62,619 nucleotides of DNA, from positions 1 through 62,619 of the forward strand of contig JBMZJQ010000004.1 of the NCBI GenBank assembly GCA_049617635.1, given 5' to 3'. Both the position numbers and the translations under genes were made by a program. Below, one piece after another: positions 1-62,619 of the stretch (the first letter of the stretch is position 1; each line of letters starts with the position of its first letter). Under the pieces are notes generated by a model. That model did not search any database and was not told the origin of the DNA. It worked only from the letters and a program-made list of their open reading frames with translations. The DNA is from Poseidonia sp. Its GTDB lineage: Archaea > Thermoplasmatota > Poseidoniia > Poseidoniales > Poseidoniaceae.

Positions 1-3000
1 CCTCGAGCACCAACGGGGCTGGCGAAGCCGCGCCCAACAACCACGAAGGATGGGGTTTGGTGAACATGACGCAAGCCATCAACACCTCGTGGTTGCAAGG
101 CGAATCGGTCATCACCAACGCTGAGCGTGGTTGGTCGTTCAACGTCCCTGCAAACGCTGCTGACATCAACCTGGCGTTGTCGTGGACGGACCCCGCCTCA
201 ACCCCATCAGCGAGCACGAATCTCGTCAACGACCTGGATTTGGCCGTCAAGGACCCCTCGGGCACCTGGACGAACCTGAGCAACAACCTCGACAATCTTC
301 GAGGCATGACGTTGTCCTCCCCCGCTCAAGGGACGTGGGAAGTTCACGTCTTGGGCTCGAACGTGCCAACCGGACCGCAATTCTTTGCCCTCGCCATGAC
401 CGGCGACTACTCGCTCACCAACCTCACGCAAGACACCGACGGCGACGGTTACGAGGACGAGGATGACGACTGCAACCAAACAGCCGGGACCTCCACCATC
501 GACCGCACCGGGTGTCCAGACACCGACAACGACGGGTACTCCAATCCAGACGGGAGTTGGACCGTGAACAACGGCGCCGACGCCTTCCCCTCGGAGCCTA
601 CCCAGTGGGCCGATACGGATTTCGACGGTTACGGCGACAACAGTGCGGGTACCGAACCCGATGCATGCATCAACCTTGCTGGAAACTCAACAGGTGACCG
701 TTACGGCTGCACCGACAGCGACGGCGACGGGTTCTCCAACCCGGACAGCGGATGGACCACCGCCAACGGTGCAGACGCCTGTGCCTCCGTCTCGGGGCCC
801 TCGGATGAAGATCGCAACGGGTGCCCCGACCAAGACGGCGACGGGTACTCCGACCCCGACAGCGGATGGACCACGGCCAACGGAGCCGACGCGTTTCCCA
901 CCGATGACACGCAGTGGGTGGACAGCGACGGTGACGGCTACGGCGATAACCCTCCCCCTGCCACCACCGGTGACGGGTGTCCAACCAGCAGCGGCACATC
1001 AACACAGGACCGTTACGGATGTGCAGACACGGACGGCGACGGGTACTCCGACCCTGACGTGTTGTGGACCACGGCCAACGGCGCTGATGCCTTTGTCGCC
1101 GATGCGACCCAGTGGTCGGACGGTGACAGCGACGGCTACGGCGACAACGCCAGCGGCAACAATCCGGATGCTTGTCCCACGCAGTTTGGGACCTCGACCG
1201 AGGCTGGACGCTTGGGTTGCACGGACACGGATGGCGATGGATATGCCGACGTTGACGACGCCTTCCCCAGCGAAAGCACCCAGTGGGCAGACACCGACGG
1301 TGACGGTTACGGCGATGAGCTGACCGGCTACCAAGGCGATGCCTGTCCCTCAACCAGTGGAACGTCCTCGCGTGACCGTTTCGGCTGCACCGACACCGAT
1401 GGGGATGGTTCGTCCGACGGCGACGCCAATTGGACCAGCGCCAACGGAGCGGATGTGGCTCCCAACGACGCCACACAATGGCTTGACACGGACGGGGACG
1501 GCTACGGCGACAACCCCACGGGAACCAACGGCGATGCTTGCCCGTTGGTCAACGGCAATTCAACCAACGACCGACGAGGCTGTCCGGACACCGACGGTGA
1601 CGGCTATTCCGACCCGGACGCCTTGTGGACCACGGATGACGGTGCCGACGCCTATCCCAACGACCCGACTCGATGGGGAGACAACGACGGTGACGGTTAC
1701 GATGACGGGTTGGATGATGATTGCCCCACCCTGTTTGGTACCTCGATGCACGATCGCAAGGGGTGTCCCGACCAAGACGGGGACGGCTACTCCGACCCTG
1801 ACAGCGGGTGGACCACCGCCAACGGCGCAGACGCCTTCATGACCGATGCAACCCAATGGAACGATACCGACGGCGATGGCTACGGTGACAACCCAAGCGG
1901 TTCGTTACCGGATGCCTGTGTCAACACCTACGGTGAATCGTGGCAAAACGGGACGTTTGGTTGTCCGGATGGGGACGAGGACGGATGGGCCAACAGTCAG
2001 GACAGTCATCCCGACGAGCAATCGCAGTGGGCCGACACCGACGGCGACGGCTACGGCGACAACCCCGGCGGTGTCAACCCTGATTCTTGCGTGAACGATG
2101 CGGGAAATTCGACCCAAGGCAACCGCCTTGGCTGCCCCGACACCGACGGTGATGGTTGGGACGACACCATCGATGCCCTTCCCAACTTGGACACCCAATG
2201 GTTGGACCAAGACGGCGACGGCTACGGCGACAACGCCAGTGGCTTGCAGCCGGATGCTTGCCCGGGTGAAGCGGGAACATCCACCGAGGACCGCTACGGT
2301 TGTGTTGACGACGACGGGGACGGTTACTCCAACGCCTCCGATGCATTCCCAAGCGACCCCACGCGGTGGAACGACACCGACGGCGACGGGTTTGACGATG
2401 TGGAAGATGCATGCCCGCTCACGGCCGGTACATCCACCGAAGACCGCCTCGGTTGCGTGGACACGGACGGTGACGGTGTCTCCAACCCGAGCCCTCCTGC
2501 AGGGAACGACAGCGGATGGAACGCAAGCGATGGTGCCGATGCATTCCCCGATGACGCCACCCAGTTCAGCGACCAGGACTTCGATGGTTTTGGTGACAAC
2601 GCATCCGGACATCAACCGGATGCATGCCCCACCCAAGCCGGTGGTTCGACGGTCGACAGGTTTGGCTGCGTGGACGAAGACAGCGACGGAACATCCGACG
2701 ACAACGACGATTTCCTCGGCGATTCGACCCAGTGGTCGGACGGCGATAGCGACGGCTACGGTGACAATCCGAACGGTTCGCAACCCGATGCCTGTCCAAC
2801 CGAAGCCGGGACATCGACGCTGGATGGCTTCGGCTGCACCGACACGGACGGAGACGGAGCCAGCGATCTCAATGACCTCTGGCCCGGCGATGCTTCGCAA
2901 TGGTTTGACAGCGATGGTGACGGCTACGGCGATGAGGCGGCGGGAACCGACGGTGACGATTGTCCGGCGGAAAGCGGTGATTCAACGCAAGGTGGTGTGA

Positions 3001-3785
3001 TGGGCTGCCCCGATCAAGACGGTGATGGATGGGCCGATACGGTGGACGAGTTCCCCGACCAGCGCACCCAATACACCGATACAGACGGCGATGGATTTGG
3101 CGATAACGCCACGCTCGGCGCCTATCGACCGGACCACTGGCCCAACGATGCAACTCGCAACTCCGCCGAAGCGTCGATGACATGTTCCCCGACCACGATC
3201 ACCGTGGACCTGGCGGCGAGTGGATGGTTCTCGTTCACCTGCACGGTCAGCACCCAGATGAGCACAGCGTTCGCCGCCAACGTGGACTGGGAGGCGACCA
3301 CCAGCATTGCGGGTGAGACCTCGAACCATTTCCTGACCTTCACATCCAACACGGGCACCACGCAAACGGTCACGTTTTCGGGCACCGCGAAAGTGATGGG
3401 GACCCACGATCTGTTGTTGTCTGCTCGCGAGCCCGGGGCGAACTACCCCATGGATACCGTGACGGTCACGATCATCGCAAAAGACTCCAACGCACCGGTA
3501 ACCGTTCTTGACGAAGCCGAGGGTTCCCTGCTCACGATGGTGACGGACAACGTCATGTTGCAAGCCGGTCTTGCCGGTTTGGTCCTGTTTGTGCTGATGG
3601 GTGCACTGATGATGCGAGGACGTGCCAAGAACTCCAAAGAAACCCTGCGTCGAGAGCGTCGGTTGAGCGAACTTCGAGAACAGCATGGCATCACGGAATT
3701 GCCACAACGTGGCATGGTTCAACGACCACAAACGATGCCTCGTCCACCGTCGAATTCCATGTTCGATGAGTTCCGGAGAAGGTGA
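1..3785 (+). CDS. Secreted subtilisin-like (S8) protease C-terminal part fused to a long thrombospondin type-3-like calcium-binding repeat array, with a C-terminal TM anchor. The 5' end lies outside the window.
   Basis: The frame is open from nt 3 with no upstream stop. The first residues, ...PNNHEGWGLVN, match the G-x-G-x-V-N end of S8 catalytic domains. They are followed by the LALSWTDP...NDLDLAV beta-sandwich that commonly follows S8 domains. About 30 DxDGDGY(S/G)D(P/N) motifs occur with conserved CP...GC pairs. A hydrophobic segment (LAGLVLFVLMGALMM) is followed by a basic tail. Confidence 0.8.
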   Translation, partial: SSTNGAGEAAPNNHEGWGLVNMTQAINTSWLQGESVITNAERGWSFNVPANAADINLALSWTDPASTPSASTNLVNDLDLAVKDPSGTWTNLSNNLDNLRGMTLSSPAQGTWEVHVLGSNVPTGPQFFALAMTGDYSLTNLTQDTDGDGYEDEDDDCNQTAGTSTIDRTGCPDTDNDGYSNPDGSWTVNNGADAFPSEPTQWADTDFDGYGDNSAGTEPDACINLAGNSTGDRYGCTDSDGDGFSNPDSGWTTANGADACASVSGPSDEDRNGCPDQDGDGYSDPDSGWTTANGADAFPTDDTQWVDSDGDGYGDNPPPATTGDGCPTSSGTSTQDRYGCADTDGDGYSDPDVLWTTANGADAFVADATQWSDGDSDGYGDNASGNNPDACPTQFGTSTEAGRLGCTDTDGDGYADVDDAFPSESTQWADTDGDGYGDELTGYQGDACPSTSGTSSRDRFGCTDTDGDGSSDGDANWTSANGADVAPNDATQWLDTDGDGYGDNPTGTNGDACPLVNGNSTNDRRGCPDTDGDGYSDPDALWTTDDGADAYPNDPTRWGDNDGDGYDDGLDDDCPTLFGTSMHDRKGCPDQDGDGYSDPDSGWTTANGADAFMTDATQWNDTDGDGYGDNPSGSLPDACVNTYGESWQNGTFGCPDGDEDGWANSQDSHPDEQSQWADTDGDGYGDNPGGVNPDSCVNDAGNSTQGNRLGCPDTDGDGWDDTIDALPNLDTQWLDQDGDGYGDNASGLQPDACPGEAGTSTEDRYGCVDDDGDGYSNASDAFPSDPTRWNDTDGDGFDDVEDACPLTAGTSTEDRLGCVDTDGDGVSNPSPPAGNDSGWNASDGADAFPDDATQFSDQDFDGFGDNASGHQPDACPTQAGGSTVDRFGCVDEDSDGTSDDNDDFLGDSTQWSDGDSDGYGDNPNGSQPDACPTEAGTSTLDGFGCTDTDGDGASDLNDLWPGDASQWFDSDGDGYGDEAAGTDGDDCPAESGDSTQGGVMGCPDQDGDGWADTVDEFPDQRTQYTDTDGDGFGDNATLGAYRPDHWPNDATRNSAEASMTCSPTTITVDLAASGWFSFTCTVSTQMSTAFAANVDWEATTSIAGETSNHFLTFTSNTGTTQTVTFSGTAKVMGTHDLLLSAREPGANYPMDTVTVTIIAKDSNAPVTVLDEAEGSLLTMVTDNVMLQAGLAGLVLFVLMGALMMRGRAKNSKETLRRERRLSELREQHGITELPQRGMVQRPQTMPRPPSNSMFDEFRRR
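430..3110 (+). repeat. Coding tandem repeats (TSP3-like, roughly 90-aa double units)
   Basis: A recurrent unit of the form DTDGDGYSDPD..WTTANGADAFP.D.TQW.D.DGDGYGDN....PDACP...GTST.DR.GC is visible about 12-15 times in the translated ORF. Confidence 0.85.
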
Positions 3786-3845
3786 GCGAAAGGTGAGAAC
3801 CGATTCCCTCAAAGAGGGGAAGTTGGTGGCCGTACATACCACACT

Positions 3846-3917
3846 GCGGATATGGTGAAGTGGTTATCATCTGAGGTTTCCAACCTTATGTCGTGGGTTC
3901 GACTCCCGCTATCCGCA
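3846..3917 (+). tRNA. tRNA-Gly (anticodon UCC)
   Basis: A 72-nt cloverleaf was folded by hand. Acceptor stem GCGGATA/TATCCGC. D stem GTGA/TCAT. Anticodon stem TGAGG/CCTTA with loop TT-TCC-AA. T arm GTGGG-TTCGACT-CCCGC. Discriminator A, followed by genomic CC. Confidence 0.9.
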
Positions 3918-3995
3918 CCTCCTTGGTTGACCAAAGTGCGCCAGCCTTGCCATCCGTGCTCAACAAACATGAAAGGCTGAGGTGGAAAGCAACCC

Positions 3996-4673
3996 TTGCT
4001 CCTTTGGGCGGTGACGACCGTGGATTTCCTGCTTCTTTGTTTGTTGACCCTGTGGTTGTATTTACCTGGGTTCTTGGCCAACACCTTCGCCATGATGTGG
4101 GGGAAATGGTTGCCCAAAACCGGATACGGACCGTGGCCCATCGATGGAGGACGCACCATGAACGACGGCAACCGGATTCTCGGTGATGGCAAGACGTGGA
4201 ACGGTTTGATCGGCGGTTCGCTCACTTCGGGTCTGCTGTGCGTGCTGTTAGCAAGCCTGGTCAGTCTGGGAAGCATGGACACCGTGTTTGATGACGGTGC
4301 CACCGTGTTTGCGCATCCACTCACCGGCGCCGAAGATGCATGGTTCTTCATCGGCGGCCAAACAGGAGCAGCGTTCGTCCTCGGGACCTTTCTCGGGTTC
4401 ACCTGCCTGCTCGGTGACAGCACGGGCTCGTTCTTCAAACGCCGAAGGGGCCTGAAGCGAGAAGGAGATGTCTCCTCCAAGGCTCCGCTCTTGGACACCC
4501 TGCCCTTTGCCATCATGGTGTTCCTGTGCGGTCAACTGTTCCTTGGCCCGTCGGTGCTGGCGGCCGAACAACTTCGCCTGCCCATGGTGGCGGTGATTGT
4601 CATCACCCCGATATTGCACCGGTCGTTCAACCTCATCGGTTACAAGATCGGTTGGAAAGACGTCCCCTACTGA
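3996..4673 (+). CDS. carS: CDP-archaeol synthase (CDP-2,3-bis-O-geranylgeranyl-sn-glycerol synthase)
   Basis: Polytopic membrane protein with the CarS/DUF46-type motifs PGFLANT..., PIDGGRT and RILGDGKTWNGLIGG. A non-ATG (TTG/GTG) start is required because the first ATG lies inside the conserved N-terminal helix. Confidence 0.8.
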   Translation: MLLWAVTTVDFLLLCLLTLWLYLPGFLANTFAMMWGKWLPKTGYGPWPIDGGRTMNDGNRILGDGKTWNGLIGGSLTSGLLCVLLASLVSLGSMDTVFDDGATVFAHPLTGAEDAWFFIGGQTGAAFVLGTFLGFTCLLGDSTGSFFKRRRGLKREGDVSSKAPLLDTLPFAIMVFLCGQLFLGPSVLAAEQLRLPMVAVIVITPILHRSFNLIGYKIGWKDVPY

Positions 4674-4730
4674 GCCGTTGGGCCTGAGCACAAGGCCAAG
4701 CCCTATGAAGGCCAATTCAAACGGCAGAGC

Positions 4731-6146
4731 ATGACCCGTCCCTCCGCAGGCACCGTCCGAGCCTTGTTGCTCGTCTTCGTGATGCTGATGGCGCCGCTTT
4801 CGGGTTGTTTCGGGGAAGAGGAACCACCGTCCATCAACCTCAACGATGTGCTGACCATCGATGGCTCCCCCGCCGGTGATGTGGTGGTGCGTGCAGGTGA
4901 ATGGCACGACCTCTTGCTCATCGGCGAGGGGTTGCGAATCAGCGCGCCGGCTCACGACGTGCTGTTTTTCGTCAACGGTTCACTGGACATCGACAGTTCG
5001 GTGCCGGTTGACGGGGACCGCATTCTGCTCCAAATGCTCACCACGCCCTACGCGGAATCGGTTGAGTTGACCATTTATGCCAAAGACGGGACCAAGACCA
5101 CCTACACACCTGCGATTGAGAACGGGACGCCCATCGTCAGCGGCGAGGCGTGGTTCGAAAAGATGGATTACATCACCTGCGACACCCCATCCGACGATTG
5201 CGGCTCCTACAATTTCCGATGGATGGGGAGTCCCAACCCTCAATTTGAGCGAGCTGCCTCGTACTTCCAGGGTCATTTCGAAGGCTTGGGGTACGACACT
5301 CATTTGATGCGCGTGGTCGACACCCTCAACCCGACACAACCGGAATCCCTCAATGTCGTCGCTTGGAAACAAGGTCGCTCCGACGATTGTGTCCAGGGCA
5401 TGGGTGCTCACATGGACATCGCTCCGCCTGCTGGACCACCTGGAGGAGGGACGTGGGAAGGCGCCTACGACAACACGGCGGGTACGGTGGCCATCATGCT
5501 GTTCGCACAAGTGTTCGCCGAGATGGAGGTGGAATGTGACACCTTCCTTGCCCTTTGGTCCTCCGAAGAAGAAGGACTGCGTGGTTCCAACGCGTTCGCG
5601 AACAACGATTGTGATGCTTGTCTTCCCCAAGACAAGGAATTGCGGTTTTACATCAACATGGACATGATGGGCATTTCGTGGCCAGCGGTCAAGGAAAACG
5701 GCGATCCGTTTCCCTATCACGCATGGTCGGGACCTGATGTTGACCCTGAGGTTCAAGACGTGGCCATCACAAGCATCCTTGACCACGTCCACCGAAACGT
5801 GTTGAAAGCCCCGATGGATTTGCGAATCGATGGCAGTTACGGGGCTGGATGCGACCAGCACTGGGACAACCACAGCAACCTGGTGATGGACGTTCACGAG
5901 GACACCTTTGGTCGTTCAGACCATGTCACCTTCCGCAACCTGGGTGCTCAAACCATCTTCCATCTCGGCGCATACGACGAAGACTACTCGGCCTACCATT
6001 CACCGCAAGACACCCTTGAAAACATGGTCGCCGTGGTCGGTGGTCAAGAAAACCTGGAAACCAGTATTCAGTTCGTGCTGTGGGCGGCCATGCTCGAATT
6101 CTTTTTCGCAGACCAAACCCCCGAAATTCGCAACGTCAACGCTTGA
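4731..6146 (+). CDS. Secreted/lipoprotein M28-family metallo-aminopeptidase
   Basis: Signal peptide with a lipobox-like LSGC. M28 motifs GAHMDI, GAYDNTAGT and WSSEEEGLRGSNAF. Confidence 0.85.
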   Translation: MTRPSAGTVRALLLVFVMLMAPLSGCFGEEEPPSINLNDVLTIDGSPAGDVVVRAGEWHDLLLIGEGLRISAPAHDVLFFVNGSLDIDSSVPVDGDRILLQMLTTPYAESVELTIYAKDGTKTTYTPAIENGTPIVSGEAWFEKMDYITCDTPSDDCGSYNFRWMGSPNPQFERAASYFQGHFEGLGYDTHLMRVVDTLNPTQPESLNVVAWKQGRSDDCVQGMGAHMDIAPPAGPPGGGTWEGAYDNTAGTVAIMLFAQVFAEMEVECDTFLALWSSEEEGLRGSNAFANNDCDACLPQDKELRFYINMDMMGISWPAVKENGDPFPYHAWSGPDVDPEVQDVAITSILDHVHRNVLKAPMDLRIDGSYGAGCDQHWDNHSNLVMDVHEDTFGRSDHVTFRNLGAQTIFHLGAYDEDYSAYHSPQDTLENMVAVVGGQENLETSIQFVLWAAMLEFFFADQTPEIRNVNA

Positions 6147-6190
6147 GGGACTGAACGAATCTTCATCAATGAAACGACCAACTTTGCGTT

Positions 6191-7840
6191 GTGGATGTGA
6201 TGCAGGACCACCACGCCCCCGAGGAACAAGAACATCCATCCTCCATCAGAGGTGGTGTTTTCGCCCTTGGTGTTGGCTTCCTGTTGGCCTACAGCGAGAT
6301 GATTGTTCTCTTGCTTTCTGGCAAAGACCTTGTTGATGCCGTTTGGCCCCATGCCGTACGCTCGCTCGAATGGACCATGATGCTTCGCTCCAACCCGACG
6401 GTGCCCCTGAGCCTGATGCTGGTGTTGGCCGCAGCGTGCTATGGTGTTCGGGCCTCCACCAACCACCGACCCGCTGTTCAGGAGCGCGTGCACATCGCTC
6501 TGAACGTGGCGATCGGCCTGGTGCTGGGGCTCATTGCGCTTCACCTCATCATGGACGTGTTCTACCTTCGAGGCGCCTTCCTGCTTCTGCCCACCCTGCT
6601 TGGGTGGACATTGGCCTGCTTGCTCCTCGCAAGAGCCGGGGCACCCACTTGGCGCACCTTGGACACCGATGCGGTGGCTTGGCCCCGTGTGGCCCATCTT
6701 TTGGGCGTGTTTTTCGCAGCATGGCTGGTCATGCCTGGCGTACCTGCCGTGGTCGGCTTTGCGCCCTCACCACCCGACCGTCCTTCCCTCGGCTACGGCT
6801 CAAACCCAGGGCCCTATGACACGGTTCAGTTCAGTTCCCCCTACACCCTACCGGAGGCCGTGATAGCGGTGCAGGGAGGACTTGAGGACGACATCGATTT
6901 CAGCGTCTACGTGACCCTTCCGGTGCTTCCTGATGATTCACCCGTCACCCATCTTCCACTGGCGATTCTTCTCCACGGCTTTGGGTATCCAGACGTCAAC
7001 GCCTACCAAGCGTGGACCACCCACCTCGCTGCAAAAGGCATGGTGGTCGCCTTCATTCAGTACCCCTCAGACCTCCGTCCGCCAGGACACGAAGACCTTG
7101 ACGAACAAGACGAACAAGGGACCTCCAATTTCCTCCAGCACACCTACCGAAACCTTTCGCTACGGGCTGGAATGGCACATCTTGACGAGATGTTGTTCGG
7201 TACGCAACGAGCCTCGAATGTCGACGCACACCTTGGAGAGGTCATCATCGACCCCAGCACCCTGTGGTTGGGGGGTCACAGTTTGGGTGCTGCCTACACC
7301 TTCCTGACCTTGGACGAATCGTTGCGCCGTGGGTGGGGCCAGCATGCGATGGTGGTGGCGTTGGAGTCGCCTGCAAGCCGGCCCATGCAAACCGACCTGC
7401 AACCAAACTTGAGCGGCTTGCCAAGCGAGATGCTGGTGCAAATTGGCGTCACTCAGGACGACATGAGCGTCGGTATGTGCCCGGGTGCCTTCCATCAGCA
7501 AATGTTCGCCTCGCTGCCCACTGAACGCAACCAATTGATCGAGGTTCAGTCGGACAAATACGGCTTTCCACGTCTGGTTGCAAGCCACTACCTCCAAACC
7601 GACCCTGCCCACGACACCTTGTCGGATTGGAGCTTTTACCGGCGCATTGACGCCCAAGCCGACTACTTGGTCGCTCAGGCCCGAAACGACACCTTCACTG
7701 CGGATTGGGCGTTTCAGTACATGACCGATGAATCGATGCTCACCAACATGGGAACGTGGTCCGATGGTGTACCCGTTTTGCCGTTAAAACTTCATCACGA
7801 TGCCATCAACACCAACCCCTCGTTCAAGGGGTGCGAATGA
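6191..7840 (+). CDS. Membrane-anchored alpha/beta-hydrolase (lipase/esterase-like)
   Basis: The N-terminal ~190 aa has several hydrophobic helices. The C-terminal domain has LLHGFG and a nucleophile elbow GGHSLGA (GxSxG). Confidence 0.7.
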   Translation: MDVMQDHHAPEEQEHPSSIRGGVFALGVGFLLAYSEMIVLLLSGKDLVDAVWPHAVRSLEWTMMLRSNPTVPLSLMLVLAAACYGVRASTNHRPAVQERVHIALNVAIGLVLGLIALHLIMDVFYLRGAFLLLPTLLGWTLACLLLARAGAPTWRTLDTDAVAWPRVAHLLGVFFAAWLVMPGVPAVVGFAPSPPDRPSLGYGSNPGPYDTVQFSSPYTLPEAVIAVQGGLEDDIDFSVYVTLPVLPDDSPVTHLPLAILLHGFGYPDVNAYQAWTTHLAAKGMVVAFIQYPSDLRPPGHEDLDEQDEQGTSNFLQHTYRNLSLRAGMAHLDEMLFGTQRASNVDAHLGEVIIDPSTLWLGGHSLGAAYTFLTLDESLRRGWGQHAMVVALESPASRPMQTDLQPNLSGLPSEMLVQIGVTQDDMSVGMCPGAFHQQMFASLPTERNQLIEVQSDKYGFPRLVASHYLQTDPAHDTLSDWSFYRRIDAQADYLVAQARNDTFTADWAFQYMTDESMLTNMGTWSDGVPVLPLKLHHDAINTNPSFKGCE

Positions 7841-8304
7841 GAACACATCTTCAAGACCTCAACAAACCAGGTTGCGTCATGGCCGAGGAAACCATGTCCC
7901 ACGACGTGAAAGCGTTGTGGAGGTACATCGGTGGCTCGGCGTTCCTTGCGTCCATGTGCTGTTTTCCCTCGGTGGTTTTGGTGCTCTTTGGCCTCGCCAG
8001 CGTCTCCACCGCCGCCGCCCTGTCCAACGATTTGTATTGGGGAACAAACGGCATGGGATGGTTTCGTCCCGCCCTGATGACAGCGAGCGCAGGAATGGTG
8101 CTTGTCGGTCTCGTCCTTTACTTCAGAAACCAAGGCATCTGCACCTTGGACGATGCCAAACGGCAACGACGTCGTATCGTCAACACCTCGCTCATGGTGT
8201 TCTCGTTGGCCACCTTGATCTACATCCTGTTCAACTTCGTCATCCTCACCGAAATCGGCATTGCGCTCGACCTGCCATGGGAGAGCAGCCGGTTGTGGAC
8301 GTGA
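7837..8304 (+). CDS. Small polytopic membrane protein with an intramembrane CC motif (MerT/MerF-like?)
   Basis: Its ATG overlaps the stop of the upstream hydrolase (ATGA at 7837-7840). It has 3-4 predicted TM helices. The SMCCFPSVVLVLFG motif resembles the vicinal-Cys helix of mercury/metal transporters. Function not established. Confidence 0.45.
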   Translation: MRTHLQDLNKPGCVMAEETMSHDVKALWRYIGGSAFLASMCCFPSVVLVLFGLASVSTAAALSNDLYWGTNGMGWFRPALMTASAGMVLVGLVLYFRNQGICTLDDAKRQRRRIVNTSLMVFSLATLIYILFNFVILTEIGIALDLPWESSRLWT

Positions 8305-9084
8305 TCAGGCGTTGTTGCGCTGGGTTTTGCATCCCACGCCCCAATCCGGTTGAGCAGCCATCGCCCGACGAGTGGCTTCAAGCAACACGTCCTCTGGCGT
8401 GGCTTCGCTTGGTGTTGAGGGGGTCATAGCAAGGGATAAATGGTATTCATTTTCCACCCAATATACCAATTGGATTTTTGAATTTCCAATTGAAATTTCA
8501 CATTCTTCTAACCCAATTGGAATTTCAATTTCTCGTGGATTGAGGTGCATCCCGAGACCGAGTGATTTCTGCACCGCTTCTTTGGCGGTCCACGACACCA
8601 TGGCCGATGCTGGGTGTTCTTGCAAGGCAGCAAGTTCCCGCCCTTTTGCCATCATGTCGTAGGCGTTCGACGCAAGTGTTCGTGTCAGCGGTTCAGCATC
8701 GATGCCCACACGGTGACTCGGCGGGCTGAGCGCAACGAACACACGACCGTGGCTGTGGGCGATGGAGACATGGGGCAGTGGTGTTCGTTTCCAAACCCCC
8801 TGAATGTAGTTGAGGTACGGTGCTCGATGCTCGGTACGATGGACCTCAAGACACGACAGGTCGTCAATACCCCAGCGATGCAAGGCCAGACCCAGCAACC
8901 AGCGGCCGCTCAGGTGTTCATCCATGCGCTTCTGTGTGACGAAGGTCGCCACTTCGTTGGCATCAGCGAGAGGCACATCACCGGGTGCGTGGTGATGCAG
9001 GGGAGCCGACAGAACGAGAAGCCCATCGTGCTTCAACGGAGGTGCGTGTTGGACGATGCCGTCCATGTCCTCACCGTTGGTCAT
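8305..9084 (-). CDS. Sfp-type 4'-phosphopantetheinyl transferase (PfaE-like)
   Basis: Motifs HRVGIDAEP (GxD-x-E) and WTAKEAVQKSLG (W-x-x-KE-x-x-x-K). The start overlaps the megasynthase stop by 4 nt (9081-9084). Confidence 0.85.
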   Translation of the reverse strand: MTNGEDMDGIVQHAPPLKHDGLLVLSAPLHHHAPGDVPLADANEVATFVTQKRMDEHLSGRWLLGLALHRWGIDDLSCLEVHRTEHRAPYLNYIQGVWKRTPLPHVSIAHSHGRVFVALSPPSHRVGIDAEPLTRTLASNAYDMMAKGRELAALQEHPASAMVSWTAKEAVQKSLGLGMHLNPREIEIPIGLEECEISIGNSKIQLVYWVENEYHLSLAMTPSTPSEATPEDVLLEATRRAMAAQPDWGVGCKTQRNNA

Positions 9085-12000
9085 CGGTCCAGCGAGAACC
9101 GCTGACCGTCTTCAACCGTTGCCATGGCCTTCAACTGCAGACCTCTCAACGCCATGACCGGGGCATCGTCCTCACCAACCACAAGCACATCGTGAACGGT
9201 GATACCGTCGTCTTGATGGCCGGTTTGGACGCTACGCAATCGAAGGGCTTCGTTGGCTTCGGGCACACGCAACATGGTCGACCACGTGATCCCGACAGGC
9301 AGGCTGCTGAAGCCCAGCGTTTCCATCGCCACCAGGCCGGCGTTTTGGAAGCCCGCCTCAATAAGCATCGGTAGGGCTTCGAGAAGCACCTGTTCTCCCT
9401 CCCGTTCCACAGCAAACTGGTCTGTTTCGGGGAGTTGGTGTCGCATCAAGGCAACACCGTCAATGCCCATGACATCCCCTTCGCCTACACCTCGCAAGAC
9501 GCCACCATGGGATTGGAAACGGGGGCCGTGGAAATACCGGTCGTAGATGAACGAGGCTGGGTGCAACAAGGCTCCGGCCGGTGGCGTTCCAATCGTCGGC
9601 AATTCATCCACCTCGCGTTGCAAGAACGGACACATGTCGTCGCATTTCTCCACCAAGCGGACCAACGCTGTGTGGTGGTCACGCTCACCAAAGACCTCTC
9701 CTTTCGAATTTGTAAGGTCAGACACCAAGCGGCATCGAACCCACGTCATGTCGCCCTCGGTACGCTCAACTTGAGCGTCAACCCGAACCGTCATCGGCCC
9801 CTTCATGAGTTTCACAGGCAGGCCAAAGGTGACCTCTTCGAAACCTGCAAGGCAGGTTGATGGTCGAAGCAACAAGGCGTTTTGTGCAAACATCTCAAGC
9901 GCCATCACACCGGGATGATAGGGCACGCCTTCGATGGCATGGTCAACCAAAAACGGATGGTCTTCGGTTGACAACGTGCTTTGCGAAACCATGTGGCTCC
10001 CCTCTTCCAGCGACACCACCTTGTCCATGAAGGGGAATCGTGCAGGGTCGGCCATCATGGCCGACATCTCTGCTGGAAGTTTCAGTGGCGCCTCACGGAA
10101 CGAAGAGAACCGGTCCATCAGGCCGAGGGACCCGCACCCAAGCACCCGCCGCTTGCCCCCTTGAAGGGCTTCGGCGACGAAAATGGCCACGCCGTCCTCA
10201 ACGGCGAGGGTCTCGATGCCGGCCGCTGCGAACACCGCTTCAATAGAGCCTCGAGTGGCCATGCCGACGTCGCGCCAGCCCGTCCACCCGATGGCGACAC
10301 CGCGTCCTTCCGAGGTGGCGGTGAGCCGAGCCATTTCAGCATCAAGCACGGAGTTGGCCGCAGCGTAATCGGTTTGTCCACCGTTCCCAAAGCGACCCGC
10401 AACGCTGGTGAAACAGCATGCAAAGGTTGGGTTCTCTCGTCCAGACGCGCGAACGGCTCCCAGCAAGGCTCGCCAGCCGTCCACTTTGACACGAACCACA
10501 CGGTCAAACACGTCGTAGCCTTTGTCGCCCACCAGCTTGGAATCCTCCAAGCCCGCTCCGTGAACAATGCCCGTGATGGGTCGTCCGAGTGACGCCCCCA
10601 ACGTCGCCAGGCCCTCGTGGTCCATGACATCAACAGAATGGTAGGAGGCGTGGTTGCCGGTGGCTTCGATAGCGCTGAGGGTGAGGTACACGTCCCGGCT
10701 TCGAGTGAATCGCTGCCACGCGTTGTTCCATTCCACCATGGTGACCTTTCCACTCTCGCTGGCTTCGATGAGCCGCTGGCGAAGTTCGTTCTTTTCTTGG
10801 TCGAGTTGAGCCTCATCCCAATCAATCCACGAAGAGGTCGACTCGACGAGTGTTGAGCGCCCGAGCAAAACAAAGTGAGCGCCAGCCTTTGGCGAAGCCT
10901 TGGCCACGCCGATGACGGAGGCAGCGGTCACGCCCGACCCACCGCCGGAAACCAGCCAAGTGTCCTCCGCCGTCAATGGCTGGGTCTCTTCGACCACATC
11001 CTCGGCAAAGGCAACCAGAGCCCATCGTCGCCCGTCTCGGTCAAGACCGATTTCGACCTCGCCGGCCAAGCCAAAGATATCCGCTTCGACCATGGCGGCC
11101 GCAGATGCCTCGTCAAACACATGCTCTGGATGCAGATCGAGGGCCCTGCAACGGAGGTCCGTTCGTTCAAAGGCGAAGGATTTGGTCACACCGCTTGCCG
11201 CACATTGCACGGCGTTGAAGCGGTCACCAATGTTGCCGTGACGACCGTCAAGGGCGGTCACGGAAGCGATGAATCCTGGAGCCTCGGTGGACATCAACGG
11301 GCTCAACTCCTTCAGCAGACCGAACCAACCGTGGGCCGCAAGGGCGATTTGCGAAGAAGGATAGGTGTCCTCTTCCCATTGTTCTGAGGCGAGTTTCATC
11401 GGTGCCATGTGAACCATGCCAGCGATGCTTGAGGAACCAAGTTGTTGAGCAATCCACTGAAGATGCTCGGGTTGCTCGGGGTCGGCACGGTAAACGGTTC
11501 GACCGTTTTCGTCCATGGACGAGGGGTCTCGAATTCGGGTTTCGAAGCCGATTCGAACCGCCTCCAAACCGCGTGCTTCCATGCGTTGACAGAAGGCTTC
11601 AGCGATGCCCCAGCCGTCATCGGACACCACGACGGTGCCCTTCACCTCAAGCGAAGCGGGTACGCCAGGGCATGCCTCAATCTCAACTTGCCACCGGCGC
11701 GTACCGGCTTGGAACGAGGAGGGGGCCGAATCCAAAGGAGCCGAAGAGGTCGGCGCTTCACTGACCGATGACGATGCCTCGGCTGGCGGGGTCGCATCAC
11801 CGGTCATTTTGACGATGTAGGCTGTGAAGTGGTTCAGTGTAGGATGGTCGGCGAGAACGAAGTCCTCGTCCACAGGCAGAGCGAAGCGGTCCCTGATTTC
11901 TGCCATGATTTCAGCCTGTTTCACGGTATCAATGCCCAATTCACCTTCCAAATCTTGGTCCATCTCAATGAAATCCGGAGGATAGCCTGTGTGGCTGACG

Positions 12001-15000
12001 ACCACCTCGACCAGCACCGACTCAATGTCGGGTCTGGGCCCGGTTGGTGCTGGCGGAGAGGGAGCGGGCGATGCGGTTACAGGTGGCGATGGAGGCGTGA
12101 CGGCTTGGGGCGTTGGTGCTGGTGCCGCTGCAGGCGTCGCTGCTCCGCCACCCTGCATGCGCTGAATGTAGCCGATCATGTGGTTCAGCGTGGGGTGGTC
12201 GGCGAGAACAAAGTCCTCGTCAATGGGGAGTGAAAATCGATCTCGAATGTCCGCCATGATCTCGGCTTGCTTGACGGTGTCAATGCCCAACTCACCTTCC
12301 AAATCTTGGTCGAGTTCAATGAAATCGGCAGGGTATCCAGTGTGCTGAACAACCACGGCGACCACCGTTTCGGTCATGGCCGCGTCATCGACAACAGCAG
12401 GCGCAGCCGCTGCTGGTGCAACGACCGGTGCGGGTGCGGGGGTCGCAACTTGGGCGGGCTCGGAAGGTGCGGGGGCCGGGGCGGGCGGGGCGGCAGCGGG
12501 GGCACCTCCGGTCATGCGCTGAATGTAGCCGATCATGTGATTCAAGGTGGGATAGTCGGCAAGGACGAAGTCCTCGTCCACCGGCAAGCCGAAACGTTCT
12601 CGGATGTCGGCCATGATTTCGGCTTGCTTGACGGTGTCAATGCCCAACTCGCCTTCCAGGTCTTGGTCCAACTCAACGAAATCAGCGGGATACCCCGTGT
12701 GATGAACCACAACGTCGATCACCGTGGCCACCGTATCTCCACCGGCTTCGACGGCGGGAGTTGCGACAGGGGCCGCTGGTGGTGCAGGCGTTGGTGCCGG
12801 TGCCACCTCAGCGGGAGCGGGTTGTGCGGGCGGCTCAACCGCCTTGGGTGCGGGCTGTTCGACCACGGAGGGTTGGCCTTCCCATTCTTGGGTTGGTGGC
12901 CAAGCATCGCCTTGTACCCCGCCGTGGAGGTTGTCGTCGCCGTTGACGTAAGCGACCAGTTTGTTTTGCAGAATTCGCATCACTACGTCGTCCGTACCTG
13001 CCAGCGTGCGTGCCCAAGCGAGGAGTTTTGCCCCGTTGATACGGTCGCCCTCAACCGGCCATTTCTTCATGAGCGAGAGCGCAATTTGCGAGCCAAACCC
13101 TGCCGCAAAGCGGAGACCGTACTTGAGTTCGGGGTAGTCTCCTCCCGTCGAGAGGTTGAGATCGCCGAGCTCTGGGTCCTTCTCTTTGTGGTTGGCAATC
13201 GGAGGGATACGACCCGTGAGCAAGCCGTAGAACATGCTGGCGTCTTCGATGCCCACCGCCATTGGATGGCCGGTGAAGCCTTTCGTGTTGGCGATGACCA
13301 ACTTGTTGGTTGATTCACCAAAGGTCTCACGCAAGGCCCTCACTTCGGACTGGGCGGAACCTCCACGGGCTGGCGTGTAGGTCTCGTGGGAGAAAAAGAC
13401 GGTGTCAGGGGCCATCTCGTGACGGTTAAGGCCCCATCGTTGTTCCATATCGGCGATGAACCCGTTGACCACGGCACCCACGTGTTCCACATCGAGCCGT
13501 GTGCCGTGGTAGGCTGAGTTGGCGGTGGTTGAACCCAAGAACTCGGCGATGGGTTGCACGCCTCGTTGTTCTGCTTCGGAGTGGCGCTCGACGACAAAGG
13601 CCGCCGCACCCATGCCCAAAATCAGGCCGTTACGACGACGGTCAAAGGGCAATGCCGTTTCCTCAACCACGTTGCTCGTGGCGGCTGCACCCGAGGCTGC
13701 AAAGCCGCCGGCAATCCATTCCCAGAGGTCATCGCCGGTCACGTCGTCACCGCTGATGATGACCACACGGTCCACTCGACCGGCGTCCAACCAATCCTCG
13801 GCAACGCCGAACGCTGCCGTGGCCGAGGCGCAGGCGAGGTTGATGGTGGTGTTTGGTCCCCGGATGCCCGTGTATTGGGCAAATTGAGAGTGGCCCATGT
13901 TGAGGGTTTGGAACAGGTAGCGACGGTCAAACCGTCCCTCACCGTCATCGCCGTTGTTCTTGGCGTGCTTGGACGCCATTTGCAAACCGGGGAAACAGGA
14001 GGAAAACACGATACCGGTGCGTTCGCGTTGCATCTGCGGCACCTGCCAGTTTCGAATCAGGCGCAGGCCGCCTTTGCCCACCTGCTCAACGGGCGTGAGG
14101 GGGATGCCGGCGTCGCGCAACGCCAGCAATCCGGCAGCAACCGCCAACTGTGTGCTGATGTCCCATGCCACGATGGCTTTTGGATCGATGCCGAATTCCT
14201 CAGCCAAGTCAAAGGCGCCCTTGAGACCGGCCAGTTGTGGAATGTCACCAAACACCGTGGCTTGGTCCATGTTCACCGAACCGTCACGGCCTTTGATGAG
14301 ACGAACGATGTTCTTGTCCAGCAAACGTTGCTTGTATTCATCCGAAACCTCGCTGATGCACGTTTCTCCACGCACCAACTTCTCAAAGGCGTCCTCCGAG
14401 AACACCCGTTCCATGCCCGGCAAACCCAAGGAAATACCCGTGACCACGTACGGGTCAATATCGCGCGTTGAGGTGGGCTGGAGCGCAGATACGGTCTGCA
14501 CGGCAACCGCCTTGAGCGAGGGGGGAGCGGTGACCGTGGCCATCGGCCTCCAGGTTGCTGGTGGCTCGCGTACCCAGCGAGTGAGATCGCCGGCCGTCAC
14601 GGCCGACGCCCCATCGAATTCCGGGTCGGTGGTCGATTCCGAGGCGATGGTCGCCACCACCTGTTGCACCTGAGCTGACGTGAGGCCCAAGCCTTCCACC
14701 AAGGCCACGTTGCCGTGACAGAAGGAGGCAGGATAGCCGCTGAACTTGGCCACACGGTCGCCGACATACGCCCGGATGGAACGTTCCCGCGCGTACTCGT
14801 CGTCCATGTTGGCAACATGAACCACGGAGGTTGGTGGAGCCGAAGGGACACTGGCGCCGCTTCCGGGCAGGGGGCGAGCACGGACACGCAAAGCCTCCAA
14901 TTCTGCGCTGGTGGAGGAAGCGCTGAGGGATGAAGCCATGCGAGCCTCGATGGGACCGGCTTTGAACCCGTCCTGCAGTGCAGGCGAATCCAAGGCAGGC

Positions 15001-17906
15001 CAAGCAGGCGGACGACCGGCGATGGCCATCGCACCGATGGCGGTGAACAGACTGGCAACGCCGCCTTGCTTGGGATGGTTCGTCATCACCGGCACGTGCG
15101 GGCGGCCTTCGAGAATCTGCATCGCAAACATCGTGAGGGCTCGCTTCGGACCAACTTCGACAAAGAGGCGCCCTCCAGCCTCGTACATGGTCTCAATCTG
15201 TTTGGTCCACTCAACGGACGATGCCATTTGTGGAGCCAATTTGACCAGGATATCGGTCTTGGAATCCTCACCCTTCATCGGATAGAACATACCGTCAACG
15301 TTGGCTGTAATAGGGACCGACGGCCACCGAATCTCAAGGCCTTCCAGGAAGCGGCGCAGCGGTTCGTTTGCTGGCGCCACGATACGCGAGTGGAAGGCGT
15401 GCGAGGTGGCCAATTCCACGCAGTTGAACCCCTTCGCCTCAAACGCCGCCATCGCGGCACGCACGGGTGCTGTCTCGCCGGCGATGACCGTCATCTTGGG
15501 TGAGTTTTTGTTGGCGGCGATGACGTAGCCGTCGGTGGCGTCGAGAATGGCCTCCACCTCTTCGAACGGAGCCGTCACGCTGGCCATGAGGCCTTTGTCG
15601 TCAATTTCCACAGCGCCCATTTCCGTGCCACGGGCGGCAGCTGCTCGCAGGGCACCGTCCATATCGAGGATGCCCGACGACATCAAGGCAGCGTATTCGC
15701 CCAGCGAATGGCCAGCCACCATGTCGGGTTGATGGCCGAAACTTTGCAGCGTTCGCTCGATGGCCAAATCGGCCGTCAGCATGGCCGGCTGGGTGTATTC
15801 TGTTTGCTTGAGTTTGTGCTCGGCCTCTTTCAATTCCTCAGCCGTCAGTGAGGAACGGAGCACGAAACTGGAGAGCGTTTCGCCGTCGAGTACGTCGATC
15901 ATGGTCTCGTCTGCCTGCGCCCACACCTCTGCAGGGGCCGTGAAGCGCTGAACCAAATCGGCGGTCATGCCCACGTATTGACTGCCTTGGCCGGGGTACA
16001 TGTGGACGGCTTTCGCTTCGCTTGGCAAGGCCGGCTGGTCGGTCACCAGCACCCCTTGAGCCTGCAGGAACCCCCACTTGTCTTTGTCAGCCAGGGCTTG
16101 GGCGGCCAGGGTTTGGCGCTTGGAAAATTCGGCCCAGGACGTGGCCACCACGGCCAAGCGAACGGCGGCTGTCGCCTCAAATGCACCGCTGGCGGTTTGC
16201 AAGGCTTCGGAGAGGCGTCGCCCCCGCGGGTCGTCGTCAAACAACGGGCCGCTGAACGACAAGGCCCCAAGTTGTGCCGCCACCTCTTCCAAGGAATCTC
16301 CTGAAAGCAACAGAACGCCTCCCTCAACGGCTTTGAGCGCCTCGTGCGTCATTGTTGCCTCAAGCGCACCATCGAAAATGGACGGTGCAGCGGCGCTGGA
16401 TTGGCCGCTGTAGGCTTGCCATCGTGCGTCCCATTGGGAGGCCAACGGGGCGTGGTAGTCGGGTTCGTATCCTTCGAGAGCCAGGTGGAAATTGGTCCCA
16501 CCGAAGCCAAACGCAGAGACACCGGCACGCCTTGGGTGGTCGCTTGGCCGAGGCCAATCGAGCGGCTGTGTTGGGACAAAGAACGGAATGTTGTTCCAAT
16601 CCACGGTTGGATTGGGGGTTTCGAAATTGGCACTGGGAGGTATGGTGCGGTGGTGCAGGGCCATCACGGCCTTCATGATGCCAGCAATACCCGCAGCCGC
16701 CTTGAGATGGCCGATTTGTGACTTGATGGAACCAACCGCCACCTTGCCCGTTCCCTCAACGCCGGTCCAGAGACGGGACAGGGTGGACAGTTCCGTTGCA
16801 TCCCCCACTTTGGTGGAGGTGCCGTGGGCTTCGACGAGTTCAACGCTTGATGCGGGGTATCCCGCTTGGGCATACGCCCGTGCTATCGCTTGAATTTGCC
16901 CGCGTTGGCTCGGCGCCGTGATCCCTTTTCCTCGGCCGTCGGAAGAGCCGCCCACGCCTCGAATGACGCTGAAGATGGCATCGTCGTCTCGAATAGCATC
17001 GCTCAATCGCTTCAGGACCAACACGCCGGCTCCTTCGCCCATCACGAACCCGTTCGCCCGAGCATCAAACGGAGAGGAGTGGCTTGGAGAAAGGGCGCCG
17101 ATGGCTGAGAATTTTGCAAACGTAGCAGGGTCCATGGTTCGGTCCGAAGCGCCCGCGAGCATGACGTCCACTTGACGGGTCTGCAACAGCCGGCAAGCAT
17201 CGAGCACCGCAGCCATGGAGGACGCACACGCCGCATCCATGGCGTGGTTCGGCCCCTGCAAATCGAGCAGGTTGGCCACGCGCCCCGACACCACGTTGGC
17301 CAACTCACCCGGCATGGTGTCTTCGTCGACTCGCGGCGTGCCTTCGAGCACAGAGGCCGTGAAGGCGTCGGCTTGGTCGGCCGGCAGGCCGTGTTGCTTT
17401 GCCAGTTCGGCGGTGTGGTTGGACCACACGCGAATGTTGGACATGTTTCGGTTTTCACCACCGAGAGCATTGGCGAAGACCACCCCGGTTCGGGAGCGAT
17501 CGAGGTCCTTGGATTCGCCATCGTAGCCAGCGTGCTCGATGGCATCGGCTGAGACCGTTACCGCCCACTGCTGGCAGGGGTCGATTTGCGGAAGGGTCCC
17601 GGGAGGTTGTCGCCAACGACGCCAATCGAATTCCGCATCGGTCACCAGCGCTCCGATTTTGGCGTAGGTGAAGCCTTCGGTGTGGGCGCCAGGGCCGCCT
17701 TCCTTCCAAAAATGGTCAACAGGGCCGGGCCAGCGGCCTTCTGGCAGGGGTTTGATGCTGACCTTGGCATCGAGCACGTTTTGCCAAAAGGCGTCAATAT
17801 CGTGAGCGTCGGGCATCAACGCCCCTACACCGATGACGGCGATGGGTTCGAACGGTCCTTGTTCGATGCCCTCGCAGGCTTTGCCGTCTTCGGTCGTCAG
17901 CGTCAT
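9081..17906 (-). CDS. Iterative type I FAS/PKS megasynthase (PUFA-synthase PfaA-like): KS - malonyl-AT - carrier-like - KS - 3x ACP - KR - PS-type DH
   Basis: Uninterrupted 2941-aa ORF. Motifs in order: DAACASS / EAHGTST / GSIKSQIGH (KS1); GQGSQ, GHSLGE, HAFHS (AT); GLGLTS (carrier-like); NLACASA / SHETYTP / TGHPMAVG (KS2); 3x LGIDTVKQAEIMA separated by Ala/Pro linkers (ACPs); GGGSGVT ... YAAAN (KR); LVDHAIEGVPYHPG (DH). Confidence 0.95.
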   Translation of the reverse strand: MTLTTEDGKACEGIEQGPFEPIAVIGVGALMPDAHDIDAFWQNVLDAKVSIKPLPEGRWPGPVDHFWKEGGPGAHTEGFTYAKIGALVTDAEFDWRRWRQPPGTLPQIDPCQQWAVTVSADAIEHAGYDGESKDLDRSRTGVVFANALGGENRNMSNIRVWSNHTAELAKQHGLPADQADAFTASVLEGTPRVDEDTMPGELANVVSGRVANLLDLQGPNHAMDAACASSMAAVLDACRLLQTRQVDVMLAGASDRTMDPATFAKFSAIGALSPSHSSPFDARANGFVMGEGAGVLVLKRLSDAIRDDDAIFSVIRGVGGSSDGRGKGITAPSQRGQIQAIARAYAQAGYPASSVELVEAHGTSTKVGDATELSTLSRLWTGVEGTGKVAVGSIKSQIGHLKAAAGIAGIMKAVMALHHRTIPPSANFETPNPTVDWNNIPFFVPTQPLDWPRPSDHPRRAGVSAFGFGGTNFHLALEGYEPDYHAPLASQWDARWQAYSGQSSAAAPSIFDGALEATMTHEALKAVEGGVLLLSGDSLEEVAAQLGALSFSGPLFDDDPRGRRLSEALQTASGAFEATAAVRLAVVATSWAEFSKRQTLAAQALADKDKWGFLQAQGVLVTDQPALPSEAKAVHMYPGQGSQYVGMTADLVQRFTAPAEVWAQADETMIDVLDGETLSSFVLRSSLTAEELKEAEHKLKQTEYTQPAMLTADLAIERTLQSFGHQPDMVAGHSLGEYAALMSSGILDMDGALRAAAARGTEMGAVEIDDKGLMASVTAPFEEVEAILDATDGYVIAANKNSPKMTVIAGETAPVRAAMAAFEAKGFNCVELATSHAFHSRIVAPANEPLRRFLEGLEIRWPSVPITANVDGMFYPMKGEDSKTDILVKLAPQMASSVEWTKQIETMYEAGGRLFVEVGPKRALTMFAMQILEGRPHVPVMTNHPKQGGVASLFTAIGAMAIAGRPPAWPALDSPALQDGFKAGPIEARMASSLSASSTSAELEALRVRARPLPGSGASVPSAPPTSVVHVANMDDEYARERSIRAYVGDRVAKFSGYPASFCHGNVALVEGLGLTSAQVQQVVATIASESTTDPEFDGASAVTAGDLTRWVREPPATWRPMATVTAPPSLKAVAVQTVSALQPTSTRDIDPYVVTGISLGLPGMERVFSEDAFEKLVRGETCISEVSDEYKQRLLDKNIVRLIKGRDGSVNMDQATVFGDIPQLAGLKGAFDLAEEFGIDPKAIVAWDISTQLAVAAGLLALRDAGIPLTPVEQVGKGGLRLIRNWQVPQMQRERTGIVFSSCFPGLQMASKHAKNNGDDGEGRFDRRYLFQTLNMGHSQFAQYTGIRGPNTTINLACASATAAFGVAEDWLDAGRVDRVVIISGDDVTGDDLWEWIAGGFAASGAAATSNVVEETALPFDRRRNGLILGMGAAAFVVERHSEAEQRGVQPIAEFLGSTTANSAYHGTRLDVEHVGAVVNGFIADMEQRWGLNRHEMAPDTVFFSHETYTPARGGSAQSEVRALRETFGESTNKLVIANTKGFTGHPMAVGIEDASMFYGLLTGRIPPIANHKEKDPELGDLNLSTGGDYPELKYGLRFAAGFGSQIALSLMKKWPVEGDRINGAKLLAWARTLAGTDDVVMRILQNKLVAYVNGDDNLHGGVQGDAWPPTQEWEGQPSVVEQPAPKAVEPPAQPAPAEVAPAPTPAPPAAPVATPAVEAGGDTVATVIDVVVHHTGYPADFVELDQDLEGELGIDTVKQAEIMADIRERFGLPVDEDFVLADYPTLNHMIGYIQRMTGGAPAAAPPAPAPAPSEPAQVATPAPAPVVAPAAAAPAVVDDAAMTETVVAVVVQHTGYPADFIELDQDLEGELGIDTVKQAEIMADIRDRFSLPIDEDFVLADHPTLNHMIGYIQRMQGGGAATPAAAPAPTPQAVTPPSPPVTASPAPSPPAPTGPRPDIESVLVEVVVSHTGYPPDFIEMDQDLEGELGIDTVKQAEIMAEIRDRFALPVDEDFVLADHPTLNHFTAYIVKMTGDATPPAEASSSVSEAPTSSAPLDSAPSSFQAGTRRWQVEIEACPGVPASLEVKGTVVVSDDGWGIAEAFCQRMEARGLEAVRIGFETRIRDPSSMDENGRTVYRADPEQPEHLQWIAQQLGSSSIAGMVHMAPMKLASEQWEEDTYPSSQIALAAHGWFGLLKELSPLMSTEAPGFIASVTALDGRHGNIGDRFNAVQCAASGVTKSFAFERTDLRCRALDLHPEHVFDEASAAAMVEADIFGLAGEVEIGLDRDGRRWALVAFAEDVVEETQPLTAEDTWLVSGGGSGVTAASVIGVAKASPKAGAHFVLLGRSTLVESTSSWIDWDEAQLDQEKNELRQRLIEASESGKVTMVEWNNAWQRFTRSRDVYLTLSAIEATGNHASYHSVDVMDHEGLATLGASLGRPITGIVHGAGLEDSKLVGDKGYDVFDRVVRVKVDGWRALLGAVRASGRENPTFACCFTSVAGRFGNGGQTDYAAANSVLDAEMARLTATSEGRGVAIGWTGWRDVGMATRGSIEAVFAAAGIETLAVEDGVAIFVAEALQGGKRRVLGCGSLGLMDRFSSFREAPLKLPAEMSAMMADPARFPFMDKVVSLEEGSHMVSQSTLSTEDHPFLVDHAIEGVPYHPGVMALEMFAQNALLLRPSTCLAGFEEVTFGLPVKLMKGPMTVRVDAQVERTEGDMTWVRCRLVSDLTNSKGEVFGERDHHTALVRLVEKCDDMCPFLQREVDELPTIGTPPAGALLHPASFIYDRYFHGPRFQSHGGVLRGVGEGDVMGIDGVALMRHQLPETDQFAVEREGEQVLLEALPMLIEAGFQNAGLVAMETLGFSSLPVGITWSTMLRVPEANEALRLRSVQTGHQDDGITVHDVLVVGEDDAPVMALRGLQLKAMATVEDGQRFSLDR
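9102..10034 (-). other. PKS/PUFA-type dehydratase (double hotdog) domain (aa ~2625-2935)
   Basis: HxxxGxxxxP motif (H2656-G2660-P2665) in HPFLVDHAIEGVPYHPGVMALE. Confidence 0.8.
10227..10964 (-). other. Ketoreductase domain (aa ~2315-2560), preceded by a structural pseudo-KR region (aa ~2070-2310)
   Basis: Rossmann motif VSGGGSGVTAAS, catalytic Y in QTDYAAANSV, and upstream K (VKVDG) and S (FTSVAG). Confidence 0.8.
11802..12743 (-). repeat. Three tandem ACP domains (351-357-nt period) separated by Ala/Pro-rich linkers
   Basis: Near-identical 75-80-aa units. The GIDT codons lie at 12633-12635, 12276-12278 and 11925-11927, and all three are ACC (Thr). Confidence 0.85.
13062..14459 (-). other. 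KS2 domain (aa ~1150-1615), Cys1359 at 13830-13832
   Basis: NLACASATAAF (Cys), FFSHETYTP (His1507), NTKGFTGHPMAVG (His1547) and a C-terminal GFGSQIA. Confidence 0.8.
14577..14789 (-). other. Carrier-protein-like domain (aa ~1040-1110) with Ser1077 at the canonical position
   Basis: FSGYPASFCHGNVALVEGLGLTSAQVQQVVATI aligns by eye with the downstream ACPs (HTGYPADFVELDQDLEGELGIDTVKQAEIMADI). Its Ser (TCA, 14676-14678) aligns with their Thr. Confidence 0.4.
15117..16010 (-). other. Acyltransferase domain (aa ~633-930), Ser734 at 15705-15707, malonyl-type
   Basis: YPGQGSQ, GHSLGEYAA and the HAFH specificity motif. Confidence 0.9.
16473..17849 (-). other. KS1 domain (aa ~20-478), active-site Cys227 at 17226-17228
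   Basis: Cys-His-His triad motifs: DAACASS, EAHGTST and SQIGHLKAAAG. Confidence 0.9.
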
Positions 17907-17915
17907 GTCGTCACC

Positions 17916-18707
17916 TCAATTCATGATGCTCTCGGGAACCATCGTGATGGAATATCCAGCATCGACGTAGATGCATTGGCCGGTGACGCCCGATGCCAGC
18001 GGGCTTGAAAGCCACAACGTTGCACCGGCGACGTCGTCCTGGTTGACGTTTCGACGGAGCGGAGCGTTGGCTTCGACGTGGTCCAAAATACGATCAAACC
18101 CTGGAATGCCGCTGGCGGCGATGGTGCGGATGGGGCCCGAGGAAATGGCGTTGATGCGATGGCCTTCGGGGCCAAGGTGGCAAGCCAATTCCCTGGTCCA
18201 GCATTCCAAGGCGGCTTTCGCCATCGACATGATGCCGTAACTTGGCACGAATCGCGTGGAGGCGGCGTACGTCAAGGTCACCGTCGACGAGCCCGGGTTG
18301 AGGTAGGGGAGTGCATGCTTGAGACAGCGCTGAAGGGAATTGGCCGAGATGGTCATCGCCGTGTTGATGTCGTCGTCTTCAACGAACAGAATCGGTCGGT
18401 CAAAGCAAGAGCGAGGAGCAAAGCCGATGGCGTGAATCAGGATGTCGGCCTTTTTACCCGGATGTTCTGCTGCAAACGCAGTGAAAAATTCCGCCGTGGT
18501 GGCGTCGGAGGCGACATCCAAAGGATAGAATCCTCCAATCGCAGGGAGTTGGTCCTTGAGCTGGAACACACGGCTCATGAACCGCTTCTGGTACCCCAGA
18601 TAGAGGGTGACTCCAGCGGCTGCCAACTGCTGACAAATCGCCCATGCAATGGAGTCTTCACTGGCCACCCCGAAGACAAAGGCTGTTTTTCCTTCAAGAC
18701 CCAACAT
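17916..18707 (-). CDS. fabI: Enoyl-[acyl-carrier-protein] reductase, FabI type (SDR)
   Basis: MLGLEGKTAFVFGVASEDSIAWAI (typical FabI N-terminus) and Y-x6-K in YGIMSMAKAALE. Its stop is 9 nt upstream of the megasynthase start. The ATG at 18707 is preferred over the GTG at 18716. Confidence 0.9.
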   Translation of the reverse strand: MLGLEGKTAFVFGVASEDSIAWAICQQLAAAGVTLYLGYQKRFMSRVFQLKDQLPAIGGFYPLDVASDATTAEFFTAFAAEHPGKKADILIHAIGFAPRSCFDRPILFVEDDDINTAMTISANSLQRCLKHALPYLNPGSSTVTLTYAASTRFVPSYGIMSMAKAALECWTRELACHLGPEGHRINAISSGPIRTIAASGIPGFDRILDHVEANAPLRRNVNQDDVAGATLWLSSPLASGVTGQCIYVDAGYSITMVPESIMN

Positions 18708-18828
18708 GAAAAACACTCCGTGGGGAACAGGTGTAGTGCGCTACACCAAGCCTTTGACTGTTGCCCATGAAAACGGGACACATCGGCCGAGTTACGAAGC
18801 AAAACACCACGACGGAGCAACCCGTTCA

Positions 18829-19968
18829 TCACAGGTCAGCAAAGACGGCATCGAAGTCATCTTCACCGTCTCCGTCCTCGGGGAACAAATCGTCGAGTTC
18901 TGAGAAATCAAATTCTTCCTCTTCCGGCTCATCCTCAACGTCCACGGGCGGGACATACATCGGTTGCGAGTTGGCTTTTCGACGGAGTGCTTTCGCCAAA
19001 GCCAGGACGAAAATCAGACCGAACAGGACGGCTGCACCAATGCTGCCATAGAGCACGACGGTGTCTTTGTTGACTTCTTCAAGCCCGCCGCCCAGTCCGC
19101 CAGCCGTGTTGCCGGCCTCGAGTTGAACGGAGATGCTCAGTTCACTGACGGGTGCTTCCTCGTCGTTTTGGCTCTCCGCTTGGAAGATCAGTTGGAAGCG
19201 CTCGTCCTCCACCACATCTGAAGGTGCGCGCACCGTCAATTCACGCACGGTGGAAATGCCATCCTCTGCAACATTTTCCGACACAAACGTGCCGCCGGGG
19301 AAGGTGAAGCCTGCTTCTTCGAGGACGTCGGCGTTGGTGATGGAGACCCTGATGTTGTCGTCATCGTTGCCGTTGTTTTGGAACTGGAAGGAAATTTTGA
19401 CCTCATCGCTCTTCTTCATGGTCCGTGTGCTCTTGTCAGAGATGTCAAGGTCCACCATGCCAAAGGTGGCGATGTTCAAATCACCGCTCACGGTAGCGTT
19501 GGAGGACAAGCCTTCGGGCCAGTCCAACATGCCGACGTTGGTCACGGTTGCGACGAGGGTAAAGTCGTAGGATAGCGAAGAGGAGAGGCGGGTTTGCCCC
19601 GTGAAGGTGACGAGGAAATCTTCCTCTTCGTCAGGACCGAGGTCAAAGGTGTCCTCCTCAAGCATCATGTCAACTTCGATGCCATCCCATTCTTTCTCAA
19701 CGTTGATCGATTCTTGGAAGGAGGAGGGGTTCTTGACCGTGCAGGTGATTTCAACCACGGGCGTGCTCAAGGGGTGGACGTCAAGTTCGGGTTGCTTGTT
19801 GTCGCAATCGATTTCCACACCCGGTGCGGTGGGCACCTGAGCGCCAACAGGCGGTGCGAAGGAGAGAACCATCAACATCAGCACCAAAACGGACCAACGG
19901 CGAGATGACAACATGGCGCTCCCACCTTCGCCTGTCCATCCTCTTTCATCAATGTGCTGGGCGGCCAA
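18829..19968 (-). CDS. Secreted, C-terminally TM-anchored protein with two beta-sandwich (CARDB/NEW3-like?) modules and an acidic cytoplasmic tail
   Basis: Signal peptide (WSVLVLMLMVLSFAPPVGA), a late TM helix (VVLYGSIGAAVLFGLIFVLALA), then a DE-rich tail. No catalytic motif recognised. Confidence 0.6.
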   Translation of the reverse strand: MAAQHIDERGWTGEGGSAMLSSRRWSVLVLMLMVLSFAPPVGAQVPTAPGVEIDCDNKQPELDVHPLSTPVVEITCTVKNPSSFQESINVEKEWDGIEVDMMLEEDTFDLGPDEEEDFLVTFTGQTRLSSSLSYDFTLVATVTNVGMLDWPEGLSSNATVSGDLNIATFGMVDLDISDKSTRTMKKSDEVKISFQFQNNGNDDDNIRVSITNADVLEEAGFTFPGGTFVSENVAEDGISTVRELTVRAPSDVVEDERFQLIFQAESQNDEEAPVSELSISVQLEAGNTAGGLGGGLEEVNKDTVVLYGSIGAAVLFGLIFVLALAKALRRKANSQPMYVPPVDVEDEPEEEEFDFSELDDLFPEDGDGEDDFDAVFADL

Positions 19969-19989
19969 GGCGGACGAGGCGGGAATTGC

Positions 19990-20865
19990 TCATGCATCGT
20001 TTGGCCCGTAGACCTCGACTGGAAGGGTGTGGTGGGTGTGCCACATCACCTCCTCGTCAATACCGGCGTCAAGCAGTTGACGGGTTCGCTTCGGCACCGT
20101 CTTCGGCCCCAAAACGGCGCCAGGTCGACGAGGATCGTCCATGTAATCCGTTTCCATGAAGAAGCCATGACTTGCAGAACCGTGCGTTTCAATCAATCGT
20201 TCAAGTGCCCCTTTCCCGCAGAGCACGCTGGGCGTTAACCCGTGGGTGTGTTCCAACCGAACATCGGGCGGCGAGTAATGACGAATCAGTTTCTTCAAAT
20301 CCATGCCCTGACGAACGGCTCGTTGCGCCAAATCCGGGTAGGTTGCATCGCTTTCCCCTTCAACGTGCAATTGCAGAGGAATCTTTTCCTGAGCAGCCAG
20401 GTGCATGGTTTCTTCCAAGAGCATGTTGGAAAGGTCCCAAATGTCCTGCGACACCTCCCAGTGAGGCCGTCCAACCTCACCGATGGCGTGGGCTTGACCT
20501 TCGTGAACGAAGTGAAGGGCAGCATCGATGGAATGGCGGTAATTTTCAATCGCTCGCTCCTTTCCAACCTCGCCGTCCTCAGCCACCCATCGCTCAAATT
20601 GGTGAGCAAAGGCCGCAGGATGAGGGCCAAGCACCACCCGAACGCCTAAACCGATCTCCTTGCGTACCTCTTCGGCCATCTTGAGCGTGTCTGCATAGGT
20701 GGTTTTGTGGCCCTCCAAGGTTTCGGGGGGTGCAGCAAAATCGGGGCAATGAACCAAGACAAGGTCCGTTCCACCGGCTCGCTGAAAATCACGGGCGGCG
20801 CCGAGGAACAGTCCACGACGATTGAGGTGGAAGTGGTTGTCGAGGATGGGGCCATCGTAGACCAT
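19990..20865 (-). CDS. TatD-related metal-dependent hydrolase (archaeal COG1099-type TIM barrel)
   Basis: ILDNHFHL (HxH), GEVGRPHW, LQLHVEG and ETDYMDDPRRPGAVLGP. Confidence 0.8.
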   Translation of the reverse strand: MVYDGPILDNHFHLNRRGLFLGAARDFQRAGGTDLVLVHCPDFAAPPETLEGHKTTYADTLKMAEEVRKEIGLGVRVVLGPHPAAFAHQFERWVAEDGEVGKERAIENYRHSIDAALHFVHEGQAHAIGEVGRPHWEVSQDIWDLSNMLLEETMHLAAQEKIPLQLHVEGESDATYPDLAQRAVRQGMDLKKLIRHYSPPDVRLEHTHGLTPSVLCGKGALERLIETHGSASHGFFMETDYMDDPRRPGAVLGPKTVPKRTRQLLDAGIDEEVMWHTHHTLPVEVYGPNDA

Positions 20866-20874
20866 GAACAGCCC

Positions 20875-21417
20875 TCAAATGCGCTCAACGAAAAAGCCAC
20901 GCTCGGTGAACACGGTGTTCCAATAGACGGCAGCCATTGCCACCATGTTGGCGTGCCGAGCGTCGGCCACAACACACTTCCCGTTGGGCCAAATTTGGAC
21001 CGTCAGGTTGTGTCGCTGGTCCGAGAGCGTGGTGCATCCAAGCCGCTCGTCGAATTCGGTCGTGCCGGATGGCAACGACGCAGGAATGGCTTGCAGGTTG
21101 ATGGCCTGTTCAAATTGGAAGGAAGCGACCACCGGCCCCATTTCGGCGACCAAACCGCTGTCGTCCATCCCCAGGCGGAGCAACAATTCCTTGGCCGCTG
21201 CTCTGGCGGCTTCGACCCGATGCGTACCGTGGACGACAATGCGCCCTTGCTCGTCGATGACCAAGGTTGCTCGAGGGCGATCCAAGGCTTTGATGACCAC
21301 GCCGCTGTTGCGCTGTCCACCCACTTCATTCACCACCGCATCGTGGTTGATGGGGGTTGGACACACGAACCGCACGAGTTGATTCTCAACCCGAACGTCG
21401 ATGGACCCGCCTGCCAT
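20875..21417 (-). CDS. Highly divergent TATA-binding-protein-fold (two-repeat) protein
   Basis: Length of 180 aa, as in archaeal TBP. Two internal repeats each carry the pattern ...(I/L)xVxxxGx(I/C)V(V/A)xGxxxxxxxxxAxxxxxxxL. Examples are ATLVIDEQGRIVVHGTHRVEAARAAAKELLLRLG and LTVQIWPNGKCVVADARHANMVAMAAVYWNTVFTERG. The ATG lies 1 nt after the upstream gene's stop. Confidence 0.6.
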   Translation of the reverse strand: MAGGSIDVRVENQLVRFVCPTPINHDAVVNEVGGQRNSGVVIKALDRPRATLVIDEQGRIVVHGTHRVEAARAAAKELLLRLGMDDSGLVAEMGPVVASFQFEQAINLQAIPASLPSGTTEFDERLGCTTLSDQRHNLTVQIWPNGKCVVADARHANMVAMAAVYWNTVFTERGFFVERI

Positions 21418-21418
21418 T

Positions 21419-22225
21419 TCACTCCTCCTCCGTGGTGGCGCTGTCGGTCGCTGTTGATGAAATCTCCTCAGGTGTCGGCCCGAGATGCAGCGCCTGGAGC
21501 AACGAAGAACGGTGCGGTTGGTGCAAAGCAACCAACAGCGTTGCCTCATCGCCGTGTTCGTCCCGCAACGTGGCCAGAGCACCACGGATGCGAGCAGCAA
21601 ATCGGGTGTCTCGGCGTTTGACGAGAGCAGGGGTGCTCAGGGCCTCTGTCAACTCCCACCACACCGCTGCCATCACGCTGGCCGAAGCGAAGTCAACCGA
21701 TTGGCCCTTGGGTGGAGGACGGGCTTCAAACAGGTGACGTTTGACGCCTTTTTTCCACCGCTTGCCGACCCAAACCATGCTCAACAACGACCGCCAATGC
21801 GAGACGGCTTTGGCCTCCAGCGTCATGTAGTCTTCCCAATCCGAATCGTCAGCGGTCGGTTGGATGAAGAACACAGGGCGGCTGTGTCGCATGGCGTTTC
21901 TTTGGAGCCGTCGAGGTTCCGGGTCGGGGAATCGACCGCCTTGGAGTTCTTCGAGCACCGAAATCCCCTCAGCGTATTTTCCAAAGGCACCACCAGAAAG
22001 CATTGAGTGGGTCAGATTCACCCCGGGTGATTCCGCTTCATCGAGTTCCTCTTGGACCCACAAGTCCACGACATCAGGTGATTCAAGCAACGCAAGGCCG
22101 TGCCATGTTTGGCGGGGTCGCATGATGTTGGGATAGACCACCGTGGGCAAAGTCCCGTGGAGAATCACGGTTCCGCCGTCCGGGTCGGCCCAGACCACAT
22201 CGGCCCAGTCCTGCGAAGAGGTCAT
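21419..22225 (-). CDS. Hypothetical cytoplasmic protein (268 aa)
   Basis: Coding-like codon usage and tight packing between the giant gene and the TBP-like gene. No motif recognised. Confidence 0.6.
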   Translation of the reverse strand: MTSSQDWADVVWADPDGGTVILHGTLPTVVYPNIMRPRQTWHGLALLESPDVVDLWVQEELDEAESPGVNLTHSMLSGGAFGKYAEGISVLEELQGGRFPDPEPRRLQRNAMRHSRPVFFIQPTADDSDWEDYMTLEAKAVSHWRSLLSMVWVGKRWKKGVKRHLFEARPPPKGQSVDFASASVMAAVWWELTEALSTPALVKRRDTRFAARIRGALATLRDEHGDEATLLVALHQPHRSSLLQALHLGPTPEEISSTATDSATTEEE

Positions 22226-22234
22226 CGGGGTGCC

Positions 22235-25200
22235 TCACTGGTTGTTGACCCAGTCTTGAAGCGACTCCACGGTCCAACCTTGGTCGAAGTAGCCCTGGAT
22301 TTCGGCCTGCGTCCATTGGGGGAAGGTCTGCATGGCACGAGCCATCTCCGGGTCGACATCCGCTGGAATTTCAGCCAACACCTTACCGCTCTCGCTGTAG
22401 GCCTCTTCGTCGTCTTCGTCTTCGTACTCGTCATCGAGCATGGAGCCGCCTCCGCCGCCACCGCGACGAGCCATCACAAAGACCAGCGTGCCAAGCACGC
22501 CAATCACCACGACCAGCAGCACCACGATGAGCAACAAGGAGGAGGAATCCTCTTCCTCAGCCACCTTGACGTTGAACACATCGCCACTGGTTGAACCATC
22601 GTAAATGGTGTCGCTTGAGCCGTTCAGGCTGATGGTGTAGTACATGCCCGTGGTTTGCTCAGCGAAGGGTTCGAGCTGAACGATGATCCAATCGCTCTCC
22701 TCGGCGATGCCGAGTTCTTCGCTGGTGACGATCTTCTCAACCACTGGCGTGCCGCTGTCGGTCACCGACTTGATGACCAATTCTGCCACGCCGGACATTG
22801 TCCCCGTGTTCTTGACCTTGATTTGCATCTTCATTGAATCACCCACGCGAGGGTCATCATCGAGAAGCACGTCTCGAACTTCGAAGGTGGCTTCTTCGTG
22901 GATGAAGGTGTATTGCGACTTGTACTTCGCTTCGCTGGAGAAGATGGGCAGAACGGTGCCGTCTTCTTGTGGTCCACCGCCCAAACGAACGTTGGAACCT
23001 GCGGAGTCAACACCGGAAACCCAGAACACCAACAGCGGTGCTTGTTCCTTGGTGGTGGTTGGATTGGCATCGAACACGCCCTCGCCGACCGGCCACAAAT
23101 CAACGCACGTGGCCGTTGCCAGGTAGCCGCCTGCGATGGTGGTGAGGCTGAGCGTTTCCGTCATCGGTTCGCCGTCCGAAATCTGGTTGAATTCGGGCCA
23201 AGGGAAGTAGTTGATGTCGTTGCTGTAGAACATCCAATTGACCTGCAAGTCACCGGGGAACATGGCTTCTTGTTCCTTGATTTGGACCTGAATGTCAACA
23301 CAGTGGTAGGTGGCCGTGGACAACACGTTGGCGATGGGGCGGTTCTCGTCCAAGGCGGGCAAAGCACCTCGTTCGGCAAGCCACGTGTTGGCCACCACTT
23401 CTGGAGGTGTACGGTCAACCTTGAGTTCAAAGGTGCCACAACCGTACGAAGTGGACGTGGCACACAACGCCGAAGTGAAGTCCTCAGCACCGGTTGGTAG
23501 GTTGATCAAGCGGAAGGTGTAGGTGTACTCGTTGGTAAACACGGGTGCGGTGATGTTGATGTCAAAGACACCGCCTGTGAACGTGTGCAGCACGGTTTCG
23601 CCGGGGGTGGCGATGTAACCCTTTCCGAAATCTTCTGCGGCATTCTGGCGCACAATTTCCATGGTCAATTCAACTTCAGGGTTGATGTACACGCTGTCGT
23701 AAATTCCCTCTCGGAAGGCAAATTGACCCGCAAATCGAACCGTGTCGCCCGCATACACGAAGCCTTCCCGAACGTCGCTGGTGTAGGGTTCGCTGAGGTC
23801 TTCAAAGTACGGCGTCACCATGAGGTTGTTCGCTTCATCGGTGCGGAAGTCCAACTGCATGCCGTCGCTGTATCGCCAAATCTGGATGTAGCGACCGGGC
23901 ACACCCGAAAGCATGGTGTACAGCGGGTTGTCGAGGTCTTGCATCTGCAACTTTGGCTCGATGTCCTTGCCGTCAAGACCAACGACACCCCAATTGATGC
24001 GAATCGGGATGTTCAAGATGAAATCGGCTTCGAACGGGTCGATAAGGGCGGTGTTGTCCATCGTGAGCATGGTGGGCGCCACGTTGCCGTCGTTGACGAT
24101 GCTGATGTGGGGGCTGTCGGACCAAGCGGTTTCGTTGCGCGGGAAGTACCACACGTTCATGTCTTGCACCTTGCCTTCAGCATCGGTGGTTTTGTCGAGG
24201 TTGATCTTGAAGAAGTCCACGTCGCGCCATCCGTTGTCGTCGCTTGCCTCAAGGATGAGGTGGTAGGTGTTTCCAGCGTACATGGTTTGGTTCCACGTGC
24301 CGTCCCACTGCAACTCGTTGGAGTTGAGGAAGCCGTTGCCCTTGGAATCCTCGATAAAGAAGTTGCGAATCACCGGAGACTTGGAGGTCATCGACACGTA
24401 GGTAACCCGGTCGTTGTCAAATCCTGGTGCACCACCATCGATGGGGTTGCCCGCCAAATCGTAGCCTTCAACCCAAAGCGACACCTTGCCTTCCAGCCCT
24501 TGGTTGGCGTAGTCGTTGTATTCGCCAGTGTAGTTGGCGGTGGGTGCTTCACCGTCACCGGTCATGGTCACGGTAATGTATTCCTCAGGTTGGGGAATAC
24601 CGTCTTGAGGTTGTTCGTTGGTGCCGTCGTGGTCGTGCTCCACCCAGAGGTGAAGGTCGAGCGTTGCCGGTGGGTTGGGCAAGTCTTGGCTTGACATGCG
24701 AATCTTCTGGGCTTGCTGTGGAACGACCCACGTGTCGTCGAGCAGCGTTCGCCAGTTGGAATCGACGCTCGCATCGGTGCCTGGACTCAACACTTGGATT
24801 TCGAGAAGGTTGGGCTCGTAGGTATCGATGGTGATGTCGAACGGAATCGCACACGTTTCGTCTGGGTTGTATTCCGACGGTGGGCACAGCAGGTCGCCGC
24901 CCTCATAGCCTCGAACAGCGAACCGGTAGGTCTCGCTTCCTGCAGCGTTACCCAAATCGATGTTCCAGTTGAAGTCGCCACCAATGACACCGGACCGGTT
25001 CGCCACTTCTTCCCACTCGATGGTCAGGTTGCCGTCGGTCGTGTTGACGTGCTTCAGTTCGAGAACGAGGTAGTAGGAACTGGGGTCGGGTGCTTCGTTC
25101 AAGTCCTGAAGACGCACTTGTCCGATGAGGTTGATGTCTTGACCGGACTCAGCACCGGTCAACGCTTGTTCTACACCAATGCTGTTCTGCAACTGGAACA

Positions 25201-28135
25201 TGGTGATGCCTGCATCGTTTTCGACGGCGTTGCCAACGGCTGGATCAAACAGCACAGCGTCGGGCAGCCCGTTGATGTTGTTGGCAGTCGTAAGACCCGC
25301 ATAGACGCGGACGGCGTCGGTGTCGTCCCAGGTGGGATTCACACGGAAGTGCCAGGTGATTTCATGTCCGTTGGTGATTGCCGTGGCCGAAGATGTTGAC
25401 TCCAGCGTGACGTGGTTGTGCTCATCGCTTGCTTCGGCGAACGACATGAAATCGCTCCATGAGAACTTGATGAAGCCGCCCGGCGACTCAAACGTCAACC
25501 ACGCTTCGGAGAGCGAGGTTCCCGTCAGCGGGTCAACCGTGTGCGTGGTCACAACTTCGTAAATCTCGCCGTTTGGATACAGACCCACTGGATTGTCCGT
25601 GAACGTCAACGTGTTGGCGTATCCTGTGGAGGACGACACGCTCAGGTCGCTGAGCAGCACGCCACCACCGGTGTCGGTATAGACGGCAACGGGCACGGTG
25701 GCGGTGGCACCACCGGTCCACAATGCAACACCCTGGTTCAATTCGATGTCCAAGCCATCGCTGGAACCCAAGGTGGTCGAGTAGTTGTAGACCACGTCCA
25801 AGTTGACCAACTTGGCCGTCGTACCCGATGAAGCGTTGGGAGAGTCAACCATGAACCTGAACTTCACCCAGTATCGGCCAAAGGCATCCTCGTGCGTTCC
25901 GGCCACGGAGGGGTTGCTCAGCAAGGAATTCAAGGCGCCTTTGAAGTCCATTGGAGGCGTCAACGATTCGGGGAACAACACGCTGGCGTTGGGCATATCG
26001 CCCAACTCAACGGATTGCGAACCCGCCATCAAGGAGAGCTTGAAGCCCTCTTGCGGGTCGGAGTTTGAACGGATGCTCACTTGGTCAAAGGAGATGTCGG
26101 CAGCAGACACTTCTGCGCCTTCGGGAAGCATGAAGACACCACCGCTGGCCTCACCGTTCAAATCGAGGGTGAGCGTGGCGGAATCGGCAGCGTAGTTCAC
26201 CTGATTGACGGTGCTGGATACAAACGTGGTTTGACGCCCAAACATGTCAAAGGCTGGCTCAAGGTAACCGTAGTCGACGTCGCCGTCGTCAGCGACATCG
26301 ATGCGCATGTGTTCTGCATGATGACCGAACTCAAGGTCAAACCAAATGCCACCAACATCGCAAGGGCCCTGATAGGCCGTGACCGAGGTAAATCCGAACA
26401 TGGGGGCCGCAAAGACGCTCTTGACGCCGTCGGTAACGTTCACGGGCGTGGTGGAGCCGACCGGTGTGATCTCGATGCTGGGCGACTCAGAACAATCGTC
26501 CTGAATGTAGGGTGTGACCGAGGTGATGGGGTAACTGAACTTGCTTCGTTCAACCGGTGGTGAGAACGAGGTCAGTCGGAGGTCGGGGGTGTAGATCATC
26601 GGGAATCCACCGCCCATGGTCGACCAAACGCCGTTATCGATGGAGGAAGGCCCAAAGGCGGAGTAATTGAATCCGGTCCCCACCCGAGAACCGATGCTGA
26701 ATCCGTGGAGGACCGGCGTTGAGAGTCGGTCTGGCCCAGAATCAAAATTGAATTTTAGATTGACCGCCCGGTATTGACGGGTGTCGATGTTCCACAATTC
26801 GATGATGTCGCCGCGAAGACCTGCCATGGCGCTTCCGTCTTTGCCGTAGATGAGGTTGCCGTTGGTGTCAAGCACGTCAACCGACAAGGTGGCGGAGGTG
26901 GTGGTCTCGGCTTCGAGCGTGAGGATACCGTATCCGTTTGGATGGTTATCGCCTCCCAACACCGATGGCGTCATGCCCCGCACGGTCATGCTGGCACTCT
27001 GAGGGAGAAGGTCGCCCAAGCGGAAGTTGTCGACATACCAGCCGGACATGTTGTCGTCGAGGTTCATGCCGGGGTGAGCCGTGTGGTGCATCACGAAGCG
27101 AATTTGGACGTACTTGTCAATGAAATCCGTGAGGTCGACCTCGAGCGTGATCCAACCGGAGGGGTTCTGGGGGGTGGTGGACGTACCCGCGAGGCCGTAG
27201 TGCGGATTGCTCCCGTTGAGCAAACCGCTGCAGGCGGAGTCGATGCGCCCGTTGGTGCCAGAGAAACCGCCACCGCCTTGAGCAAAGTTCGTACCAAACG
27301 TCAAGCCGTTGGAGGTTTGGTCAATGGGGAGGTAGGAGAAATCCGTTGGGTTGTAACCGGGGGGGAATCCGGGGTTGGGGGATTCGCGGATTTCAAGGTA
27401 AGCGCAGTCTGAGAACCGCTTGGAGTTGGCTTGTGAACCGGCGCGGGTCTCAAGGTTGTGCCAGGAATCAAAGTAAGCGGTTTTGTCCTTCAGCAGCGGG
27501 TCAACAAACAACTCTGCGCTGTACATGGCCACTTGGAAGGCTTCGCCGATGCCGTTGTTGTCGGTGTCGTGGTCGTCCGTGTAATTGCTGTCAGCGAGGT
27601 TTGTTCCCCAGCAATCCGCACCCGAGGCGCAGCTGGAAGGGGTGTCCGCACTGGTCAACGCACCGTGTTGCCATGCAACGCCGCTTGAGGGCATGGTGTT
27701 GGGGTCGGTGGCGTCCGCAAAACCACCGTCTGTCCCTTCAAAATCGGTCAGGAACCCTTCGGCGGCCAGCGAAACAGGCGTGGCATCAGAGCCGTCCTCG
27801 TAGGTGAACAATGCCTTATCGGAGAATTCCGTGAGTTGGTTGTTGTAGTCTGGATTCCACACACGGGGCATGGTGTCCGTATCAATGCGAACATGTGCTC
27901 CGTGCTCCACCATCGTGGTGGAGACCTTCATGGAGGCACTCGTAACGGTTTCACCGTCCGGAAGGTCAATGCTCCCATCCACGAGATTGGCGAGATCGTT
28001 TCCATCTCGAATTTCAACGTCAACGGACGCATCTCCGTTCGAAAACGTGGTCACGTTGGCAGACGCAAAGGGTGCGAGTAGCATCAAAAGCATCAGAAAA
28101 ATCGGCGTTATTTTGCGGGGCGATTCGGTTGGCAT
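22235..28135 (-). CDS. Giant (1966 aa) secreted surface protein, C-terminally TM-anchored with an acidic cytoplasmic tail
   Basis: Signal peptide (IFLMLLMLLAPFASA) and ~1850 aa of Asn/Thr/Gly/Asp-rich beta-type sequence. A TM helix (LLLIVVLLVVVIGVLGTLVFVMA) is followed by RRGGGGGG and a DE-rich tail. No catalytic motif recognised. Confidence 0.9.
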   Translation of the reverse strand: MPTESPRKITPIFLMLLMLLAPFASANVTTFSNGDASVDVEIRDGNDLANLVDGSIDLPDGETVTSASMKVSTTMVEHGAHVRIDTDTMPRVWNPDYNNQLTEFSDKALFTYEDGSDATPVSLAAEGFLTDFEGTDGGFADATDPNTMPSSGVAWQHGALTSADTPSSCASGADCWGTNLADSNYTDDHDTDNNGIGEAFQVAMYSAELFVDPLLKDKTAYFDSWHNLETRAGSQANSKRFSDCAYLEIRESPNPGFPPGYNPTDFSYLPIDQTSNGLTFGTNFAQGGGGFSGTNGRIDSACSGLLNGSNPHYGLAGTSTTPQNPSGWITLEVDLTDFIDKYVQIRFVMHHTAHPGMNLDDNMSGWYVDNFRLGDLLPQSASMTVRGMTPSVLGGDNHPNGYGILTLEAETTTSATLSVDVLDTNGNLIYGKDGSAMAGLRGDIIELWNIDTRQYRAVNLKFNFDSGPDRLSTPVLHGFSIGSRVGTGFNYSAFGPSSIDNGVWSTMGGGFPMIYTPDLRLTSFSPPVERSKFSYPITSVTPYIQDDCSESPSIEITPVGSTTPVNVTDGVKSVFAAPMFGFTSVTAYQGPCDVGGIWFDLEFGHHAEHMRIDVADDGDVDYGYLEPAFDMFGRQTTFVSSTVNQVNYAADSATLTLDLNGEASGGVFMLPEGAEVSAADISFDQVSIRSNSDPQEGFKLSLMAGSQSVELGDMPNASVLFPESLTPPMDFKGALNSLLSNPSVAGTHEDAFGRYWVKFRFMVDSPNASSGTTAKLVNLDVVYNYSTTLGSSDGLDIELNQGVALWTGGATATVPVAVYTDTGGGVLLSDLSVSSSTGYANTLTFTDNPVGLYPNGEIYEVVTTHTVDPLTGTSLSEAWLTFESPGGFIKFSWSDFMSFAEASDEHNHVTLESTSSATAITNGHEITWHFRVNPTWDDTDAVRVYAGLTTANNINGLPDAVLFDPAVGNAVENDAGITMFQLQNSIGVEQALTGAESGQDINLIGQVRLQDLNEAPDPSSYYLVLELKHVNTTDGNLTIEWEEVANRSGVIGGDFNWNIDLGNAAGSETYRFAVRGYEGGDLLCPPSEYNPDETCAIPFDITIDTYEPNLLEIQVLSPGTDASVDSNWRTLLDDTWVVPQQAQKIRMSSQDLPNPPATLDLHLWVEHDHDGTNEQPQDGIPQPEEYITVTMTGDGEAPTANYTGEYNDYANQGLEGKVSLWVEGYDLAGNPIDGGAPGFDNDRVTYVSMTSKSPVIRNFFIEDSKGNGFLNSNELQWDGTWNQTMYAGNTYHLILEASDDNGWRDVDFFKINLDKTTDAEGKVQDMNVWYFPRNETAWSDSPHISIVNDGNVAPTMLTMDNTALIDPFEADFILNIPIRINWGVVGLDGKDIEPKLQMQDLDNPLYTMLSGVPGRYIQIWRYSDGMQLDFRTDEANNLMVTPYFEDLSEPYTSDVREGFVYAGDTVRFAGQFAFREGIYDSVYINPEVELTMEIVRQNAAEDFGKGYIATPGETVLHTFTGGVFDINITAPVFTNEYTYTFRLINLPTGAEDFTSALCATSTSYGCGTFELKVDRTPPEVVANTWLAERGALPALDENRPIANVLSTATYHCVDIQVQIKEQEAMFPGDLQVNWMFYSNDINYFPWPEFNQISDGEPMTETLSLTTIAGGYLATATCVDLWPVGEGVFDANPTTTKEQAPLLVFWVSGVDSAGSNVRLGGGPQEDGTVLPIFSSEAKYKSQYTFIHEEATFEVRDVLLDDDPRVGDSMKMQIKVKNTGTMSGVAELVIKSVTDSGTPVVEKIVTSEELGIAEESDWIIVQLEPFAEQTTGMYYTISLNGSSDTIYDGSTSGDVFNVKVAEEEDSSSLLLIVVLLVVVIGVLGTLVFVMARRGGGGGGSMLDDEYEDEDDEEAYSESGKVLAEIPADVDPEMARAMQTFPQWTQAEIQGYFDQGWTVESLQDWVNNQ

Positions 28136-28235
28136 GGTGTCACCTACGCTCCCCGGAAGCCTTGACCACCTAAAATCTCGTCGCTCTTCCGACTCTGCAT
28201 ACCGATTTGACGGCCTTTGGCTGGCTGAATTGAAG

Positions 28236-28739
28236 ATGAGTTATGAGGGAGAACAGGTTGGCAGGTTCATGGAGCCTTATTCCACCGAACCGGTGACCCT
28301 GATTGAAGAGGTGTTTCCACAAGACACCAACGCCTACGACACCTTGTTTGGTGGTCGATTACTCTCGCTGATGGACAAAGCAGGTGGGATCGCTTGTGCC
28401 AAATTTGCCCACCGCGAATTTGTCACGATTTCCATCGACACACTGACCTTCATCGCTCCCGCCCGTCAGGGTGACTTGTTGGAAGTGACCGGTCGCGTGG
28501 TGTTCACCAGCAGCCACACGGCTTGCACGAAAGTCACGGCGTACACCATGAGCAAGGCCACCTGGGAAAAGAGCATCATTTGCGAGGGGTACTTCTTTTT
28601 CGTCGCCATCGATTCCATGATGCGCCCCATTCCTGTGCCTCAATTCACACCTTCTTCAGAGGAGGAAACCGAGGACTGGAACAAGGCCAAAGCCATTCGG
28701 GACAACATGCTGGCGCAAAAGGCCAAGCGCCAAGAATGA
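28236..28739 (+). CDS. Acyl-CoA thioesterase (hotdog fold, YciA/ACOT-like)
   Basis: VFPQDTNAYDTLFGGRLLSLMDKAGG matches the P-x-D-x-N-x-x-G-x-x-FGG-x-L motif of acyl-CoA hydrolases. The ATG at 28236 was chosen because upstream codons would overlap the divergent giant gene's promoter region. Confidence 0.8.
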   Translation: MSYEGEQVGRFMEPYSTEPVTLIEEVFPQDTNAYDTLFGGRLLSLMDKAGGIACAKFAHREFVTISIDTLTFIAPARQGDLLEVTGRVVFTSSHTACTKVTAYTMSKATWEKSIICEGYFFFVAIDSMMRPIPVPQFTPSSEEETEDWNKAKAIRDNMLAQKAKRQE

Positions 28740-28779
28740 CCACCTATGGATTCATCAAGCAAAGGCAGGTCGTGGGAAC

Positions 28780-29805
28780 ATGGTCGTGCTCAACGTCGCC
28801 GTGATCGCCTCGGATGAATTGGCCAAAAGCATCGCGAAAGCGGCTGACCAACGCGACGTCCACACCTACGTGCACAAGGAAAACGGACCCGATGGCGCCC
28901 GAATCATCTCGTTGATTCGCCCCGCCAAATACCCCGAACGTTTGCGTCCGTTCCTCAATGCCTTGTCAACCGCCCAAGCCGGCATCATCGAAGTGACGGC
29001 TGTTGATGCCACGCTTGGTGAAGCGTTGGTTGCTTTTGCCAGTGCGGGTATCAAACGAGGTCTCGCCGTCATCAACCCCCCCCAGGGGTCGTGGGTGGAC
29101 GAGGACCAAGTGAAGATGCTGTTCAATCAAGCCGGCTTGTCGGCATGGACCTTTGAGTCCAACGACGGCATCCATCTCAGGGAACGCATGTACGCCTTGA
29201 TGGATGACATCGACAGCGTGTTGGCGGCCAACGCCGCTGCACCGTTGGTGTTGCCCGTTGACCAACATTTCAACGTGAAGGGCATCGGCTTGGTGGCCAT
29301 CGGGTACGTCCAAGCAGGGCAGGTCAAGGTGCACGATGAACTCGTTCTCCTCCCTGCCAACGGAGGTGGGACGGCGAAGTCCTTGCAGGTGATGGACGAC
29401 GATGTGGACACGGCTTCAGCGGGTGACCGCGTCGGATTAGCGCTTCGAAACGCCAACGAAGATCACCTCAACGGCAGCACCCTCATCGTTCACCCCGCTG
29501 TTGACGACAAACGCACCAACACGTCTGTTCCCCTCGCTCTCGAGCAACACGCTTCCTCGTCCATCGACCTCACCGTCTCCCCGTTCCAAAAGCGGGCCCT
29601 TGAAGTGGGAGACGTCGTTCATGCCAGCGTTGACCTTCAGTTTGTGGTGGGCAGAATCCAAGCGGTCAACGGTTCGACCATGATCGTTGAATGGGAACAT
29701 CCGCTGTTCATCCGCCGCACCTCTCCCCCGCCGTTGCTCATCGCCCAGTTGGACGCAAAGCCACGCATCATGGGTTCGGCCGTGGCCACCAAGCACGAAG
29801 CGTGA
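28780..29805 (+). CDS. EF-Tu/SelB-like protein with a degenerate (pseudo-)GTPase domain and intact domain II
   Basis: N-terminal NVAVIASDELAKS replaces the GHVDHGKS P-loop, and no DxxG or NKxD motif is present. The domain II beta-barrel signature is VDQHFNVKGIGLVAIGYVQAGQVKVHDELVLLP...KSLQVMDDDVDTASAGDRVGLALRN. Confidence 0.7.
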   Translation: MVVLNVAVIASDELAKSIAKAADQRDVHTYVHKENGPDGARIISLIRPAKYPERLRPFLNALSTAQAGIIEVTAVDATLGEALVAFASAGIKRGLAVINPPQGSWVDEDQVKMLFNQAGLSAWTFESNDGIHLRERMYALMDDIDSVLAANAAAPLVLPVDQHFNVKGIGLVAIGYVQAGQVKVHDELVLLPANGGGTAKSLQVMDDDVDTASAGDRVGLALRNANEDHLNGSTLIVHPAVDDKRTNTSVPLALEQHASSSIDLTVSPFQKRALEVGDVVHASVDLQFVVGRIQAVNGSTMIVEWEHPLFIRRTSPPPLLIAQLDAKPRIMGSAVATKHEA

Positions 29806-29864
29806 TTCGGCGTTTCGATTGACCCCTGTTTTTCCGACCGAGATTCCGCTCAATCTGCGGTGGT

Positions 29865-31373
29865 TTGATAACCTCGCAGGGCTCCACACGCAGCGGGATG
29901 CACGAGATTGGACAGGGTTCTGTTCCAACCGGTGACTCGGACGTTGAAACGTTCACCTCACTGCGGTTGGCCGAACCAGCAGAACGGGTGAACATCACGC
30001 TCGATGAGCGGATGCTCAGCATTCAAGGCAAACGGCAAGCCACCTTTGAAGTTCGAATCAACGCCATTCACACCATGAAACATTACTCGACCAACCTCGC
30101 ACCAGCGTGGATGCTCATCCTCGGTTTCGCCATGCTATGGATCGGCTACAGACTGATGGTTCCTCCGCTCTACCGATTGGCGTTCATGGGTGCGGGAAGT
30201 GGCATGATTCTGGCACGATTCATCACCAAACAGCCGACCTTGGCCATGCAAACAACCTCCGGTGACAACTTCGTGGTCCATGGGAACGAGCGTACGCTCA
30301 ATCGTCTCAGTTTCATGTTCCACCATTTGGCCAACGGGAAATCCTTGTCGCAAGTCAGGCACATGTTAGCGGCTATTCAAGCAGAAAGGACCGCTGACTG
30401 GTCAGCGGGCGACGTCCTACCGGCTCCGGAACTTCCGGTCGTTATTCATACACCCAAACCGGTGGACATGTTCCTCGCATCCAATGACGAAGGTACAGAA
30501 TCCACAGAATGGGGCCTGGACGACATCGTTCCTGAATGGACGCCAACCCAAGAACCCGAGCCGGTGACCAGCGTCATGATGTCCCATCTTATTCCGGGCT
30601 ATTTTGCAACCCAAACAACCACGACGGCCAACACCTATCCCGTTGACCACAGCCCAACACCCGTCAACCGACCGGTGCTCGTTCCGTTTTCTCCACCACC
30701 CATGCACCAAGGAGAGCGTTCCGAACAGGAGACGCAGGTGTTCATCCCTTCCTTCATGAACCGAGATGAAGCCCATGTACCCGGCCTCATGCCCGCGACA
30801 GAAGAGAACACACCTGACCTTCCCCTCCTCGATGAACAACAGGTGCTCGATGCTGACATGGTGCTCGATGCCGAAATGATTGATCCCCCCGTTGAACCTG
30901 TCCCACCCGCTGTTGCGCGAGAATCCCTGTTGTCACCAAGGCCACAGCGAACCATCGAAGACACGATGTTTGAGCCGCGTCGGGCACGTTCGCTGCGACC
31001 AAACGCCTCACGTAGGGAAGCATGGGCCAGCACCTTGCTCTCCCGTTCGGAGGGGCTCATCAACCGACTCAGACCCGCTCAACGGCCTCGTCCTTTTGCG
31101 ACAACGGAAACATCGGGAGCGCTGCGAGAGCAGGCCGAAGCGAGTCGCCCTGAACCGAGCGCCGTCATGTCCAACCTCTCCGAAGCAAATGGGGGTGTGT
31201 TGGACGCCGAAGAGACTGCACGCCTGAGAGCAAGGTCGGAACAAATTCTCGCTGCAGCCAGCACCATCCAAAGCGAACAAGAACCCGATTTGGACGCCCT
31301 CTCGTTCAGTGATTTACAACCCAGTCGAGGCGAGGAAGAAACGGTCAATGTTCCTCGCCTTGATGAGGACTGA
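29865..31373 (+). CDS. Hypothetical membrane protein with a long Pro/Glu-rich disordered C-terminus
   Basis: Two adjacent TM helices (LAPAWMLILGFAMLWIGY, FMGAGSGMILARFI) flanked by PH-like beta segments. The start is uncertain: TTG at 29865, first ATG at 29898. Confidence 0.55.
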   Translation: MITSQGSTRSGMHEIGQGSVPTGDSDVETFTSLRLAEPAERVNITLDERMLSIQGKRQATFEVRINAIHTMKHYSTNLAPAWMLILGFAMLWIGYRLMVPPLYRLAFMGAGSGMILARFITKQPTLAMQTTSGDNFVVHGNERTLNRLSFMFHHLANGKSLSQVRHMLAAIQAERTADWSAGDVLPAPELPVVIHTPKPVDMFLASNDEGTESTEWGLDDIVPEWTPTQEPEPVTSVMMSHLIPGYFATQTTTTANTYPVDHSPTPVNRPVLVPFSPPPMHQGERSEQETQVFIPSFMNRDEAHVPGLMPATEENTPDLPLLDEQQVLDADMVLDAEMIDPPVEPVPPAVARESLLSPRPQRTIEDTMFEPRRARSLRPNASRREAWASTLLSRSEGLINRLRPAQRPRPFATTETSGALREQAEASRPEPSAVMSNLSEANGGVLDAEETARLRARSEQILAAASTIQSEQEPDLDALSFSDLQPSRGEEETVNVPRLDED

Positions 31374-31374
31374 T

Positions 31375-32307
31375 TCATCCCTGCACCATGGACACGTAGG
31401 ATGCGTATCGCTCGGCAAAAGCCACATCGTCAAGGGCACGAAGCGCCTCGGTGCCAAACGCCTCAAGCGTAAAACTGGCCGAGACGGTGGCCACCATCAG
31501 GCCTTCGTGAAGTTCTTCCCTTGTCAGGGCGGAGGTGTGCTGCGAGAGATGAGCTGCCAGCGCACCGGCAAACGTATCGCCGCAACCGGTCGGGTCGACG
31601 ACATCGGGGGTTGGGTAGGCCGGCAGGGCGATGAACGAGCCGTCATGAAGAGCCAAGACACCGTGCTCACCCCGTTTCACGACGAGGGTGTTCGTGCCGG
31701 TCATCTCCGCCAAGCCTTGCATCGCACGGACGATGTTTGCATCGTCCATCAACATCCGAACCTCGCCATCGTTGATGATGACCAAATCCACCATGCGCAT
31801 GGTTTCAAGCAGGGCATCTCTGGCAATTGAAATCCAGAGGTTCATTGAATCGAGCATGGTCAGCCGTTGAGGTGTGGTTTGTTCGATCACGCTTTGTTGG
31901 ATGGCAGGGTGAAGGTTTGCACAGAAGAGAACGACAGGGGTGTTGAGGTGCTCAGGCACGTCGGGTTGGAAGTGCTCGAAGACGTTCAGGTAAGTGGCCA
32001 AGGTTTCGGCCTCCGCCATGGCTCCGGTGTAGGCACCTTCCCATCGGAAGGTCTCGCCATCAGCAACGACCAAGCCTGAAAGGTCCAATCCTGCATGTTC
32101 CAAAACGCTGCGGTCCTTCGCTGCAAAATCCGAGCCAACCACACCGACCAAACCTGCACCTGCAAGGTCGAGACGTTGGAGATGAAACTGGCAGGAAAGT
32201 CCGCCGTAAGTGGCCGAGCCCCCGAGTGCATCCACCACCTGTCCTGCTGGTGATGAAACGGAATCGTATGCAAGACTTCCAACGATAAGGACGCTCATGA
32301 CAACCAC
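31375..32307 (-). CDS. PfkB-family (ribokinase-like) sugar/nucleoside kinase
   Basis: N-terminal IVGSLAYD...LGGSATY and the PfkB signature DPTGCGDTFAGAL. Confidence 0.85.
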   Translation of the reverse strand: MVVMSVLIVGSLAYDSVSSPAGQVVDALGGSATYGGLSCQFHLQRLDLAGAGLVGVVGSDFAAKDRSVLEHAGLDLSGLVVADGETFRWEGAYTGAMAEAETLATYLNVFEHFQPDVPEHLNTPVVLFCANLHPAIQQSVIEQTTPQRLTMLDSMNLWISIARDALLETMRMVDLVIINDGEVRMLMDDANIVRAMQGLAEMTGTNTLVVKRGEHGVLALHDGSFIALPAYPTPDVVDPTGCGDTFAGALAAHLSQHTSALTREELHEGLMVATVSASFTLEAFGTEALRALDDVAFAERYASYVSMVQG

Positions 32308-32316
32308 CTTTCAATG

Positions 32317-33657
32317 TCAACCGAGCAGTTCCTGATGCATCTCGATGTACTGAATCGTGATATCGCCGTTGTTGAAATCTTCCTCGTCCATGATACGACG
32401 GTGCAGGGGAATGAGGTGTTCCACGCCCGTGATCATCGTTTCGTCCAGGGCCGTCTTCATACGACGAACCGCGTCCTCGCGGTCCCTGCCCCACACCAGC
32501 AATTTGGCAAGAAGAGAATCGAAGCAGCCCGGCATTTCGTAACCAGCGTGGGCGTGGGTGTCGCAACGGATACCGAAGCCGCTGGGGAAATGGCACTCCC
32601 ACAGGCGGCCGGGACTTGGGACGAACTCCCTCGGGTCCTCGGCATTAAGACGACACTGGATGGCATGGCCCCGCCACGTGATGTCCTCTTGCTTGAGCGG
32701 GAGGGCTTCACCTTGGGCGACACGAATACCAAGTTCGACGAGGTTGTGTCCGGTGATGAGCTCCGTAACGGTGTGCTCAACCTGAACACGAGGGTTCACT
32801 TCGAGGAAGTAAAAATCGCCGTTGGCGTCCCGCAGGAACTCAAACGTGGCCAGACCCTTGTAGCCAACGGATTCTGCTCCCTTGCACACCAATGCTCCAA
32901 TTTCGGCTCGCTTTTCATCGGTGAGCCACGGGCCTTCTTCCACGAGTTTCTGATGGCGCCGCTGGATGGAACAGAAGCGCTCGCCGAAATGAATGGCGTT
33001 TTTCCCGTCGGCCAGCACCTGGAATTCCACGTGCTGCGCACCCTGAATGTACTTCTCAACGAAAACCCGCTCGTCGCCGAAGGCTGACTTTGCACGAGAC
33101 TGGCAGAGTTTGAGCGCACTCTCGAACTGGTCGGCTTGCTCAACGATTTGCATGCCGATGCCGCCACCGCCTGCTGCGGCTTTGATGATCACTGGGTAAC
33201 CGATTTCATCAGCGAGCGCACTGGCAACATCGGCGCTGGCAATGGGTTCTGAAGAGCCCTTGGCTGTTGGCAAACCGGCCGCCTCCATGGCGGCTCGAGC
33301 CTCAATTTTGTCACCGAGCAGCGTGATGACGCCCGAGGCTGGGCCGATGAACGTGATGCCTTCTTCCTCGAGGCGAGCGACGAAGGCAGCATTCTCGGCC
33401 AAAAAGCCGTAGCCGGGATGGACAGCATCGCATTCGAGTTCTTTGGCGGCTTGAACAACGGCTTCGATGTCCAAGTAGGAATCGAGCGGGTTGCTTCGGT
33501 AGTTTGGGTAAGCGATGTCGGCCATTTGCACCGGAAGCGACAGGCGGTCTTCTCGACCGTGGATGATGGCCGCCTCAATGCCCATGTCACGGAGTGTTCT
33601 CAAGATGCGAAGAGCGATTTCTCCTCTGTTGGCAATCAGCACCCGCTTGAAGCCCAT
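32317..33657 (-). CDS. accC: Biotin carboxylase subunit (acetyl/propionyl-CoA carboxylase AccC or pyruvate carboxylase subunit A)
   Basis: KRVLIANRGEIALRILRT, the ATP-grasp region, and EVNPRVQVEHTVTE. Confidence 0.9.
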   Translation of the reverse strand: MGFKRVLIANRGEIALRILRTLRDMGIEAAIIHGREDRLSLPVQMADIAYPNYRSNPLDSYLDIEAVVQAAKELECDAVHPGYGFLAENAAFVARLEEEGITFIGPASGVITLLGDKIEARAAMEAAGLPTAKGSSEPIASADVASALADEIGYPVIIKAAAGGGGIGMQIVEQADQFESALKLCQSRAKSAFGDERVFVEKYIQGAQHVEFQVLADGKNAIHFGERFCSIQRRHQKLVEEGPWLTDEKRAEIGALVCKGAESVGYKGLATFEFLRDANGDFYFLEVNPRVQVEHTVTELITGHNLVELGIRVAQGEALPLKQEDITWRGHAIQCRLNAEDPREFVPSPGRLWECHFPSGFGIRCDTHAHAGYEMPGCFDSLLAKLLVWGRDREDAVRRMKTALDETMITGVEHLIPLHRRIMDEEDFNNGDITIQYIEMHQELLG

Positions 33658-33931
33658 GCCTCTACGGCAGCCGAGTCAATCTATGAGCAAAGCGGTCGGT
33701 TCTTTCACTTGTTTGTGTTCTCTCAACAGGCCACGCATCGATGAAATGTCGAGGTTTCAAACATGGAGTCCCATCGTCTTCTTCTTGCCAACCAATCTTG
33801 GAAATTCCCAACTGGTTCCGAAGAAAAGAGAACCTGAAAAAGACAAGTTGCTGGTTATTGATTTCGGTTTTTCGGGGATTTTTGTGATTTTTGGGCCGAA
33901 GATTGATATGTGCACACACCTATAGCCACGC

Positions 33932-34396
33932 ATGGGCAGGAACGGCAAATCAGGAGAGACGGTGCTCGGTGAACTCGCAGGGAAGGACCTCAACAACGAT
34001 GGTGTCGTGATCAACCTCATCATTTGTGGCAATTCACGCTACTACGACTACAGCTTTATCGAGCAAGAACTCGAATTATGGGTCAAGTACAACGGATATC
34101 CGGATGTGGTGATTTTAGGAGGTGCCAGTGGTGTTGACTATCTGGCTGAACGTTGGGCAGACAACAACAACATCCCACTGGCCGTGTTTCAAGAAGCATG
34201 GACGAGCCCTCGCCCAAACAGGGCCGAGGACACGGGCCGACCTGAAGCGGTGGCGGATCTCGCCGACCGCATGGTCAAGTATGCCACGCACATGTTGGCG
34301 TTTCCCGGTCCGAAATCAAAATGGACCAAACGTATGGAAGAAACTGCACAGAAGGCTGGTCTGCCGGTGGTGAGCATACCACTGCCGATGGAGTGA
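33932..34396 (+). CDS. SLOG-superfamily / DUF2493-like protein
   Basis: INLIICGNSRYYDY...VVILGGASGVDYLAERWADNNNIP matches the DUF2493 pattern (xxGxR...D......GGAxGADxxAxxWA). It is preceded by a visibly AT-rich 274-bp spacer. Confidence 0.6.
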   Translation: MGRNGKSGETVLGELAGKDLNNDGVVINLIICGNSRYYDYSFIEQELELWVKYNGYPDVVILGGASGVDYLAERWADNNNIPLAVFQEAWTSPRPNRAEDTGRPEAVADLADRMVKYATHMLAFPGPKSKWTKRMEETAQKAGLPVVSIPLPME

Positions 34397-35650
34397 TCAG
34401 TACACGTCGCGCAAGTAGCGCTTTTGCTCCTTCATCATGGTCTTCTCGATGAAGTGCGTGGCGTCGTCTTCGGACATACCGCCGTGGTCGATAGCGATTT
34501 GAATCAAGGCTCGGTGAACGTCTTTGGCCATGTACTGCTTGTCGCCGCAGATGTAGAAGTAAGCGCCTCGCTCGAACCACTCCCAAATTTCAGCGCCGTG
34601 TTCTTTGAGGCGATGTTGAACGTAAATTTTCTCTTCTTGGTCTCGAGACCACGCCGTGGTAAACCGGTACAGATGGCCTTCATCAATCCACGACTCAATT
34701 TCATCCTTGTAGTAAAACTCGGTTTTCTCTGACTGGTCTCCAAAGAAGAGCCAGTTCTTACCGCCGCCACCGTCGTGAACACGCTGTTCCATGAAGGCAC
34801 GGAACGGAGCGATGCCCGTACCTGGTCCGACCATGATGATGTCGGTTTCTTTATCCTCAGGGAGGATGAACGACTTGGTAGGCGACATGAAGACGCCGAT
34901 GGGCGCACCAGACGTGTCAATTTCATCGGCCATGAATTGGGTGCACAGACCACCACGGGCTCGACCGTTGTATTCGAAGCGAACGATACCCACGGTCAAC
35001 TCAACGAAGCCCGGGTGGGCGTCATGGGACGAGGCAATGGAATACAACCGAGGTTTCAGTTTGTCAGCGAGTTCCATGAACTCTTCAGGGGCGTACTTGA
35101 CGTCAAATTCACGCATGATGTCGATGTAGTCCCTGGTCCAGAGATAATCGGCGATGGTGTCAGCGTCGGCGTTGATGGCTTCCACTTTGGAGGCCGGGTC
35201 GTCGGATGGTGCAGAAGGGCGCAAAGCGGAGGGTGTGGGTTCGTCATCGCTGGCCTGCCAAGTCGACGCGTTTCGGGTTCTGGAAAGCATGTTCATCGAG
35301 ATGCTCATGCCGCTGGAAACCACCTTTTCTGCCAGGGAATGAACGAATTTTTTGTTCGCCATGTGAACTTCGAAATCCTTCTTGAGGGCTTCGTAGAGGG
35401 TTCGCTCGCCGTTGTGAGTGGTCACGCTCATGTCTCGGTCCCATCCCTGCACGTCGATCAGTTCCTCGACGATGTGAGGGGGATTTTCAGCAATCACGCC
35501 GAGGGCGTCGCCGACTTTGTAGTCCAGTCCGGAGTCCCCGAGTTCGAAGACAATGTGACGGGTTTCTTTGCGAGAGCCTTCTCCGTTGAGGATGAAATTC
35601 TCGGTAATTTTTGTCATGTAGGGGTTCTTTGCGGACCAATCGGACGCCAT
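34397..35650 (-). CDS. CysJ/CPR-type FAD- and NADPH-binding reductase lacking the flavodoxin domain
   Basis: PRLYSIASS, GPGTGIAPFRAF, LFFG, YVQHRL, YICGD and a C-terminal RYLRDVY. Confidence 0.85.
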   Translation of the reverse strand: MASDWSAKNPYMTKITENFILNGEGSRKETRHIVFELGDSGLDYKVGDALGVIAENPPHIVEELIDVQGWDRDMSVTTHNGERTLYEALKKDFEVHMANKKFVHSLAEKVVSSGMSISMNMLSRTRNASTWQASDDEPTPSALRPSAPSDDPASKVEAINADADTIADYLWTRDYIDIMREFDVKYAPEEFMELADKLKPRLYSIASSHDAHPGFVELTVGIVRFEYNGRARGGLCTQFMADEIDTSGAPIGVFMSPTKSFILPEDKETDIIMVGPGTGIAPFRAFMEQRVHDGGGGKNWLFFGDQSEKTEFYYKDEIESWIDEGHLYRFTTAWSRDQEEKIYVQHRLKEHGAEIWEWFERGAYFYICGDKQYMAKDVHRALIQIAIDHGGMSEDDATHFIEKTMMKEQKRYLRDVY

Positions 35651-35782
35651 TTCCTCACCTCAGCCCCTTGGGGGTTGGTTTTTCCATCAAAGGTCGCTAT
35701 ATCATGGTTGGTATGACTTCACATCACCCTTGCCATCCCGCACCACCGATGAGCAGAAGAAGAACGAGAGCGTCGGCGCTTC

Positions 35783-36580
35783 ATGGCCCATCGCGTGGAC
35801 ATGATGGGAACGGGGAACGCCTTCCTCCCTCATGGCCGACACCATTCGTTCGCGATGATTGACGGCAAGCACATCATCGATGCACCCCCCACTGCGCTCG
35901 CGGGATTGCGTCGGCTGGGTCACGATGTTGCAAGCATCGAGACCGTCTTCATTACCCATGTTCACGGTGACCATGTCTTTGGCTTTCCATTTCTGCTGCT
36001 CGAACGAAAATACATCTCCGACCGGGAGGGTACGAAGCCCTTGCGTGTGGTCGGAACGCCGTTTGTGAAGGAGCGGCTCTCCTCCCTCTGCCAACTGGCC
36101 TTCCCCGGTTCGCTTGAAAGCATGCTTGACGCCGTTGAGTGGGACATGAGGGATGTTGGAGGTACCGATGACGGATGGTCCTGGGAACGCTTTGATGTTC
36201 ATCACGACGATGCCGTCGAACCCCACGGCTATCGATTTGAACACGAAAGCGGAGCTTCCTTCGTTCACAGCGGTGATTCTGGCCCGTGCGACGCCCTTTA
36301 CGAAGCGATTGAACGGTCTCATTTGGCGATCATTGAGATGGGTTTTCCTGATTGGGTCCCATCCACGCACCATCACAAGCCTGCAGATATCGAGTCGTTG
36401 GCTCGTCGATGTACGACACCCCTCGGGGTCACCCATACGTTCATCGACGATGCAAGCCCTTACTCGCCGGTCTTGACCGACGCCCTTCCCGACCACCCCT
36501 CTCATGTCCACCACCTTCGCGACGGGCAAGTGGTGGTTTGGACCGGTTCAGAATGGTCGTTCACCCTGCCGCCCTCGTGA
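35783..36580 (+). CDS. Metallo-beta-lactamase-fold hydrolase (RNase Z/PhnP-like)
   Basis: FITHVHGDHVFGFPFLL contains the HxHxDH motif. Later residues: HSGD and H. Confidence 0.8.
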   Translation: MAHRVDMMGTGNAFLPHGRHHSFAMIDGKHIIDAPPTALAGLRRLGHDVASIETVFITHVHGDHVFGFPFLLLERKYISDREGTKPLRVVGTPFVKERLSSLCQLAFPGSLESMLDAVEWDMRDVGGTDDGWSWERFDVHHDDAVEPHGYRFEHESGASFVHSGDSGPCDALYEAIERSHLAIIEMGFPDWVPSTHHHKPADIESLARRCTTPLGVTHTFIDDASPYSPVLTDALPDHPSHVHHLRDGQVVVWTGSEWSFTLPPS

Positions 36581-36786
36581 ACGCGAGAGCGGTTGCAAAA
36601 TGTTCATTTTTGAAAAAAATGGGGTGCCTTTATATCACATTTTAACCGGTTGATTCCAGTTGAATTGAACCTCTCCCAAGTTCAACCGTGGACAGGCATA
36701 TAAGGGGGACTCGGACTCACCGAAACCATGGCGGTGAGTCCGGCGAGGACTCTTCTGTCGCTGGTATAAATAGGAGATGAACCGAG
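36581..36786. promoter_or_regulatory. orc1/cdc6 upstream region: AT-rich tract, ORB-like dyad, two inverted repeats, TATA-like boxes (candidate replication origin and/or promoter)
   Basis: AT-rich tract at 36598-36650. TTCCAGTTGAA at 36655-36665. IR TTGAAC/GTTCAA at 36665-36685. Perfect 11-bp IR CGGACTCACCG/CGGTGAGTCCG at 36712-36742. ATATAA at 36698-36703 and TATAAATA at 36765-36772. GGAG lies 10 nt before the ATG. Confidence 0.3.
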
Positions 36787-38028
36787 ATGGAACCAAACAT
36801 CTTTGACAAGTTCATTTCGCAAAAAACCCTCTTCAAAAACAAAGAAAATCTTCGCCACAATTTCCGCCCTGCACAACTGCCCCATCGGCAGGAAGAGATT
36901 GAGAAAATCTCCTACAACCTTTGGGAGGCACTCAAGGGCCACATTCCCTCCAACATGACCTTGTACGGGGTCACCGGAGCGGGGAAAACCGCTGTCACCG
37001 ATTACGTATGCCATCACCTCAAGGTGAAGGGTGAAACGATGAATCGGAAGGTGGAGGCCATCATGGTGAATTGCCGCCAAATCGACACGCAGTACAGAGT
37101 ACTGAGTCACATTGGAAATTCGTTGCTTGAAGCTCACGAACAAGACGAGATTCCGTTCACTGGGTGGCCAACCGACCGTGTGTTCAACGAACTCGTGCGC
37201 CGAATGGACCAGCGAGGTGGGGTGTTTGTCATCGTTCTGGACGAGATCGACCACCTCGTTCGCAAGGCGGGGGACGATCTTCTCTACAACCTGACCAGCA
37301 TGAATTCGTCCCTCAACAACGCCCGTGCGTGCGTTATTGGCATCTCCAACGATCTCAAGTTTACCGATTTCCTTGACCCGCGAGTTCGCTCCCGACTGGG
37401 GCAACTCGATGTGTTGTTCAAACCCTACGACGCTGAACAGCTTCAGGACATTCTTCGCCAGCGTGCAAAAAACGGCCTCAACGAGAACGTCCTCGGTTCA
37501 GGTGTCATTGAATTGTGTGCAGCACTGGCCGCCCAAGAGCACGGCGACGCTCGTTGCGCGCTTGACCTTCTGAGAATCTCTGCAGAGAAGGCTGAACAAG
37601 CCGGGGACGAGCACGTGGATCAAAACCATGTTCGCGTGGCCCAAAGTCAAATCGAATCCGACCAGATGACCCCTGTCATCGCCTCGCTACCAAGTCAACA
37701 AAAATTGGTGCTGGCCTCCGTCATCATCAACGAACGCAACGGCCTGCGCAACGTGCAAACCGGCCAAGTCTACGACATCTACCAGCAAATGTGCAAGTAT
37801 ATCCGGCAAAACCCGCTGACTCAACGCAGAATTTCCGGACTCATTTCCAACCTTGACATGCTCGGCCTCATCACCGCCCGAACGGTCAGCAAGGGCCGTT
37901 ATGGTCGTTCAAAGGAAATCAACTCCTGCATCCCCCCCAACATCAACGCTCAGGAAATCATGTCCACCGCTGAGGAAGAAATAGGCATCGTCTTCGCTGC
38001 CAACTACCACCACCAGACGTCGTTGTGA
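36787..38028 (+). CDS. cdc6: Orc1/Cdc6 replication initiator (AAA+ plus C-terminal winged helix)
   Basis: PHRQEEIEKI (the archaeal Orc1 L-x-x-RE-x-E motif region), Walker A LYGVTGAGKTAV, Walker B FVIVLDEID, and sensor plus C-terminal wH regions. Confidence 0.95.
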   Translation: MEPNIFDKFISQKTLFKNKENLRHNFRPAQLPHRQEEIEKISYNLWEALKGHIPSNMTLYGVTGAGKTAVTDYVCHHLKVKGETMNRKVEAIMVNCRQIDTQYRVLSHIGNSLLEAHEQDEIPFTGWPTDRVFNELVRRMDQRGGVFVIVLDEIDHLVRKAGDDLLYNLTSMNSSLNNARACVIGISNDLKFTDFLDPRVRSRLGQLDVLFKPYDAEQLQDILRQRAKNGLNENVLGSGVIELCAALAAQEHGDARCALDLLRISAEKAEQAGDEHVDQNHVRVAQSQIESDQMTPVIASLPSQQKLVLASVIINERNGLRNVQTGQVYDIYQQMCKYIRQNPLTQRRISGLISNLDMLGLITARTVSKGRYGRSKEINSCIPPNINAQEIMSTAEEEIGIVFAANYHHQTSL

Positions 38029-38062
38029 ACAGGTTGTCTGAACAAGGGCTTCACCCTTCGGT

Positions 38063-38656
38063 GTGCTTAAATGCACCACTCCAGTCGGCGAGGGCATGAG
38101 CGACGACGCTGGTGGCACGGACACCACGAAAAAAGTGGACGGCCCTGTTCCTGTTTACGCTCCTGCCATGGTGTTCATGGGAGCCTGGGGGATTCTGCTT
38201 GCTGTCCTCAACATGTTCAGCATGGCGCTCCCGAACCAGCGTGTTTCTTGGGGTGGTCTGCTGACCTTTGAAACCACCAACGCTGCCTTTGGTAGTGCGA
38301 TTGATGGCTTCCATTTCGAGCCCTTGGGCGATTCCATCTTCCTCGTTGCCTGTTTGGCCATGATCGGCTACGGCTTGAAGACCATTTCAGAACGCAGCGA
38401 TGTCTCGGCGTGGTTGAAAGGCCTGCTCAACAACGACACGTGGCCCGCCCTCAACGATTTGACCATCGGCGGTGGTCAGCGAACCCTTGCCGCATGGTGC
38501 CTTCTCTCCGGCCTCGCCTTCTACTTCTGGTTCGGCATCCAACACTCGGGTTGGATGGATGTTGGTGTGTACTCGGTCACCATCGCTTTGATGGGTTCTG
38601 GATTTGCACTTAACCACGCCAGCCGGGTCCCCCCAGGCGACGAAAACATCGACTGA
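38063..38656 (+). CDS. Hypothetical polytopic membrane protein
   Basis: 4-5 hydrophobic helices. No motif recognised. The start could be the internal ATG at about 38096. Confidence 0.55.
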   Translation: MLKCTTPVGEGMSDDAGGTDTTKKVDGPVPVYAPAMVFMGAWGILLAVLNMFSMALPNQRVSWGGLLTFETTNAAFGSAIDGFHFEPLGDSIFLVACLAMIGYGLKTISERSDVSAWLKGLLNNDTWPALNDLTIGGGQRTLAAWCLLSGLAFYFWFGIQHSGWMDVGVYSVTIALMGSGFALNHASRVPPGDENID

Positions 38657-38662
38657 TGGCAC

Positions 38663-39766
38663 TCAATGGCCGTTCCGCCTGAGCAAGGCGTCCATGCACC
38701 CAAGCAACAAGCCATGCCAGAGGGCGACCGACCACCGAAGGGTCAAGCCCCGAACAGCAAACATGGCCAAGAGCTTGCTGCCCGTGGTGGAACGCATCAC
38801 TTCCCGATTGACCACTCCCAGCGGGCCACGCCACAACAGCAATTCGTGAAACAACAACAAGGTAGCCGAGACACCCAACACCTGAACCTCCCAGCGATCC
38901 AACGAGGAGGTGGGATTCGAAAGGTCACCGCTGGCCAAAGACCAAAGGAACGGAACGCCGGCCGAGAGAATAGCCAACCACAACGGAAGCAAACACAACA
39001 CCATGCTTGAACTTCCGAGAAAATCAAAGCCCGGACCTTGGCGCTTTCGCCGTGGGAAATGGCGAACAATGCGGACGTGGGCGCGAGCATCCCGCTTGCG
39101 TTTTGAGAGAAAATGCTTGATGCCGGATTCGGGAACATGGCGCACGATGGCTTCTGGTGCGTAGACGATGGTGCCACCAGCATCGAGAAGGCGCAGGCTC
39201 ACTTCCATGTCCTCTGCGTGGTACCAAGCAGGGTCGAACCCACCCACCTCGACCAACGCCTGCCGATGGAACATCGAACACGGTCCGTTGGCCAGGCTTG
39301 TCCGTCTTGGGCGGGAACGGTATTTTGAAGCGATTTCAACCGAACGAAGACGGCTGACCAAATCGCTCGCCTGTTCAAACACCGTTCTTCCTGTCACGGC
39401 CACAATGCGTTCGGCGTGGGAAATCGGCTCTGATTCAGCCATGAGGTTGGTAATCCAGTCGGGTTCGGGACGGACATCGATGTCCGTGATGGCCACCCAT
39501 TCCCCTCGAGCCGCTTCAAGTGCCCATTGACGGCCCGCCGACAGGCCAAGAGGCGCTTGATGATGGATTCGTACCGATGGACCGTTGGTACCATCGGGAT
39601 CGTGATAGGGGTCCATGATGGTCTCGGCTCCATCATCCGAACCGTCGTTGACAGCAAGAATCTCGATGTTTGGATAGGTCTGAGCCTTCAAGGCATCGAG
39701 GCAACCCGCAATCCAGGATGCCCCGTTACGGACGCACACCGTGATGGAAACCAAGGGTTGAGGCAA
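38663..39766 (-). CDS. Family 2 glycosyltransferase with C-terminal TM helices
   Basis: VSITVCVRNGASWIAGCLDALKAQTYPNIEILAVNDGSDDG (the GT2 N-terminal fold with a DxD-type DGSDD), then ITDIDV. Confidence 0.85.
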   Translation of the reverse strand: MPQPLVSITVCVRNGASWIAGCLDALKAQTYPNIEILAVNDGSDDGAETIMDPYHDPDGTNGPSVRIHHQAPLGLSAGRQWALEAARGEWVAITDIDVRPEPDWITNLMAESEPISHAERIVAVTGRTVFEQASDLVSRLRSVEIASKYRSRPRRTSLANGPCSMFHRQALVEVGGFDPAWYHAEDMEVSLRLLDAGGTIVYAPEAIVRHVPESGIKHFLSKRKRDARAHVRIVRHFPRRKRQGPGFDFLGSSSMVLCLLPLWLAILSAGVPFLWSLASGDLSNPTSSLDRWEVQVLGVSATLLLFHELLLWRGPLGVVNREVMRSTTGSKLLAMFAVRGLTLRWSVALWHGLLLGCMDALLRRNGH

Positions 39767-40786
39767 TCAACGCACCTCAAACAATTCGAGCAATCGTCGG
39801 CATCGTGCTTTGGTTTCGAGCCGACTGGACTGAACCACCACCCCTTCCCTGGGTTGACCGTACACCACCACGGCATGGACGGGGGCAAGAAGGTGAATGA
39901 ACAACGGCGCCAAATCTTCCTCACCGTCGACCACGATGACCGTTGAACCATCGTTGCTCAAAGCGTGTTGGATGGCTTGGTGCAGGGAAGGTGTCAATTC
40001 ACCGGCTGGATTGATCGCTGTCAGTCGGTGGGAAAAGGGTTCAAGATCGACCAGGTCGCTCTCTGCGAGGGCTTGGCGTTTGGTTTGGCCGTCGACCAAG
40101 GCGAGGTCGGGGGTCACGCCGATGGCGAGCATCGTCGCCACCGTGACATCGCCCACCGCCACCAGAAGGGTTCGTTCCACGTCCATTTCATCAAGCGCCG
40201 CATACATGGCCACCTCGGGATTGGATTCGGGCCCTTTGTACAGAACCCCCATGGGTGTTTTCAATTCCGGTTCAGCGTCAGGATGCATACGAAGCGTTCG
40301 TTCCAACCAGGACGGTGAAAACCATGGATGGCCCTCTTGGTCAATGTGGCCTCCACGAATGCGCGAGGAACTGATGATGTTCCCGGTCATGTCCGCCATG
40401 TGGGGGACCTCAAGAATGGCAAGGGAAGGAAGACCAGCTTTCTCACGGTGCTGATTGATGGCCTCGCACTGAAGCCTGGTTTCGGGGGTAGCGACGATGC
40501 AATCAGCCGTAAGATGGGTAGGGGCAGGCCCGTGGACGTCCTCAAGGAGATGAACGGTGGCCCGGTTGGGGGCATGGACCTCAACCCAGTCGAGCAATAC
40601 GTCGCGGCGGGTCTCGAAGGATTGGATGTGGTCCGATTTGGCATCGGCCATCGCATCGCTGGTGATGTGAATCTCAACATGGGTTGCAGCACGCTGGGCT
40701 GCATCGAGGAGCAAGCGGTGGCCGGCATGGAATCGGTCAAAGGTGCCGCCGACCAAACAACGTTGGAACCGTTGCCCGCCTTCCAT
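39767..40786 (-). CDS. Fusion of archaeal-type phosphopantetheine adenylyltransferase (PPAT) and DUF359 GTP-dependent dephospho-CoA kinase (last two CoA biosynthesis steps)
   Basis: The N-terminus has VGGTFDRFHAGHRLLL (cytidylyltransferase GxFDxxHxGH). The C-terminal half has VAVGDVTVATM...PDLALVDGQTKR...VVDGEEDLAPL...VVVYGQPREGVV, typical of DUF359. Confidence 0.8.
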   Translation of the reverse strand: MEGGQRFQRCLVGGTFDRFHAGHRLLLDAAQRAATHVEIHITSDAMADAKSDHIQSFETRRDVLLDWVEVHAPNRATVHLLEDVHGPAPTHLTADCIVATPETRLQCEAINQHREKAGLPSLAILEVPHMADMTGNIISSSRIRGGHIDQEGHPWFSPSWLERTLRMHPDAEPELKTPMGVLYKGPESNPEVAMYAALDEMDVERTLLVAVGDVTVATMLAIGVTPDLALVDGQTKRQALAESDLVDLEPFSHRLTAINPAGELTPSLHQAIQHALSNDGSTVIVVDGEEDLAPLFIHLLAPVHAVVVYGQPREGVVVQSSRLETKARCRRLLELFEVR

Positions 40787-40860
40787 GCGCTGTGGTCATG
40801 CCGTAGGAATATGATTTCATCGCCCATCGGGAGACGATTTTCAAGATTTGAGCAGGCTGT

Positions 40861-40922
40861 ACCCCGCCACCTAACGGCCTCGTTCACAGTTTCCTCGGAG
40901 GCCTGACCCTCGGTGGCGGGGT
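40861..40922 (-). promoter_or_regulatory. Strong nested stem-loop about 75 nt upstream of the PPAT/DPCK start
   Basis: Perfect 11-bp outer stem ACCCCGCCACC (40861-40871) / GGTGGCGGGGT (40912-40922). It encloses a 6-bp inner stem GGCCTC (40876-40881) / GAGGCC (40898-40903). Confidence 0.3.
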
Positions 40923-41156
40923 GTGCTGTCCGGTAAGGTGGTTGTCTTGTGTTCATTCTTGCGTCGCACAAGGACCCATAACCCACCGGTGGTTTACCGC
41001 ATTTGCACCGAGATTCATCCCCCGAAGGGTCGTCCCAGTCTTCGATTGCGGCCGTACACATGGTGTCGGACATCATAGCAATTTCACAGTAGCTCAGCCC
41101 GATGTTGCAGGTACGGTACGTGGTGCTCACGCCGACTCCCTATTAAGGCAGCGGCA

Positions 41157-43649
41157 TCATTCCTGAAGGCGACTGGCAAAGCCGATGGCAAACAGAAGAT
41201 GACCGATTCGAGTGTCACCAACCTCCAAAACGGCGGCATCGAATCGGGGCCAACGGTCAACTGGATGGACCATCCAGCCCCCATAAGGATGAACCTCCAA
41301 GGGAGGAGGAGGGAGCCCTTGCTCCATCGCATACACCGCCTCATAGGTGTCGTTGAGGTTGGTCACACCCGGACCATCCCCAAGCAATTTCACGCCAATC
41401 AGCATATCCGAAGTGAGGGAATGGCCAGGATGGGGGCGTTGGGCCCCGGGCAATCCAGTCACCCATCCAGCGGGAAGGGTTAGTTGGGCAAGCCAATTCA
41501 GTTCATGCTCCTTGAGCCACATTCTCCCTGAGGCGCTGTTCAGTTGTGTCGTCAACCAACCCTCGGCGTAACATGACCACCACTCAGCGGGCAATCGCTG
41601 CATGAACACCCGCTGCCGTTCTGAAAGCCAAGGCTCGTTGCTCCGCGCAACCTCAACCGCCTCAGCCCAATGGGACAGCAACGTGGACTTGGGTTGTTGC
41701 CGAGCAAAGGCCAACCACGATGACAATCGTGCCTCATCGTGAGCAGAACCGAGGGTCTGAGAAGAAAACATCTGTTCGAGGACGTGTTGTTCACAGATTG
41801 GCTGTTGAAACCAACGTTGCGTCGCCTGCTCGATCACGCTTGCATGTTCGGTAGCGACTGGATCGAGGCCACAAAGCAGCGCCGTGGCGCACCATGAACC
41901 AAGTTCTGGGTCGCTCAGACCGTTGACAAGGTCGAGCATCAACGAGGGCGTAGCGAGAAGATCGGTTCGTAACCGATGGAAGGCGTGCATAAGCCAATCC
42001 GGGTTGGCTTTGGCCATCGCTTGAACGAAATGCGATGGTGGTGTGCTGGCGACCTCCATCAGGTCGGTCCACCCCTTTGGCAAGCGGGAATGCAGGCGTA
42101 TCCAACGTGCAGGCCGTTGGTCCTGAGGGCTGGCAATCCACGAAGCCAACGCATCCTCCGCTTCCCAAGCATTGGCCGAGGGCTCATCTCCGACTGGAAA
42201 AAACCGCAACGCAGTGTTCATGCGGACGCCTTCAGGGCCGTCGGGACATGGACGTGAGTAGCCTTCGTTTCCCCGGAGGCGGTGACCTTCGAGCAACTCC
42301 ACGGCATTGGCGGGCACGCGGTCCAGCCGCTGTTGTTCGGCGAACATCGAACTGCTTGAGCCGAGACGCACAGGCAAGACGGTTGTTCGGCCGAGATGGA
42401 CGTGGATCGTGGCCACCTCCGGAGTGGGAGAAAAGCGATTGACGGACGTGAGGCGGTCATCGCCTCCTTTTCGCGTGATCCACACCTGGCACAACGGATG
42501 CTCGTCCATGTTGGTCTGCATCCGAAAGGCAGCGTCTTCGAACGGCCAATCAACCGAAAACGGGAGCGTTGTGGACTCGACCAGATGGGTGAGCACGGCC
42601 TCAAGCCCTCGATGCGACATGCCATAGATGTCAATGAGGCCGACTTTCCAATCCTCTTCGCTCCATTCAACTTCGCCAAAATCGGTCGCCAGTTCCCTCC
42701 GAAGGGACGGAGCGATGGATGTTGACGTCTGTTGGAGAGAAGTGACCAAGTCTTGGTGAGCAAGGTGAATTTTTTCCTCTGACATCCGAGAGTGCTTCAT
42801 TGCAAGCCATGCCCGAAGAACACCCACCGGTAATGTCCGTCGACGCAGGCCCTCTCTGTCGGAGAAATGGACGGCATGTTGACTCAATGCATCCAATAAC
42901 AATGCTCTGTCGACGGATGAAGGCAGGTGAGCGACCATTCCTCGTGGAGGGAAATAGGCGTGGTCAGTGCCAACAACGGTTCCAATGGGAACCTCACCTT
43001 CTCGAAGACGAAGCGGTGGCACTTCCATCTCGGAAAGCGTTGTGAAACGATGCCCTTCAATAAGCCCGCTATGGGCGGTTGATTCGAAGATTTCTCCACG
43101 AATCAAACCCACCTTTTGTGGGCGTTGGTGAAAATCCTGAAGCGTGACGCCTTGCGGTGCAGCCGGCGGTGTTGTGGCAGAAAAATCGGTGAGGTCAATC
43201 CACACGGTCTGTTCGCTCTCCAAGAGAACCCAGACCCCCCCTGCATTTCCACTGGATGTAGGTTGACTTCCATCGGTCGTACTCGGGATGAAAATTAACG
43301 GAGATTCGGGAGATTCAACGTAACCAAGTAACACGTTGGTGGCATCGGCCTGCAGGACGCAATGTTCTCCTTGACGGTCAAAACGATCCGCATAGTGCCT
43401 CAATTTTGCGAGAGCGTCTTGATGCAACCGTTCAACACCGCGTTGGCTGAGGTACATTGGAGCGTTTCGCAACCCCCCTGTTTCGTCACGAACGATCAGC
43501 CCGTCAGCCCGTAATTGGCGACACGCAAGCGATGCGTGCGGCATCCGCATGTCAAATTGTTTGGCGATTTCAGAGACGGTTGCAGGTCCGTGCCGCAACC
43601 ATGTCAAGACCTGTCGATGGGCGCTTGAACGAATGCCTCTCGCTGACAT
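41157..43649 (-). CDS. 830-aa protein: N-terminal ArsR/MarR-like winged helix plus ~750 aa Trp-rich region of unknown function
   Basis: HRQVLTWLRHGPATVSEIAKQFDMRMPHASLACRQLRADGLIVRDE is a classic wHTH. No P-loop, nuclease or other motif is recognisable in the remainder. Confidence 0.75.
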   Translation of the reverse strand: MSARGIRSSAHRQVLTWLRHGPATVSEIAKQFDMRMPHASLACRQLRADGLIVRDETGGLRNAPMYLSQRGVERLHQDALAKLRHYADRFDRQGEHCVLQADATNVLLGYVESPESPLIFIPSTTDGSQPTSSGNAGGVWVLLESEQTVWIDLTDFSATTPPAAPQGVTLQDFHQRPQKVGLIRGEIFESTAHSGLIEGHRFTTLSEMEVPPLRLREGEVPIGTVVGTDHAYFPPRGMVAHLPSSVDRALLLDALSQHAVHFSDREGLRRRTLPVGVLRAWLAMKHSRMSEEKIHLAHQDLVTSLQQTSTSIAPSLRRELATDFGEVEWSEEDWKVGLIDIYGMSHRGLEAVLTHLVESTTLPFSVDWPFEDAAFRMQTNMDEHPLCQVWITRKGGDDRLTSVNRFSPTPEVATIHVHLGRTTVLPVRLGSSSSMFAEQQRLDRVPANAVELLEGHRLRGNEGYSRPCPDGPEGVRMNTALRFFPVGDEPSANAWEAEDALASWIASPQDQRPARWIRLHSRLPKGWTDLMEVASTPPSHFVQAMAKANPDWLMHAFHRLRTDLLATPSLMLDLVNGLSDPELGSWCATALLCGLDPVATEHASVIEQATQRWFQQPICEQHVLEQMFSSQTLGSAHDEARLSSWLAFARQQPKSTLLSHWAEAVEVARSNEPWLSERQRVFMQRLPAEWWSCYAEGWLTTQLNSASGRMWLKEHELNWLAQLTLPAGWVTGLPGAQRPHPGHSLTSDMLIGVKLLGDGPGVTNLNDTYEAVYAMEQGLPPPPLEVHPYGGWMVHPVDRWPRFDAAVLEVGDTRIGHLLFAIGFASRLQE

Positions 43650-43716
43650 CAGCAGTCACCTCATTCCGACTCAACCGACACCCCTTCTTAAATCCGCCAC
43701 ATAATATCATTAATTT

Positions 43717-43755
43717 GTTACATTAAGTTACAGATTTCCTGTGGAAACGTGGAAA
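43717..43755. promoter_or_regulatory. Direct repeats and an ORB-like dyad in an AT-rich divergent intergenic region
   Basis: GTTACA x2 at 43717-22 and 43727-32. Dyad TTTCC-TGT-GGAAA at 43735-43747. GTGGAAA x2 at 43741-47 and 43749-55. The surrounding ~130 bp is visibly AT-rich. Confidence 0.3.
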
Positions 43756-43922
43756 ATAACTTACTTCCCGGTGGCCAAGTGTATGATTAACACCTATATT
43801 TTGGCACCAACGGTAACCAAGTCGTTCAATTTGATGGGAACCATTATATCAGCAGCCTCGCTCCTTTGAAACAGCGGCAACATCCAATGGAGACCGCAAA
43901 ACAATGACAGGAGGGAACGAAG

Positions 43923-44246
43923 ATGAAAACAACAAGGATCCGTGAAAAAATCAAGAAATTCCTGGGCGACCGCCCACGAAACACCGCTGAAATCCTCGAG
44001 CACATCAACAGCACGATGCGCCACGGAACCACCAGCCAACAACTCGGCAACGTTCTCTCCAAAGACAAAGACATCGTCAAGGTCGGTTACATCAAGCGCT
44101 CTGGCATTCTCTCCGGCGGTTACGACATCTGCGAATGGGCCACTCGAGACTGGGTCTCTGAGCACTGCCCTGAGTGGGTGGAAGGCACCCCCATCATCGT
44201 TGACAGTGAAGGCAACTTCATGACGTCCTCAGACGAAAAACTCTGA
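43923..44246 (+). CDS. Small (107 aa) winged-helix DNA-binding protein
   Basis: GGAGG lies 8 nt upstream of the ATG. RIREKIKKFLGDRPRNTAEILEHINSTMRHGTTSQQLGNVLSKDKDIVKVG has a wHTH pattern. GC content is visibly lower than in the neighbours. Confidence 0.65.
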   Translation: MKTTRIREKIKKFLGDRPRNTAEILEHINSTMRHGTTSQQLGNVLSKDKDIVKVGYIKRSGILSGGYDICEWATRDWVSEHCPEWVEGTPIIVDSEGNFMTSSDEKL

Positions 44247-44356
44247 AACCGGTCAACGTCGTCTCGACAGCACCACTTCGCAGCTGAACGCGTTGTTCCC
44301 CGTAGCGCGAAACCATTGGCTGTTGAATTAAAATCGAAACAGAACCGAAATGGCGG

Positions 44357-45292
44357 TCACTGACCTTCGAAGATGGCCATGGCATCATCCACCGATGCAC
44401 CGTCACAAATGATGGCGTGACAGGCGGCGGTCATACGTACCGCTTCCTCGGTCGGCTTTTGGTGAATGTTTCGTCCCGTGGCAGCACCTCGGCAACCCGA
44501 GATGTTGATTTGATCGTGGAGACGCTGAAGGAACTCACGCGGTGGAAGCGAACCGCCACCCGAGCAAATGATGCCGGTACGGCCTGCTGCCTCAACGGCG
44601 ATTTGGAAGGATTCGGGTTGCGTCATGCCCTCCCACGCTTCAGGGTAGTTGACCTTAGCAAAGTCTGCACCCAAACAGCCAGCCACACCGGCCGCTCCAG
44701 CGATGAGTTGAGGATCTTTCTCGTTGGGCACGGCCTTTCCGCGAGGATACATCCACACAACAGAAATCATGCCCTGCTCGTGTGCTTGGCGGATAAACTG
44801 GGCAGCTTCGGTCAACATTTCATGCTCGTATTCGCTACCGATGTAAACAGTATAGCCAATTCCGACGACATTGATGCCGTTGTGAACCAGGGACATGACA
44901 TCGTCCATGTCCCAGAGCGCCTGAGACACAGGGTCTCGTTGACCCGTCTTCACCATGTGGGATTTCGAATTGAGTTTCACAAGGTAAGGAAGGTCTGGAT
45001 AGTCGCGGGCGTACATCGAAATGAGCCCGAGTTGACCAGCGAGGACCCCGAGCGTACCTTCCTGTTGGGTACGAGCACCGATTTCGAAGAGATGAGCAGG
45101 GTCGTTGGACGAGCGTGGAATGGTCTCCTCTCGGTCGTAAAAATCGTCGTTGAGGTGCTCAATTTTCTGATCGCATGCAAACAGGTTCATCGAGCCGGTT
45201 CCAGCCGTAGCGGCTCGCATGTTGTCGAGGTAGGTTTCTATCAATTCGTCAGGCACATCGGCAGGAACATGAAACTCGGTCATCCGTGACAC
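44357..45292 (-). CDS. Class I (DhnA/FbaB-type) fructose-bisphosphate aldolase family protein
   Basis: FACDQKIEH (compare the FbaB PVDQGVEH), YLVKLNSKSH, GYTVYIGSE, ADFAKVNYP and SGGG...GAATGRNIHQ. Confidence 0.75.
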   Translation of the reverse strand: MSRMTEFHVPADVPDELIETYLDNMRAATAGTGSMNLFACDQKIEHLNDDFYDREETIPRSSNDPAHLFEIGARTQQEGTLGVLAGQLGLISMYARDYPDLPYLVKLNSKSHMVKTGQRDPVSQALWDMDDVMSLVHNGINVVGIGYTVYIGSEYEHEMLTEAAQFIRQAHEQGMISVVWMYPRGKAVPNEKDPQLIAGAAGVAGCLGADFAKVNYPEAWEGMTQPESFQIAVEAAGRTGIICSGGGSLPPREFLQRLHDQINISGCRGAATGRNIHQKPTEEAVRMTAACHAIICDGASVDDAMAIFEGQ

Positions 45293-45303
45293 TCCTGTTC
45301 AAA

Positions 45304-46194
45304 TCACTCGCCGGTGAAGTTGGCCACACGCTTCTCAACGTAGGCGGCGATGCCTTCCTTGGCGTCGCTGCTGTTGAAGAGGGCGGCTTGCAACTCGCGC
45401 TCGAGGGCCAAGTGGTACTCGAAGGGAATCTCCGGACCGGTCTGGCAGGAACGCTTGATGTTACCAACGGCTTTGACGGCCTTGTTGGGCAGGGTGAATT
45501 GGCTGCACCAGTCAAGGATGTCTCGGCGGAATTCGGCAGGGTCGCCTTCCCAAATGTGGTTGATGAGGTTGCAGGCGTGAGCGTCCTCAAAGGACATCAG
45601 TTCGCCGGTGACCATCATCTCGAGGGCCTTGGCCTTGCCGATGAGGCGGGTGAGGCGAGCGGTACCGCCGGTTCCGGCGAGCACACCGAGGTTGATCTCA
45701 GGCAGGCCAACCTTCCCGGAGTTCTTGCGAGCGATGCGGATGTCGGCCGCCATGGCGATTTCAAGTCCACCGCCGACGGCGTGGCCGTTAATGGCACACA
45801 CGACGAGTTTGGCCGTCTGCTCGAGACGGGAAAGGGTCTCGTTCGCGTGAAGGCAGAAGTTGTACTTGAAGCCGGGCGTCACGCTGTTCAGCATCTGAAT
45901 GGAGGCTCCAGCTGAGAAGAAGGACGCACCGTTACCGGTGAGAACGATGCAGGTCACGCTGTCGTCAAAGCGAGCTCGGACGATGGCTTCGTCAATGTCT
46001 CGCATCATACCGTGGGTGTAGGTGTTGGGCGAGCGGTCGTTGGGACCGTCAAGGGGCGCGCCAGCCGAGTCGGAGGTCAATTCAATGACCGCGATGCCGT
46101 TCTCGGTCACACCGTAGTTCACCAATCGGTTGGGCATCGGCTCAAGTTTCAATCCATAGAGGTCGCTCATGCCCTTCCCCACAGGGGCCGGCAT
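45304..46194 (-). CDS. Enoyl-CoA hydratase/isomerase (crotonase) family protein
   Basis: GASFFSAGASI, NGHAVGGGLEIAMAADIRIA and LPEINLGVLAGTGGTARL. The start ATG overlaps the upstream stop (TAATG at 46192-46196). Confidence 0.85.
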   Translation of the reverse strand: MPAPVGKGMSDLYGLKLEPMPNRLVNYGVTENGIAVIELTSDSAGAPLDGPNDRSPNTYTHGMMRDIDEAIVRARFDDSVTCIVLTGNGASFFSAGASIQMLNSVTPGFKYNFCLHANETLSRLEQTAKLVVCAINGHAVGGGLEIAMAADIRIARKNSGKVGLPEINLGVLAGTGGTARLTRLIGKAKALEMMVTGELMSFEDAHACNLINHIWEGDPAEFRRDILDWCSQFTLPNKAVKAVGNIKRSCQTGPEIPFEYHLALERELQAALFNSSDAKEGIAAYVEKRVANFTGE

Positions 46195-47471
46195 TATGAA
46201 GAAATCGCTGAGGTTTCTTGCACATCGGTTTCGCCGTCTTCGTTGAAGGAGACATGCCCGCCGCCGCGGCGTGCAAGTTCCCAACGTGCTTTGACCTCAA
46301 GCGCGGCCTCGCTCTGTTCCCATTGGTCGCGGGCTTTTGCCTTGCGAAAGGGCAACCTTTGCGGCCGGGTTGGACCTGGGGTGCGCTCGAGCATGAACGG
46401 TGAAGTGAGGGCAAAGACAAGACGCTTGAAGAGGCTTGGACGGAACAATCGGCCAATCCAACGCAGGCCGTCTCCACTGCGACGTTGATCCTTCATCCAA
46501 CGAACGCACATCCGCTTGAACATCCGGTCGCCTACACGGTTCATCAACCAGCGATTCGCAACGCTGGTTCGGACGTAGGGAAGGAGATGACGACGGACTT
46601 GTTTGTCATACGATGCCCCTCCGAGCATCTCCTCTGCGGCCAAGACACCGGACCATACGGCCATGCGCATGCCAAAGCCCCACATGAAGTCCTGAAGACC
46701 GCCCGACTCACCGACGTAATGCTGGCCGGTTTGAGGAACGGTGTAGAAGCCGTTGAGGGTAAAGTCCCCCTTTCCGCCAACACGCTTGATGGGCTCCATG
46801 TCAATCTCGGGGTAAAGTCGCTGATAGCACGCGATGCTTTCGTTGAGAAAGCGCTCGCTCTTTTTCTGCTTCCGCCAGAGACACGTGCAGATGAGCCCCA
46901 CACCGTCGATGATGATCAGGTAACTGTAGGCACCAGGAGCGAGTTTGTCGTTGAGCTGAAAGGCGATGTGGTTGGGATGGGAGGTGCGGAATATCTCACC
47001 AAGGGCGAGAGCAGACGTGTCTTTGGGCCCACAAGCAACGATGTTGGCGTCCTTCTCGTCGATTCTTGACTTGTAGTGCAGCGTTGCACCGGCTTCGATG
47101 GCCATCCGTTTGAAGGCCTGGTCGATGGTGTGCTCGGAGGTTCCTCGCTCAACAATCCTGTAGGCCACGCCGTCGGTTTTTGCCTGCGTAATGACATCGT
47201 CAGGGTGAATCAAATCAACCACTGAAAACGAGGTGGATTTGAACGAGGTTGAATCAAAGCCCCACGCTTCCAATTGGTCAAAGAAATCCTCGTCCATGCT
47301 CCAGTTCTCAAGCGCCTGAAAATCACCGTCAAATCGAGCACCGGAGTCCTCACGAATGTCGTGCACATGGACCTCCCGGCCTGCTTTTGCCAACACGATG
47401 GCCGCCGCCAGCCCGGAAAGACCGGCACCCATCACGGTGATGGGTTGGGATGTTGACGGGGCATCGGCCAT
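46194..47471 (-). CDS. FAD-dependent oxidoreductase (geranylgeranyl-reductase/FixC-like)
   Basis: ITVMGAGLSGLAAAIVLAKAGREVHVHD is a GxGxxG Rossmann motif. The start is set at 47471 because the longer ORF would overlap moaE. Confidence 0.75.
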   Translation of the reverse strand: MADAPSTSQPITVMGAGLSGLAAAIVLAKAGREVHVHDIREDSGARFDGDFQALENWSMDEDFFDQLEAWGFDSTSFKSTSFSVVDLIHPDDVITQAKTDGVAYRIVERGTSEHTIDQAFKRMAIEAGATLHYKSRIDEKDANIVACGPKDTSALALGEIFRTSHPNHIAFQLNDKLAPGAYSYLIIIDGVGLICTCLWRKQKKSERFLNESIACYQRLYPEIDMEPIKRVGGKGDFTLNGFYTVPQTGQHYVGESGGLQDFMWGFGMRMAVWSGVLAAEEMLGGASYDKQVRRHLLPYVRTSVANRWLMNRVGDRMFKRMCVRWMKDQRRSGDGLRWIGRLFRPSLFKRLVFALTSPFMLERTPGPTRPQRLPFRKAKARDQWEQSEAALEVKARWELARRGGGHVSFNEDGETDVQETSAISS

Positions 47472-47498
47472 GCATGGCCATGGAGGCGTGAGGTTTGA

Positions 47499-47948
47499 AT
47501 GATGTGCTTCGGTCGTTCCATCATGGCGGGCGTGGTTGTGGTTGAGGAAGCGCCCTCTTCTCTGGACCCTGTCGAATTGTTGGCGCGTTTGCCCACCGAA
47601 GGTTGTGGCGCCATCGTCAGTTTTCTTGGCATCACCCGTGGCAAGGAGGGTGAAGCAACCGTGCTTCGGTTGGAATTTGACGCTTGGCAGGACAAACTCA
47701 AACCCGTCCTGTACGACCTGGCCCAGCAAGCCATCGATGCCTTTGGGGTCCACGCCGTTGCCATGGCGCATCGAACGGGGAGCGTGGGCCCTCAAGAGCC
47801 GATTGTCGCCATCCATGTCGGTAGCCCGCATCGCAAAGAGGCGTTCGTCGCCTGTGAGTGGTTGATTGATGAATTGAAGAAGCAAGCACCCATATGGAAG
47901 AAGGAGGTCACCACCGACGGGGAGACCTGGAAGGAGGGGTTGGGTTGA
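47499..47948 (+). CDS. moaE: Molybdopterin synthase catalytic subunit
   Basis: GAIVSFLGITRG, AMAHRTGSVGPQEPIVAIHVGSPHRKEAF and APIWKKE. The start may instead be at 47523. Confidence 0.85.
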   Translation: MMCFGRSIMAGVVVVEEAPSSLDPVELLARLPTEGCGAIVSFLGITRGKEGEATVLRLEFDAWQDKLKPVLYDLAQQAIDAFGVHAVAMAHRTGSVGPQEPIVAIHVGSPHRKEAFVACEWLIDELKKQAPIWKKEVTTDGETWKEGLG

Positions 47949-48397
47949 CGGACAAAGCCATTGAGGGCATCGTTGATGTCGGTACCAAACCGGTGGTGGA
48001 ACGGCGCGCCGTTGCCTCGGGTCGTCTCGCTCTCCAGCCAGCGACCAAGGACGCCATCGTTCAGGGAACGGTGAGCAAAGGCAACGTCATCGAAGCCTCC
48101 ACCGTTGCAGTTCTCCAAGCCGTCAAGGACACCCCGCGCATCATTCCTCACTGTCACCCTATCCCCTTGGAAGGCACCAAGGTTGAATGGTCGTGGGACG
48201 AGAACGATTTGTGCTGCACCGTCGAAGTCAACGCCCACTACAAAACCGGCATTGAGATGGAAGCCATGACCGGCGTTTGTGCGGGCTTGCTGTGTGCCTT
48301 TGATATGGTCAAGTCCTATGAGAAAGACGAGGAAGGACAGTACCCCCATGCCACCATTTCCAATGTTCATGTCGTCTCAAAATTCAAAGGCGACTGA
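47945..48397 (+). CDS. moaC: Cyclic pyranopterin monophosphate synthase
   Basis: VDVGTKPVVERRAVA, IIPHCHPIPL and KTGIEMEAMTGVCAGLLCAFDMVK. A TTG start overlaps the moaE stop (TTGA), with GGAGG 8 nt upstream. An in-frame ATG at 47894 is the alternative. Confidence 0.85.
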   Translation: MTDKAIEGIVDVGTKPVVERRAVASGRLALQPATKDAIVQGTVSKGNVIEASTVAVLQAVKDTPRIIPHCHPIPLEGTKVEWSWDENDLCCTVEVNAHYKTGIEMEAMTGVCAGLLCAFDMVKSYEKDEEGQYPHATISNVHVVSKFKGD

Positions 48398-48403
48398 ACC
48401 GCT

Positions 48404-49393
48404 TTGTTCATGGCGTCCCCGCGAGTCCACAAAGGCATGGGCATGACCACGGACCTCGCACACCATTTTCTGGAAGCCGTGGACCAAGCAGCCATCGCAA
48501 GTGCCGCATGGCGTGGCAAGGGCGACAAGAACGCCGCCGACGATGCCGCGGTTCAAGCCATGCGCCGAACATTCGACGCCGTGCCATTCGACGGCCGAGT
48601 AGCCATCGGAGAAGGTGAGCGAGACGAAGCGCCCATGCTCTACATCGGCGAAGAGCTCGGCTCGATGGTGGGGCATCCAGATGCTCCGCAAATCGACATC
48701 GCCGTGGATCCCCTCGAATGCACCAACAACTGTGCTGACAACACGCCCAATTCGATCGCTGTCCTCGCTGCAGCGCCGCGGGGAACCTTGCTCCACGCTC
48801 CGGATTGCTACATGGACAAACTTGCGGCTGGGTCGCTCCTCGCCGGCCATGTCTCGCTTGAAGGCGGCGTGGCTTACAACATCGAACAAGCCATGCATGT
48901 GCTCGATTGCGAAGCGGGCGATGTCAGGATTGTGGCCCTTGACAGGGACCGACACGAAGGTTTGTTCAAGGAAATTCGCAGCGCAGGTGCGCAATTGCAC
49001 CTTCTTGGCGACGGCGATGTTTCAGGCGCCATATGGGCGGCCAAGCCCGATGGCCCGTACGATATGCTGATGGGCATTGGGGCTGCTCCCGAGGGGGTGA
49101 TTTCGGCCACGGCTCTTCGAGGCCTTGGTGGTGTGTTTGAAGGGCGATTGGTGTTCCGTTCAAAGGAAGAGGAAGCGCGGGCTGAAGTCATGGTCAACGA
49201 CGACCTCACGCGGTTGTGGAAAGCGAACGACCTGTGCCAGAGCGAGGATGCCGTCTTCGCCGCCTCAGGAGTTTGTGACGGCTACCTCCCCGGTGTCGTC
49301 CTCGGTCATGCAACGACGACCACGTTCAACGAACTCATCGATGTTGCCAAAGGAACCGTGGTTCGCTCACAACAAGATCGACCGTTGGTGTAG
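48404..49393 (+). CDS. glpX: Class II fructose-1,6-bisphosphatase (GlpX type)
   Basis: AAIASAAWRGKGDKNAADDAAV, IGEGERDEAPML, VDPLECTN and GIGAAPEGV. Confidence 0.9.
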   Translation: MFMASPRVHKGMGMTTDLAHHFLEAVDQAAIASAAWRGKGDKNAADDAAVQAMRRTFDAVPFDGRVAIGEGERDEAPMLYIGEELGSMVGHPDAPQIDIAVDPLECTNNCADNTPNSIAVLAAAPRGTLLHAPDCYMDKLAAGSLLAGHVSLEGGVAYNIEQAMHVLDCEAGDVRIVALDRDRHEGLFKEIRSAGAQLHLLGDGDVSGAIWAAKPDGPYDMLMGIGAAPEGVISATALRGLGGVFEGRLVFRSKEEEARAEVMVNDDLTRLWKANDLCQSEDAVFAASGVCDGYLPGVVLGHATTTTFNELIDVAKGTVVRSQQDRPLV

Positions 49394-49404
49394 GCGAGGA
49401 TGGC

Positions 49405-50028
49405 ATGGCACAACAACTGCGCATCGATGTTCGCCTCCCTGAAGGCCACTGGGCGGGTGATGTCACACGCGCCCACCCCTCGGCCACGCTGCGCATCGAA
49501 CAACACATGCCGTTGAGCCGAGGAAAGGGGACGGCACGCTGTTGGAGCAGCGAGCAATTGGAGACCACCGTGGAAGGCCACGAAGGTATCGAAGAATGCA
49601 CTGGAATGGAGGAGGGGCGATTTAGCGTCACCATTTCCGCAGGGGGAGGTGGTTTCCTCCGGCCGCTTGTGGACCTTGGCGTTGTCCCTCGCACGCCGTT
49701 TGAAGTGCGAGACGGGTGGGTTGAATGGACCGTTGAGGGCACACGTGAGCAAATGAGGTCGTTGGTCGACCGCTTTCGCACCGATGAAATCCCACATCGC
49801 CTGTTGTCCACCAGAAGCACCACATCACGCCTGCTCACCCCGCGCCAACGAGAGGTCTTCGAGGTGGCTTCGCGAGAGGGGTACTGGGATGTCCCTCGAC
49901 GCATCAACCTCACCGAATTGGCAGGCTTGCTGAAGGTTGCAAAATCCACCCTTTCCGATCAACTCCAACGCATCGAATCGGCTGTGTTTCATGCCTTCAC
50001 AGACGAAATTCGTCGCCAAAGCCCCTAA
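49405..50028 (+). CDS. HTH_10 (Bat-type) archaeal transcriptional regulator
   Basis: C-terminal LTPRQREVFEVASREGYWDVPRRINLTELAGLLKVAKSTLSDQLQRIESAV. Confidence 0.8.
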   Translation: MAQQLRIDVRLPEGHWAGDVTRAHPSATLRIEQHMPLSRGKGTARCWSSEQLETTVEGHEGIEECTGMEEGRFSVTISAGGGGFLRPLVDLGVVPRTPFEVRDGWVEWTVEGTREQMRSLVDRFRTDEIPHRLLSTRSTTSRLLTPRQREVFEVASREGYWDVPRRINLTELAGLLKVAKSTLSDQLQRIESAVFHAFTDEIRRQSP

Positions 50029-50050
50029 CATGTTCGCCCGAACATGTTCG
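50027..50050. promoter_or_regulatory. Two tandem palindromic sites (candidate operator) between the HTH_10 gene and the BoxB-like gene
   Basis: AACATGTTCG occurs at 50027-50036 and 50041-50050. The second copy is part of the perfect 12-bp palindrome CGAACATGTTCG (50039-50050). It is followed by GTATAAGGAGG and the GTG start at 50078. Confidence 0.4.
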
Positions 50051-50077
50051 TAAAGGGTATAAGGAGGACCCCGCCTT

Positions 50078-51247
50078 GTGGAATGCATGGACAACCTTCC
50101 GAAAACGTGGGACGACTGGATTGAGAACTTCAAGACTTGGCAGGACAACGTCGGCTACAAGCGCGAGTGGATGGGTGATTTCGACCTCTCCATCCAGTTT
50201 GACTGGGAACGAGCCGGCGATGTCATCGAGTTCGGCGATTACGAAGGTCGAGCCAAGTGGGAGCGCTCGCTTCAGGTGCCTCATCAAAGCATGCGTGACG
50301 CCCTCGTGAGCATGATCACCGTGCAGGGCGACACCGAATTTGCCTCGGTTGAACAACAGCGTCACCTGTTGGCCACCGCACCCACCGACTACGACCGCTA
50401 TGCAGCAGCCCGCATCATGGCTGAAGAGCAACGCCACGGATGGCAAATGGCTTACCTTCTGATGACCTACTTCGGCCAACAAGGCCGACGTGAGGCGCAA
50501 AAGTTGCTCGAGCGCAACGCACAGGACGGTGACCGTCTCCTCGGTGCCTTCAACCGCCCCATGCCTCACTGGCTGGATTTCTTCTGCTACACCATGTTCG
50601 TTGACCGAGATGGAAAGTTCCAGCTCGGCATGCTCTCCACCTCAGCGTTCAAGCCATTGGCTGCCAGTATGGGCCCCATGCTGAAAGAAGAGTCCTTCCA
50701 CCTGGGCACCGGTTCCAACGGCTTGCGCCGCATCATCAAGGCCGGCGTGATTCCGCTGGACATGCTCCAGCGCTACATCAACAAGTGGGTGTCCACTGCC
50801 CACGACCTGTTTGGCGTTGACGAATCCTCGTCCGCACACTGGGCGTATGTTTGGGGCATCAAGGGCCGATGGGACGAGCGAAAGAAACTCGAGGCCAACC
50901 TCGACGTCAACAAAGAAACGCTCAACGAAGAAGCCCGCCAGCACTACCACGAGGAGATCGTGGCTGAGGTTCAGAAACTCTGCGGCTACCTCCCCGAAGG
51001 CGCTGTCGACCTCTACGTGCCGCACGAGAATTTCCACCGTGAGATTGGTCACTTCAAGCGTCAACGCTACACCGTCGAAGGCACCCTGTTTGAGGGTTCG
51101 GACGAAGCGTGGGACGCCTACATGGCAACCCATCTCCCAACAGCACAAGACGAAGAGGACCTCAAGGAATTGTTCAAGCAACAATGGGTCGCTGAGAAGC
51201 CCATGACCGCTCGTCAAATCGCCTCCGGTATCGGCGCAAGCGCTTGA
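50078..51247 (+). CDS. Diiron (ferritin-like) acyl-CoA oxygenase, BoxB-like (benzoyl-CoA 2,3-epoxidase B) / PaaA-related
   Basis: VQGDTEFASVEQQRHL, EEQRHGWQMAYLL, DRDGKFQL and KEESFH are ExxH-type diiron ligand motifs in the order I recall for BoxB. The protein is 389 aa, shorter than canonical BoxB. Confidence 0.65.
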   Translation: MECMDNLPKTWDDWIENFKTWQDNVGYKREWMGDFDLSIQFDWERAGDVIEFGDYEGRAKWERSLQVPHQSMRDALVSMITVQGDTEFASVEQQRHLLATAPTDYDRYAAARIMAEEQRHGWQMAYLLMTYFGQQGRREAQKLLERNAQDGDRLLGAFNRPMPHWLDFFCYTMFVDRDGKFQLGMLSTSAFKPLAASMGPMLKEESFHLGTGSNGLRRIIKAGVIPLDMLQRYINKWVSTAHDLFGVDESSSAHWAYVWGIKGRWDERKKLEANLDVNKETLNEEARQHYHEEIVAEVQKLCGYLPEGAVDLYVPHENFHREIGHFKRQRYTVEGTLFEGSDEAWDAYMATHLPTAQDEEDLKELFKQQWVAEKPMTARQIASGIGASA

Positions 51248-51264
51248 TGTTCAAGGTGGTTTGA

Positions 51265-51801
51265 TTGATTCCCGTCGCCCTGTATGGCGTCGACGCCGAG
51301 ATGTGCGAGCGCTTCTTCGAGGCTCTCCCAGGCTTGGTCACCGATGCTTACGAAGATCGGTCCTACATTGAATCGCTGTACGCCGTTCAAGCCGACCATT
51401 CCATCGAGCACATCCACATCGCAGACCAGTGGTCGAGCAGAGACCCCTACGCTTGGCCCGAAGACATCGTGAATGAAGTGGAGATGGTGTTGCGGACGAC
51501 AACCTATCCGGATGTTTCGTTGCTTGAACACCTCATGACCTTGGACGGTGTGGATGCTCAACGCATCTCCGAATGGATGCACTTTTCGACAAATCTCTTT
51601 CCCATCTATTCGGAAAAAGCATGCCAAACCCTTCAGCGCATGGGGCTTGACACACCTTACAAACCCGATGACATCGCCAGTTACGGTCTCTACGTCAGCA
51701 GAATTGAAGGACTCAAACTTCATGCCCCAGCCGCAGGACTACCTGAAATCGGTCTCCCCCGAACTCGGATGCTGCAGTTGGGCTTGGAGCGATTTGAATG
51801 A
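51265..51801 (+). CDS. Hypothetical protein (178 aa) translationally coupled within the BoxB-like operon
   Basis: Coding-like codon usage. Its stop overlaps the next ATG (ATGA at 51798-51801). No motif recognised. Confidence 0.55.
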   Translation: MIPVALYGVDAEMCERFFEALPGLVTDAYEDRSYIESLYAVQADHSIEHIHIADQWSSRDPYAWPEDIVNEVEMVLRTTTYPDVSLLEHLMTLDGVDAQRISEWMHFSTNLFPIYSEKACQTLQRMGLDTPYKPDDIASYGLYVSRIEGLKLHAPAAGLPEIGLPRTRMLQLGLERFE

Positions 51802-52736
51802 ACCGCCTCCGCGTCCATCTCAAACTCTTCATCGTTGCCACCATCTGGGGGTTTGGTTGGCCCGCCGGGCGTGTGGTTGCTCTTGATACGCCACCGGTCT
51901 TGGCTTCGTGGATTCGCTATGTGATGGCGTGCTGTTGCTTTCTCATCTACCTCAAACTCAGCAACAACATCGTCTTGCCCACCTCTCGGCAGTGGAAGGG
52001 CATCTTCTTGATTGGCTTTTGTTCCACCTTCCTGTATCAGTTGTTCTTCATGCTCGGCATGGCCCGAACCGCAGCCGGCGATGCCTCGTTGATGATCACG
52101 CTCAATCCACTGTTCACGGCCATTCTCGCCAGTTTCTTCCTCAAAGAAACCTTCACCAAACGGCACAGTCTTGGTGTCGTTATGGGCTTCACCGGTGTTC
52201 TCATTCTGTTCATGGCCTCACCCAACACGGACTTGATTTTGGCCGAGCGGTGGCTGGGCAACGGCTTCATCGCCTGTTCGGCCCTTTCGTGGGCCAGCGC
52301 CACGATTCTGATGAAGGGCATGATGACCGACACGGCGGAGCAAAAGGGAATGTCGCCGCTCCATTTGACCGTGTGGTCATCGATATCGGGGTTGGTGTTC
52401 CTCACACCCTTTCTCATCGGTGAAACGCTTCAGCAAGGTGCCGTTCACTCTCCGTCCCAACAGGCTTGGATAGGGATGGCGTTTCTGGCCATCCTCTCCA
52501 CCGTGGTGTCCTATGTGTGGTTTGCTGACGGCGTCATCAAAATTGGGGCTGGCAAGGCGGCCTTGTACGTGTACCTGATTCCACCCTTTGGAATCCTTGG
52601 TGGGTATCTTCTTCTCAACGAACAACTCGGTTGGTCGTTGCTCGCCTCGTTCATCATGATCGCAGGTGGCGTTGCCATCGCTCAGAGCGAGAAGCATGAT
52701 GAACGAGAACCCGCCCTCAGCGAGCATGGCCATTGA
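51798..52736 (+). CDS. EamA/DMT-superfamily transporter
   Basis: Ten hydrophobic helices arranged as two EamA-like halves (IWGFGWPAGR..., SWASATILMK...). Confidence 0.8.
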   Translation: MNRLRVHLKLFIVATIWGFGWPAGRVVALDTPPVLASWIRYVMACCCFLIYLKLSNNIVLPTSRQWKGIFLIGFCSTFLYQLFFMLGMARTAAGDASLMITLNPLFTAILASFFLKETFTKRHSLGVVMGFTGVLILFMASPNTDLILAERWLGNGFIACSALSWASATILMKGMMTDTAEQKGMSPLHLTVWSSISGLVFLTPFLIGETLQQGAVHSPSQQAWIGMAFLAILSTVVSYVWFADGVIKIGAGKAALYVYLIPPFGILGGYLLLNEQLGWSLLASFIMIAGGVAIAQSEKHDEREPALSEHGH

Positions 52737-53616
52737 ACGCGTTGCGGTGATTGGTGCGGGAACCATGGGGGCGGGAATCGCCCAAATCTGTGCTCAAGCC
52801 GGTTGGGACACCCGTCTGTACGATGCCTTTCCCGAAGGTCTTCAACGAGGTATGGATCGCATTGCAGCTTTTTGGGAGAAGGGCATTGCCCGAGGGAAAA
52901 CAACACCCGAGCAGCGGGATGCTTGGGGCGGTAACCTCCATCCTGTGGACGACCTACAGGCGGCCGTTGCCGATGCGGATTTGGTCATCGAGGCCGTCCC
53001 TGAATTGCCGGAGTTGAAGCAAGCCATCTTTGCCCAATTGGATCAGTTGGCTCCTGCCCATGCCGTGTTGGGCACGAACACTTCATCGCTATCGATAGCC
53101 GACATCGCTGCTGCCACGTCACGACCCGAGAACGTCATCGGGATGCATTTTTTCAATCCCGTTCCCATCATGCAATTGCTGGAACTGGTTCGCCATGACC
53201 GGACCTCCGACCACTCGGTAGCGATAGCTCGAGCAGCGGGAGACGCCATGGGGAAAACCACCATCCTGGTCAAGGACGTTCCCGGTTTTGCGACCAGTCG
53301 ATTGGGTGTGGTGCTCGGTAACGAAGCGATTCGTATGCTCGCAGACGGCGTTGCAAGTGCAAAGGACATCGACACCGCCATGGTGCTCGGCTACAAGCAT
53401 CCAATGGGCCCGCTTGCGCTGACCGATTTGGTCGGCCTCGATGTACGGCGAGACATTCTTCTGAACCTGCAACGCTCGTTTGGCAACGATGCTTACGCAC
53501 CCCATCCATTGTTGGAACGCTTGGTCAACGAAGGCCGCCTCGGTAAGAAAACCGGCAAAGGCATCTACGACTGGAGCAGTGGAAATCCCGAAGAAACCGA
53601 CCTCAACGGGCCCTGA
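52726..53616 (+). CDS. 3-hydroxyacyl-CoA (3-hydroxybutyryl-CoA) dehydrogenase
   Basis: IERVAVIGAGTMGAGIAQICAQAG, NTSSLSI, HFFNPVPIMQLLE and the C-terminal dimerisation domain. Confidence 0.9.
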   Translation: MAIERVAVIGAGTMGAGIAQICAQAGWDTRLYDAFPEGLQRGMDRIAAFWEKGIARGKTTPEQRDAWGGNLHPVDDLQAAVADADLVIEAVPELPELKQAIFAQLDQLAPAHAVLGTNTSSLSIADIAAATSRPENVIGMHFFNPVPIMQLLELVRHDRTSDHSVAIARAAGDAMGKTTILVKDVPGFATSRLGVVLGNEAIRMLADGVASAKDIDTAMVLGYKHPMGPLALTDLVGLDVRRDILLNLQRSFGNDAYAPHPLLERLVNEGRLGKKTGKGIYDWSSGNPEETDLNGP

Positions 53617-53652
53617 GCCAAACATCAAGTAACCCAAGGACCAACGGGCATC

Positions 53653-54492
53653 ATGGAGCAATCCATCCCAACACCGTGGGACGGCGTCGCCACGCAACCT
53701 GATGAAGACGCCCCCAATACTACGCAGGACAACGCTCCCGCGACGATGGCAGGAGGATTCCATGGGGCTTCACCCCAACCGGTGGTGGTGGACACCACCA
53801 CCAAAGGACCGAAGATTCCGATGATCATCGCGGCCGTGCTCATCGCCTTCGGGTTGCTTGGCTTTGTCATCGGTGGAATCGCCGCCGCCTCGGTTGAGGA
53901 AACGCTCGAAAATCTCTCAACTGCGGACTACACCACCGATATCGGACCGAGCGGTACCCTCGTTCATGACGATGCTGACGGCGCAGGTGAGGCAGGATGG
54001 TACTTGCTCATTCCCGGCGACCCCAAGGCCGATGAAAACAACAACGGGATCATCGATGCGTGCGAGGGCATCCATTTTTCCATCCAAGATGCGGATGGCG
54101 ACGATGCGAGCGAACGAGTGGCCGACATTTCATGTGAGTACGAGAGGAAGGGGAGCGGTGCTGACGTACCGTATTTTGATATTGAAAACCACATCGTCGT
54201 AGCCGTCATTTGCAACACGCTCCCCGACGATACGGGCGAGGTCCGACATCGCTGTGAAATCGGTGAATCCTTGACCGTTTCAAACGATGGCGGAGTGAAC
54301 ATGTCGGTGGTGGACCTCGACGAGATGTACATTCCTTACCTCGAAGAAATCATTGGGGGCGGCATCCTCTCTGCTGGCTCTTTTGGTGCAGGATGTTGTT
54401 CCTTATGCGGCGGAATCGTGTTTCTCATCGTTGGCTTGACCCGAATCGGCGGTGGGCGTCAACAACCCAACGTCGTGTACCACATTCACTGA
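53653..54492 (+). CDS. Hypothetical bitopic membrane protein with an acidic extracytoplasmic domain
   Basis: TM helices IPMIIAAVLIAFGLLGFVIGGIAAA and GCCSLCGGIVFLIVGL. No motif recognised. Confidence 0.55.
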   Translation: MEQSIPTPWDGVATQPDEDAPNTTQDNAPATMAGGFHGASPQPVVVDTTTKGPKIPMIIAAVLIAFGLLGFVIGGIAAASVEETLENLSTADYTTDIGPSGTLVHDDADGAGEAGWYLLIPGDPKADENNNGIIDACEGIHFSIQDADGDDASERVADISCEYERKGSGADVPYFDIENHIVVAVICNTLPDDTGEVRHRCEIGESLTVSNDGGVNMSVVDLDEMYIPYLEEIIGGGILSAGSFGAGCCSLCGGIVFLIVGLTRIGGGRQQPNVVYHIH

Positions 54493-54493
54493 A

Positions 54494-55273
54494 TCAGTCA
54501 AACCGTGGCTGGCGCTTTTCCAAAAAGGCGGCCACACCTTCACGAAAAGCCTCGGTGGTACCAGCGGCCTCAATGAGCGTACGCTCATGGTCAAGGTGGG
54601 TTGAAAACTCGTTATCGGATTGAACGTGGAGCAGGTGCTTGGTGGCTTCCTTGGTGTGTGGCCCCCAAGAGGACCACATCGTGGCCAAGCCGATGGCTGT
54701 TTCAATGAGAGAGTCCGGGTCAACCAACACATCGATAGCCCCGTATTCATGGGCTTCTTCACCGCTCCAAATTTCATTGCCCATGAAAAATCGACGGGCG
54801 CGTTGTTCGCCCACGAGCCTGGGCAGCAACCACGTGGTCCCACCATCAGGTGAGAGTCCCATGCCTGCATAAGAAGCCGCCATACGAGCATCGTTCGTGC
54901 CCACTCGAGCATCGCAAGCAAGGGCCAAACCAAGCCCACCACCTGCAGAAACGCCGTTGAGAGCAGCCACCACAACGGTAGAGGAGGTGCGGATGCGTTG
55001 AAGCAAGGGGTGCAACACCCCTGTCAGTTCCCGAATGAGCTCTGGTGCATCGTTGTTGTCAATGGACGCTTGAAACGCCTTGATGTCTGCTCCAGCGGAG
55101 AAAAAACGGCCCTCACCAGTCAGGACCAGCGCTTTGGTGGTCGAATCACGCAAACCGGCATCAATGGCCTCAGCAATCAAAGGAAGGAAGGCTCTGGAAA
55201 ACGATTGCGTGGAGGCCTGGCCGGCCATTTTGATCAAACGAACATTCCCTCGTTGTTCAACCTCAACCGCCAA
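54494..55273 (-). CDS. Enoyl-CoA hydratase (crotonase)
   Basis: GRFFSAGADIKAF and NGVSAGGGLGLALACDARV. Confidence 0.9.
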   Translation of the reverse strand: MAVEVEQRGNVRLIKMAGQASTQSFSRAFLPLIAEAIDAGLRDSTTKALVLTGEGRFFSAGADIKAFQASIDNNDAPELIRELTGVLHPLLQRIRTSSTVVVAALNGVSAGGGLGLALACDARVGTNDARMAASYAGMGLSPDGGTTWLLPRLVGEQRARRFFMGNEIWSGEEAHEYGAIDVLVDPDSLIETAIGLATMWSSWGPHTKEATKHLLHVQSDNEFSTHLDHERTLIEAAGTTEAFREGVAAFLEKRQPRFD

Positions 55274-55282
55274 TCCATCACC

Positions 55283-56734
55283 TCACAATTTCACGTTGAC
55301 GTTCTTGACCTTGGTGTAGAATCGAAGTGCATCTTGACTCTGTTCGATGCCTATACCCGAATGCTTCCAGCCCGTGAAGGCGGTCTGTGGGAAGGTGATG
55401 GGGTATTCGTTGATGGAGACCATGCCGCACTCCAAGTCTCGCGCCATTCGATGGGCACGGCCAAGGTCGTTGGTCCACACGCCGTTAAGTAGACCGAACG
55501 GGGTGTCGTTGGCCAGGGCCAGTGCTTCTTCATCGGTGGTGAAGGACGTGACCGCCAAGACGGGTCCAAACAGTTCGTCCTGGAACAACAAGTGGTTGCT
55601 CTCAACGCCCGTCACGACCGTGGCTTCCATGAAGGCACCTTCTCTCTCGAGCGCATGACCACCCAAGACGAGGTTTCCACCTTCGTTCAAGCCGGCTTGA
55701 AGTTTTTCAAGCACCTCGGCCCGATGCGATTCGTGAACCAAACTGCCCATGCGAACGCCTTCTTCCATACCTGGACCGACCGGCCATTTTGAAATTTCAT
55801 CACAAACGGCCTGAACGAGATCGTCATGCACGTCTTCGTGAACCAACAACCGAGAACCGGCCCAACACATCTGGCCTGCGTTCATGAAGATGCCAAAACA
55901 AATGGCTTTGGCAGCGTAGCGGAGGTTGGCGTCCGAGAAGACGATGTTGGCACCTTTTCCACCCAATTCAAGGGTGACAGGTGTCAACTGTTCACTGGCT
56001 TTGGCCATCACCGTTTTTCCAGTCGGCACCCCGCCGGTCAAGACGACGCCGTCAACGCCTGCGTGGCCTGCGAGAGCGTCACCTGCCAAGGCGCCCGACC
56101 CAGTGATCACTTGCAACACGCCGGAAGGCAAGCCGGTTTCTGCTTCATCGATGGCCTTTGACCACGCCAACAAGGACAGCGGCGTCCAGGATGCCGGTTT
56201 GGCGATGACCGTGCAGCCGGCAGCAAGGGCTGGTGCGATGGAACGAAGTGCCAGTTGGAGGGGGAAGTTCCACGGGACGATGTGGGCCGTGACGCCAAGC
56301 GGTTGACGAAGCGTGTAGTTCAACCTGGGACCGGGGACCGGGATGGTGGTGCCCTCGATTTTGTCGGCAAGGCCGGCAAAATACTCCAGCGTCCATGCAC
56401 CATAGCGAATTTCCGAAAGGGCTTCACGGAAGGTCTTCCCGTTGTTACTGGATTCAATCACCGCCAATTCCTTGGCTTTCGCATACGTCACAGCAGCCAT
56501 TTTGTTGAGGATTCGCCCACGCTGTGCGGGATCCATCGCCCGCCAGTCTGCATGTTCAAACGCCGACCTGGAGGCCTCTACACAGCGGTTGACGTCCTCG
56601 ACGGTTGCACGAGGAACGGTGGCAAGCACTTCACCGGTTGCCGGGTTGAGCACCTCGCTGGTTTCTCCGTTCGCTGACGCAGTCCATTCACCTGCAATCC
56701 ACATCTGTTCATCGGCCATGAAACGCCCAAGCAA
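55283..56734 (-). CDS. NAD(P)+-dependent aldehyde dehydrogenase
   Basis: VTLELGGKGANIVF, catalytic Cys in NAGQMCWAGSRLLV, and EEALALAND. Confidence 0.95.
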   Translation of the reverse strand: MLGRFMADEQMWIAGEWTASANGETSEVLNPATGEVLATVPRATVEDVNRCVEASRSAFEHADWRAMDPAQRGRILNKMAAVTYAKAKELAVIESSNNGKTFREALSEIRYGAWTLEYFAGLADKIEGTTIPVPGPRLNYTLRQPLGVTAHIVPWNFPLQLALRSIAPALAAGCTVIAKPASWTPLSLLAWSKAIDEAETGLPSGVLQVITGSGALAGDALAGHAGVDGVVLTGGVPTGKTVMAKASEQLTPVTLELGGKGANIVFSDANLRYAAKAICFGIFMNAGQMCWAGSRLLVHEDVHDDLVQAVCDEISKWPVGPGMEEGVRMGSLVHESHRAEVLEKLQAGLNEGGNLVLGGHALEREGAFMEATVVTGVESNHLLFQDELFGPVLAVTSFTTDEEALALANDTPFGLLNGVWTNDLGRAHRMARDLECGMVSINEYPITFPQTAFTGWKHSGIGIEQSQDALRFYTKVKNVNVKL

Positions 56735-56811
56735 AGACGCTTCAAAGGGCCATCGGTGACGAACTTCGAAGAGAAACTCGCCGGCTCGGGTAAGGTGGCA
56801 ACAGAAGCCTC

Positions 56812-57498
56812 ATGTGCTCCTCGGGGACAGTGGCCAGCATGACACGGACCGTAGGGCTGGCCCAAAGCACGGCCCAAACGCTGACACAGCGCCCTCCGCG
56901 GTTGTTGATCATCGCGGGTGCAACCGGTGTGGGAAAGTCAACCGCTGCCGTGGCGGTCGCCCAACGAGGCGGGTTCACTCGCGTCATGTCGACCGATGCC
57001 ATTCGCGAAATCATGCGAGCCACCGACGAGGAACGAAACGTGCCTGCCCTTCATCGCTCCTCGTTCTCAAAGGGTGACAGTGGCGAGCCTGTTCTTGATT
57101 GGAACGAGACCTGCCTCGCTGTTGAAGCCGGCATCATGGCGACGATGGAGCGGGCCCGGAGAGAGGGCATTGATTTGCTGATTGAAGGCGTTCACATGGT
57201 GCCCAGTGCTCGTTTGGTGCGAGCGTGGGAAGAGGCCGGCGGTGTGGCCCTCGGCATCGTGATGGTGGTGGACGAGGAAAACGCTCACTTGTCCATGCTC
57301 AAATCCCGTGATGCCCATTCCTACCGCCGTGCCGACCGCTATGTTGCCAACTTCAAGCGTATTCGAGCCATTCAAGACGGGTTGATCGAACGCGCAAAAA
57401 TTGCCAACTGGACCATCGTTGACCCAACACGTGTAGACAGCGATGTGGAACGCATCTACACCTTGCTCAATCGTGCCATCAACGACCACGAAGCGTGA
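56812..57498 (+). CDS. 2-phosphoglycerate kinase-like P-loop kinase
   Basis: LLIIAGATGVGKSTAAVAVAQRGGFTRVMSTDAIREIMRA matches the archaeal 2PGK (COG2074) core. The start may be at 56839. Confidence 0.65.
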   Translation: MCSSGTVASMTRTVGLAQSTAQTLTQRPPRLLIIAGATGVGKSTAAVAVAQRGGFTRVMSTDAIREIMRATDEERNVPALHRSSFSKGDSGEPVLDWNETCLAVEAGIMATMERARREGIDLLIEGVHMVPSARLVRAWEEAGGVALGIVMVVDEENAHLSMLKSRDAHSYRRADRYVANFKRIRAIQDGLIERAKIANWTIVDPTRVDSDVERIYTLLNRAINDHEA

Positions 57499-57499
57499 A

Positions 57500-57937
57500 T
57501 CACACGTTGATTTCGAACGCCACGTCGTAGGTCAACATCGCTTCTCCGTCGGACACACCAAGTTCGGCGGCGACGGCGATGGTGGAAGCATCGACCTGCG
57601 TCAGGGCCATCTTCGTGAGTTTGATTTCAACGCCTCGAAGTTCACCGTGGTGCAACAGGTCGTCATGGACGGTTTCCAAGGCGAGTTCCGCCGCTTCCAA
57701 CCCTTCAAGCCCGGAGTCCATCCACAAGGTTGTGCGGGCTTGGGTAAGCGGTTCAATCGAATCAAGAACTTCGCCAGTGGTCACGATAACATCGTCGGAA
57801 GCCGCATCGTGAGGGAGGGTCAAACCAGCGACCTTGACACCGAAGATGGCCATTGACAGCAGGGACATCAGCAAGACCACGCCGGTCGCAAGGAGCATCT
57901 GGGCGCCTTGGCTTCGTTCCATATCGTTGGTGCGCAT
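57500..57937 (-). CDS. Small secreted/TM protein, possible minor pilin (class III signal peptide?)
   Basis: A short charged N-terminus is followed by QGAQMLLATGVVLLMSLLSMAIFGV. The ATG overlaps the upstream stop (ATGA at 57935-57939). It is the last gene of the pilus operon. Confidence 0.4.
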   Translation of the reverse strand: MRTNDMERSQGAQMLLATGVVLLMSLLSMAIFGVKVAGLTLPHDAASDDVIVTTGEVLDSIEPLTQARTTLWMDSGLEGLEAAELALETVHDDLLHHGELRGVEIKLTKMALTQVDASTIAVAAELGVSDGEAMLTYDVAFEINV

Positions 57938-58377
57938 CAAGCACCACCTCCGCGGGCCCACACGTCAAGGGTTACCGTCCACATCGAGGGGCCAACAACC
58001 ACCAACTGATGGACGGCAACGGTTCCACCCGAAGGGGTGCCCACCGTACCGTGGGGCGTGGCAACAGAACTGTCTTTGGCCAACCAACAATTCGCCTCCT
58101 TTCCAGGTGCAACGGCGCCTTGAAGCAGAACACATGCGGCTTCACGGTCGTCGTCGGCCAAGAGTTCCTCCAACCGGTTCTCACCGGCGACCTCAGCGTC
58201 CAAGCCCAGCCCGTAGCGAATGGCGTCTTCACCGGCCATCTCCAGCGAGGCATCCAACGCCACGGAAGCGGAATCGGGAACGTGAACACGAATCAAAAAG
58301 GTGGCCGACATGAAAAACAGCCAGAAAAGCGTCAGCATCTCAAGAATGTGGATTTGGCCTTCTTCGTCGTGACGCAC
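57937..58377 (-). CDS. Pilin-like protein (class III / TadE-Epd-like N-terminus)
   Basis: MRHDEEGQIHILEMLTLFWLFFMSATFLI resembles the G-Q-x-x-x-E prepilin motif followed by a hydrophobic helix. Confidence 0.45.
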   Translation of the reverse strand: MRHDEEGQIHILEMLTLFWLFFMSATFLIRVHVPDSASVALDASLEMAGEDAIRYGLGLDAEVAGENRLEELLADDDREAACVLLQGAVAPGKEANCWLAKDSSVATPHGTVGTPSGGTVAVHQLVVVGPSMWTVTLDVWARGGGA

Positions 58378-58381
58378 GCCC

Positions 58382-59965
58382 TCAGCCTCCGAAGTACAAC
58401 GGTGCGGGAACGAAGGTACCCGACGAGGGGTTCAGTCCGGGAACTTCGGTGATACCGATCAGGTCGGGCGAGAACGCCACCAGGTTGAAGATGAGCAAAG
58501 CGACGATGATCATCATCCCTGAGTGCTTGAATCCAGTCGAAAATCGACCGGTTGCCATCAATCCGGCCATGGACCCGTTACCCATGGCCTGCATGGTTAC
58601 ACCGTAGTAGAAAATCGTCAGGAAAAACAGCGGGTCGATGTTGCGGATGGTCATGTTTCCGATGGTTTGACCACCGCTATCACCGCCGTCCTCACCGCCA
58701 GAATTGCTTCCAGCGATGGCGGGAATAAACACCTTGGCCAGAACCACAATCACACCAAGGAAAACGAAGTACGACGTCCAAATGACAGCAATATAGGAAC
58801 CAATGGCACGTTTTCGTTCACCTTCAAGGAACTTCAATTCACGTGAGTCGTTGGCGGCGGTGACCAGAATGTCGGAAATTTTCCCACCAGCCCGATCGGC
58901 TTCGGCGATAAGGGCAATAGCACGCTGGACCAAGGGTGTTCCGACCCGGTCGGCAAACTGCCGAATCACGTCGCTGAACTTGATCCCCCAACTGAGTTGG
59001 TCGGACATTTTCTTGACTTCGTCGTTCAGGGCACCGTATTCCGATGTCGCCAAGGTTTGAACAGCGACGGTCATGGAAAGACCACCCTTCCAGTACTCGG
59101 CGAGGTCTCGAAGGAAATCGGGGAACTTTTCCTCAACCTCGTTCTTCTTTTCCTCGATTTTTTCCCAATAGTACGAAGCGGGGTAAATGAACAGGAAGAA
59201 GGTCAAGCCGAAGAAATTCAGGAAAATGGTGGGGTGAACTTTGAGCGGTCCAAGTTCAAGGGCTGGCCCCAGCCAAAGCGACTTGTTGTTCATGTTGGTG
59301 GGGATGCCGTCGTAGTAATGGACGGTCATGTCAAAGGTCACGGTTGACAAAAATTGGCCTTCAGTGGCCGTCATGAACACCAGTTCATAACGTTGGTCGG
59401 GAGGAATGGTGGTCATCTCGAATCCACAGCCTCCTTGGTTGGCGGTGGCGTTGTTGTATTCCAGAATATCGCCAGCAGAAGAACGAACCGCAACCGTGTA
59501 GTCGTAGGGGCCTGAAGCTTCGACGGAGCAGTTCAGCCACAGAGGTTGGAGCACAACGGCACCACCAGTAGCGGTTTCTGGTACGCCTGGTACATCGAAA
59601 TTTTTGCCTCGTTTCGTGACCATGGTCCACTCTTCATCCTCCCATGTGATGCGGTCGGGACGGTCCTGCAGGATGGAACATGTTTGGTTTTGAGAGTACG
59701 TGGGTTGCTGGTTGGTTTGGAAGAATTCGCCCGTCGGATTGCCAACCTCGTCTTGGGCAGTTGCGCCACAGTAGAGGTTGGTGAACATGGGTTCGCCGTT
59801 GTTGGTGGGTACGAATCCGGAGTTCGTGATCCAGAACAACCCGCTTGCGAGACCCAGGATGATGGAAAAGAACAGAATGACGTACAATCTGGAAAGGGTC
59901 TTATCGTCCTTGGGCAAGTCCAGGTTGACAACAATCTTCTCCTTCTTTCGCGCCATGAATCTCAC
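58382..59965 (-). CDS. Pilus/archaellum platform protein, TadC/FlaJ-like T2SSF domain with a ~230-aa extracytoplasmic N-terminal insertion
   Basis: FPDFLRDLAEYWKGGLSMTVAVQTLA...PLVQRAIALIAEADRAGGKISDIL is a T2SSF pattern, and multiple TM helices follow. Confidence 0.75.
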   Translation of the reverse strand: MRFMARKKEKIVVNLDLPKDDKTLSRLYVILFFSIILGLASGLFWITNSGFVPTNNGEPMFTNLYCGATAQDEVGNPTGEFFQTNQQPTYSQNQTCSILQDRPDRITWEDEEWTMVTKRGKNFDVPGVPETATGGAVVLQPLWLNCSVEASGPYDYTVAVRSSAGDILEYNNATANQGGCGFEMTTIPPDQRYELVFMTATEGQFLSTVTFDMTVHYYDGIPTNMNNKSLWLGPALELGPLKVHPTIFLNFFGLTFFLFIYPASYYWEKIEEKKNEVEEKFPDFLRDLAEYWKGGLSMTVAVQTLATSEYGALNDEVKKMSDQLSWGIKFSDVIRQFADRVGTPLVQRAIALIAEADRAGGKISDILVTAANDSRELKFLEGERKRAIGSYIAVIWTSYFVFLGVIVVLAKVFIPAIAGSNSGGEDGGDSGGQTIGNMTIRNIDPLFFLTIFYYGVTMQAMGNGSMAGLMATGRFSTGFKHSGMMIIVALLIFNLVAFSPDLIGITEVPGLNPSSGTFVPAPLYFGG

Positions 59966-59969
59966 CTCC

Positions 59970-60989
59970 TCACATTTCTTGCTCCTTACTGCTGGTGTAG
60001 ACCAAAATGGCGTAGGCGATGTGGATCATTGGAATGAATCCGAGCACGATGCCGTAGAGCATGCCCTCGCTCATTTGAGCACCGGAACCGGACACCCAGA
60101 ACATGATGACCAACATGACGATCAAAAACAGCGGCATGGCGACGGCAACCACAATGTAGGATTCGGCCAGCAAGGCGATGGATTCGAGGAACATCTGCAA
60201 TCGGGTTCGATTCTCACGCATGTAGTGCTCAGCACGGTTGAGGAAATACAACTTGAGTTGACCACCAGCCGTGAGGGTCCCCACCATCCCTTGGAAAAAT
60301 TCCGTTAGCCAAACCGATGCAGCCCGGTCCACGCTGAGTTTGATGGCCGAAATCAGGTCGTAGCCCAGCAACGTGATGTCACGGTAAATCATCGCTGCGT
60401 CATCTGCCACGTCTCCGTAGATGTCCTTGTTCATGGCCAGCGACCTGAAAATTTTCCCGGGTGTGGCGTTGGCAGCCGACATCGCAGCGGTGTAGGAAGC
60501 GGCGTAAGGAAGGTACTTTTCGATCATGTCCGCTCGGCGGGTGGCTTCACGGGCAGCACCGCCCTTGTTGTACTTGAATCCGGCATAGGGAATAAGGAAG
60601 CCACCGACGGCGACGAGGATGACTTTTAGCGCCGGTGGAAACACTTGGAGGGCATAGTCGGGACAACCGTTACCGGGAAGGCTGGGGTCAACCAGCGTTG
60701 GGTTCCAATACTCCCATTCGAAGCATGGATTCACCGATGCCGCATCTTGGATGCTCTCGTAAAAGGCGATGACGCCGATATCGGGGATGAAGAAAATCGC
60801 CACAAAGGCCCACGACATCAGCGTGATGGCAATGCTCGTGACGATGACCGTAGCGAGGTACACTTCAGGCATCATACCCATGGAACCTTTGACCAAATTG
60901 GCCGAGAGTTCCTTGTCGTTTCGTGCGCGTTTTTTGACGAAACCACCCAGCAAGCGATTACAGATTCGCTGCCATGCTGTCAAGTCCAT
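59970..60989 (-). CDS. Pilus/archaellum platform protein, TadB/FlaJ-like (single T2SSF domain)
   Basis: IEKYLPYAASYTAAMSAANATPGKIFRSLA...DLISAIKLSVDRAAS..FFQGMVGTLTAGGQL plus terminal TM helices. Confidence 0.75.
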   Translation of the reverse strand: MDLTAWQRICNRLLGGFVKKRARNDKELSANLVKGSMGMMPEVYLATVIVTSIAITLMSWAFVAIFFIPDIGVIAFYESIQDAASVNPCFEWEYWNPTLVDPSLPGNGCPDYALQVFPPALKVILVAVGGFLIPYAGFKYNKGGAAREATRRADMIEKYLPYAASYTAAMSAANATPGKIFRSLAMNKDIYGDVADDAAMIYRDITLLGYDLISAIKLSVDRAASVWLTEFFQGMVGTLTAGGQLKLYFLNRAEHYMRENRTRLQMFLESIALLAESYIVVAVAMPLFLIVMLVIMFWVSGSGAQMSEGMLYGIVLGFIPMIHIAYAILVYTSSKEQEM

Positions 60990-61016
60990 TGATTCACACC
61001 TCTGCCATGACCGGGT

Positions 61017-62567
61017 TCACTTGAGACCGTCCACCCTCGCCAAGATTTCGTTGGGTCGAACATAGTATTCCGTCACGATTTGAGACACTTGGTCGGCCTT
61101 GCGGATGTCGTTGAGAACCATCCACTCGAGGATGCGCTTTCGGGTACGCAATTCGCGTCGCATCTCTTCTTGGCTGTAGTTGATCTTGACCATGATTTTC
61201 TCAAGGACATAGGACTTGCCGCTGAAGATGAAATCATCGTTGGTGACGTCCCAACGGAACACTTCGTTGGTGATGACTTCCATGGAGTTGGGGTCGATAC
61301 CGACGATTTCGACGACTTGCTTTGTTCGCCGGACACGGCGGCCGTTGATACGGGTCTGAATCTGAATCGAACAGGCTTCAAGCGCAGGGAGCAACACACG
61401 TGGAATGTCAATGGGTTTGTTTTCCAATCGGTGAACCAGTGACGGAACCGAGTCGGCGTGGACCGTTGAATAGGCGCAGTGGCCCGTGGCCATGGCTTGG
61501 AACAACACGTAAGCTTCAGCACCACGGATTTCACCCACAATGATGTATTCCGGTCGTTCACGAAGGGCTGCTTTGAGCAACTCGAACTCACCGATGACAC
61601 CTTCGTCGCTTTCACCACCAAACCCTTGCCGTGTCAAACCAGGCACCCAGTTGGGTTGAGGAATGTTCACTTCACGGGTTGATTCGATGGACACAATCTT
61701 CATTTGCCAAGGAATGAAAATGCACATGGCGTTGAGCGTCGTGGTCTTTCCAGACGCCGTACCACCGACGAACAGCATGGGGACTTCGTTTTGGAACGCA
61801 ATCCAGAGGTAGGCCACCATCAGCGAGGACATGGTACGGAACGCGACGATGTCGGCGGGTGAGAACGGGTCGTCCTTGAAACGTCGAATACAGAAGGCAG
61901 ACCCTCGAGTAGAGATTTCATGGCCCAATTTCATGACGATGCGAGAACCGTCCATCAGCGTCGCGTCAAGCAGCGGATCGGCAACGGAAATGTGCTTGCC
62001 ACAACGCTGGGCGAGTTTGATGACATAGGACTCCAACTCATGATCGGTTTCCCAAACACAGGTCGTTTCCACCGATTCAAATTTACGATGGTAGGCAAAG
62101 ATAGGGACGTTGGTACCGTCGAGGGAAATGTCCTCAACGTTGACGTCGTTCATCAACACGTCCATCTTTCCGTAACCGATGAGATCACGTCGTAGATAGT
62201 AGAAGATTTTGGACTTGGATTTCTTGTTGATCTTCATGCTGTATGCTTTGATGACCTTGTCCATCGCCGTGCGAACGTAGGCATCGGGATTGGAATCAAT
62301 TTCTTCGATGTTGGCGGTCAGCGAGCGAATGAAAATATCCATGATTTCGTCTCGTTGTTCCTGTTCTTTTTTGGTGAGTGGGGGCTCGATGATTTGGTAG
62401 ATGATGTTGAGCGTGGTTTGGTCGCGGACAATCCTCGCAAAAGCGTGAGGAGGCATCACAGGGTACTTGTCCAATTCATCGTACTGGGCTCGTTGTTTGG
62501 CGCGTTGTCGTCCACCGCCGCCACCGCCTTTTTTTCTTGCCATGGTCACCGACACCCCCGAATGCAT
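61017..62567 (-). CDS. FlaI/TadA/VirB11-family type IV filament assembly ATPase
   Basis: Walker A FVGGTASGKTTTLNA, Walker B PEYIIVGEIRGAEA and a His box AMATGHCAYSTVHA. There is an archaeal-type basic N-terminus. An alternative start is at 62543 (MARKKGG...). Confidence 0.9.
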   Translation of the reverse strand: MHSGVSVTMARKKGGGGGGRQRAKQRAQYDELDKYPVMPPHAFARIVRDQTTLNIIYQIIEPPLTKKEQEQRDEIMDIFIRSLTANIEEIDSNPDAYVRTAMDKVIKAYSMKINKKSKSKIFYYLRRDLIGYGKMDVLMNDVNVEDISLDGTNVPIFAYHRKFESVETTCVWETDHELESYVIKLAQRCGKHISVADPLLDATLMDGSRIVMKLGHEISTRGSAFCIRRFKDDPFSPADIVAFRTMSSLMVAYLWIAFQNEVPMLFVGGTASGKTTTLNAMCIFIPWQMKIVSIESTREVNIPQPNWVPGLTRQGFGGESDEGVIGEFELLKAALRERPEYIIVGEIRGAEAYVLFQAMATGHCAYSTVHADSVPSLVHRLENKPIDIPRVLLPALEACSIQIQTRINGRRVRRTKQVVEIVGIDPNSMEVITNEVFRWDVTNDDFIFSGKSYVLEKIMVKINYSQEEMRRELRTRKRILEWMVLNDIRKADQVSQIVTEYYVRPNEILARVDGLK

Positions 62568-62619
62568 TTTGCTACAACATCTCCCCGACTATAACACTTG
62601 GGTGAAAATCACCACCAAA

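What the first reader, a model, noticed from the sequence alone, without database searches (positions are those of the whole stretch)
8305..18707. Self-contained type I FAS/PKS operon (FabI + 2941-aa KS-AT-KS-ACP3-KR-DH megasynthase + Sfp-type PPTase) inside an archaeal chromosome
Seen in sequence:
- Three minus-strand genes are packed with a 9-nt gap (17907-17915) and a 4-nt overlap (9081-9084).
- All catalytic motifs look intact: KS DAACASS / EAHGTST / SQIGH; AT GQGSQ, GHSLGE, HAFH (malonyl type); KR GGGSGVT...YAAAN; DH HxxxGxxxxP; FabI Y-x6-K; PPTase GIDAEP and WTAKEAVQK.
- KS + AT + ACP + KR + DH + trans-ER + PPTase is every activity needed for iterative de novo acyl-chain synthesis.
- Archaeal hallmark genes flank it on the same contig (carS at 3996, TBP-fold at 20875, orc1/cdc6 at 36787), with similar codon style.

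Established knowledge: archaeal membranes are isoprenoid ethers. Archaea are generally regarded as lacking ACP-dependent FAS. To my knowledge, PfaA-like type I synthases are a bacterial and eukaryotic feature.

Inference: this is a horizontally acquired, apparently functional fatty-acid, secondary-lipid or polyketide pathway in an archaeon. Its product is unknown.
Basis: partly seen in the sequence, partly recalled or inferred. Interest (0 to 1): 0.9.

Follow-up and report, generated by a model that had tools for sequence, protein, structure and literature searches.

The report
Archaeal fatty-acid synthase with threonine carriers
A marine archaeon (Poseidoniales) carries a conserved, complete three-gene fatty-acid-synthase-like machine. 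It belongs to a large, apparently undescribed family also found in Asgard archaea and many bacteria, whose carrier domains have threonine where every known acyl carrier has serine. This may be the missing source of fatty acids in archaea suspected of making bacterial-type membranes.

Summary
Three tightly packed minus-strand genes encode a FabI-type enoyl reductase, a 2941-aa KS–AT–KS–ACP×3–KR–DH synthase and an Sfp-type PPTase. They sit among archaeal genes on a Poseidonia (Marine Group II) chromosome.

It is not an assembly chimera or a recent import. The same operon lies at the same site in both Poseidoniales families, including on a 2-Mb contig. All catalytic motifs are invariant in 118 homologues, and codon usage matches the host.

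- All ACP domains have Thr, not Ser, at the phosphopantetheine site.
- The protein is not a PfaA. It belongs to a large family with the blueprint [ER]–KS–AT–FabF-like KS–ACP(Thr)n–KR–DH–[PPTase], found in at least 494 species genomes.
- The family is widespread in Archaea (Heimdall-, Loki-, Bathyarchaeia, Thermoplasmatota), often as one fused protein beside acetyl-CoA carboxylase genes.

Best reading: a self-sufficient ACP-dependent synthase of saturated fatty acyl chains. I found no paper describing it.

The parts
17916..18707 (-). FabI-type (SDR) enoyl-ACP reductase, 263 aa from ATG 18707. It is the trans-acting ER of the system.
   Evidence: Pfam adh_short_C2 1.2e-68. All top PDB hits are enoyl-ACP reductases; the best is 1ULU at E=1.3e-56, full length, with the Tyr/Tyr/Lys motif (LTYAAS...SYGIMSMAK) aligned. 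It lies immediately 5' of the synthase in every archaeal locus with enough flank.
17907..17915 (-). 9-nt intergenic spacer GGTGACGAC between the FabI stop and the synthase ATG. It contains a Shine-Dalgarno-like GGTGA.
   Evidence: Sequence read directly. The SD-like reading is my inference.
16329..17849 (-). KS1 domain plus C-terminal extension (aa 20-526). It is PKS/PfaA-like, with active-site Cys227 in DAACASS, His in EAHGTST and His in KSQIGH.
   Evidence: Pfam ketoacyl-synt, Ketoacyl-synt_C and KAsynt_C_assoc. Best NCBIfam hit is TIGR02813 PfaA, below its cut-off. Motifs are invariant in 118 homologues.
15108..16007 (-). Acyltransferase domain (aa 634-933) with GQGSQ, GHSLGE and HAFH, a malonyl-type signature.
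   Evidence: Pfam Acyl_transf_1 6.7e-36. TIGR00128 FabD 2.3e-56. Motifs invariant. Malonyl specificity is inferred from the HAFH motif, which is established PKS knowledge.
12987..14447 (-). KS2 (aa ~1154-1640), a second, FabF-like ketosynthase. The Cys (NLACASA), His (SHETYTP) and His (KGFTGH) are all present.
   Evidence: PF00109 7.4e-16 on the segment. Best PDB relatives are type II FabF at E~3e-25, with the triad aligned. Motifs invariant. This domain defines the family: 972 clusters (50% identity) at E<1e-30.
11814..12734 (-). Three tandem ACP domains (aa ~1725-1805, 1847-1914, 1964-2031) separated by Ala/Pro-rich linkers. Each has the core ELGIDTVKQAEI, with Thr1758, Thr1877 and Thr1994 at the phosphopantetheine position.
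   Evidence: Pfam PP-binding x3. The Thr aligns with the DS(L/I/V) Ser of solved ACPs. Thr fills 373/373 core motifs in 120 Poseidoniales homologues, 400 vs 15 Ser in distant representatives and 386 vs 8 in the Asgard/Thermoplasmatota set. All four Thr codons are used.
10227..10979 (-). Ketoreductase catalytic subdomain (aa ~2310-2560) with GGGSGVT and the catalytic Tyr in DYAAAN.
   Evidence: Pfam KR 3.5e-21. Motifs invariant.
9084..10034 (-). PKS-type (double hot-dog) dehydratase (aa 2625-2941) with HAIEGVPYHP. No thioesterase domain follows.
   Evidence: Pfam PKS_DH_N 9.2e-10 and a weak PS-DH hit. The His is invariant. No TE family was reported.
8305..9084 (-). Dedicated, highly divergent Sfp-type 4'-phosphopantetheinyl transferase (259 aa) with GIDAEP and WTAKEAVQK. 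Its start overlaps the synthase stop by 4 nt (ATGA).
   Evidence: Pfam ACPS 3.1e-09. No PDB sequence hit even at E<=1. The AF2 model has pLDDT 88.8, and the top 32 Foldseek PDB matches are all Sfp-type PPTases. It is homologous to the C-terminal PPTase domains fused to many family members.

Best explanation
The three genes encode a self-sufficient, ACP-dependent, iterative type I fatty-acid synthase.

Proposed mechanism:
1. The dedicated PPTase converts the three tandem ACP domains to their holo form. The attachment site is inferred to be the conserved Thr hydroxyl.
2. The AT loads malonyl units from malonyl-CoA.
3. Two complete ketosynthases, a PKS-like KS1 and a FabF-like KS2, share priming and elongation.
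4. KR, the PKS-type DH and the trans-acting FabI fully reduce each beta-keto group.
5. The product is a largely saturated acyl-ACP.
6. No thioesterase is encoded in the operon. The chain is presumably passed to unlinked acyltransferases or hydrolases, such as the PlsC/PlsY reported for these archaea, to make ester-linked lipids.

The operon is the split form of a widespread prokaryotic megasynthase family with the blueprint [ER] - KS - AT - KS(FabF-like) - ACP(Thr)n - KR - DH - [PPTase]. It was already present in the ancestor of Poseidoniales.

Shown here: gene content, domain integrity, conservation, synteny, family membership and the gene fusions.
Inferred: Thr phosphopantetheinylation, full reduction, chain length and the fate of the product.
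For: Domains and motifs:
- All domains and catalytic motifs are present and invariant in 118 homologues.
- KS2 has an aligned Cys/His/His triad and is FabF-like.
- FabI aligns full length with solved enoyl-ACP reductases.
- The PPTase model has an Sfp-type fold.

Synteny and inheritance:
- FabI-synthase-PPTase adjacency holds in every archaeal locus with enough flank.
- The u268-TBP-TatD flank is shared by MGIIa and MGIIb, and the operon is found on a 2.04-Mb contig.
- Codon usage matches the host: RSCU r=0.96, GC3 0.68.

Fusions (Rosetta-stone evidence):
- About 45 of 156 family representatives fuse a homologous PPTase domain to the C-terminus while carrying Thr-ACPs.
- About 20 fuse a FabK/PfaD-type ER at the N-terminus.

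ER slot filled by non-orthologous enzymes at the same 5' position:
- FabI in Poseidoniales.
- An NMO domain in Asgard copies.
- An acyl-CoA-dehydrogenase gene (with ETF in Acidobacteriota) in bacteria.
This argues that enoyl reduction is essential.

Link to malonyl-CoA supply:
- A multidomain ACC lies directly downstream in bacteria.
- ACC-CT, BCCP, BC and biotin ligase lie next to the Loki and Heimdall copies.

The carrier site:
- Only Ser and Thr occur in the family's LG(I/V)DxVK carrier core (the only other residues were in off-type matches such as LGMDPIK).
- All tandem repeats in a protein usually share the same residue; two proteins mix Ser and Thr.
- All four Thr codons are used, and Ser is one mutation away.
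- So the hydroxyl, and Thr specifically, is under selection.

Literature:
- PlsC/PlsY and G3P dehydrogenase are reported in the same archaeal lineages (PMC6461757 supplement; PMC6431249).
- A 2024 preprint states that archaea lack FAS I/II and that ACP and ACP synthase are absent from nearly all of them (10.1101/2024.07.05.601840).
Against: - No biochemical or expression data exist.
- Phosphopantetheinylation of Thr has no precedent I could find. If it does not occur, the ACPs would be inert.
- No thioesterase or acyltransferase is in the operon.
- The alpha/beta-hydrolase that accompanies the Asgard copies has no homologue in the window or in the Poseidoniales loci.
- Only a biotin carboxylase was found in the window, with no CT or BCCP, so malonyl-CoA supply is unverified here.
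- FabI does not reach NCBIfam equivalog cut-offs (224 vs 391 bits).
- Two full KS domains and a PKS-type DH would also fit a specialised lipid.
- The prevalence of the operon within Poseidoniales was not quantified.
Confidence: 0.68

Rival explanations
1. The system is functional but makes a specialised secondary lipid or polyketide, not general membrane fatty acids. Candidates are a very-long-chain, hydroxylated or partly unsaturated acyl chain, an alk(en)yl product, or a lipid anchor. It would then be analogous to Pfa-like secondary lipid synthases, HglE or the enediyne PKS.
For: - KS1-AT is most similar to PfaA and modular PKSs.
- Tandem ACPs are a hallmark of secondary-lipid synthases (PMC3098273).
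- The DH is PKS-type.
- There are two distinct KS domains.
- Bacteria that carry the family presumably also have FAS II, so there it must be an accessory pathway.
- The KS-AT-...-KR-DH-PPTase order recalls the enediyne PKS (own knowledge).
Against: - An enoyl reductase is always recruited at the 5' end (FabI, NMO or ACAD), which points to full reduction.
- There is a tight link with acetyl-CoA carboxylase and biotin ligase, but no tailoring enzymes (P450, methyltransferase, glycosyltransferase, TE) in the archaeal operons.
- There is no FabA-type DH/isomerase for cis double bonds.
- According to the cited preprint, archaea have no other ACP-dependent FAS, so this would be the only source of acyl-ACP.
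Confidence: 0.22
2. The carrier domains are not phosphopantetheinylated because Thr replaces Ser. The enzyme then either works on CoA-bound or otherwise tethered substrates, or the ACP-like repeats carry a different modification or play a structural role.
For: - Thr fills the site in nearly all family members.
- No literature on Thr-linked phosphopantetheine was found.
- From memory, the E. coli ACP S36T mutant is reported to stay in the apo form. I did not verify this here.
Against: - A dedicated PPTase gene or fused domain travels with the Thr-ACP synthases. That would be pointless without a substrate.
- The Ser and Thr variants are otherwise identical (LGIDSVK vs LGIDTVK) and occur within single clades and even within single proteins.
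- ACP copy number varies from 2 to 6, as in throughput-tuned tandem ACPs.
- The rest of the ACP core is canonical.
Confidence: 0.07
3. The operon is a bacterial fragment joined to archaeal DNA by mis-assembly or mis-binning, or it is a recent strain-specific horizontal insertion.
For: - GC content is slightly higher over the synthase (0.60-0.616) than in the flanks (0.56-0.58).
- The individual domains are of bacterial type.
Against: - The same flanking archaeal genes are seen on independent assemblies, including 2.04-Mb, 1.5-Mb, 595-kb and 549-kb contigs.
- The operon is present in MGIIa and MGIIb at the same site.
- The archaeal sequences form their own clades (MGIIa 95%, MGIIb 99% NJ bootstrap).
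- Codon usage is host-like.
Confidence: 0.01

Closest known systems
PfaA subunit of bacterial polyunsaturated fatty acid (PUFA) synthases (NCBIfam TIGR02813) and related Pfa-like secondary lipid synthases
   Same: - KS-AT at the N-terminus, which gives the best curated-family hit.
- Multiple tandem ACPs with an almost identical core (LGID-x-[IV]K).
- KR followed by a PKS-type DH.
- A dedicated Sfp-type PPTase and a trans or separate ER.
- Iterative fatty-acyl synthesis.
   Different: - Scores below the PfaA cut-off (840 vs 1010 bits), and only the KS-AT part matches.
- An extra FabF-like KS lies between AT and the ACPs.
- Thr replaces Ser in the ACPs.
- No PfaB or PfaC (KS-CLF plus FabA-type DH) partners.
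- The ER here is FabI (SDR), not PfaD (NMO/FabK type).
- No isomerising DH is present, so PUFA synthesis is unlikely.
Enediyne polyketide synthase PKSE (KS-AT-ACP-KR-DH-PPTase), from my own knowledge
   Same: An iterative type I enzyme with the same domain order. In many family members it ends in an integrated PPTase that self-activates the ACP. In Poseidoniales that PPTase is a separate gene overlapping the stop codon.
   Different: - PKSE has one ACP (Ser), no second KS and no ER.
- PKSE makes a conjugated polyene released by a dedicated thioesterase.
- This family always recruits an ER and is linked to ACC.
Bacterial type II FAS components FabF and FabI
   Same: - KS2 is most similar to solved FabF proteins, with the full Cys-His-His triad.
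- The ER is a FabI-type SDR with the Tyr-x6-Lys motif.
   Different: - KS2 is embedded in a megasynthase and is divergent: Pfam detects only the N-terminal half.
- FabI scores below all NCBIfam FabI equivalog cut-offs.
- There is no free-standing ACP, FabD, FabG or FabZ.
ACP-independent archaeal fatty acid synthase complex proposed for Sulfolobus acidocaldarius (bioRxiv 10.1101/2024.07.05.601840)
   Same: Both address de novo fatty acid synthesis in Archaea.
   Different: That system is built from thiolase, SDR and MDR-type enzymes acting without ACP. The system here depends on ACP and a PPTase, is of the type I megasynthase kind, and occurs in different lineages (Poseidoniales, other Thermoplasmatota, Asgard, Bathyarchaeia).
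Animal-type FAS I and mycocerosic-acid-synthase-like iterative PKSs
   Same: A single polypeptide with KS, AT, DH, KR and ACP that works iteratively. KS1 matches these at E~1e-48 to 1e-79.
   Different: - The domain order differs: ACPs come before KR-DH.
- There is no integrated MDR-type ER and no TE.
- There are two KS domains and tandem Thr-ACPs.

Membership tests
PfaA (TIGR02813, PUFA synthase subunit A) | Whole-protein score at or above the curated NCBIfam cut-off | tested here: not met
   840.1 bits against a cut-off of 1010.1. The best stretch covers only model positions 8-915 of 2582, the KS-AT part.
PfaA (TIGR02813, PUFA synthase subunit A) | Tandem ACP domains followed by KR and a PKS-type DH | tested here: met
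   Three PP-binding domains, then KR and PKS_DH_N.
PfaA (TIGR02813, PUFA synthase subunit A) | Partner genes pfaB, pfaC (KS-CLF plus FabA-type DH) and pfaD (NMO-type ER) in the cluster | tested here: not met
   None appeared in the Pfam scans of the window ORFs that were tested (43 ORFs, mostly of 150 aa or more). The operon partners are FabI and a PPTase only, and this holds across Poseidoniales.
PfaA (TIGR02813, PUFA synthase subunit A) | Ser as the phosphopantetheine attachment residue in the ACP core LGIDS(I/V)K | tested here: not met
   Thr at all three sites, and in 373/373 motifs in homologues.
Iterative type I FAS/PKS (general kind) | KS with a Cys-His-His triad, AT with GHSxG, KR with Rossmann motif and catalytic Tyr, DH with HxxxGxxxxP, and a carrier domain on one polypeptide | tested here: met
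   All motifs are invariant in 118 homologues. The carrier domain is present but carries Thr at the attachment site.
Iterative type I FAS/PKS (general kind) | Carrier domain is phosphopantetheinylated and carries the growing chain | not testable with these tools
   Only indirect evidence exists: dedicated PPTase genes and fusions with Thr-ACPs and Ser/Thr-only variation at the site.
FabI (SDR-type enoyl-ACP reductase) | Pfam adh_short_C2 above cut-off, and the catalytic Tyr/Tyr-x6-Lys aligned with solved ENRs | tested here: met
   231.7 bits against a cut-off of 27. Full-length alignment to 1ULU at E=1.3e-56 with the motif conserved. All 60 PDB hits shown are enoyl-ACP reductases, one of them annotated FabL.
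FabI (SDR-type enoyl-ACP reductase) | NCBIfam equivalog cut-off for FabI | tested here: not met
   The best hit, NF005615, scores 223.8 bits against a cut-off of 391. This is a divergent member.
Sfp-type (type II) 4'-phosphopantetheinyl transferase | ACPS domain above the Pfam cut-off, and the conserved metal- and CoA-binding motifs (GxDxE; W/F-x-x-KE-x-x-x-K) | tested here: met
   ACPS scores 37.3 bits against a cut-off of 25. GIDAEP and WTAKEAVQK are present. G127, D129, E131, K168, E169 and K173 are invariant in 30 homologues.
Sfp-type (type II) 4'-phosphopantetheinyl transferase | Two-subdomain pseudo-dimeric fold of about 230 aa | tested here: met
   AF2 model with pLDDT 88.8 and pTM 0.84. 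The top 32 Foldseek PDB hits are AASDHPPT, Sfp, PptT, PptAb and PcpS, with TM 0.46-0.66 and probability 1.00. Sequence-only search of the PDB finds nothing.
Enediyne PKS (PKSE) | KS-AT-ACP-KR-DH-PPTase with a single ACP, no ER, and a dedicated thioesterase partner | tested here: not met
   The order KS-AT...KR-DH followed by a PPTase is shared. However, there is an extra KS, 3 ACPs, an ER partner and no TE. The PKSE definition is from my own knowledge, and no PKSE model was among the top NCBIfam hits.
Family proposed here: [ER]-KS-AT-KS(FabF-like)-ACP(Thr)n-KR-DH-[PPTase] | Internal KS2 with the SHE(T/P)xTP and KGFTGH motifs, ACP core LG(I/V)DT(V/I)K, the same domain order, ER at the 5' end and PPTase at the 3' end | tested here: met
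   KS2 is 35-56% identical to 115 representatives. All 31 labelled archaeal and bacterial relatives examined have the KS2 motif.

The most novel reading that the evidence does not exclude
This is the founding archaeal example of an undescribed, domain-spanning class of type I fatty acid synthases with two properties.

1. The carrier domains bear phosphopantetheine on threonine rather than serine, installed by co-evolved dedicated PPTases. That would be a new variant of a universal post-translational modification.
2. The class is the missing fatty-acid source in those Archaea that also carry bacterial-type ester-lipid genes: Marine Group II, other Thermoplasmatota, and Heimdall- and Lokiarchaeota.

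If so, mixed or fatty-acid-based membranes in Archaea, and an archaeal-host contribution to eukaryotic fatty-acid lipids, become directly testable with a defined gene set.
Probability: 0.35. Interest if true: 0.93.

Novelty: new variant of a known kind. Interest (0 to 1): 0.82.

Why it matters
Archaea are defined in textbooks by isoprenoid ether lipids. A 2024 preprint still states that they lack type I and type II FAS, and that ACP and ACP synthase are absent from nearly all of them.

[quoted passage not shown] They are uncultured and lack G1P dehydrogenase. They have been proposed to make mixed membranes, on the basis of G3P dehydrogenase and plsC. Rinke et al. drew the fatty acid synthesis step as hypothetical.

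This operon supplies that missing step as a concrete, conserved gene set that can be expressed. The same synthase family lies next to acetyl-CoA carboxylase genes in Heimdall- and Lokiarchaeota, the closest relatives of eukaryotes. That bears on how the eukaryotic lineage came to use fatty-acid membranes.

Separately, a carrier-protein family that has fixed Thr at the prosthetic-group site challenges the universal serine rule for phosphopantetheinylation. It also predicts PPTases with a new specificity, which would interest PKS/NRPS engineers.

Tried and rejected
- Chimeric assembly or contamination: rejected by conserved synteny on long contigs.
- Recent HGT island: rejected. Codon usage and GC3 are host-like, and the operon sits at the same locus in both Poseidoniales families.
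- Membership in PfaA: rejected.
- Second KS as a chain-length factor or pseudo-KS: rejected. Cys/His/His are present, aligned and invariant.
- PUFA product: considered unlikely because there is no FabA-type DH, PfaC or PfaD.
- The 379-aa gene between TatD and FabI (18829-19968) as a cluster member: rejected. It is absent from MGIIb loci, which keep the rest of the synteny.
- Degenerate ACP-like motif GLGLTSAQ at aa ~1072: poorly conserved, left unassigned.
- Sequence search of the PPTase against the PDB: nothing found. Resolved by structure prediction.
- Asgard-type alpha/beta-hydrolase, CT or BCCP in the window and Poseidoniales loci: none found.
- Literature: ten full-text searches combined Poseidoniales/Marine Group II/archaea with polyketide synthase, fatty acid synthase, ACP, PPTase, megasynthase and Thr-phosphopantetheinylation phrases. 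They found no description of this synthase or of Thr-linked phosphopantetheine.
- Key older papers not held and so not checked: Villanueva et al. 2017, Dibrova et al. 2014 and Martin-Cuadrado et al. 2015.
- Deep phylogeny: only neighbour-joining trees on the KS2 domain were possible. Deep nodes are unresolved, so the direction of inter-domain transfer is not claimed.

Full report
**1.

- The minus strand carries three ORFs: 8305-9084 (259 aa), 9081-17906 (2941 aa) and 17916-18716.
- The FabI ATG at 18707 gives 263 aa, the same length as homologues called on other contigs.
- The FabI stop and the synthase ATG are separated by GGTGACGAC (17907-17915). The synthase stop overlaps the PPTase ATG as ATGA (9081-9084).
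- Pfam finds these domains in the large protein:
  - KS N and C domains (aa 20-429)
  - a KS C-terminal extension
  - AT (634-933)
  - three PP-binding domains
  - KR (2403-2546)
  - PKS_DH_N (2625-2715)
- Pfam also finds adh_short_C2 (1.2e-68) in the upstream protein and ACPS (3.1e-09) in the downstream one.
- The surrounding genes are archaeal: CDP-archaeol synthase, TBP, Orc1/Cdc6 and a PPAT-DUF359 fusion.
- An identical protein is deposited as a Poseidonia sp. MAG protein with a generic name.

**2. Not an artefact and not a recent import**

- More than 120 clusters (90% identity) of full-length homologues at 69-100% identity exist, some on contigs of 0.7-2.0 Mb.
- On a 2.04-Mb contig and a 191-kb contig the order is the same as in the window: large ORF, u268, TBP, TatD, FabI, synthase, PPTase, then M28 peptidase further on.
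- A scan of one genome per GTDB species found at least 494 genomes with a relative. The 80 best included 40 Poseidoniaceae, 11 Thalassarchaeaceae-type loci and 2 other euryarchaeotal MAGs.
- In every archaeal locus with enough flank, FabI lies directly 5' and the PPTase directly 3' of the synthase.
- The u268-TBP-TatD flank is shared by both Poseidoniales families. The operon therefore occupied this site in their common ancestor.
- Codon usage of the synthase correlates at r=0.96 with the other window genes, and GC3 is typical.
- All catalytic motifs are invariant in 118 homologues, while overall identity falls to about 70%.

**3.

- The region between AT and the ACPs is a genuine second ketosynthase.
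  - PF00109 scores 7e-16 on the segment.
  - Its best solved relatives are type II FabF enzymes (E~3e-25).
  - The Cys (NLACASA), His (SHETYTP) and His (KGFTGH) align with the FabF triad.
  - It is therefore not a chain-length factor.
- KS1-AT is PKS/PfaA-like, but the protein does not reach the PfaA cut-off (840 vs 1010 bits; only the KS-AT part matches).
- The DH is PKS-type. No thioesterase domain and no FabA-type DH are present.
- FabI aligns full length with solved enoyl-ACP reductases, with the Tyr/Tyr-x6-Lys residues conserved.
- The PPTase has no sequence match in the PDB even at E<=1.
  - A confident AF2 model (pLDDT 88.8) matches only Sfp-type PPTases in its top 32 Foldseek hits.
  - The GxDxE and KE...K motifs are invariant in its homologues.

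**4. The unexpected feature: threonine carriers**

- All three ACP cores read ELGIDTVKQAEI.
- In HMMER alignments to solved carrier proteins (PigH, spinach ACP, actinorhodin and other type II ACPs), the Thr lies exactly on the phosphopantetheine-bearing Ser of the D-S-(L/I/V) motif.
- Counts of the residue at this site:

| Sequence set | Thr | Ser |
|---|---|---|
| 120 Poseidoniales homologues | 373 | 0 |
| 149 distant representatives (35-56% identity in KS2) | 400 | 15 |
| 105 Asgard/Thermoplasmatota-centred relatives | 386 | 8 |
| Bacterial loci | 74 | 0 |

- Ser variants (LGIDSVK or LGIDSIK) occur in one MGIIb species, two unplaced euryarchaeotal MAGs and one Heimdallarchaeota protein. Two proteins mix Ser and Thr.
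- All four Thr codons are used at the site, and Ser is one substitution away. Thr is therefore actively maintained, and only hydroxyl residues are tolerated.
- I found no paper that mentions phosphopantetheine on threonine.

**5. The family and what it says about mechanism**

- A search of 1.84 billion representatives with aa 1001-1830 found 972 clusters at E<1e-30. Nearly all have KS2 at the same relative position.
- The domain order KS1-AT-KS2-ACPn-KR-DH is kept in all bacterial loci examined: Acidobacteriota, Myxococcota/Deltaproteobacteria, Acidimicrobiia and other Actinomycetota, and Steroidobacteraceae.
- Three further observations constrain function.
  - **PPTase fusions.** About 45 of 156 representatives carry a C-terminal PPTase domain homologous to the window's PPTase, together with Thr-ACPs. 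Nearly all archaeal copies outside Poseidoniales do so. The Poseidoniales PPTase gene, which overlaps the synthase stop codon, is the split version of this domain. This is fusion evidence that the PPTase serves these Thr-ACPs.
  - **The ER slot.** The position just upstream or N-terminal is always filled by an enoyl-reducing activity, but by unrelated enzymes:
    - FabI in Poseidoniales
    - a fused FabK/PfaD-type NMO domain in Asgard, Bathyarchaeia and some bacteria
    - an acyl-CoA-dehydrogenase gene in about 21 of the bacterial loci with enough 5' flank, preceded by ETF-alpha/beta and an Fe-S/CCG oxidoreductase in Acidobacteriota

    Such non-orthologous displacement argues that full reduction of the chain is part of the function.
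  - **Link to malonyl-CoA supply.**
    - A large multidomain acetyl-CoA carboxylase follows the bacterial genes.
    - The Lokiarchaeota copy lies on a 4.36-Mb contig among proteasome, SBDS, exosome, L37ae and Pcc1 genes. It is flanked by biotin ligase, ACC carboxyltransferase, an alpha/beta-hydrolase overlapping its stop codon, BCCP and biotin carboxylase.
    - A Heimdallarchaeota copy has the same companions.

**6. Most likely mechanism**

1. The PPTase activates the ACPs. Attachment to Thr is inferred.
2. AT loads malonyl. The HAFH motif supports malonyl specificity (inferred).
3. KS1 and KS2 condense.
4. KR, DH and FabI reduce each unit.
5. A mainly saturated acyl-ACP results (inferred).
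6. With no TE in the operon, release is probably by unlinked enzymes.

Supporting literature:
- Poseidoniales carry plsC and G3P dehydrogenase but no G1P dehydrogenase. The fatty acid synthesis step was drawn only as hypothetical (PMC6461757 and its supplement).
- PlsC/PlsY are found mainly in MGII/III, DPANN and Asgard archaea (PMC6431249).
- Apart from DPANN, these are the lineages where this synthase family occurs.

I give this reading about 0.68. The main rival, at about 0.22, is a specialised secondary lipid or polyketide. An unmodified, non-canonical carrier is unlikely (about 0.07). An artefact is excluded.

**7. Evolution**

- In neighbour-joining trees of KS2, MGIIa (95% bootstrap), MGIIb (99%) and MGIIb plus two unplaced euryarchaeotal MAGs (99%) are well supported.
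- The whole Poseidoniales-type clade has 65% support, and an Asgard-rich clade 71%.
- Other Thermoplasmatota and the bacteria fall elsewhere, and the deep branches are unresolved.
- The building blocks are of bacterial type, so a bacterial origin is plausible. The direction and number of inter-domain transfers are not shown here.
- What can be said: acquisition predates the MGIIa/MGIIb split, and in Poseidoniales the ER partner was replaced by FabI.

**8. Novelty and limits**

- The proteins are in public databases under generic names such as [quoted passage not shown] and "SDR family oxidoreductase".
[quoted passage not shown] 2017, as cited in PMC7852524 and in a 2026 review. I could not read that paper.
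- Neither Rinke 2019 nor Tully 2019 mentions the synthase.
- A 2024 preprint states that archaea lack FAS I/II and nearly all lack ACP and ACP synthase.
- Ten full-text searches found nothing on this architecture or on Thr-ACPs.
- I rate it a new variant of a known kind (iterative type I FAS/PKS), with high interest.
- Limits:
  - There is no biochemical or expression evidence.
  - Taxon labels come from MAG records, though the key cases were checked on long contigs.
  - Prevalence within Poseidoniales was not quantified.
  - ACC carboxyltransferase and BCCP were not found in this window.
  - The trees are distance-based only.

Noticed in passing
L056, L061-L066, L068-L071, L074-L078, L081 (bacterial loci); e.g. 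L064:16-4861 and 15089-17581; L056:3276-5099 and 13459-17664: Bacterial members of the family (Acidobacteriota, Myxococcota, Actinomycetota) sit in a conserved operon. An acyl-CoA-dehydrogenase-like gene lies directly upstream, preceded in Acidobacteriota by ETF-beta, ETF-alpha and an Fe-S/CCG oxidoreductase. A eukaryote-style multidomain acetyl-CoA carboxylase (BC-BCCP-ACC_central-CT) lies downstream. This suggests an ACAD/ETF-driven enoyl reduction step in an uncharacterised bacterial type I FAS.
   Followed up: partly
L083:8348-25545 (Lokiarchaeota, contig JAIZWK010000001.1, 4.36 Mb) and L084:2623-18746 (Heimdallarchaeota, contig JACCLD010000002.1, 930 kb): Asgard archaea carry an all-in-one ER-KS-AT-KS-ACP(Thr)n-KR-DH-PPTase protein of about 3,580-3,795 aa. 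It sits in an island with biotin ligase, ACC carboxyltransferase, BCCP, biotin carboxylase and a conserved alpha/beta-hydrolase. In the Loki copy the hydrolase overlaps the synthase stop codon, making it a candidate chain-release enzyme.
   Followed up: partly
L048, L054, L055; proteins P0150, P0123, P0262, P0244, P0441: A few lineages have Ser instead of Thr at the ACP site: one MGIIb species, two unplaced euryarchaeotal MAGs (UBA558, UBA182) and one Heimdallarchaeota protein. Two proteins mix Ser and Thr repeats. In the Ser-type archaeal loci the downstream PPTase is unusually divergent (28% identity in L048; only a weak match in L055).
   Followed up: partly
window 32317-33657 (-): A biotin carboxylase (AccC/PycA-like; 43% identical to the Lokiarchaeota BC that lies next to its synthase). 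No adjacent BCCP or carboxyltransferase gene was found, so whether it supplies malonyl-CoA is open.
   Followed up: partly
window 27870-28739 (+): An ORF with a 4HBT (hot-dog) thioesterase domain lies about 9 kb from the operon and diverges from the 1966-aa gene. It is a possible acyl-thioester hydrolase, but no linkage to the operon was tested.
   Followed up: no
window 52666-53616 (+), 54494-55273 (-), 55283-56734 (-), 50078-51247 (+): Beta-oxidation-type and related genes share the contig with the synthase: 3-hydroxyacyl-CoA dehydrogenase, enoyl-CoA hydratase, aldehyde dehydrogenase and a PaaA/PaaC-like protein. The organism would thus have both degradative and synthetic fatty-acid capacity.
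   Followed up: no
window 57-3785 (+), 22235-28135 (-), 41157-43649 (-): Three very large ORFs (1242, 1966 and 830 aa) have no Pfam match. The 1966-aa gene is syntenic with the operon flank throughout Poseidoniales.
   Followed up: no
window 18829-19968 (-): A 379-aa ORF with no Pfam hit lies between TatD and FabI. It is present in MGIIa loci (28-81% identity) but absent from MGIIb, and it is called as a fusion with TatD (680 aa) on the 2-Mb contig. It is probably not part of the synthase system.
   Followed up: partly
window 58382-62567 (-): Two T2SSF-like genes and a T2SSE/PilB-like ATPase gene, typical of an archaeal type IV pilus or archaellum assembly locus.
   Followed up: no
window 14490-14900 (-) (aa ~1000-1140 of the synthase): The roughly 180-aa stretch between AT and KS2 has no domain assignment. 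It contains a weakly conserved GLG(L/M)(S/T/A) motif that faintly resembles a degenerate carrier core, and it is the least conserved part of the protein (mean identity 0.52).
   Followed up: partly

What the first reader, a model, noticed from the sequence alone, without database searches (positions are those of the whole stretch)
11802..12743. All three tandem ACP domains carry Thr (GIDTVK) where the phosphopantetheinyl Ser should be
Seen in sequence:
- The three carrier repeats read ...DQDLEGELGIDTVKQAEIMA(D/E)IR...
- The residue aligned with the universal DS(L/I) serine is Thr in every copy (ACC at 12633-12635, 12276-12278 and 11925-11927).
- Flanking codons differ synonymously between copies (GAC/GAT, GTC/GTG), so this is conserved coding and not a sequencing artefact.
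- No alternative Ser exists in helix II.
- The extra carrier-like domain upstream (aa 1040-1110) has Ser1077 at the aligned position (GLGLTSAQ).

Established knowledge: carrier proteins are primed on a conserved Ser by PPTases.

Inference, one of three: the cognate PPTase (8305-9084) phosphopantetheinylates Thr, which would be unusual chemistry; or these repeats are non-canonical scaffolds and only the Ser-containing domain is loaded; or this is a family-specific variant I do not know of.
Basis: partly seen in the sequence, partly recalled or inferred. Interest (0 to 1): 0.75.

Follow-up and report, generated by a model that had tools for sequence, protein, structure and literature searches.

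The report
Carrier domains with threonine, not serine
A marine archaeon's fatty-acid-type megasynthase, and hundreds of related enzymes in bacteria, carry threonine at the carrier-domain position where every textbook carrier protein has the cofactor-bearing serine, which suggests an undescribed threonine-linked form of this modification.

Summary
ORF 9081-17906(-) encodes KS-MAT-KS2-ACPx3-KR-DH. All three ACPs are good PP-binding domains. Thr1758, Thr1877 and Thr1994 sit exactly where the phosphopantetheinyl Ser belongs, at the first residue of helix II.

It is not a local oddity. LG[IV]DTVKQ marks a large family with this architecture, matching the uncharacterised "Type R secondary lipid synthase" of Shulse & Allen 2011.
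- More than 600 matches were found in species-representative genomes.
- Hosts include Marine Group II archaea (the window's source), Myxococcota, Actinomycetota, Chloroflexota, Elusimicrobiota and others.
- Of 681 tandem ACP domains surveyed, 464 carry Thr and 214 Ser. 120 proteins are all-Thr.
- All four Thr codons are used.
- Two Ser-bearing lineages are nested inside Thr clades.
- An Sfp-type PPTase with intact catalytic motifs is adjacent or fused in 67 of 79 loci.

The upstream "Ser1077" domain is a degenerate ACP. That position is Ser in only 3 of 36 orthologs, and the domain is absent from bacterial members.

Best reading: Thr is the real attachment site, loaded by the co-encoded PPTase. 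This is inferred, not shown. I found no report of it in the searchable literature.

The parts
12504..12734 (-). ACP1 (aa 1725-1801), motif LGIDTVKQAE; Thr1758 = ACC at 12633-12635
   Evidence: PF00550 E 1e-9. PDB alignments put Thr on the Ser of DSL. AF2 pLDDT 92.3, with helix II starting at this Thr. Coordinates.
12147..12377 (-). ACP2 (aa 1844-1920); Thr1877 = ACC at 12276-12278
   Evidence: PF00550 E 4.4e-10. PDB alignments. Coordinates.
11796..12026 (-). ACP3 (aa 1961-2037); Thr1994 = ACC at 11925-11927
   Evidence: PF00550 E 2.3e-9. Coordinates.
9081..17906 (-). Whole megasynthase gene, 2941 aa: KS1 - MAT - pseudo-ACP X - KS2 - ACPx3 - KR - DH
   Evidence: ORF, translation, Pfam. NCBIfam best hit is TIGR02813 PfaA at 840 bits, below its 1010-bit cut-off.
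16329..17849 (-). KS1 (aa 20-526), PfaA/PKS-type ketosynthase with its C-terminal extension. Motifs DAACASS, EAHGTST and GHLKAAAG are present.
   Evidence: PF00109, PF02801 and PF16197. Motifs read.
15108..16007 (-). Malonyl acyltransferase domain (aa 634-933), with GHSLGE and HAFHS motifs
   Evidence: PF00698 E 6.7e-36. TIGR00128 fabD E 2.3e-56.
14562..14780 (-). Region X (aa ~1043-1115): degenerate ACP-like domain containing Ser1077. It is specific to the archaeal lineage and its closest relatives.
   Evidence: hhalign against the ACP profile gives prob 95.5%, E 1.5e-8. No Pfam hit. The attachment column is not conserved. It is absent from bacterial homologs.
12987..14369 (-). KS2 (aa ~1180-1640), FabF-like second ketosynthase that keeps the active-site Cys (NLACASA), SHETYTP and GFTGH
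   Evidence: Second stretch of PF00109/PF02801. Best PDB hits are FabF, E 3e-25. The Cys column is C in 240 of 241 aligned homologs.
10257..11309 (-). Ketoreductase domain (aa ~2200-2550)
   Evidence: PF08659 E 3.5e-21, matched at aa 2403-2546. The wider boundary comes from homolog coverage.
9084..10034 (-). PKS-type dehydratase domain (aa 2625-2941), with the HxxxGxxxxP motif
   Evidence: PF21089 E 9e-10. Motif read.
8305..9084 (-). Sfp-type 4'-phosphopantetheinyl transferase. Its start overlaps the stop of the synthase gene.
   Evidence: PF01648 at 37.3 bits against a cut-off of 25. H110, D129, E131, W165, K168, E169 and K173 are invariant in 17 homologs. The profile hits AcpS, AASDHPPT and Sfp 1qr0/4mrt.
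17916..18716 (-). FabI-type enoyl-ACP reductase, immediately upstream in the same orientation
   Evidence: PF13561 E 1.2e-68. NCBIfam FabI models down to E 2e-66. Conserved at this position in the archaeal loci.

Best explanation
The three repeats are working acyl carrier domains of an iterative, PfaA-related type I fatty-acid/secondary-lipid synthase. In this family the 4'-phosphopantetheine attachment residue is threonine instead of serine. The co-transcribed Sfp-type PPTase (8305-9084) transfers phosphopantetheine from CoA to the hydroxyl of Thr1758, Thr1877 and Thr1994. The holo-ACPs then shuttle malonyl and acyl intermediates between KS1/KS2, MAT, KR, DH and the trans-acting FabI.

Shown here:
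- the domains are canonical ACP folds;
- Thr occupies the Ser position;
- Thr is conserved family-wide under purifying selection;
- a catalytically intact PPTase is almost always co-encoded.

Inferred:
- that Thr is actually phosphopantetheinylated;
- that this PPTase does it.
For: 1. Register and fold. PDB alignments, Pfam, the AF2 model with Thr as the first residue of helix II and Foldseek matches to holo-ACPs all agree.

2. Family-wide conservation.
- Among the best 150 of 1.84e9 representative proteins plus some cluster members, 681 ACP domains were aligned to an HMM. The site is T in 464, S in 214, A in 1 and D in 1.
- 120 proteins are all-T and 43 are all-S.
- All 59 archaeal fragments in which the motif could be read keep [IV]DTVK.
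- 235 complete ACPs in 79 genome loci are all Thr. Codons used are ACG 122, ACC 71, ACT 27 and ACA 15.
- LG-x-D-T-V-K-Q is invariant in a 22-sequence cross-phylum alignment.

3. Interchange with Ser inside the family.
- P0169 reads DQDLEGELGVDSVKQAEIM. This is the window's motif apart from I>V, with Ser in place of Thr. It falls as sister to the archaeal clade in a KR tree.
- P0151 (DSVKVAE) is nested next to Thr-type P0103 and P0157.
- In L080 (the P0169 contig) the Ser codon is TCT, one base from ACT, and a homologous PPTase lies downstream.

4. No alternative carrier. No other ACP is encoded in the window. The Ser of region X is not conserved, and X is absent from bacterial members.

5. A dedicated PPTase. 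It is adjacent or fused to the synthase C-terminus in 67 of 79 loci. Nine of the remaining loci are truncated. Its catalytic motifs are invariant.

6. The rest of the synthase is intact. KS1, MAT, KS2, KR and DH motifs are present, so a carrier is needed.
Against: - No experiment or mass-spectrometric datum is available.
- Phosphopantetheinylation is described only on Ser (for example PMC7949117).
- From memory, unverified: a Ser36Thr E. coli ACP is not modified by AcpS.
- The survey's query and the genome scan's pattern both contained Thr. The T:S ratio is therefore biased upward, and at least one Thr per locus is guaranteed by construction. The other 156 copies were unconstrained.
- The KR tree is a simple neighbour-joining tree without support values.
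- The literature search covered open-access full text only, so a report in a subscription journal could have been missed.
Confidence: 0.7

Rival explanations
1. The Thr domains are unmodified pseudo-ACP scaffolds or spacers. The real carrier is either the Ser-containing region X or a separate ACP encoded elsewhere and acting in trans. The neighbouring PPTase serves that other carrier.
For: - Ser is regarded as universal for Ppant attachment.
- Region X is a genuine ACP-like fold with Ser at the aligned position in this window.
- Degenerate ACP copies do occur in some tandem arrays, for example P0103 (GVKDAD), P0088 (GIDAVK) and P0114.
Against: - The Ser column of X is Ser in only 3 of 36 orthologs, and X is absent from bacterial family members.
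- No other ACP is found in 62.6 kb.
- The whole PPTase-recognition motif LGxDTVKQ is invariant across phyla in every copy, which is not expected for spacers.
- Ser-bearing lineages nested in the Thr clade keep the same context.
- PPTases fused to the synthase itself in L040, L052, L054 and L072 argue for an in-cis substrate.
- Archaea are generally held to lack housekeeping ACP. This is established knowledge and was not tested for this genome.
Confidence: 0.12
2. Thr is the functional site but carries something other than a standard CoA-derived 4'-phosphopantetheine, or is loaded only conditionally or inefficiently. The Thr would then act as a regulatory or stability device, for example through resistance of the phosphodiester to beta-elimination or to ACP phosphodiesterases.
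For: - Strict conservation of Thr, together with Val (not Ile) at the next position in 462 of 464 cases, suggests selection for a specific property and not neutral drift.
- A dedicated PPTase is kept even in bacteria that have housekeeping PPTases.
Against: - The PPTase keeps every canonical Sfp-type CoA/Mg and catalytic motif.
- Nothing in the operon suggests another cofactor pathway.
- Ser revertants exist with a homologous PPTase.
Confidence: 0.13
3. The Thr codons are a sequencing, assembly or frame artefact of a repetitive region.
For: Tandem ACP repeats do break assemblies. One search returned 69 short fragments of 49-140 aa from related genomes.
Against: - The three copies differ at 26-28 synonymous codons per pair yet keep Thr.
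- Hundreds of independent genomes show the same residue with four different codons.
Confidence: 0

Closest known systems
Type R secondary lipid synthase (Shulse & Allen 2011, PMC3098273): pfaA homolog KS-MAT-CLF-ACP(3-6)-KR plus a downstream PPTase, in Koribacter, Solibacter, Elusimicrobium and Roseiflexus; product uncharacterised
   Same: - Same domain order and ACP number, and the PPTase lies directly downstream.
- The phylum spread overlaps: Acidobacteriota, Elusimicrobiota and Chloroflexota appear among the Thr-motif loci.
- An ACC gene sits between synthase and PPTase in Planobispora (L044), as described for Koribacter.
   Different: - The 2011 paper does not mention the Thr.
- It calls the second KS a chain-length factor, whereas here it keeps its Cys.
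- It lists no archaea.
- The archaeal version adds a FabI gene upstream and a pseudo-ACP (X), and it lacks the ACC gene.
PfaA of marine PUFA synthases (tandem ACPs, motif LGIDSIKRVEI)
   Same: - Tandem carrier domains separated by Ala/Pro-rich linkers.
- Shared KTGYP...DLGID.[IV]K signature.
- KS-MAT-...-KR-DH frame.
- Best NCBIfam hit is TIGR02813.
   Different: - The score is below the family cut-off (840 against 1010 bits).
- An extra KS2 lies between MAT and the ACPs.
- No pfaB/C/D partners are present.
- The motif has Thr-Val in place of Ser-Ile.
- PfaA forms a separate clade in the KR tree.
Canonical carrier proteins (PF00550; E. coli/B. subtilis ACP, PigH, type II PKS ACPs) primed on Ser by AcpS/Sfp-type PPTases
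   Same: Four-helix fold, attachment position at the N-terminus of helix II, acidic helix II, and an Sfp-type partner enzyme.
   Different: The nucleophile is a secondary alcohol (Thr), for which no phosphopantetheinylation is on record in what I could search.
Enediyne PKSE (KS-AT-ACP-KR-DH-PPTase); compared from memory
   Same: An iterative synthase with its own PPTase. Some bacterial members of the Thr family have the PPTase fused at the C-terminus (L040, L052, L054, L072).
   Different: PKSE has a single Ser-ACP and no second KS. It was not compared by sequence here.

Membership tests
Carrier protein / PP-binding (PF00550) | HMM match above the gathering score | tested here: met
   Each unit alone scores 37.8-40.1 bits against a cut-off of 20.8.
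Carrier protein / PP-binding (PF00550) | Four-helix-bundle ACP fold | tested here: met
   AF2 pLDDT 92.3 with helices at 2-16, 37-51, 61-63 and 67-78. Foldseek TM 0.8-0.86 to solved ACPs.
Carrier protein / PP-binding (PF00550) | Conserved Ser at the N-terminus of helix II as the Ppant site | tested here: not met
   Thr in all three copies. Thr in 464 of 681 related domains.
Carrier protein / PP-binding (PF00550) | Is converted to the holo form by a PPTase | not testable with these tools
   Needs mass spectrometry of the co-expressed proteins.
Type R secondary lipid synthase (Shulse & Allen 2011) | One pfaA homolog with KS-MAT-KS/CLF-ACP(3-6)-KR | tested here: met
   Pfam order KS, AT, KS, 3x PP-binding, KR, DH. 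Definition read.
Type R secondary lipid synthase (Shulse & Allen 2011) | PPTase gene directly downstream | tested here: met
   8305-9084(-), PF01648. Present in 67 of 79 related loci.
Type R secondary lipid synthase (Shulse & Allen 2011) | KS groups phylogenetically with the named Type R members (Koribacter, Solibacter, Elusimicrobium, Roseiflexus) | not tested
Only the phylum overlap was seen.
PUFA synthase PfaA (TIGR02813) | Score at or above the curated cut-off | tested here: not met
   840.1 bits against 1010.1. The best stretch covers only aa 21-964.
PUFA synthase PfaA (TIGR02813) | Cluster partners PfaB, PfaC (KS-CLF-DH2) and PfaD (ER) | tested here: not met
   The neighbours are FabI and a PPTase only. 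The other flanking ORFs are unrelated.
Sfp-type (group II) PPTase, for ORF 8305-9084 | ACPS-superfamily domain above cut-off, two-lobed size of about 230-260 aa | tested here: met
   PF01648 at 37.3 bits against 25, plus weak N-lobe hits to PF17837 and PF22624. Length 259 aa. The profile hits Sfp and AASDHPPT over both lobes.
Sfp-type (group II) PPTase, for ORF 8305-9084 | Metal-binding and catalytic acidic residues and the W-x-x-K-E motif | tested here: met
   D129, E131, W165, K168, E169 and K173 are invariant in 17 homologs. Equating them with Sfp D107/E109/E151 is from memory.

The most novel reading that the evidence does not exclude
O-(4'-phosphopantetheinyl)-threonine is a natural post-translational modification made by a dedicated clade of Sfp-type PPTases. 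It is the normal state of the carrier domains of a whole family of lipid megasynthases, found in at least nine bacterial phyla and in the abundant Marine Group II archaea. The universal-serine rule for carrier proteins would then have a large, unnoticed exception.
Probability: 0.65. Interest if true: 0.8.

Novelty: new variant of a known kind. Interest (0 to 1): 0.7.

Why it matters
- Carrier-protein priming on a conserved serine is treated as invariant in fatty-acid, polyketide and non-ribosomal peptide biochemistry. It is built into annotation rules, active-site predictors and engineering practice.
- A family with hundreds of species-level members that uses threonine would add a new modified residue and would imply PPTases able to use a secondary alcohol. 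Such enzymes could be useful as orthogonal labelling tools.
- Genome-mining software that scores such domains as inactive would need correcting.
- The finding also flags a complete, self-priming, bacterial-type fatty-acyl synthase operon conserved in Marine Group II archaea. That bears on the unresolved question of what lipids these uncultured archaea make.
- The test is cheap: two small proteins and a mass spectrometer.

Tried and rejected
- **Full-length homolog search.** It failed twice with an internal error. I therefore could not fetch the named Type R proteins of cultured Roseiflexus or Koribacter.
- **PPTase against PDB.** Direct phmmer found nothing. A profile of 17 homologs was needed.
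- **Structure prediction of region X.** It was replaced by a profile-profile comparison.
- **Literature.** Searches for the motif strings, for Thr in place of Ser in carrier proteins, for follow-ups on Type R and for Marine Group II plus PKS/ACP found nothing relevant. The two apparent hits were about other things.
- **Papers not held.** The PPTase review of Beld et al. 2014 and the ybbR-tag paper are not held. The statement that Ser-to-Thr mutants are not modified by AcpS rests on memory only.
- **Rejected readings.** An artefact is excluded. "Ser1077 is the real carrier" is excluded. "KS2 is a chain-length factor" is excluded because the Cys is conserved.
- **PPTase difference in the Ser-type sister lineage.** It has SISTS where Thr-type enzymes have SI-x-HS. 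With one sequence only, this cannot be read as a specificity determinant.

Full report
**What is in the window**

The finding lies inside one large gene, 9081..17906 on the minus strand, encoding 2941 aa. Pfam gives two ketosynthases (aa 20-430 and about 1180-1640), an acyltransferase (634-933), three PP-binding domains, a KR and a PKS-type DH.
- The second KS is FabF-like and keeps its active-site Cys.
- The best NCBIfam match is PfaA (TIGR02813), but at 840 bits it is below the 1010-bit cut-off.
- Directly upstream in the same orientation is a FabI-type enoyl-ACP reductase, 17916-18716.
- Overlapping the stop codon downstream is a 259-aa PPTase, 8305-9084.

The operon therefore encodes a self-contained, self-priming, iterative fatty-acyl synthase.

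**Checking the observation**

The three repeats (aa 1725-1801, 1844-1920 and 1961-2037) each pass the PP-binding gathering score on their own.

The register is confirmed.
- phmmer against PDB chains puts the Thr of GIDTVK on the Ser of LGVDSI / LGIDSV in PigH and of GADSLD in B. subtilis ACP.
- An AlphaFold2 model (pLDDT 92.3) starts helix II at this Thr.
- The model superposes on solved ACPs with TM 0.8-0.86.

The textbook position of the Ppant serine is the N-terminus of helix II (PMC7949117). The copies are only 71-78% identical in DNA, with 26-28 synonymous differences per pair. They are old and individually constrained.

**It is a family trait, not a local oddity**

*Close relatives.* A word-indexed search with one ACP returned 69 short fragments, the named ones from Candidatus Poseidoniales (Marine Group II) archaea. 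All 59 in which the motif could be read have [IV]DTVK.

*Representative proteins.* An exhaustive phmmer of the same 80 residues against 1.84 billion representatives gave 2584 proteins at E<=1e-10. In the best 150 plus some cluster members, I aligned 681 ACP domains to an HMM.
- The attachment column is T 464, S 214, A 1 and D 1.
- 120 proteins are all-Thr and 43 are all-Ser.
- L, G, D and K around the site are almost invariant.
- Thr goes with Val at the next position, and Ser mostly with Ile.

*Link to architecture.* The Thr motif tracks the domain order. Proteins with LG[IV]DTVKQ have KS1-MAT-KS2-ACPn-KR-DH. The Ser families (LGIDSIKRVEI, which is classical PfaA, and LGIDSIKKAQL) lack KS2.

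The best 79 loci come from:
- both Marine Group II families;
- Myxococcota and Bradymonadia;
- Actinomycetota, including the cultured Planobispora takensis and an Amycolatopsis strain;
- Chloroflexota, Leptospiraceae and other Spirochaetota, Elusimicrobiota, Bryobacterales and Gemmatimonadota.

All 79 share the architecture. In these loci 235 complete ACPs carry Thr, using all four codons: ACG 122, ACC 71, ACT 27 and ACA 15. One Thr per locus is guaranteed by the search pattern. The other 156 copies were not constrained.

**What the family is**

Shulse & Allen (2011) described a "Type R" secondary lipid synthase. It is one pfaA homolog, KS-MAT-CLF-ACP(3-6)-KR, followed by a PPTase gene, sometimes with an acetyl-CoA carboxylase gene between them. 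It occurs in Koribacter, Solibacter, Elusimicrobium and Roseiflexus, and its product is unknown. That description fits.

In Planobispora (L044) the order is acyl-CoA dehydrogenase, synthase, multidomain ACC, PPTase. The paper does not mention threonine or the ACP motif. I could not place the window's KS in a tree with the named Type R members, so membership rests on architecture and gene order.

**Is Thr the working site?**

Five lines of comparative evidence say yes.

1. Conservation is at the amino-acid level, in every copy and across phyla, within an invariant recognition motif.

2. Ser and Thr interchange inside the family.
   - P0169 is the closest relative outside the Marine Group II clade (45-48% identity). 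It reads DQDLEGELGVDSVKQAEIM. This is the window's motif apart from I>V, with Ser in place of Thr.
   - In a KR neighbour-joining tree P0169 is sister to the window's clade, nested under Thr-type P0070. Ser-type P0151 is likewise nested beside Thr-type P0103 and P0157.
   - In the P0169 contig the Ser codon is TCT, one step from ACT, and a homologous PPTase follows the synthase.

3. There is no alternative carrier.
   - The window encodes no other ACP.
   - The upstream region X is indeed a diverged ACP (hhalign 95.5%, E 1.5e-8, with Ser1077 in the attachment column).
   - That column reads E11 D10 P4 G4 S3 A2 T1 N1 in 36 orthologs.
   - X is absent from bacterial members.

4. A PPTase is adjacent, a few kb downstream, or fused to the synthase C-terminus in 67 of 79 loci. 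Nine of the others are truncated. Its H, D-x-E and W-x-x-K-E motifs are invariant. A profile of it matches AcpS, human AASDHPPT and Sfp.

5. The catalytic domains of the synthase are intact, so the enzyme needs a carrier.

**What remains inference, and the rivals**

No tool here can show the modification.
- *Scaffold or trans-ACP reading (0.12).* It is weakened by points 3 and 4 and by the invariance of the recognition motif.
- *Non-standard or conditional loading of Thr (0.13).* This cannot be excluded. The strict Thr-Val pairing and the retention of a private PPTase in bacteria that have housekeeping PPTases hint that Thr is selected for some property.
- *Artefact.* Excluded.

**Novelty**

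Full-text searches for the motif, for Thr-for-Ser in carrier proteins, for Type R follow-ups and for Marine Group II synthases found nothing. The library holds open-access papers only, and key reviews were not available. "Unreported" is therefore provisional. I class the finding as a new variant of a known kind: known fold, known enzyme family, and an unexpected nucleophile used family-wide.

**Verdict**

Interest 0.7.

Noticed in passing
window 8305-18716 (-); loci L001-L037 and L041: The window comes from a Marine Group II (Poseidoniales) archaeon, about 76% nucleotide identity to the nearest species representatives. The FabI - megasynthase - PPTase operon is conserved in both Marine Group II families. 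This is a complete bacterial-type, ACP-dependent fatty-acyl synthase in archaea, and I found no discussion of it in the searchable literature.
   Followed up: partly
window 14562-14780 (-), aa ~1043-1115: A degenerate ACP-like domain (GYPA...GLGL[ST]x) lies between MAT and KS2. It occurs only in the archaeal lineage and its closest relatives, and its attachment column is variable. It looks like a pseudo-ACP left by a duplication or recruited as a linker or docking element.
   Followed up: yes
window 12987-14369 (-), aa ~1180-1640: The second ketosynthase, labelled a chain-length factor in the 2011 Type R description, keeps the active-site Cys in 240 of 241 aligned homologs. It has SHETYTP where KSs usually have HGTGT. 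Two apparently active KS domains in one iterative synthase is unusual.
   Followed up: partly
window 8305-8430 (-), C-terminal ~40 aa of the PPTase; alignment: The archaeal PPTases share a conserved C-terminal extension (PED-LL-ATR-AM ... DWGVGCKT-R) with an invariant Cys. Most bacterial homologs lack it. Its function is unknown.
   Followed up: no
L080 5703-6542 (+): The PPTase next to the Ser-type sister synthase (P0169) has SISTS where all Thr-type PPTases examined have SI-x-HS. This is one sequence only, so it could be coincidence or a clue to Ser/Thr specificity.
   Followed up: no
L040, L052, L054, L072: In some bacterial family members the PPTase is fused to the C-terminus of the megasynthase, as in enediyne PKSE.
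   Followed up: partly
L044 12965-18445 (+): Planobispora takensis has an 1826-aa single-chain, eukaryote-like acetyl-CoA carboxylase (BC-BCCP-ACC_central-CT) between the synthase and the PPTase, and an acyl-CoA dehydrogenase upstream where the archaea have FabI.
   Followed up: partly
window 22235-28135 (-) and 57-3785 (+): Two very large ORFs (1966 and 1242 aa) have no Pfam match at E<=0.001. ORF 18829-19968(-), next to FabI, matches the NCBIfam 'choice-of-anchor T' family.
   Followed up: no
one search hits P0001-P0069: Related archaeal assemblies yield many 49-140-aa ACP fragments, some on contigs of hundreds of kb. The tandem ACP region seems to break or frameshift gene calls in metagenome-assembled genomes, which may be why the synthase has gone unnoticed.
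   Followed up: no

Follow-up and report, generated by a model that had tools for sequence, protein, structure and literature searches.

The window studied here is a stretch of 62,619 nucleotides from a Poseidoniales (Marine Group II, MGII) archaeon, whose proteins have near-identical relatives named Poseidonia or Poseidoniaceae. A string of five plus-strand genes lies between minus-strand genes, and the features used below are as follows.

45304..46194, minus strand: crotonase ECH1, with both hydratase glutamates (ORF opens at 46284, likely ATG at 46194)
46194..47885, minus strand: FAD/NAD(P)-binding oxidoreductase with no assigned function (PF13450 only)
49405..50028, plus strand: HTH_10 transcription regulator (PF04967, 53.6 bits)
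50027..50050, no strand assigned: AACATGTTCG in two copies 14 bp apart, lying between the stop codon of the regulator gene and the start of the oxygenase gene
50087..51247, plus strand: short BoxB-type diiron oxygenase, 386 aa (ATG at 50087; in-frame GTG at 50078)
51265..51801, plus strand: 178-aa partner protein, no Pfam or NCBIfam family (TTG start, GGTGG before the start)
51798..52736, plus strand: EamA/DMT transporter (PF00892, 142.7 bits)
52726..53616, plus strand: 3-hydroxyacyl-CoA dehydrogenase, PaaH/Hbd-like (PF02737 and PF00725)
54494..55273, minus strand: crotonase ECH2 of the isomerase type (nearest solved relative E. coli PaaG)
55283..56734, minus strand: aldehyde dehydrogenase, ALDH (PF00171, 533.7 bits)

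The five plus-strand ORFs of the original prediction, as well as the two crotonases and the ALDH reported nearby, are all present and belong to the families described. The reported ATGA overlap between the partner gene and the transporter gene is real (51798-51801). The dehydrogenase ORF opens at 52666 and ends at 53616; its likely ATG (52726) lies 11 nt inside the end of the transporter gene, in agreement with the reported overlap. The paired copies of AACATGTTCG are operator-like and may represent a putative operator.

The regulator and the transporter had been regarded as operon members. Comparison of loci places them outside the conserved core, as additions of the MGIIa branch: a HTH_10 homologue precedes the oxygenase gene in one sampled MGIIb locus (L025) and in all but one of the 8 MGIIa-branch loci, and a transporter gene between those of the partner and the dehydrogenase is confined to L035-L042, which are loci of the MGIIa branch (families f1 and f2). 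The dehydrogenase is linked to the oxygenase in both archaea and bacteria and belongs to the conserved core. Every NCBIfam match of this protein is under the equivalog cut-off, including PaaH with 250.8 bits.

ECH1 represents a distinct subfamily (a clade of 17 rows, support 99), and in archaea as well as in bacteria this subfamily travels with the short oxygenase. In ECH2 the first catalytic Glu site is occupied by Gly and the second by Asp; its top NCBIfam rows are alternative oxepin-CoA hydrolase and PaaG. In MGIIb the gene of the FAD/NAD(P)-binding oxidoreductase runs in the same direction as those of ECH1 and the oxygenase. This linkage was not seen in the non-Poseidoniales loci compared, archaeal or bacterial, and the protein has zero matches among PDB sequences. 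The ALDH had been taken as a hint of BoxD. It is a generic class-1/2-type enzyme whose best NCBIfam matches are of the betaine-aldehyde and phenylacetaldehyde dehydrogenase types, all under cut-off, and both BoxD and PaaZ are absent from its best 25 family matches. It is a candidate functional stand-in for BoxD, not a BoxD orthologue.

A CysJ-type reductase (34397) had also been proposed as a possible oxygenase partner. A flavodoxin-less FAD/NAD protein does exist there, but its link to the oxygenase did not hold: the gene is class-wide, including genomes without the oxygenase, and was not found in other oxygenase-bearing families of Thermoplasmatota. It tracks taxonomy, not the oxygenase.

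Family and active site of the oxygenase

The four motifs quoted in the original prediction are all present in the oxygenase, and its assignment to BoxB rather than PaaA is borne out by the scores. The NCBIfam BoxB model gives 233.9 bits (E 3.4e-69) vs 45.1 bits for the PaaA model; against PDB sequences the values are 187 bits (BoxB, E 6.9e-54) vs about 31 bits. The BoxB score is collected in three stretches and is less than half of the equivalog cut-off (TIGR03225, 499.1); in a search of the whole genome this model reached 171.6 bits at best and found nothing above the cut-off. The PaaA score is likewise below its cut-off (TIGR02156, 280). Membership in the PaaA_PaaC superfamily (PF05138) is above the gathering cut-off of 28.5, with 60.4 bits over residues 69-307. 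The predicted model of the oxygenase (pLDDT 93.7) has its best fold match in BoxB, with a TM-score of 0.86-0.87 that falls to just 0.66-0.72 when normalized by the target; PaaA and SSO1313 reach about 0.5. In the phylogeny the short forms group with the 470-aa BoxB (support 97-98), and PaaA and the 235-aa forms fall outside. On these sequence and model comparisons, the 386-aa protein is a relative of BoxB and not a PaaA.

The ligands of the diiron center in BoxB are Glu120, Glu150, His153, Asp211, Glu240 and His243, and the residues contacting benzoyl-CoA are Gln116, Thr119, Ser123, Phe193, Phe203/206 and Thr210 (PMC5489048). All six ligands have counterparts in the oxygenase (E84, E114, H117, D173, E202 and H205, respectively), and five of the seven contact residues are retained. 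The ligands together with Q116, T119, S123, F193 and F203 (BoxB numbering) do not vary among the short forms compared, 35 from archaea and 65 from bacteria. At the two other contact sites, F206 is replaced by Tyr in MGIIa and in all bacterial sequences and is Phe in MGIIb, whereas at T210 all short forms have Val or Ile. E. coli PaaA departs from BoxB at five of the seven sites. Conservation of the short forms is very high, with 83 invariant columns in 33 sequences. The enzyme looks catalytically competent.

It is scarcely credible that the oxygenase-like protein has no catalytic function and is a ferritin-like protein of the PaaC kind. The known reductase partner is missing and the score is under the BoxB cut-off, as might be the case for such a protein. 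However, its six ligands are invariant in archaea and bacteria, four of them are lost in E. coli PaaC, and the 83 invariant columns also argue against the loss of function.

The conserved module and the 178-aa partner protein

The short oxygenase is a core gene of Poseidoniales (148/151 genomes). Outside this order it is found among other Thermoplasmatota and numerous soil bacteria, so it is not the archaeal speciality that it had seemed to be: short forms with an identical pocket are widespread in Acidobacteriota, Gemmatimonadota and other bacteria. The oxygenase, ECH1 and the 3-hydroxyacyl-CoA dehydrogenase form a conserved module in Thermoplasmatota and several bacterial phyla, and a second crotonase and an ALDH are usually close to it. 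In MGIIb the co-directional order is FAD enzyme, ECH1, oxygenase, partner, dehydrogenase. The bacterial operons combine the oxygenase and dehydrogenase with ECH1 orthologues that are 55-64% identical to the archaeal ones, an ALDH and a second crotonase. The last two are not orthologous to the archaeal proteins: the ALDHs share 37-44% identity, and archaeal ECH2 belongs to a separate crotonase clade.

Some bacterial operons contain additional genes. A 3-oxoadipyl-CoA thiolase-like gene is found in 12 Gemmatimonadota loci (572 bits, cut-off 605), and the alpha subunit of 4-hydroxybenzoyl-CoA reductase in 14 Acidobacteriota loci (1042.5 bits, above the equivalog cut-off of 994.55). Because of these additions, the near-cut-off thiolase or the reductase, a benzoyl-type substrate can be argued for.

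The genes of the oxygenase, partner, transporter and dehydrogenase, and the junction between the first two, are all represented in metatranscriptomes by contigs that are at least 99% alike; being assembled, these contigs can neither demonstrate a single transcript nor rule out DNA carry-over. In a 2016 study boxB was among the highly expressed MG-II genes (PMC5069720).

The 178-aa gene had been named as a candidate new subunit, and its distribution makes it a partner candidate in strict co-occurrence with the oxygenase. Both genes are present in 84 of the 301 genomes of the phylum sample, and the partner alone in none. It adjoins the oxygenase gene in all 20 Poseidoniales loci and in 12 of 14 loci of other Thermoplasmatota. 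The gene was found only in Thermoplasmatota and is absent from all 65 bacterial loci. In archaea the protein is an obligatory companion of the oxygenase, and it is probably one of its subunits or the enzyme of the following step; we infer that the two proteins bind each other physically.

With E values of up to 0.1 allowed, the protein falls into no Pfam or NCBIfam family. Profile searching of PDB sequences returned only chance-level homeobox rows, and Foldseek with its model found nothing in the PDB at E below 0.001. The predicted model is all-helical and resembles the HhH-GPD/OGG fold. The best 23 VIA-align rows all belong to the HhH-GPD superfamily and are mostly DNA glycosylases (Z 8.5 to 4); the top one is Thermotoga Ogg (3N0U), with 157 residues at 4.4 A and Z 8.5, a value which helical proteins can reach by arrangement alone. 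A cluster of the ESM Atlas, 14% of whose members carry the OGG Pfam family, matches the model at TM 0.72. In 33 sequences Y34, P82, H106, F107, Y140 and R168 are invariant and Glu161 is nearly so. HhH-GPD glycosylases have a conserved catalytic Asp after the hairpin, and the bifunctional ones also a Lys. Neither Asp nor Lys is invariant at any position here; D136 is conserved within Poseidoniales only. The family is acidic, with a median pI of 5.4.

The gene may have nothing to do with the oxygenase: its product could be an HhH-GPD DNA glycosylase that has diverged and only happens to be encoded in the same operon. The structural matches described above suit such an origin, and a MUG-type glycosylase is present inside 10 bacterial operons. 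However, the lack of an invariant Asp or Lys, the zero Pfam and NCBIfam hits, the acidic character and the modest weight of Z 8.5 for a helical protein all speak against it. Moreover, none of the 301 genomes has the gene without the oxygenase, which it nearly always follows directly. We consider this explanation improbable.

Proposed route and alternative substrates

We propose that the 386-aa protein is a "short BoxB" diiron oxygenase, an O2-activating enzyme whose most likely reaction is ring epoxidation of benzoyl-CoA or a closely similar aryl-CoA (probability about 0.6). The comparative context speaks for an aryl-CoA route of the epoxide type in which the enzymes are non-canonical. As we infer it, the substrate and every reaction step included, the oxygenase would convert aryl-CoA to 2,3-epoxyaryl-CoA, and a crotonase or the 178-aa protein might then open the ring hydrolytically to give a semialdehyde. 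The ALDH would produce dehydroadipyl-CoA, ECH2 would isomerise it in a PaaG-like manner, and ECH1 would hydrate the isomerised product. The 3-hydroxyacyl-CoA dehydrogenase would yield 3-oxoadipyl-CoA, which could be cleaved by a thiolase encoded elsewhere in the genome.

With low confidence, we suggest that the 178-aa protein could be a new component of an aryl-CoA epoxidase system, either a hydrolase opening the epoxide or oxepin ring in place of BoxC or an adaptor to an archaeal electron donor that replaces BoxA. The ring-opening role is thinkable because Tyr34, Tyr140, His106, Arg168 and Glu161 would suit such chemistry.

The reported absence of BoxA and full-length BoxC was confirmed for the genome, which is 85% complete: neither reaches its cut-off anywhere. 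The best BoxA match, with 76.6 bits (cut-off 459.2), is confined to the FNR portion of the CysJ-like protein. For BoxC, the two-domain 2,3-epoxybenzoyl-CoA dihydrolase, the best match is ECH1 with 82.4 bits (cut-off 712.3) over model positions 7-175 only. In the same genome benzoate-CoA ligase, phenylacetate-CoA ligase and indolepyruvate oxidoreductase have no match at cut-off. Since all these enzymes are below cut-off, the sources of aryl-CoA and of electrons are invisible. The electron donor is not encoded in the vicinity of the oxygenase gene: no recurrent reductase or ferredoxin was found near it in archaeal or bacterial loci, and PaaB, PaaC, PaaD and PaaE were not seen beside it.

Some general features of the module do not favour an aromatic route. 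The near-universal retention of the oxygenase gene in an order of photoheterotrophs resembles central metabolism more than an accessory aromatic pathway. As its closest companions the oxygenase has a hydratase and a hydroxyacyl-CoA dehydrogenase, both common in beta-oxidation, and the aromatic-specific neighbours are bacterial, not archaeal.

The oxygenase could instead act on a non-aromatic acyl-CoA, as a desaturase, hydroxylase or epoxidase of enoyl- or branched acyl-CoA. It might then serve the breakdown of fatty acids, isoprenoids or amino acids, and its partners ECH1 and the dehydrogenase would simply carry out beta-oxidation. This agrees with the core linked genes (those of the 3-hydroxyacyl-CoA dehydrogenase and of a hydratase that keeps the two catalytic glutamates), with the order-wide presence of the gene, which fits central catabolism, and with the failure to find an aryl-CoA-forming enzyme in the genome. 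Soluble acyl-ACP desaturases also have the ferritin-like diiron fold, although the similarity is distant (TM about 0.3). Nevertheless, we regard this possibility as unlikely. Five of the seven benzoyl contacts of BoxB are invariant in 100 short-form sequences, bacterial operons include the 4-hydroxybenzoyl-CoA reductase alpha and 3-oxoadipyl-CoA thiolase-like genes, and with four acyl-CoA dehydrogenases in the genome beta-oxidation has no gap to fill. Much less credit can be given to a Paa-type epoxidase acting on phenylacetyl-CoA in phenylalanine breakdown by protein-degrading archaea, where ECH2, ECH1 and the dehydrogenase would correspond to PaaG, PaaF and PaaH. The relationship of ECH2 to PaaG, the PaaH score of the dehydrogenase and the NCBI names of some homologues (phenylacetate-CoA oxygenase subunits) point in this direction. 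Against it, the PaaA model scores just 45 bits vs 234 for BoxB, the pocket residues are BoxB-like and not PaaA-like, every Paa-type score is far under its cut-off, and neither the ligase and oxidoreductase for phenylacetate-CoA and indolepyruvate nor PaaB, PaaC, PaaD and PaaE were found in the places searched.

Known systems and significance

The short BoxB-type oxygenase thus shares with BoxB of Azoarcus/Aromatoleum evansii (3PER, 3PF7, 3PM5, 3Q1G) the fold, about 31% identity over the model (core region E 4e-43), all six diiron ligands and identical Gln116, Thr119, Ser123, Phe193 and Phe203. It differs in having Val or Ile for Thr210 and, in MGIIa, Tyr for Phe206, and in length: it has 386 aa vs about 473, i.e., is about 90 aa shorter. 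The gapped alignment spans BoxB residues 65-433, and the N-terminal ~55 residues, parts of the C-terminal half and the C-terminus are missing. Unlike the Box system, the MGII genome is without the BoxA reductase and two-domain BoxC, and the archaeal oxygenase has the unrelated 178-aa companion.

The E. coli Paa pathway (PaaABCE, PaaG, PaaF, PaaH) is similar in the shared PF05138 and in the likeness of ECH2 to PaaG and of the dehydrogenase to PaaH. A further parallel would be that a CoA ester undergoes ring epoxidation and then passes through steps of the crotonase, aldehyde dehydrogenase and beta-oxidation kinds. The low PaaA score, the different pocket and the sub-cut-off Paa matches separate the two. 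The SSO1313-type ferritin-like proteins of 235 aa (4MUD) are archaeal members of the same superfamily, and in other Thermoplasmatota this form adjoins a crotonase or hydroxyacyl-CoA dehydrogenase gene. However, they share the four-helix core only (TM 0.48 by query), occupy a separate tree branch and do not adjoin the 178-aa partner gene. The partner protein itself is similar to HhH-GPD glycosylases (Ogg2 of T. maritima, EndoIII, MagIII, AGOG) in the helical fold of its model and in a Leu...Gly hairpin-like stretch at residues 123-127, and differs from them in the lack of a sequence match and of the conserved catalytic Asp/Lys, in its acidity and in its tie to the oxygenase gene.

To our knowledge, BoxA is the only known reductase and BoxC the only known ring-opening enzyme of the Box route. 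A short-BoxB family without both implies an undescribed solution of electron supply and ring cleavage for the epoxide strategy. If the 178-aa protein is the hydrolase or the adaptor, a DNA-glycosylase fold would have been recruited into CoA-ester metabolism. Being compact and highly conserved, the family lends itself to direct expression and assay. We know of no Marine Group II archaeon in culture. These archaea rank with the most abundant surface-ocean microbes, and nearly all of them have retained the cluster. If the cluster degrades benzoate-type CoA esters with O2, they would help to turn over aromatic dissolved organic matter, a role that is not currently assigned to MGII.

Gene string and its distribution in archaea

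The string of five plus-strand genes described in the original prediction was reproduced by an ORF listing with translation. The features considered in this analysis are listed below; the five genes of the string come first.

49405-50028, plus strand: HTH_10 regulator (ORF, Pfam/NCBIfam family)
50078/50087-51247, plus strand: ferritin-like oxygenase, 386 aa from 50087 (ORF, Pfam/NCBIfam family)
51265-51801, plus strand: 178-aa ORF, the partner (no Pfam or NCBIfam family)
51798-52736, plus strand: EamA transporter (ORF, Pfam/NCBIfam family)
52666-53616, plus strand: 3-hydroxyacyl-CoA dehydrogenase, ORF from 52666, likely ATG at 52726 (Pfam/NCBIfam family)
34397-35650, minus strand: CysJ-like reductase
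45304-46194, minus strand: crotonase ECH1
46194-47885, minus strand: FAD/NAD(P) oxidoreductase
53653-54492, plus strand: 279-aa ORF
54494-55273, minus strand: crotonase ECH2
55283-56734, minus strand: aldehyde dehydrogenase (ALDH)
56812-57498, plus strand: P-loop kinase

All four motifs quoted for the oxygenase are present in it, the ATGA overlap lies at 51798-51801, and the dehydrogenase start overlaps the transporter end by 11 nt. The two crotonases, the ALDH and the flavodoxin-less CysJ-type protein belong to the families proposed for them. The 178-aa ORF starts with TTG, five bases 3' of GGTGG; its relatives share the same first residues but start with ATG. The host genome of the contig is 1.83 Mb long and 85% complete, and near-identical proteins are named Poseidonia or Poseidoniaceae, i.e., Marine Group II (MGII).

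Searches detected the oxygenase in 148 of 151 Poseidoniales genomes, with every one of the 22 sampled genera represented. A phylum-wide sample of 301 genomes contained 92 with the oxygenase, and the eight genomes of the sister family within the class yielded none. The neighbourhood is very stable across 20 Poseidoniales loci. In MGIIb, the FAD oxidoreductase, ECH1, the oxygenase, the 178-aa gene and the dehydrogenase follow one another on a single strand, with ECH2, ALDH and the P-loop kinase just past them. Loci of the MGIIa branch have the ECH1 block detached from the oxygenase. There an HTH_10 regulator precedes the oxygenase in seven of eight loci, usually accompanied by MoaC and GlpX, and in all eight an inserted EamA gene separates the 178-aa gene from the dehydrogenase. 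Among 14 loci from nine other Thermoplasmatota families, the recurring genes are limited to a crotonase, the oxygenase, the 178-aa gene and the dehydrogenase. Therefore the operon as originally drawn is the form that an older core of four genes takes in MGIIa.

Two other genes of the region deserve mention. The 279-aa ORF between the dehydrogenase and ECH2 is very acidic (pI 4.05), has no Pfam or NCBIfam family and has no tblastn match in any of 20 Poseidoniales loci with conserved synteny; it may be restricted to the genus or no gene at all. The P-loop kinase (top match 2-phosphoglycerate kinase, 131.9 bits, under the cut-off) is a constant neighbour of ALDH in MGIIa and MGIIb loci.

Two metatranscriptome studies supplied contigs that match the oxygenase, 178-aa, transporter and dehydrogenase genes at 99% or more, and the contig at 50907-51413 spans the oxygenase-partner junction; being assembled, such contigs do not prove a single transcript and may derive from library DNA. 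The regulator and the dehydrogenase's 3' half have no contig cover, which is uninformative about expression. A Red Sea study lists boxB among the highly expressed MG-II genes (PMC5069720).

Relationship of the oxygenase to BoxB

The protein had been judged closer to BoxB than to PaaA, and the NCBIfam scores agree (233.9 versus 45.1 bits). Against PDB sequences it scored 187 bits with BoxB, 72.6 bits with the SSO1313-type protein 4MUD and about 31 bits with PaaA. A model of the oxygenase built with 33 homologues as input (pLDDT 93.7) matches the BoxB fold with TM 0.86-0.87, compared with 0.48 for 4MUD and about 0.5 for PaaA.

The alignment of the oxygenase to the solved BoxB chain uses BoxB's own numbering, and therefore published BoxB residues transfer directly to it. 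The BoxB ligands are Glu120, Glu150, His153, Asp211, Glu240 and His243, and Gln116 hydrogen-bonds the substrate (PMC5489048). All six diiron ligands are present in the oxygenase, in the same order, as E84, E114, H117, D173, E202 and H205. The residues equivalent to BoxB Gln116, Thr119, Ser123, Phe193 and Phe203 are also the same, whereas Phe206 is replaced by Tyr and Thr210 by Val. None of these six ligands and five matching contacts varies among 35 Thermoplasmatota sequences and 65 bacterial relatives. In contrast, five of the seven contact residues are different in E. coli PaaA, and E. coli PaaC has lost four ligands. Thus by every feature examined the active site of the oxygenase is predicted to be BoxB-like.

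The oxygenase is nevertheless not a BoxB equivalog and does not belong to the curated BoxB family, because its score is less than half of the equivalog cut-off, it is about 90 residues shorter than BoxB, and no BoxA, BoxC or benzoate-CoA ligase exceeds its cut-off anywhere in the 85%-complete genome. The lack of BoxA and BoxC originally noticed in the window thus extends to this genome. Two other possible sources of aryl-CoA, phenylacetate-CoA ligase and indolepyruvate oxidoreductase, are likewise under their cut-offs there. A role of the oxygenase as a stand-in for an acyl-CoA dehydrogenase was considered and rejected as unneeded, since the genome has four such dehydrogenases.

Two trees unite the short forms, archaeal and bacterial alike, with the 470-aa BoxB proteins in one group (SH-aLRT 97-98), so the oxygenase is placed with BoxB and not outside the BoxB/PaaA clade. 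PaaA, PaaC, the archaeal 235-aa forms and a pair of divergent proteins from metagenomes fall outside this group. The two trees disagree on canonical BoxB, which one of them makes the sister of the archaeal short forms and the other nests among these forms on a long branch. MGIIa and MGIIb are each monophyletic and sisters to one another, with another Thermoplasmatota family as their next relative, a pattern that fits vertical descent. The 235-aa SSO1313-like forms of other Thermoplasmatota (loci L058 in genome G173 and L059 in genome G201) adjoin a crotonase or a 3-hydroxyacyl-CoA dehydrogenase and retain the ligands of BoxB along with most of the contact residues.

The 178-aa partner

The oxygenase is immediately followed, on its own strand, by a homologue of the 178-aa gene in 145 of 151 Poseidoniales genomes, in all 20 Poseidoniales loci fetched and in 12 of 14 loci of other families. 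The three Poseidoniales genomes without the oxygenase also lack the 178-aa gene. The suggestion that the two genes co-occur holds phylum-wide: among 301 genomes both genes were found in 84, the oxygenase only in eight, the 178-aa gene only in none and neither in 209, counts that overstate independence since the genomes are related to one another. Five of the eight oxygenase-only genomes have the 235-aa type, and two of the other three have only a partial gene copy. The gene is absent from all 65 bacterial loci; its place is taken there by unrelated genes, either a GDPD-like gene or a rhodanese plus an ArsC-like gene. In Gemmatimonadota, a glycerophosphodiester-phosphodiesterase-like gene (loci L082:7103-7768, L085:7204-7887 and L091:6989-7795) lies between the oxygenase and the dehydrogenase, the slot of the 178-aa gene in archaea. 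No oxygenase-partner fusion was found among the longer proteins searched; a 565-aa open frame in genome G222 proved to be an upstream extension.

The partner diverges much faster than the oxygenase, with about 30% identity between MGIIa and MGIIb compared with about 60%. Residues Y34, P82, H106, F107, Y140 and R168 are invariant in 33 sequences of the family. The same sequences have no cysteine pattern, which makes a metal cluster unlikely.

The AlphaFold model of the protein is all-helical and confident (pLDDT 88.6). Three structure searches with this model gave mixed results. Foldseek returned nothing below E 2 from the PDB, and in an exhaustive aligner all 23 top rows belong to the HhH-GPD superfamily, mostly DNA glycosylases, with Thermotoga Ogg as the best row (Z 8.5, 157 residues aligned). 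In the ESM Atlas, the model matched bacterial clusters with OGG, DUF6308 or HI_0787_N families at TM about 0.7, and domains fused to restriction-type proteins at a similar TM. Thus an HhH-GPD fold is likely but not certain. A profile search against PDB sequences gave chance-level homeobox rows only, and a single-sequence PDB match to halohydrin epoxidase (19 bits) was also taken as chance. Unlike DNA glycosylases, the family does not conserve a catalytic Asp or Lys, and it is acidic. We read the protein as a probable glycosylase-fold protein recruited to another use beside the oxygenase.

Electron donor, lower pathway and substrate

The CysJ-like protein had been proposed as the reductase of the system, and this part of the original prediction is not supported: all genomes of the class encode the protein, whether or not they have the oxygenase, and searches of the other families that carry the oxygenase did not find it. 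In MGIIa and MGIIb alike, its gene and the oxygenase are about 16 kb apart (e.g., genomes G024, G014, G002, G027 and G015), a proximity that reflects only a large-scale gene order kept throughout the order. No reductase or ferredoxin recurs near the oxygenase in 18 archaeal or 65 bacterial loci. The FAD/NAD(P) oxidoreductase beside ECH1 is a candidate electron donor. This 563-aa protein has a Pfam match only to a Rossmann motif and no solved relative by sequence, some of its relatives lack the first ~140 residues, and its linkage is seen only within Poseidoniales.

ECH1 keeps the two hydratase glutamates, in GGGLE and PEINLG motifs. It is not a specific relative of BoxC, which scored 82 bits compared with 170 bits for ordinary hydratases. 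In ECH2 the first catalytic position is occupied by Gly and the second by a loop containing Asp. The best relative of known structure is the isomerase PaaG, and the top NCBIfam rows for ECH2 are alternative oxepin-CoA hydrolase and PaaG, both under cut-off. ALDH is of a generic type, with BoxD and PaaZ absent among its 25 best family matches. Two generic thiolases are encoded elsewhere in the genome. Together ECH1, ECH2, ALDH, the dehydrogenase and the thiolases could be arranged as a Box-like lower pathway, each step being a putative assignment; no enzyme stands out for the ring opening.

A scan of one genome per species recovered short forms from Acidobacteriota, Gemmatimonadota, Binatia, Myxococcota-type and other bacteria, at 48-54% identity. 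The pocket signature of the MGIIa protein is shared by all 65 bacterial short forms. Their operons contain an ECH1 orthologue (55-64% identical to archaeal ECH1), an ALDH and a second crotonase directly 5' of the oxygenase, and often a dehydrogenase; the archaeal ECH2 and ALDH are not orthologous to the bacterial operon members. In a crotonase tree, archaeal and bacterial ECH1 form a single tight clade with a long stem (support 99), which marks ECH1 as a dedicated companion of the oxygenase. In ten bacterial loci (L114:4541-5068 and nine others) there is also a MUG-type gene of the uracil-DNA glycosylase superfamily. In Acidobacteriota short-BoxB operons it sits between ECH1 and the second crotonase and is a second, unrelated glycosylase-fold gene accompanying this oxygenase family.

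The strongest argument on the substrate comes from the conserved pocket together with bacterial neighbours. In 14 Acidobacteriota loci a molybdenum enzyme, accompanied by a gamma-like subunit, passes the equivalog cut-off for the 4-hydroxybenzoyl-CoA reductase alpha subunit (1042.5 versus 994.55). A thiolase present in 12 of 12 Gemmatimonadota loci scores 572 bits versus the 3-oxoadipyl-CoA thiolase cut-off of 605. 4-Hydroxybenzoyl-CoA reductase yields benzoyl-CoA, and 3-oxoadipyl-CoA thiolase carries out the last step of the Box and Paa pathways. Thus the substrate of the short-BoxB family appears to be benzoyl-CoA or a very close compound; for archaea, whose loci lack both neighbours, the argument is indirect.

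No paper analyzing the short-BoxB family, its partner or its bacterial relatives was found in the literature. The current work adds the phylum-wide pairing of oxygenase and partner, the partner's absence from bacteria and its probable fold, a pocket comparison over 100 sequences and evidence against the CysJ-like reductase. The system is real and well conserved. Judged from sequence, it is best described as a putative short-BoxB aryl-CoA epoxidase module without the canonical reductase and ring-opening enzyme, which in archaea would carry a lineage-specific partner of predicted glycosylase-like fold.
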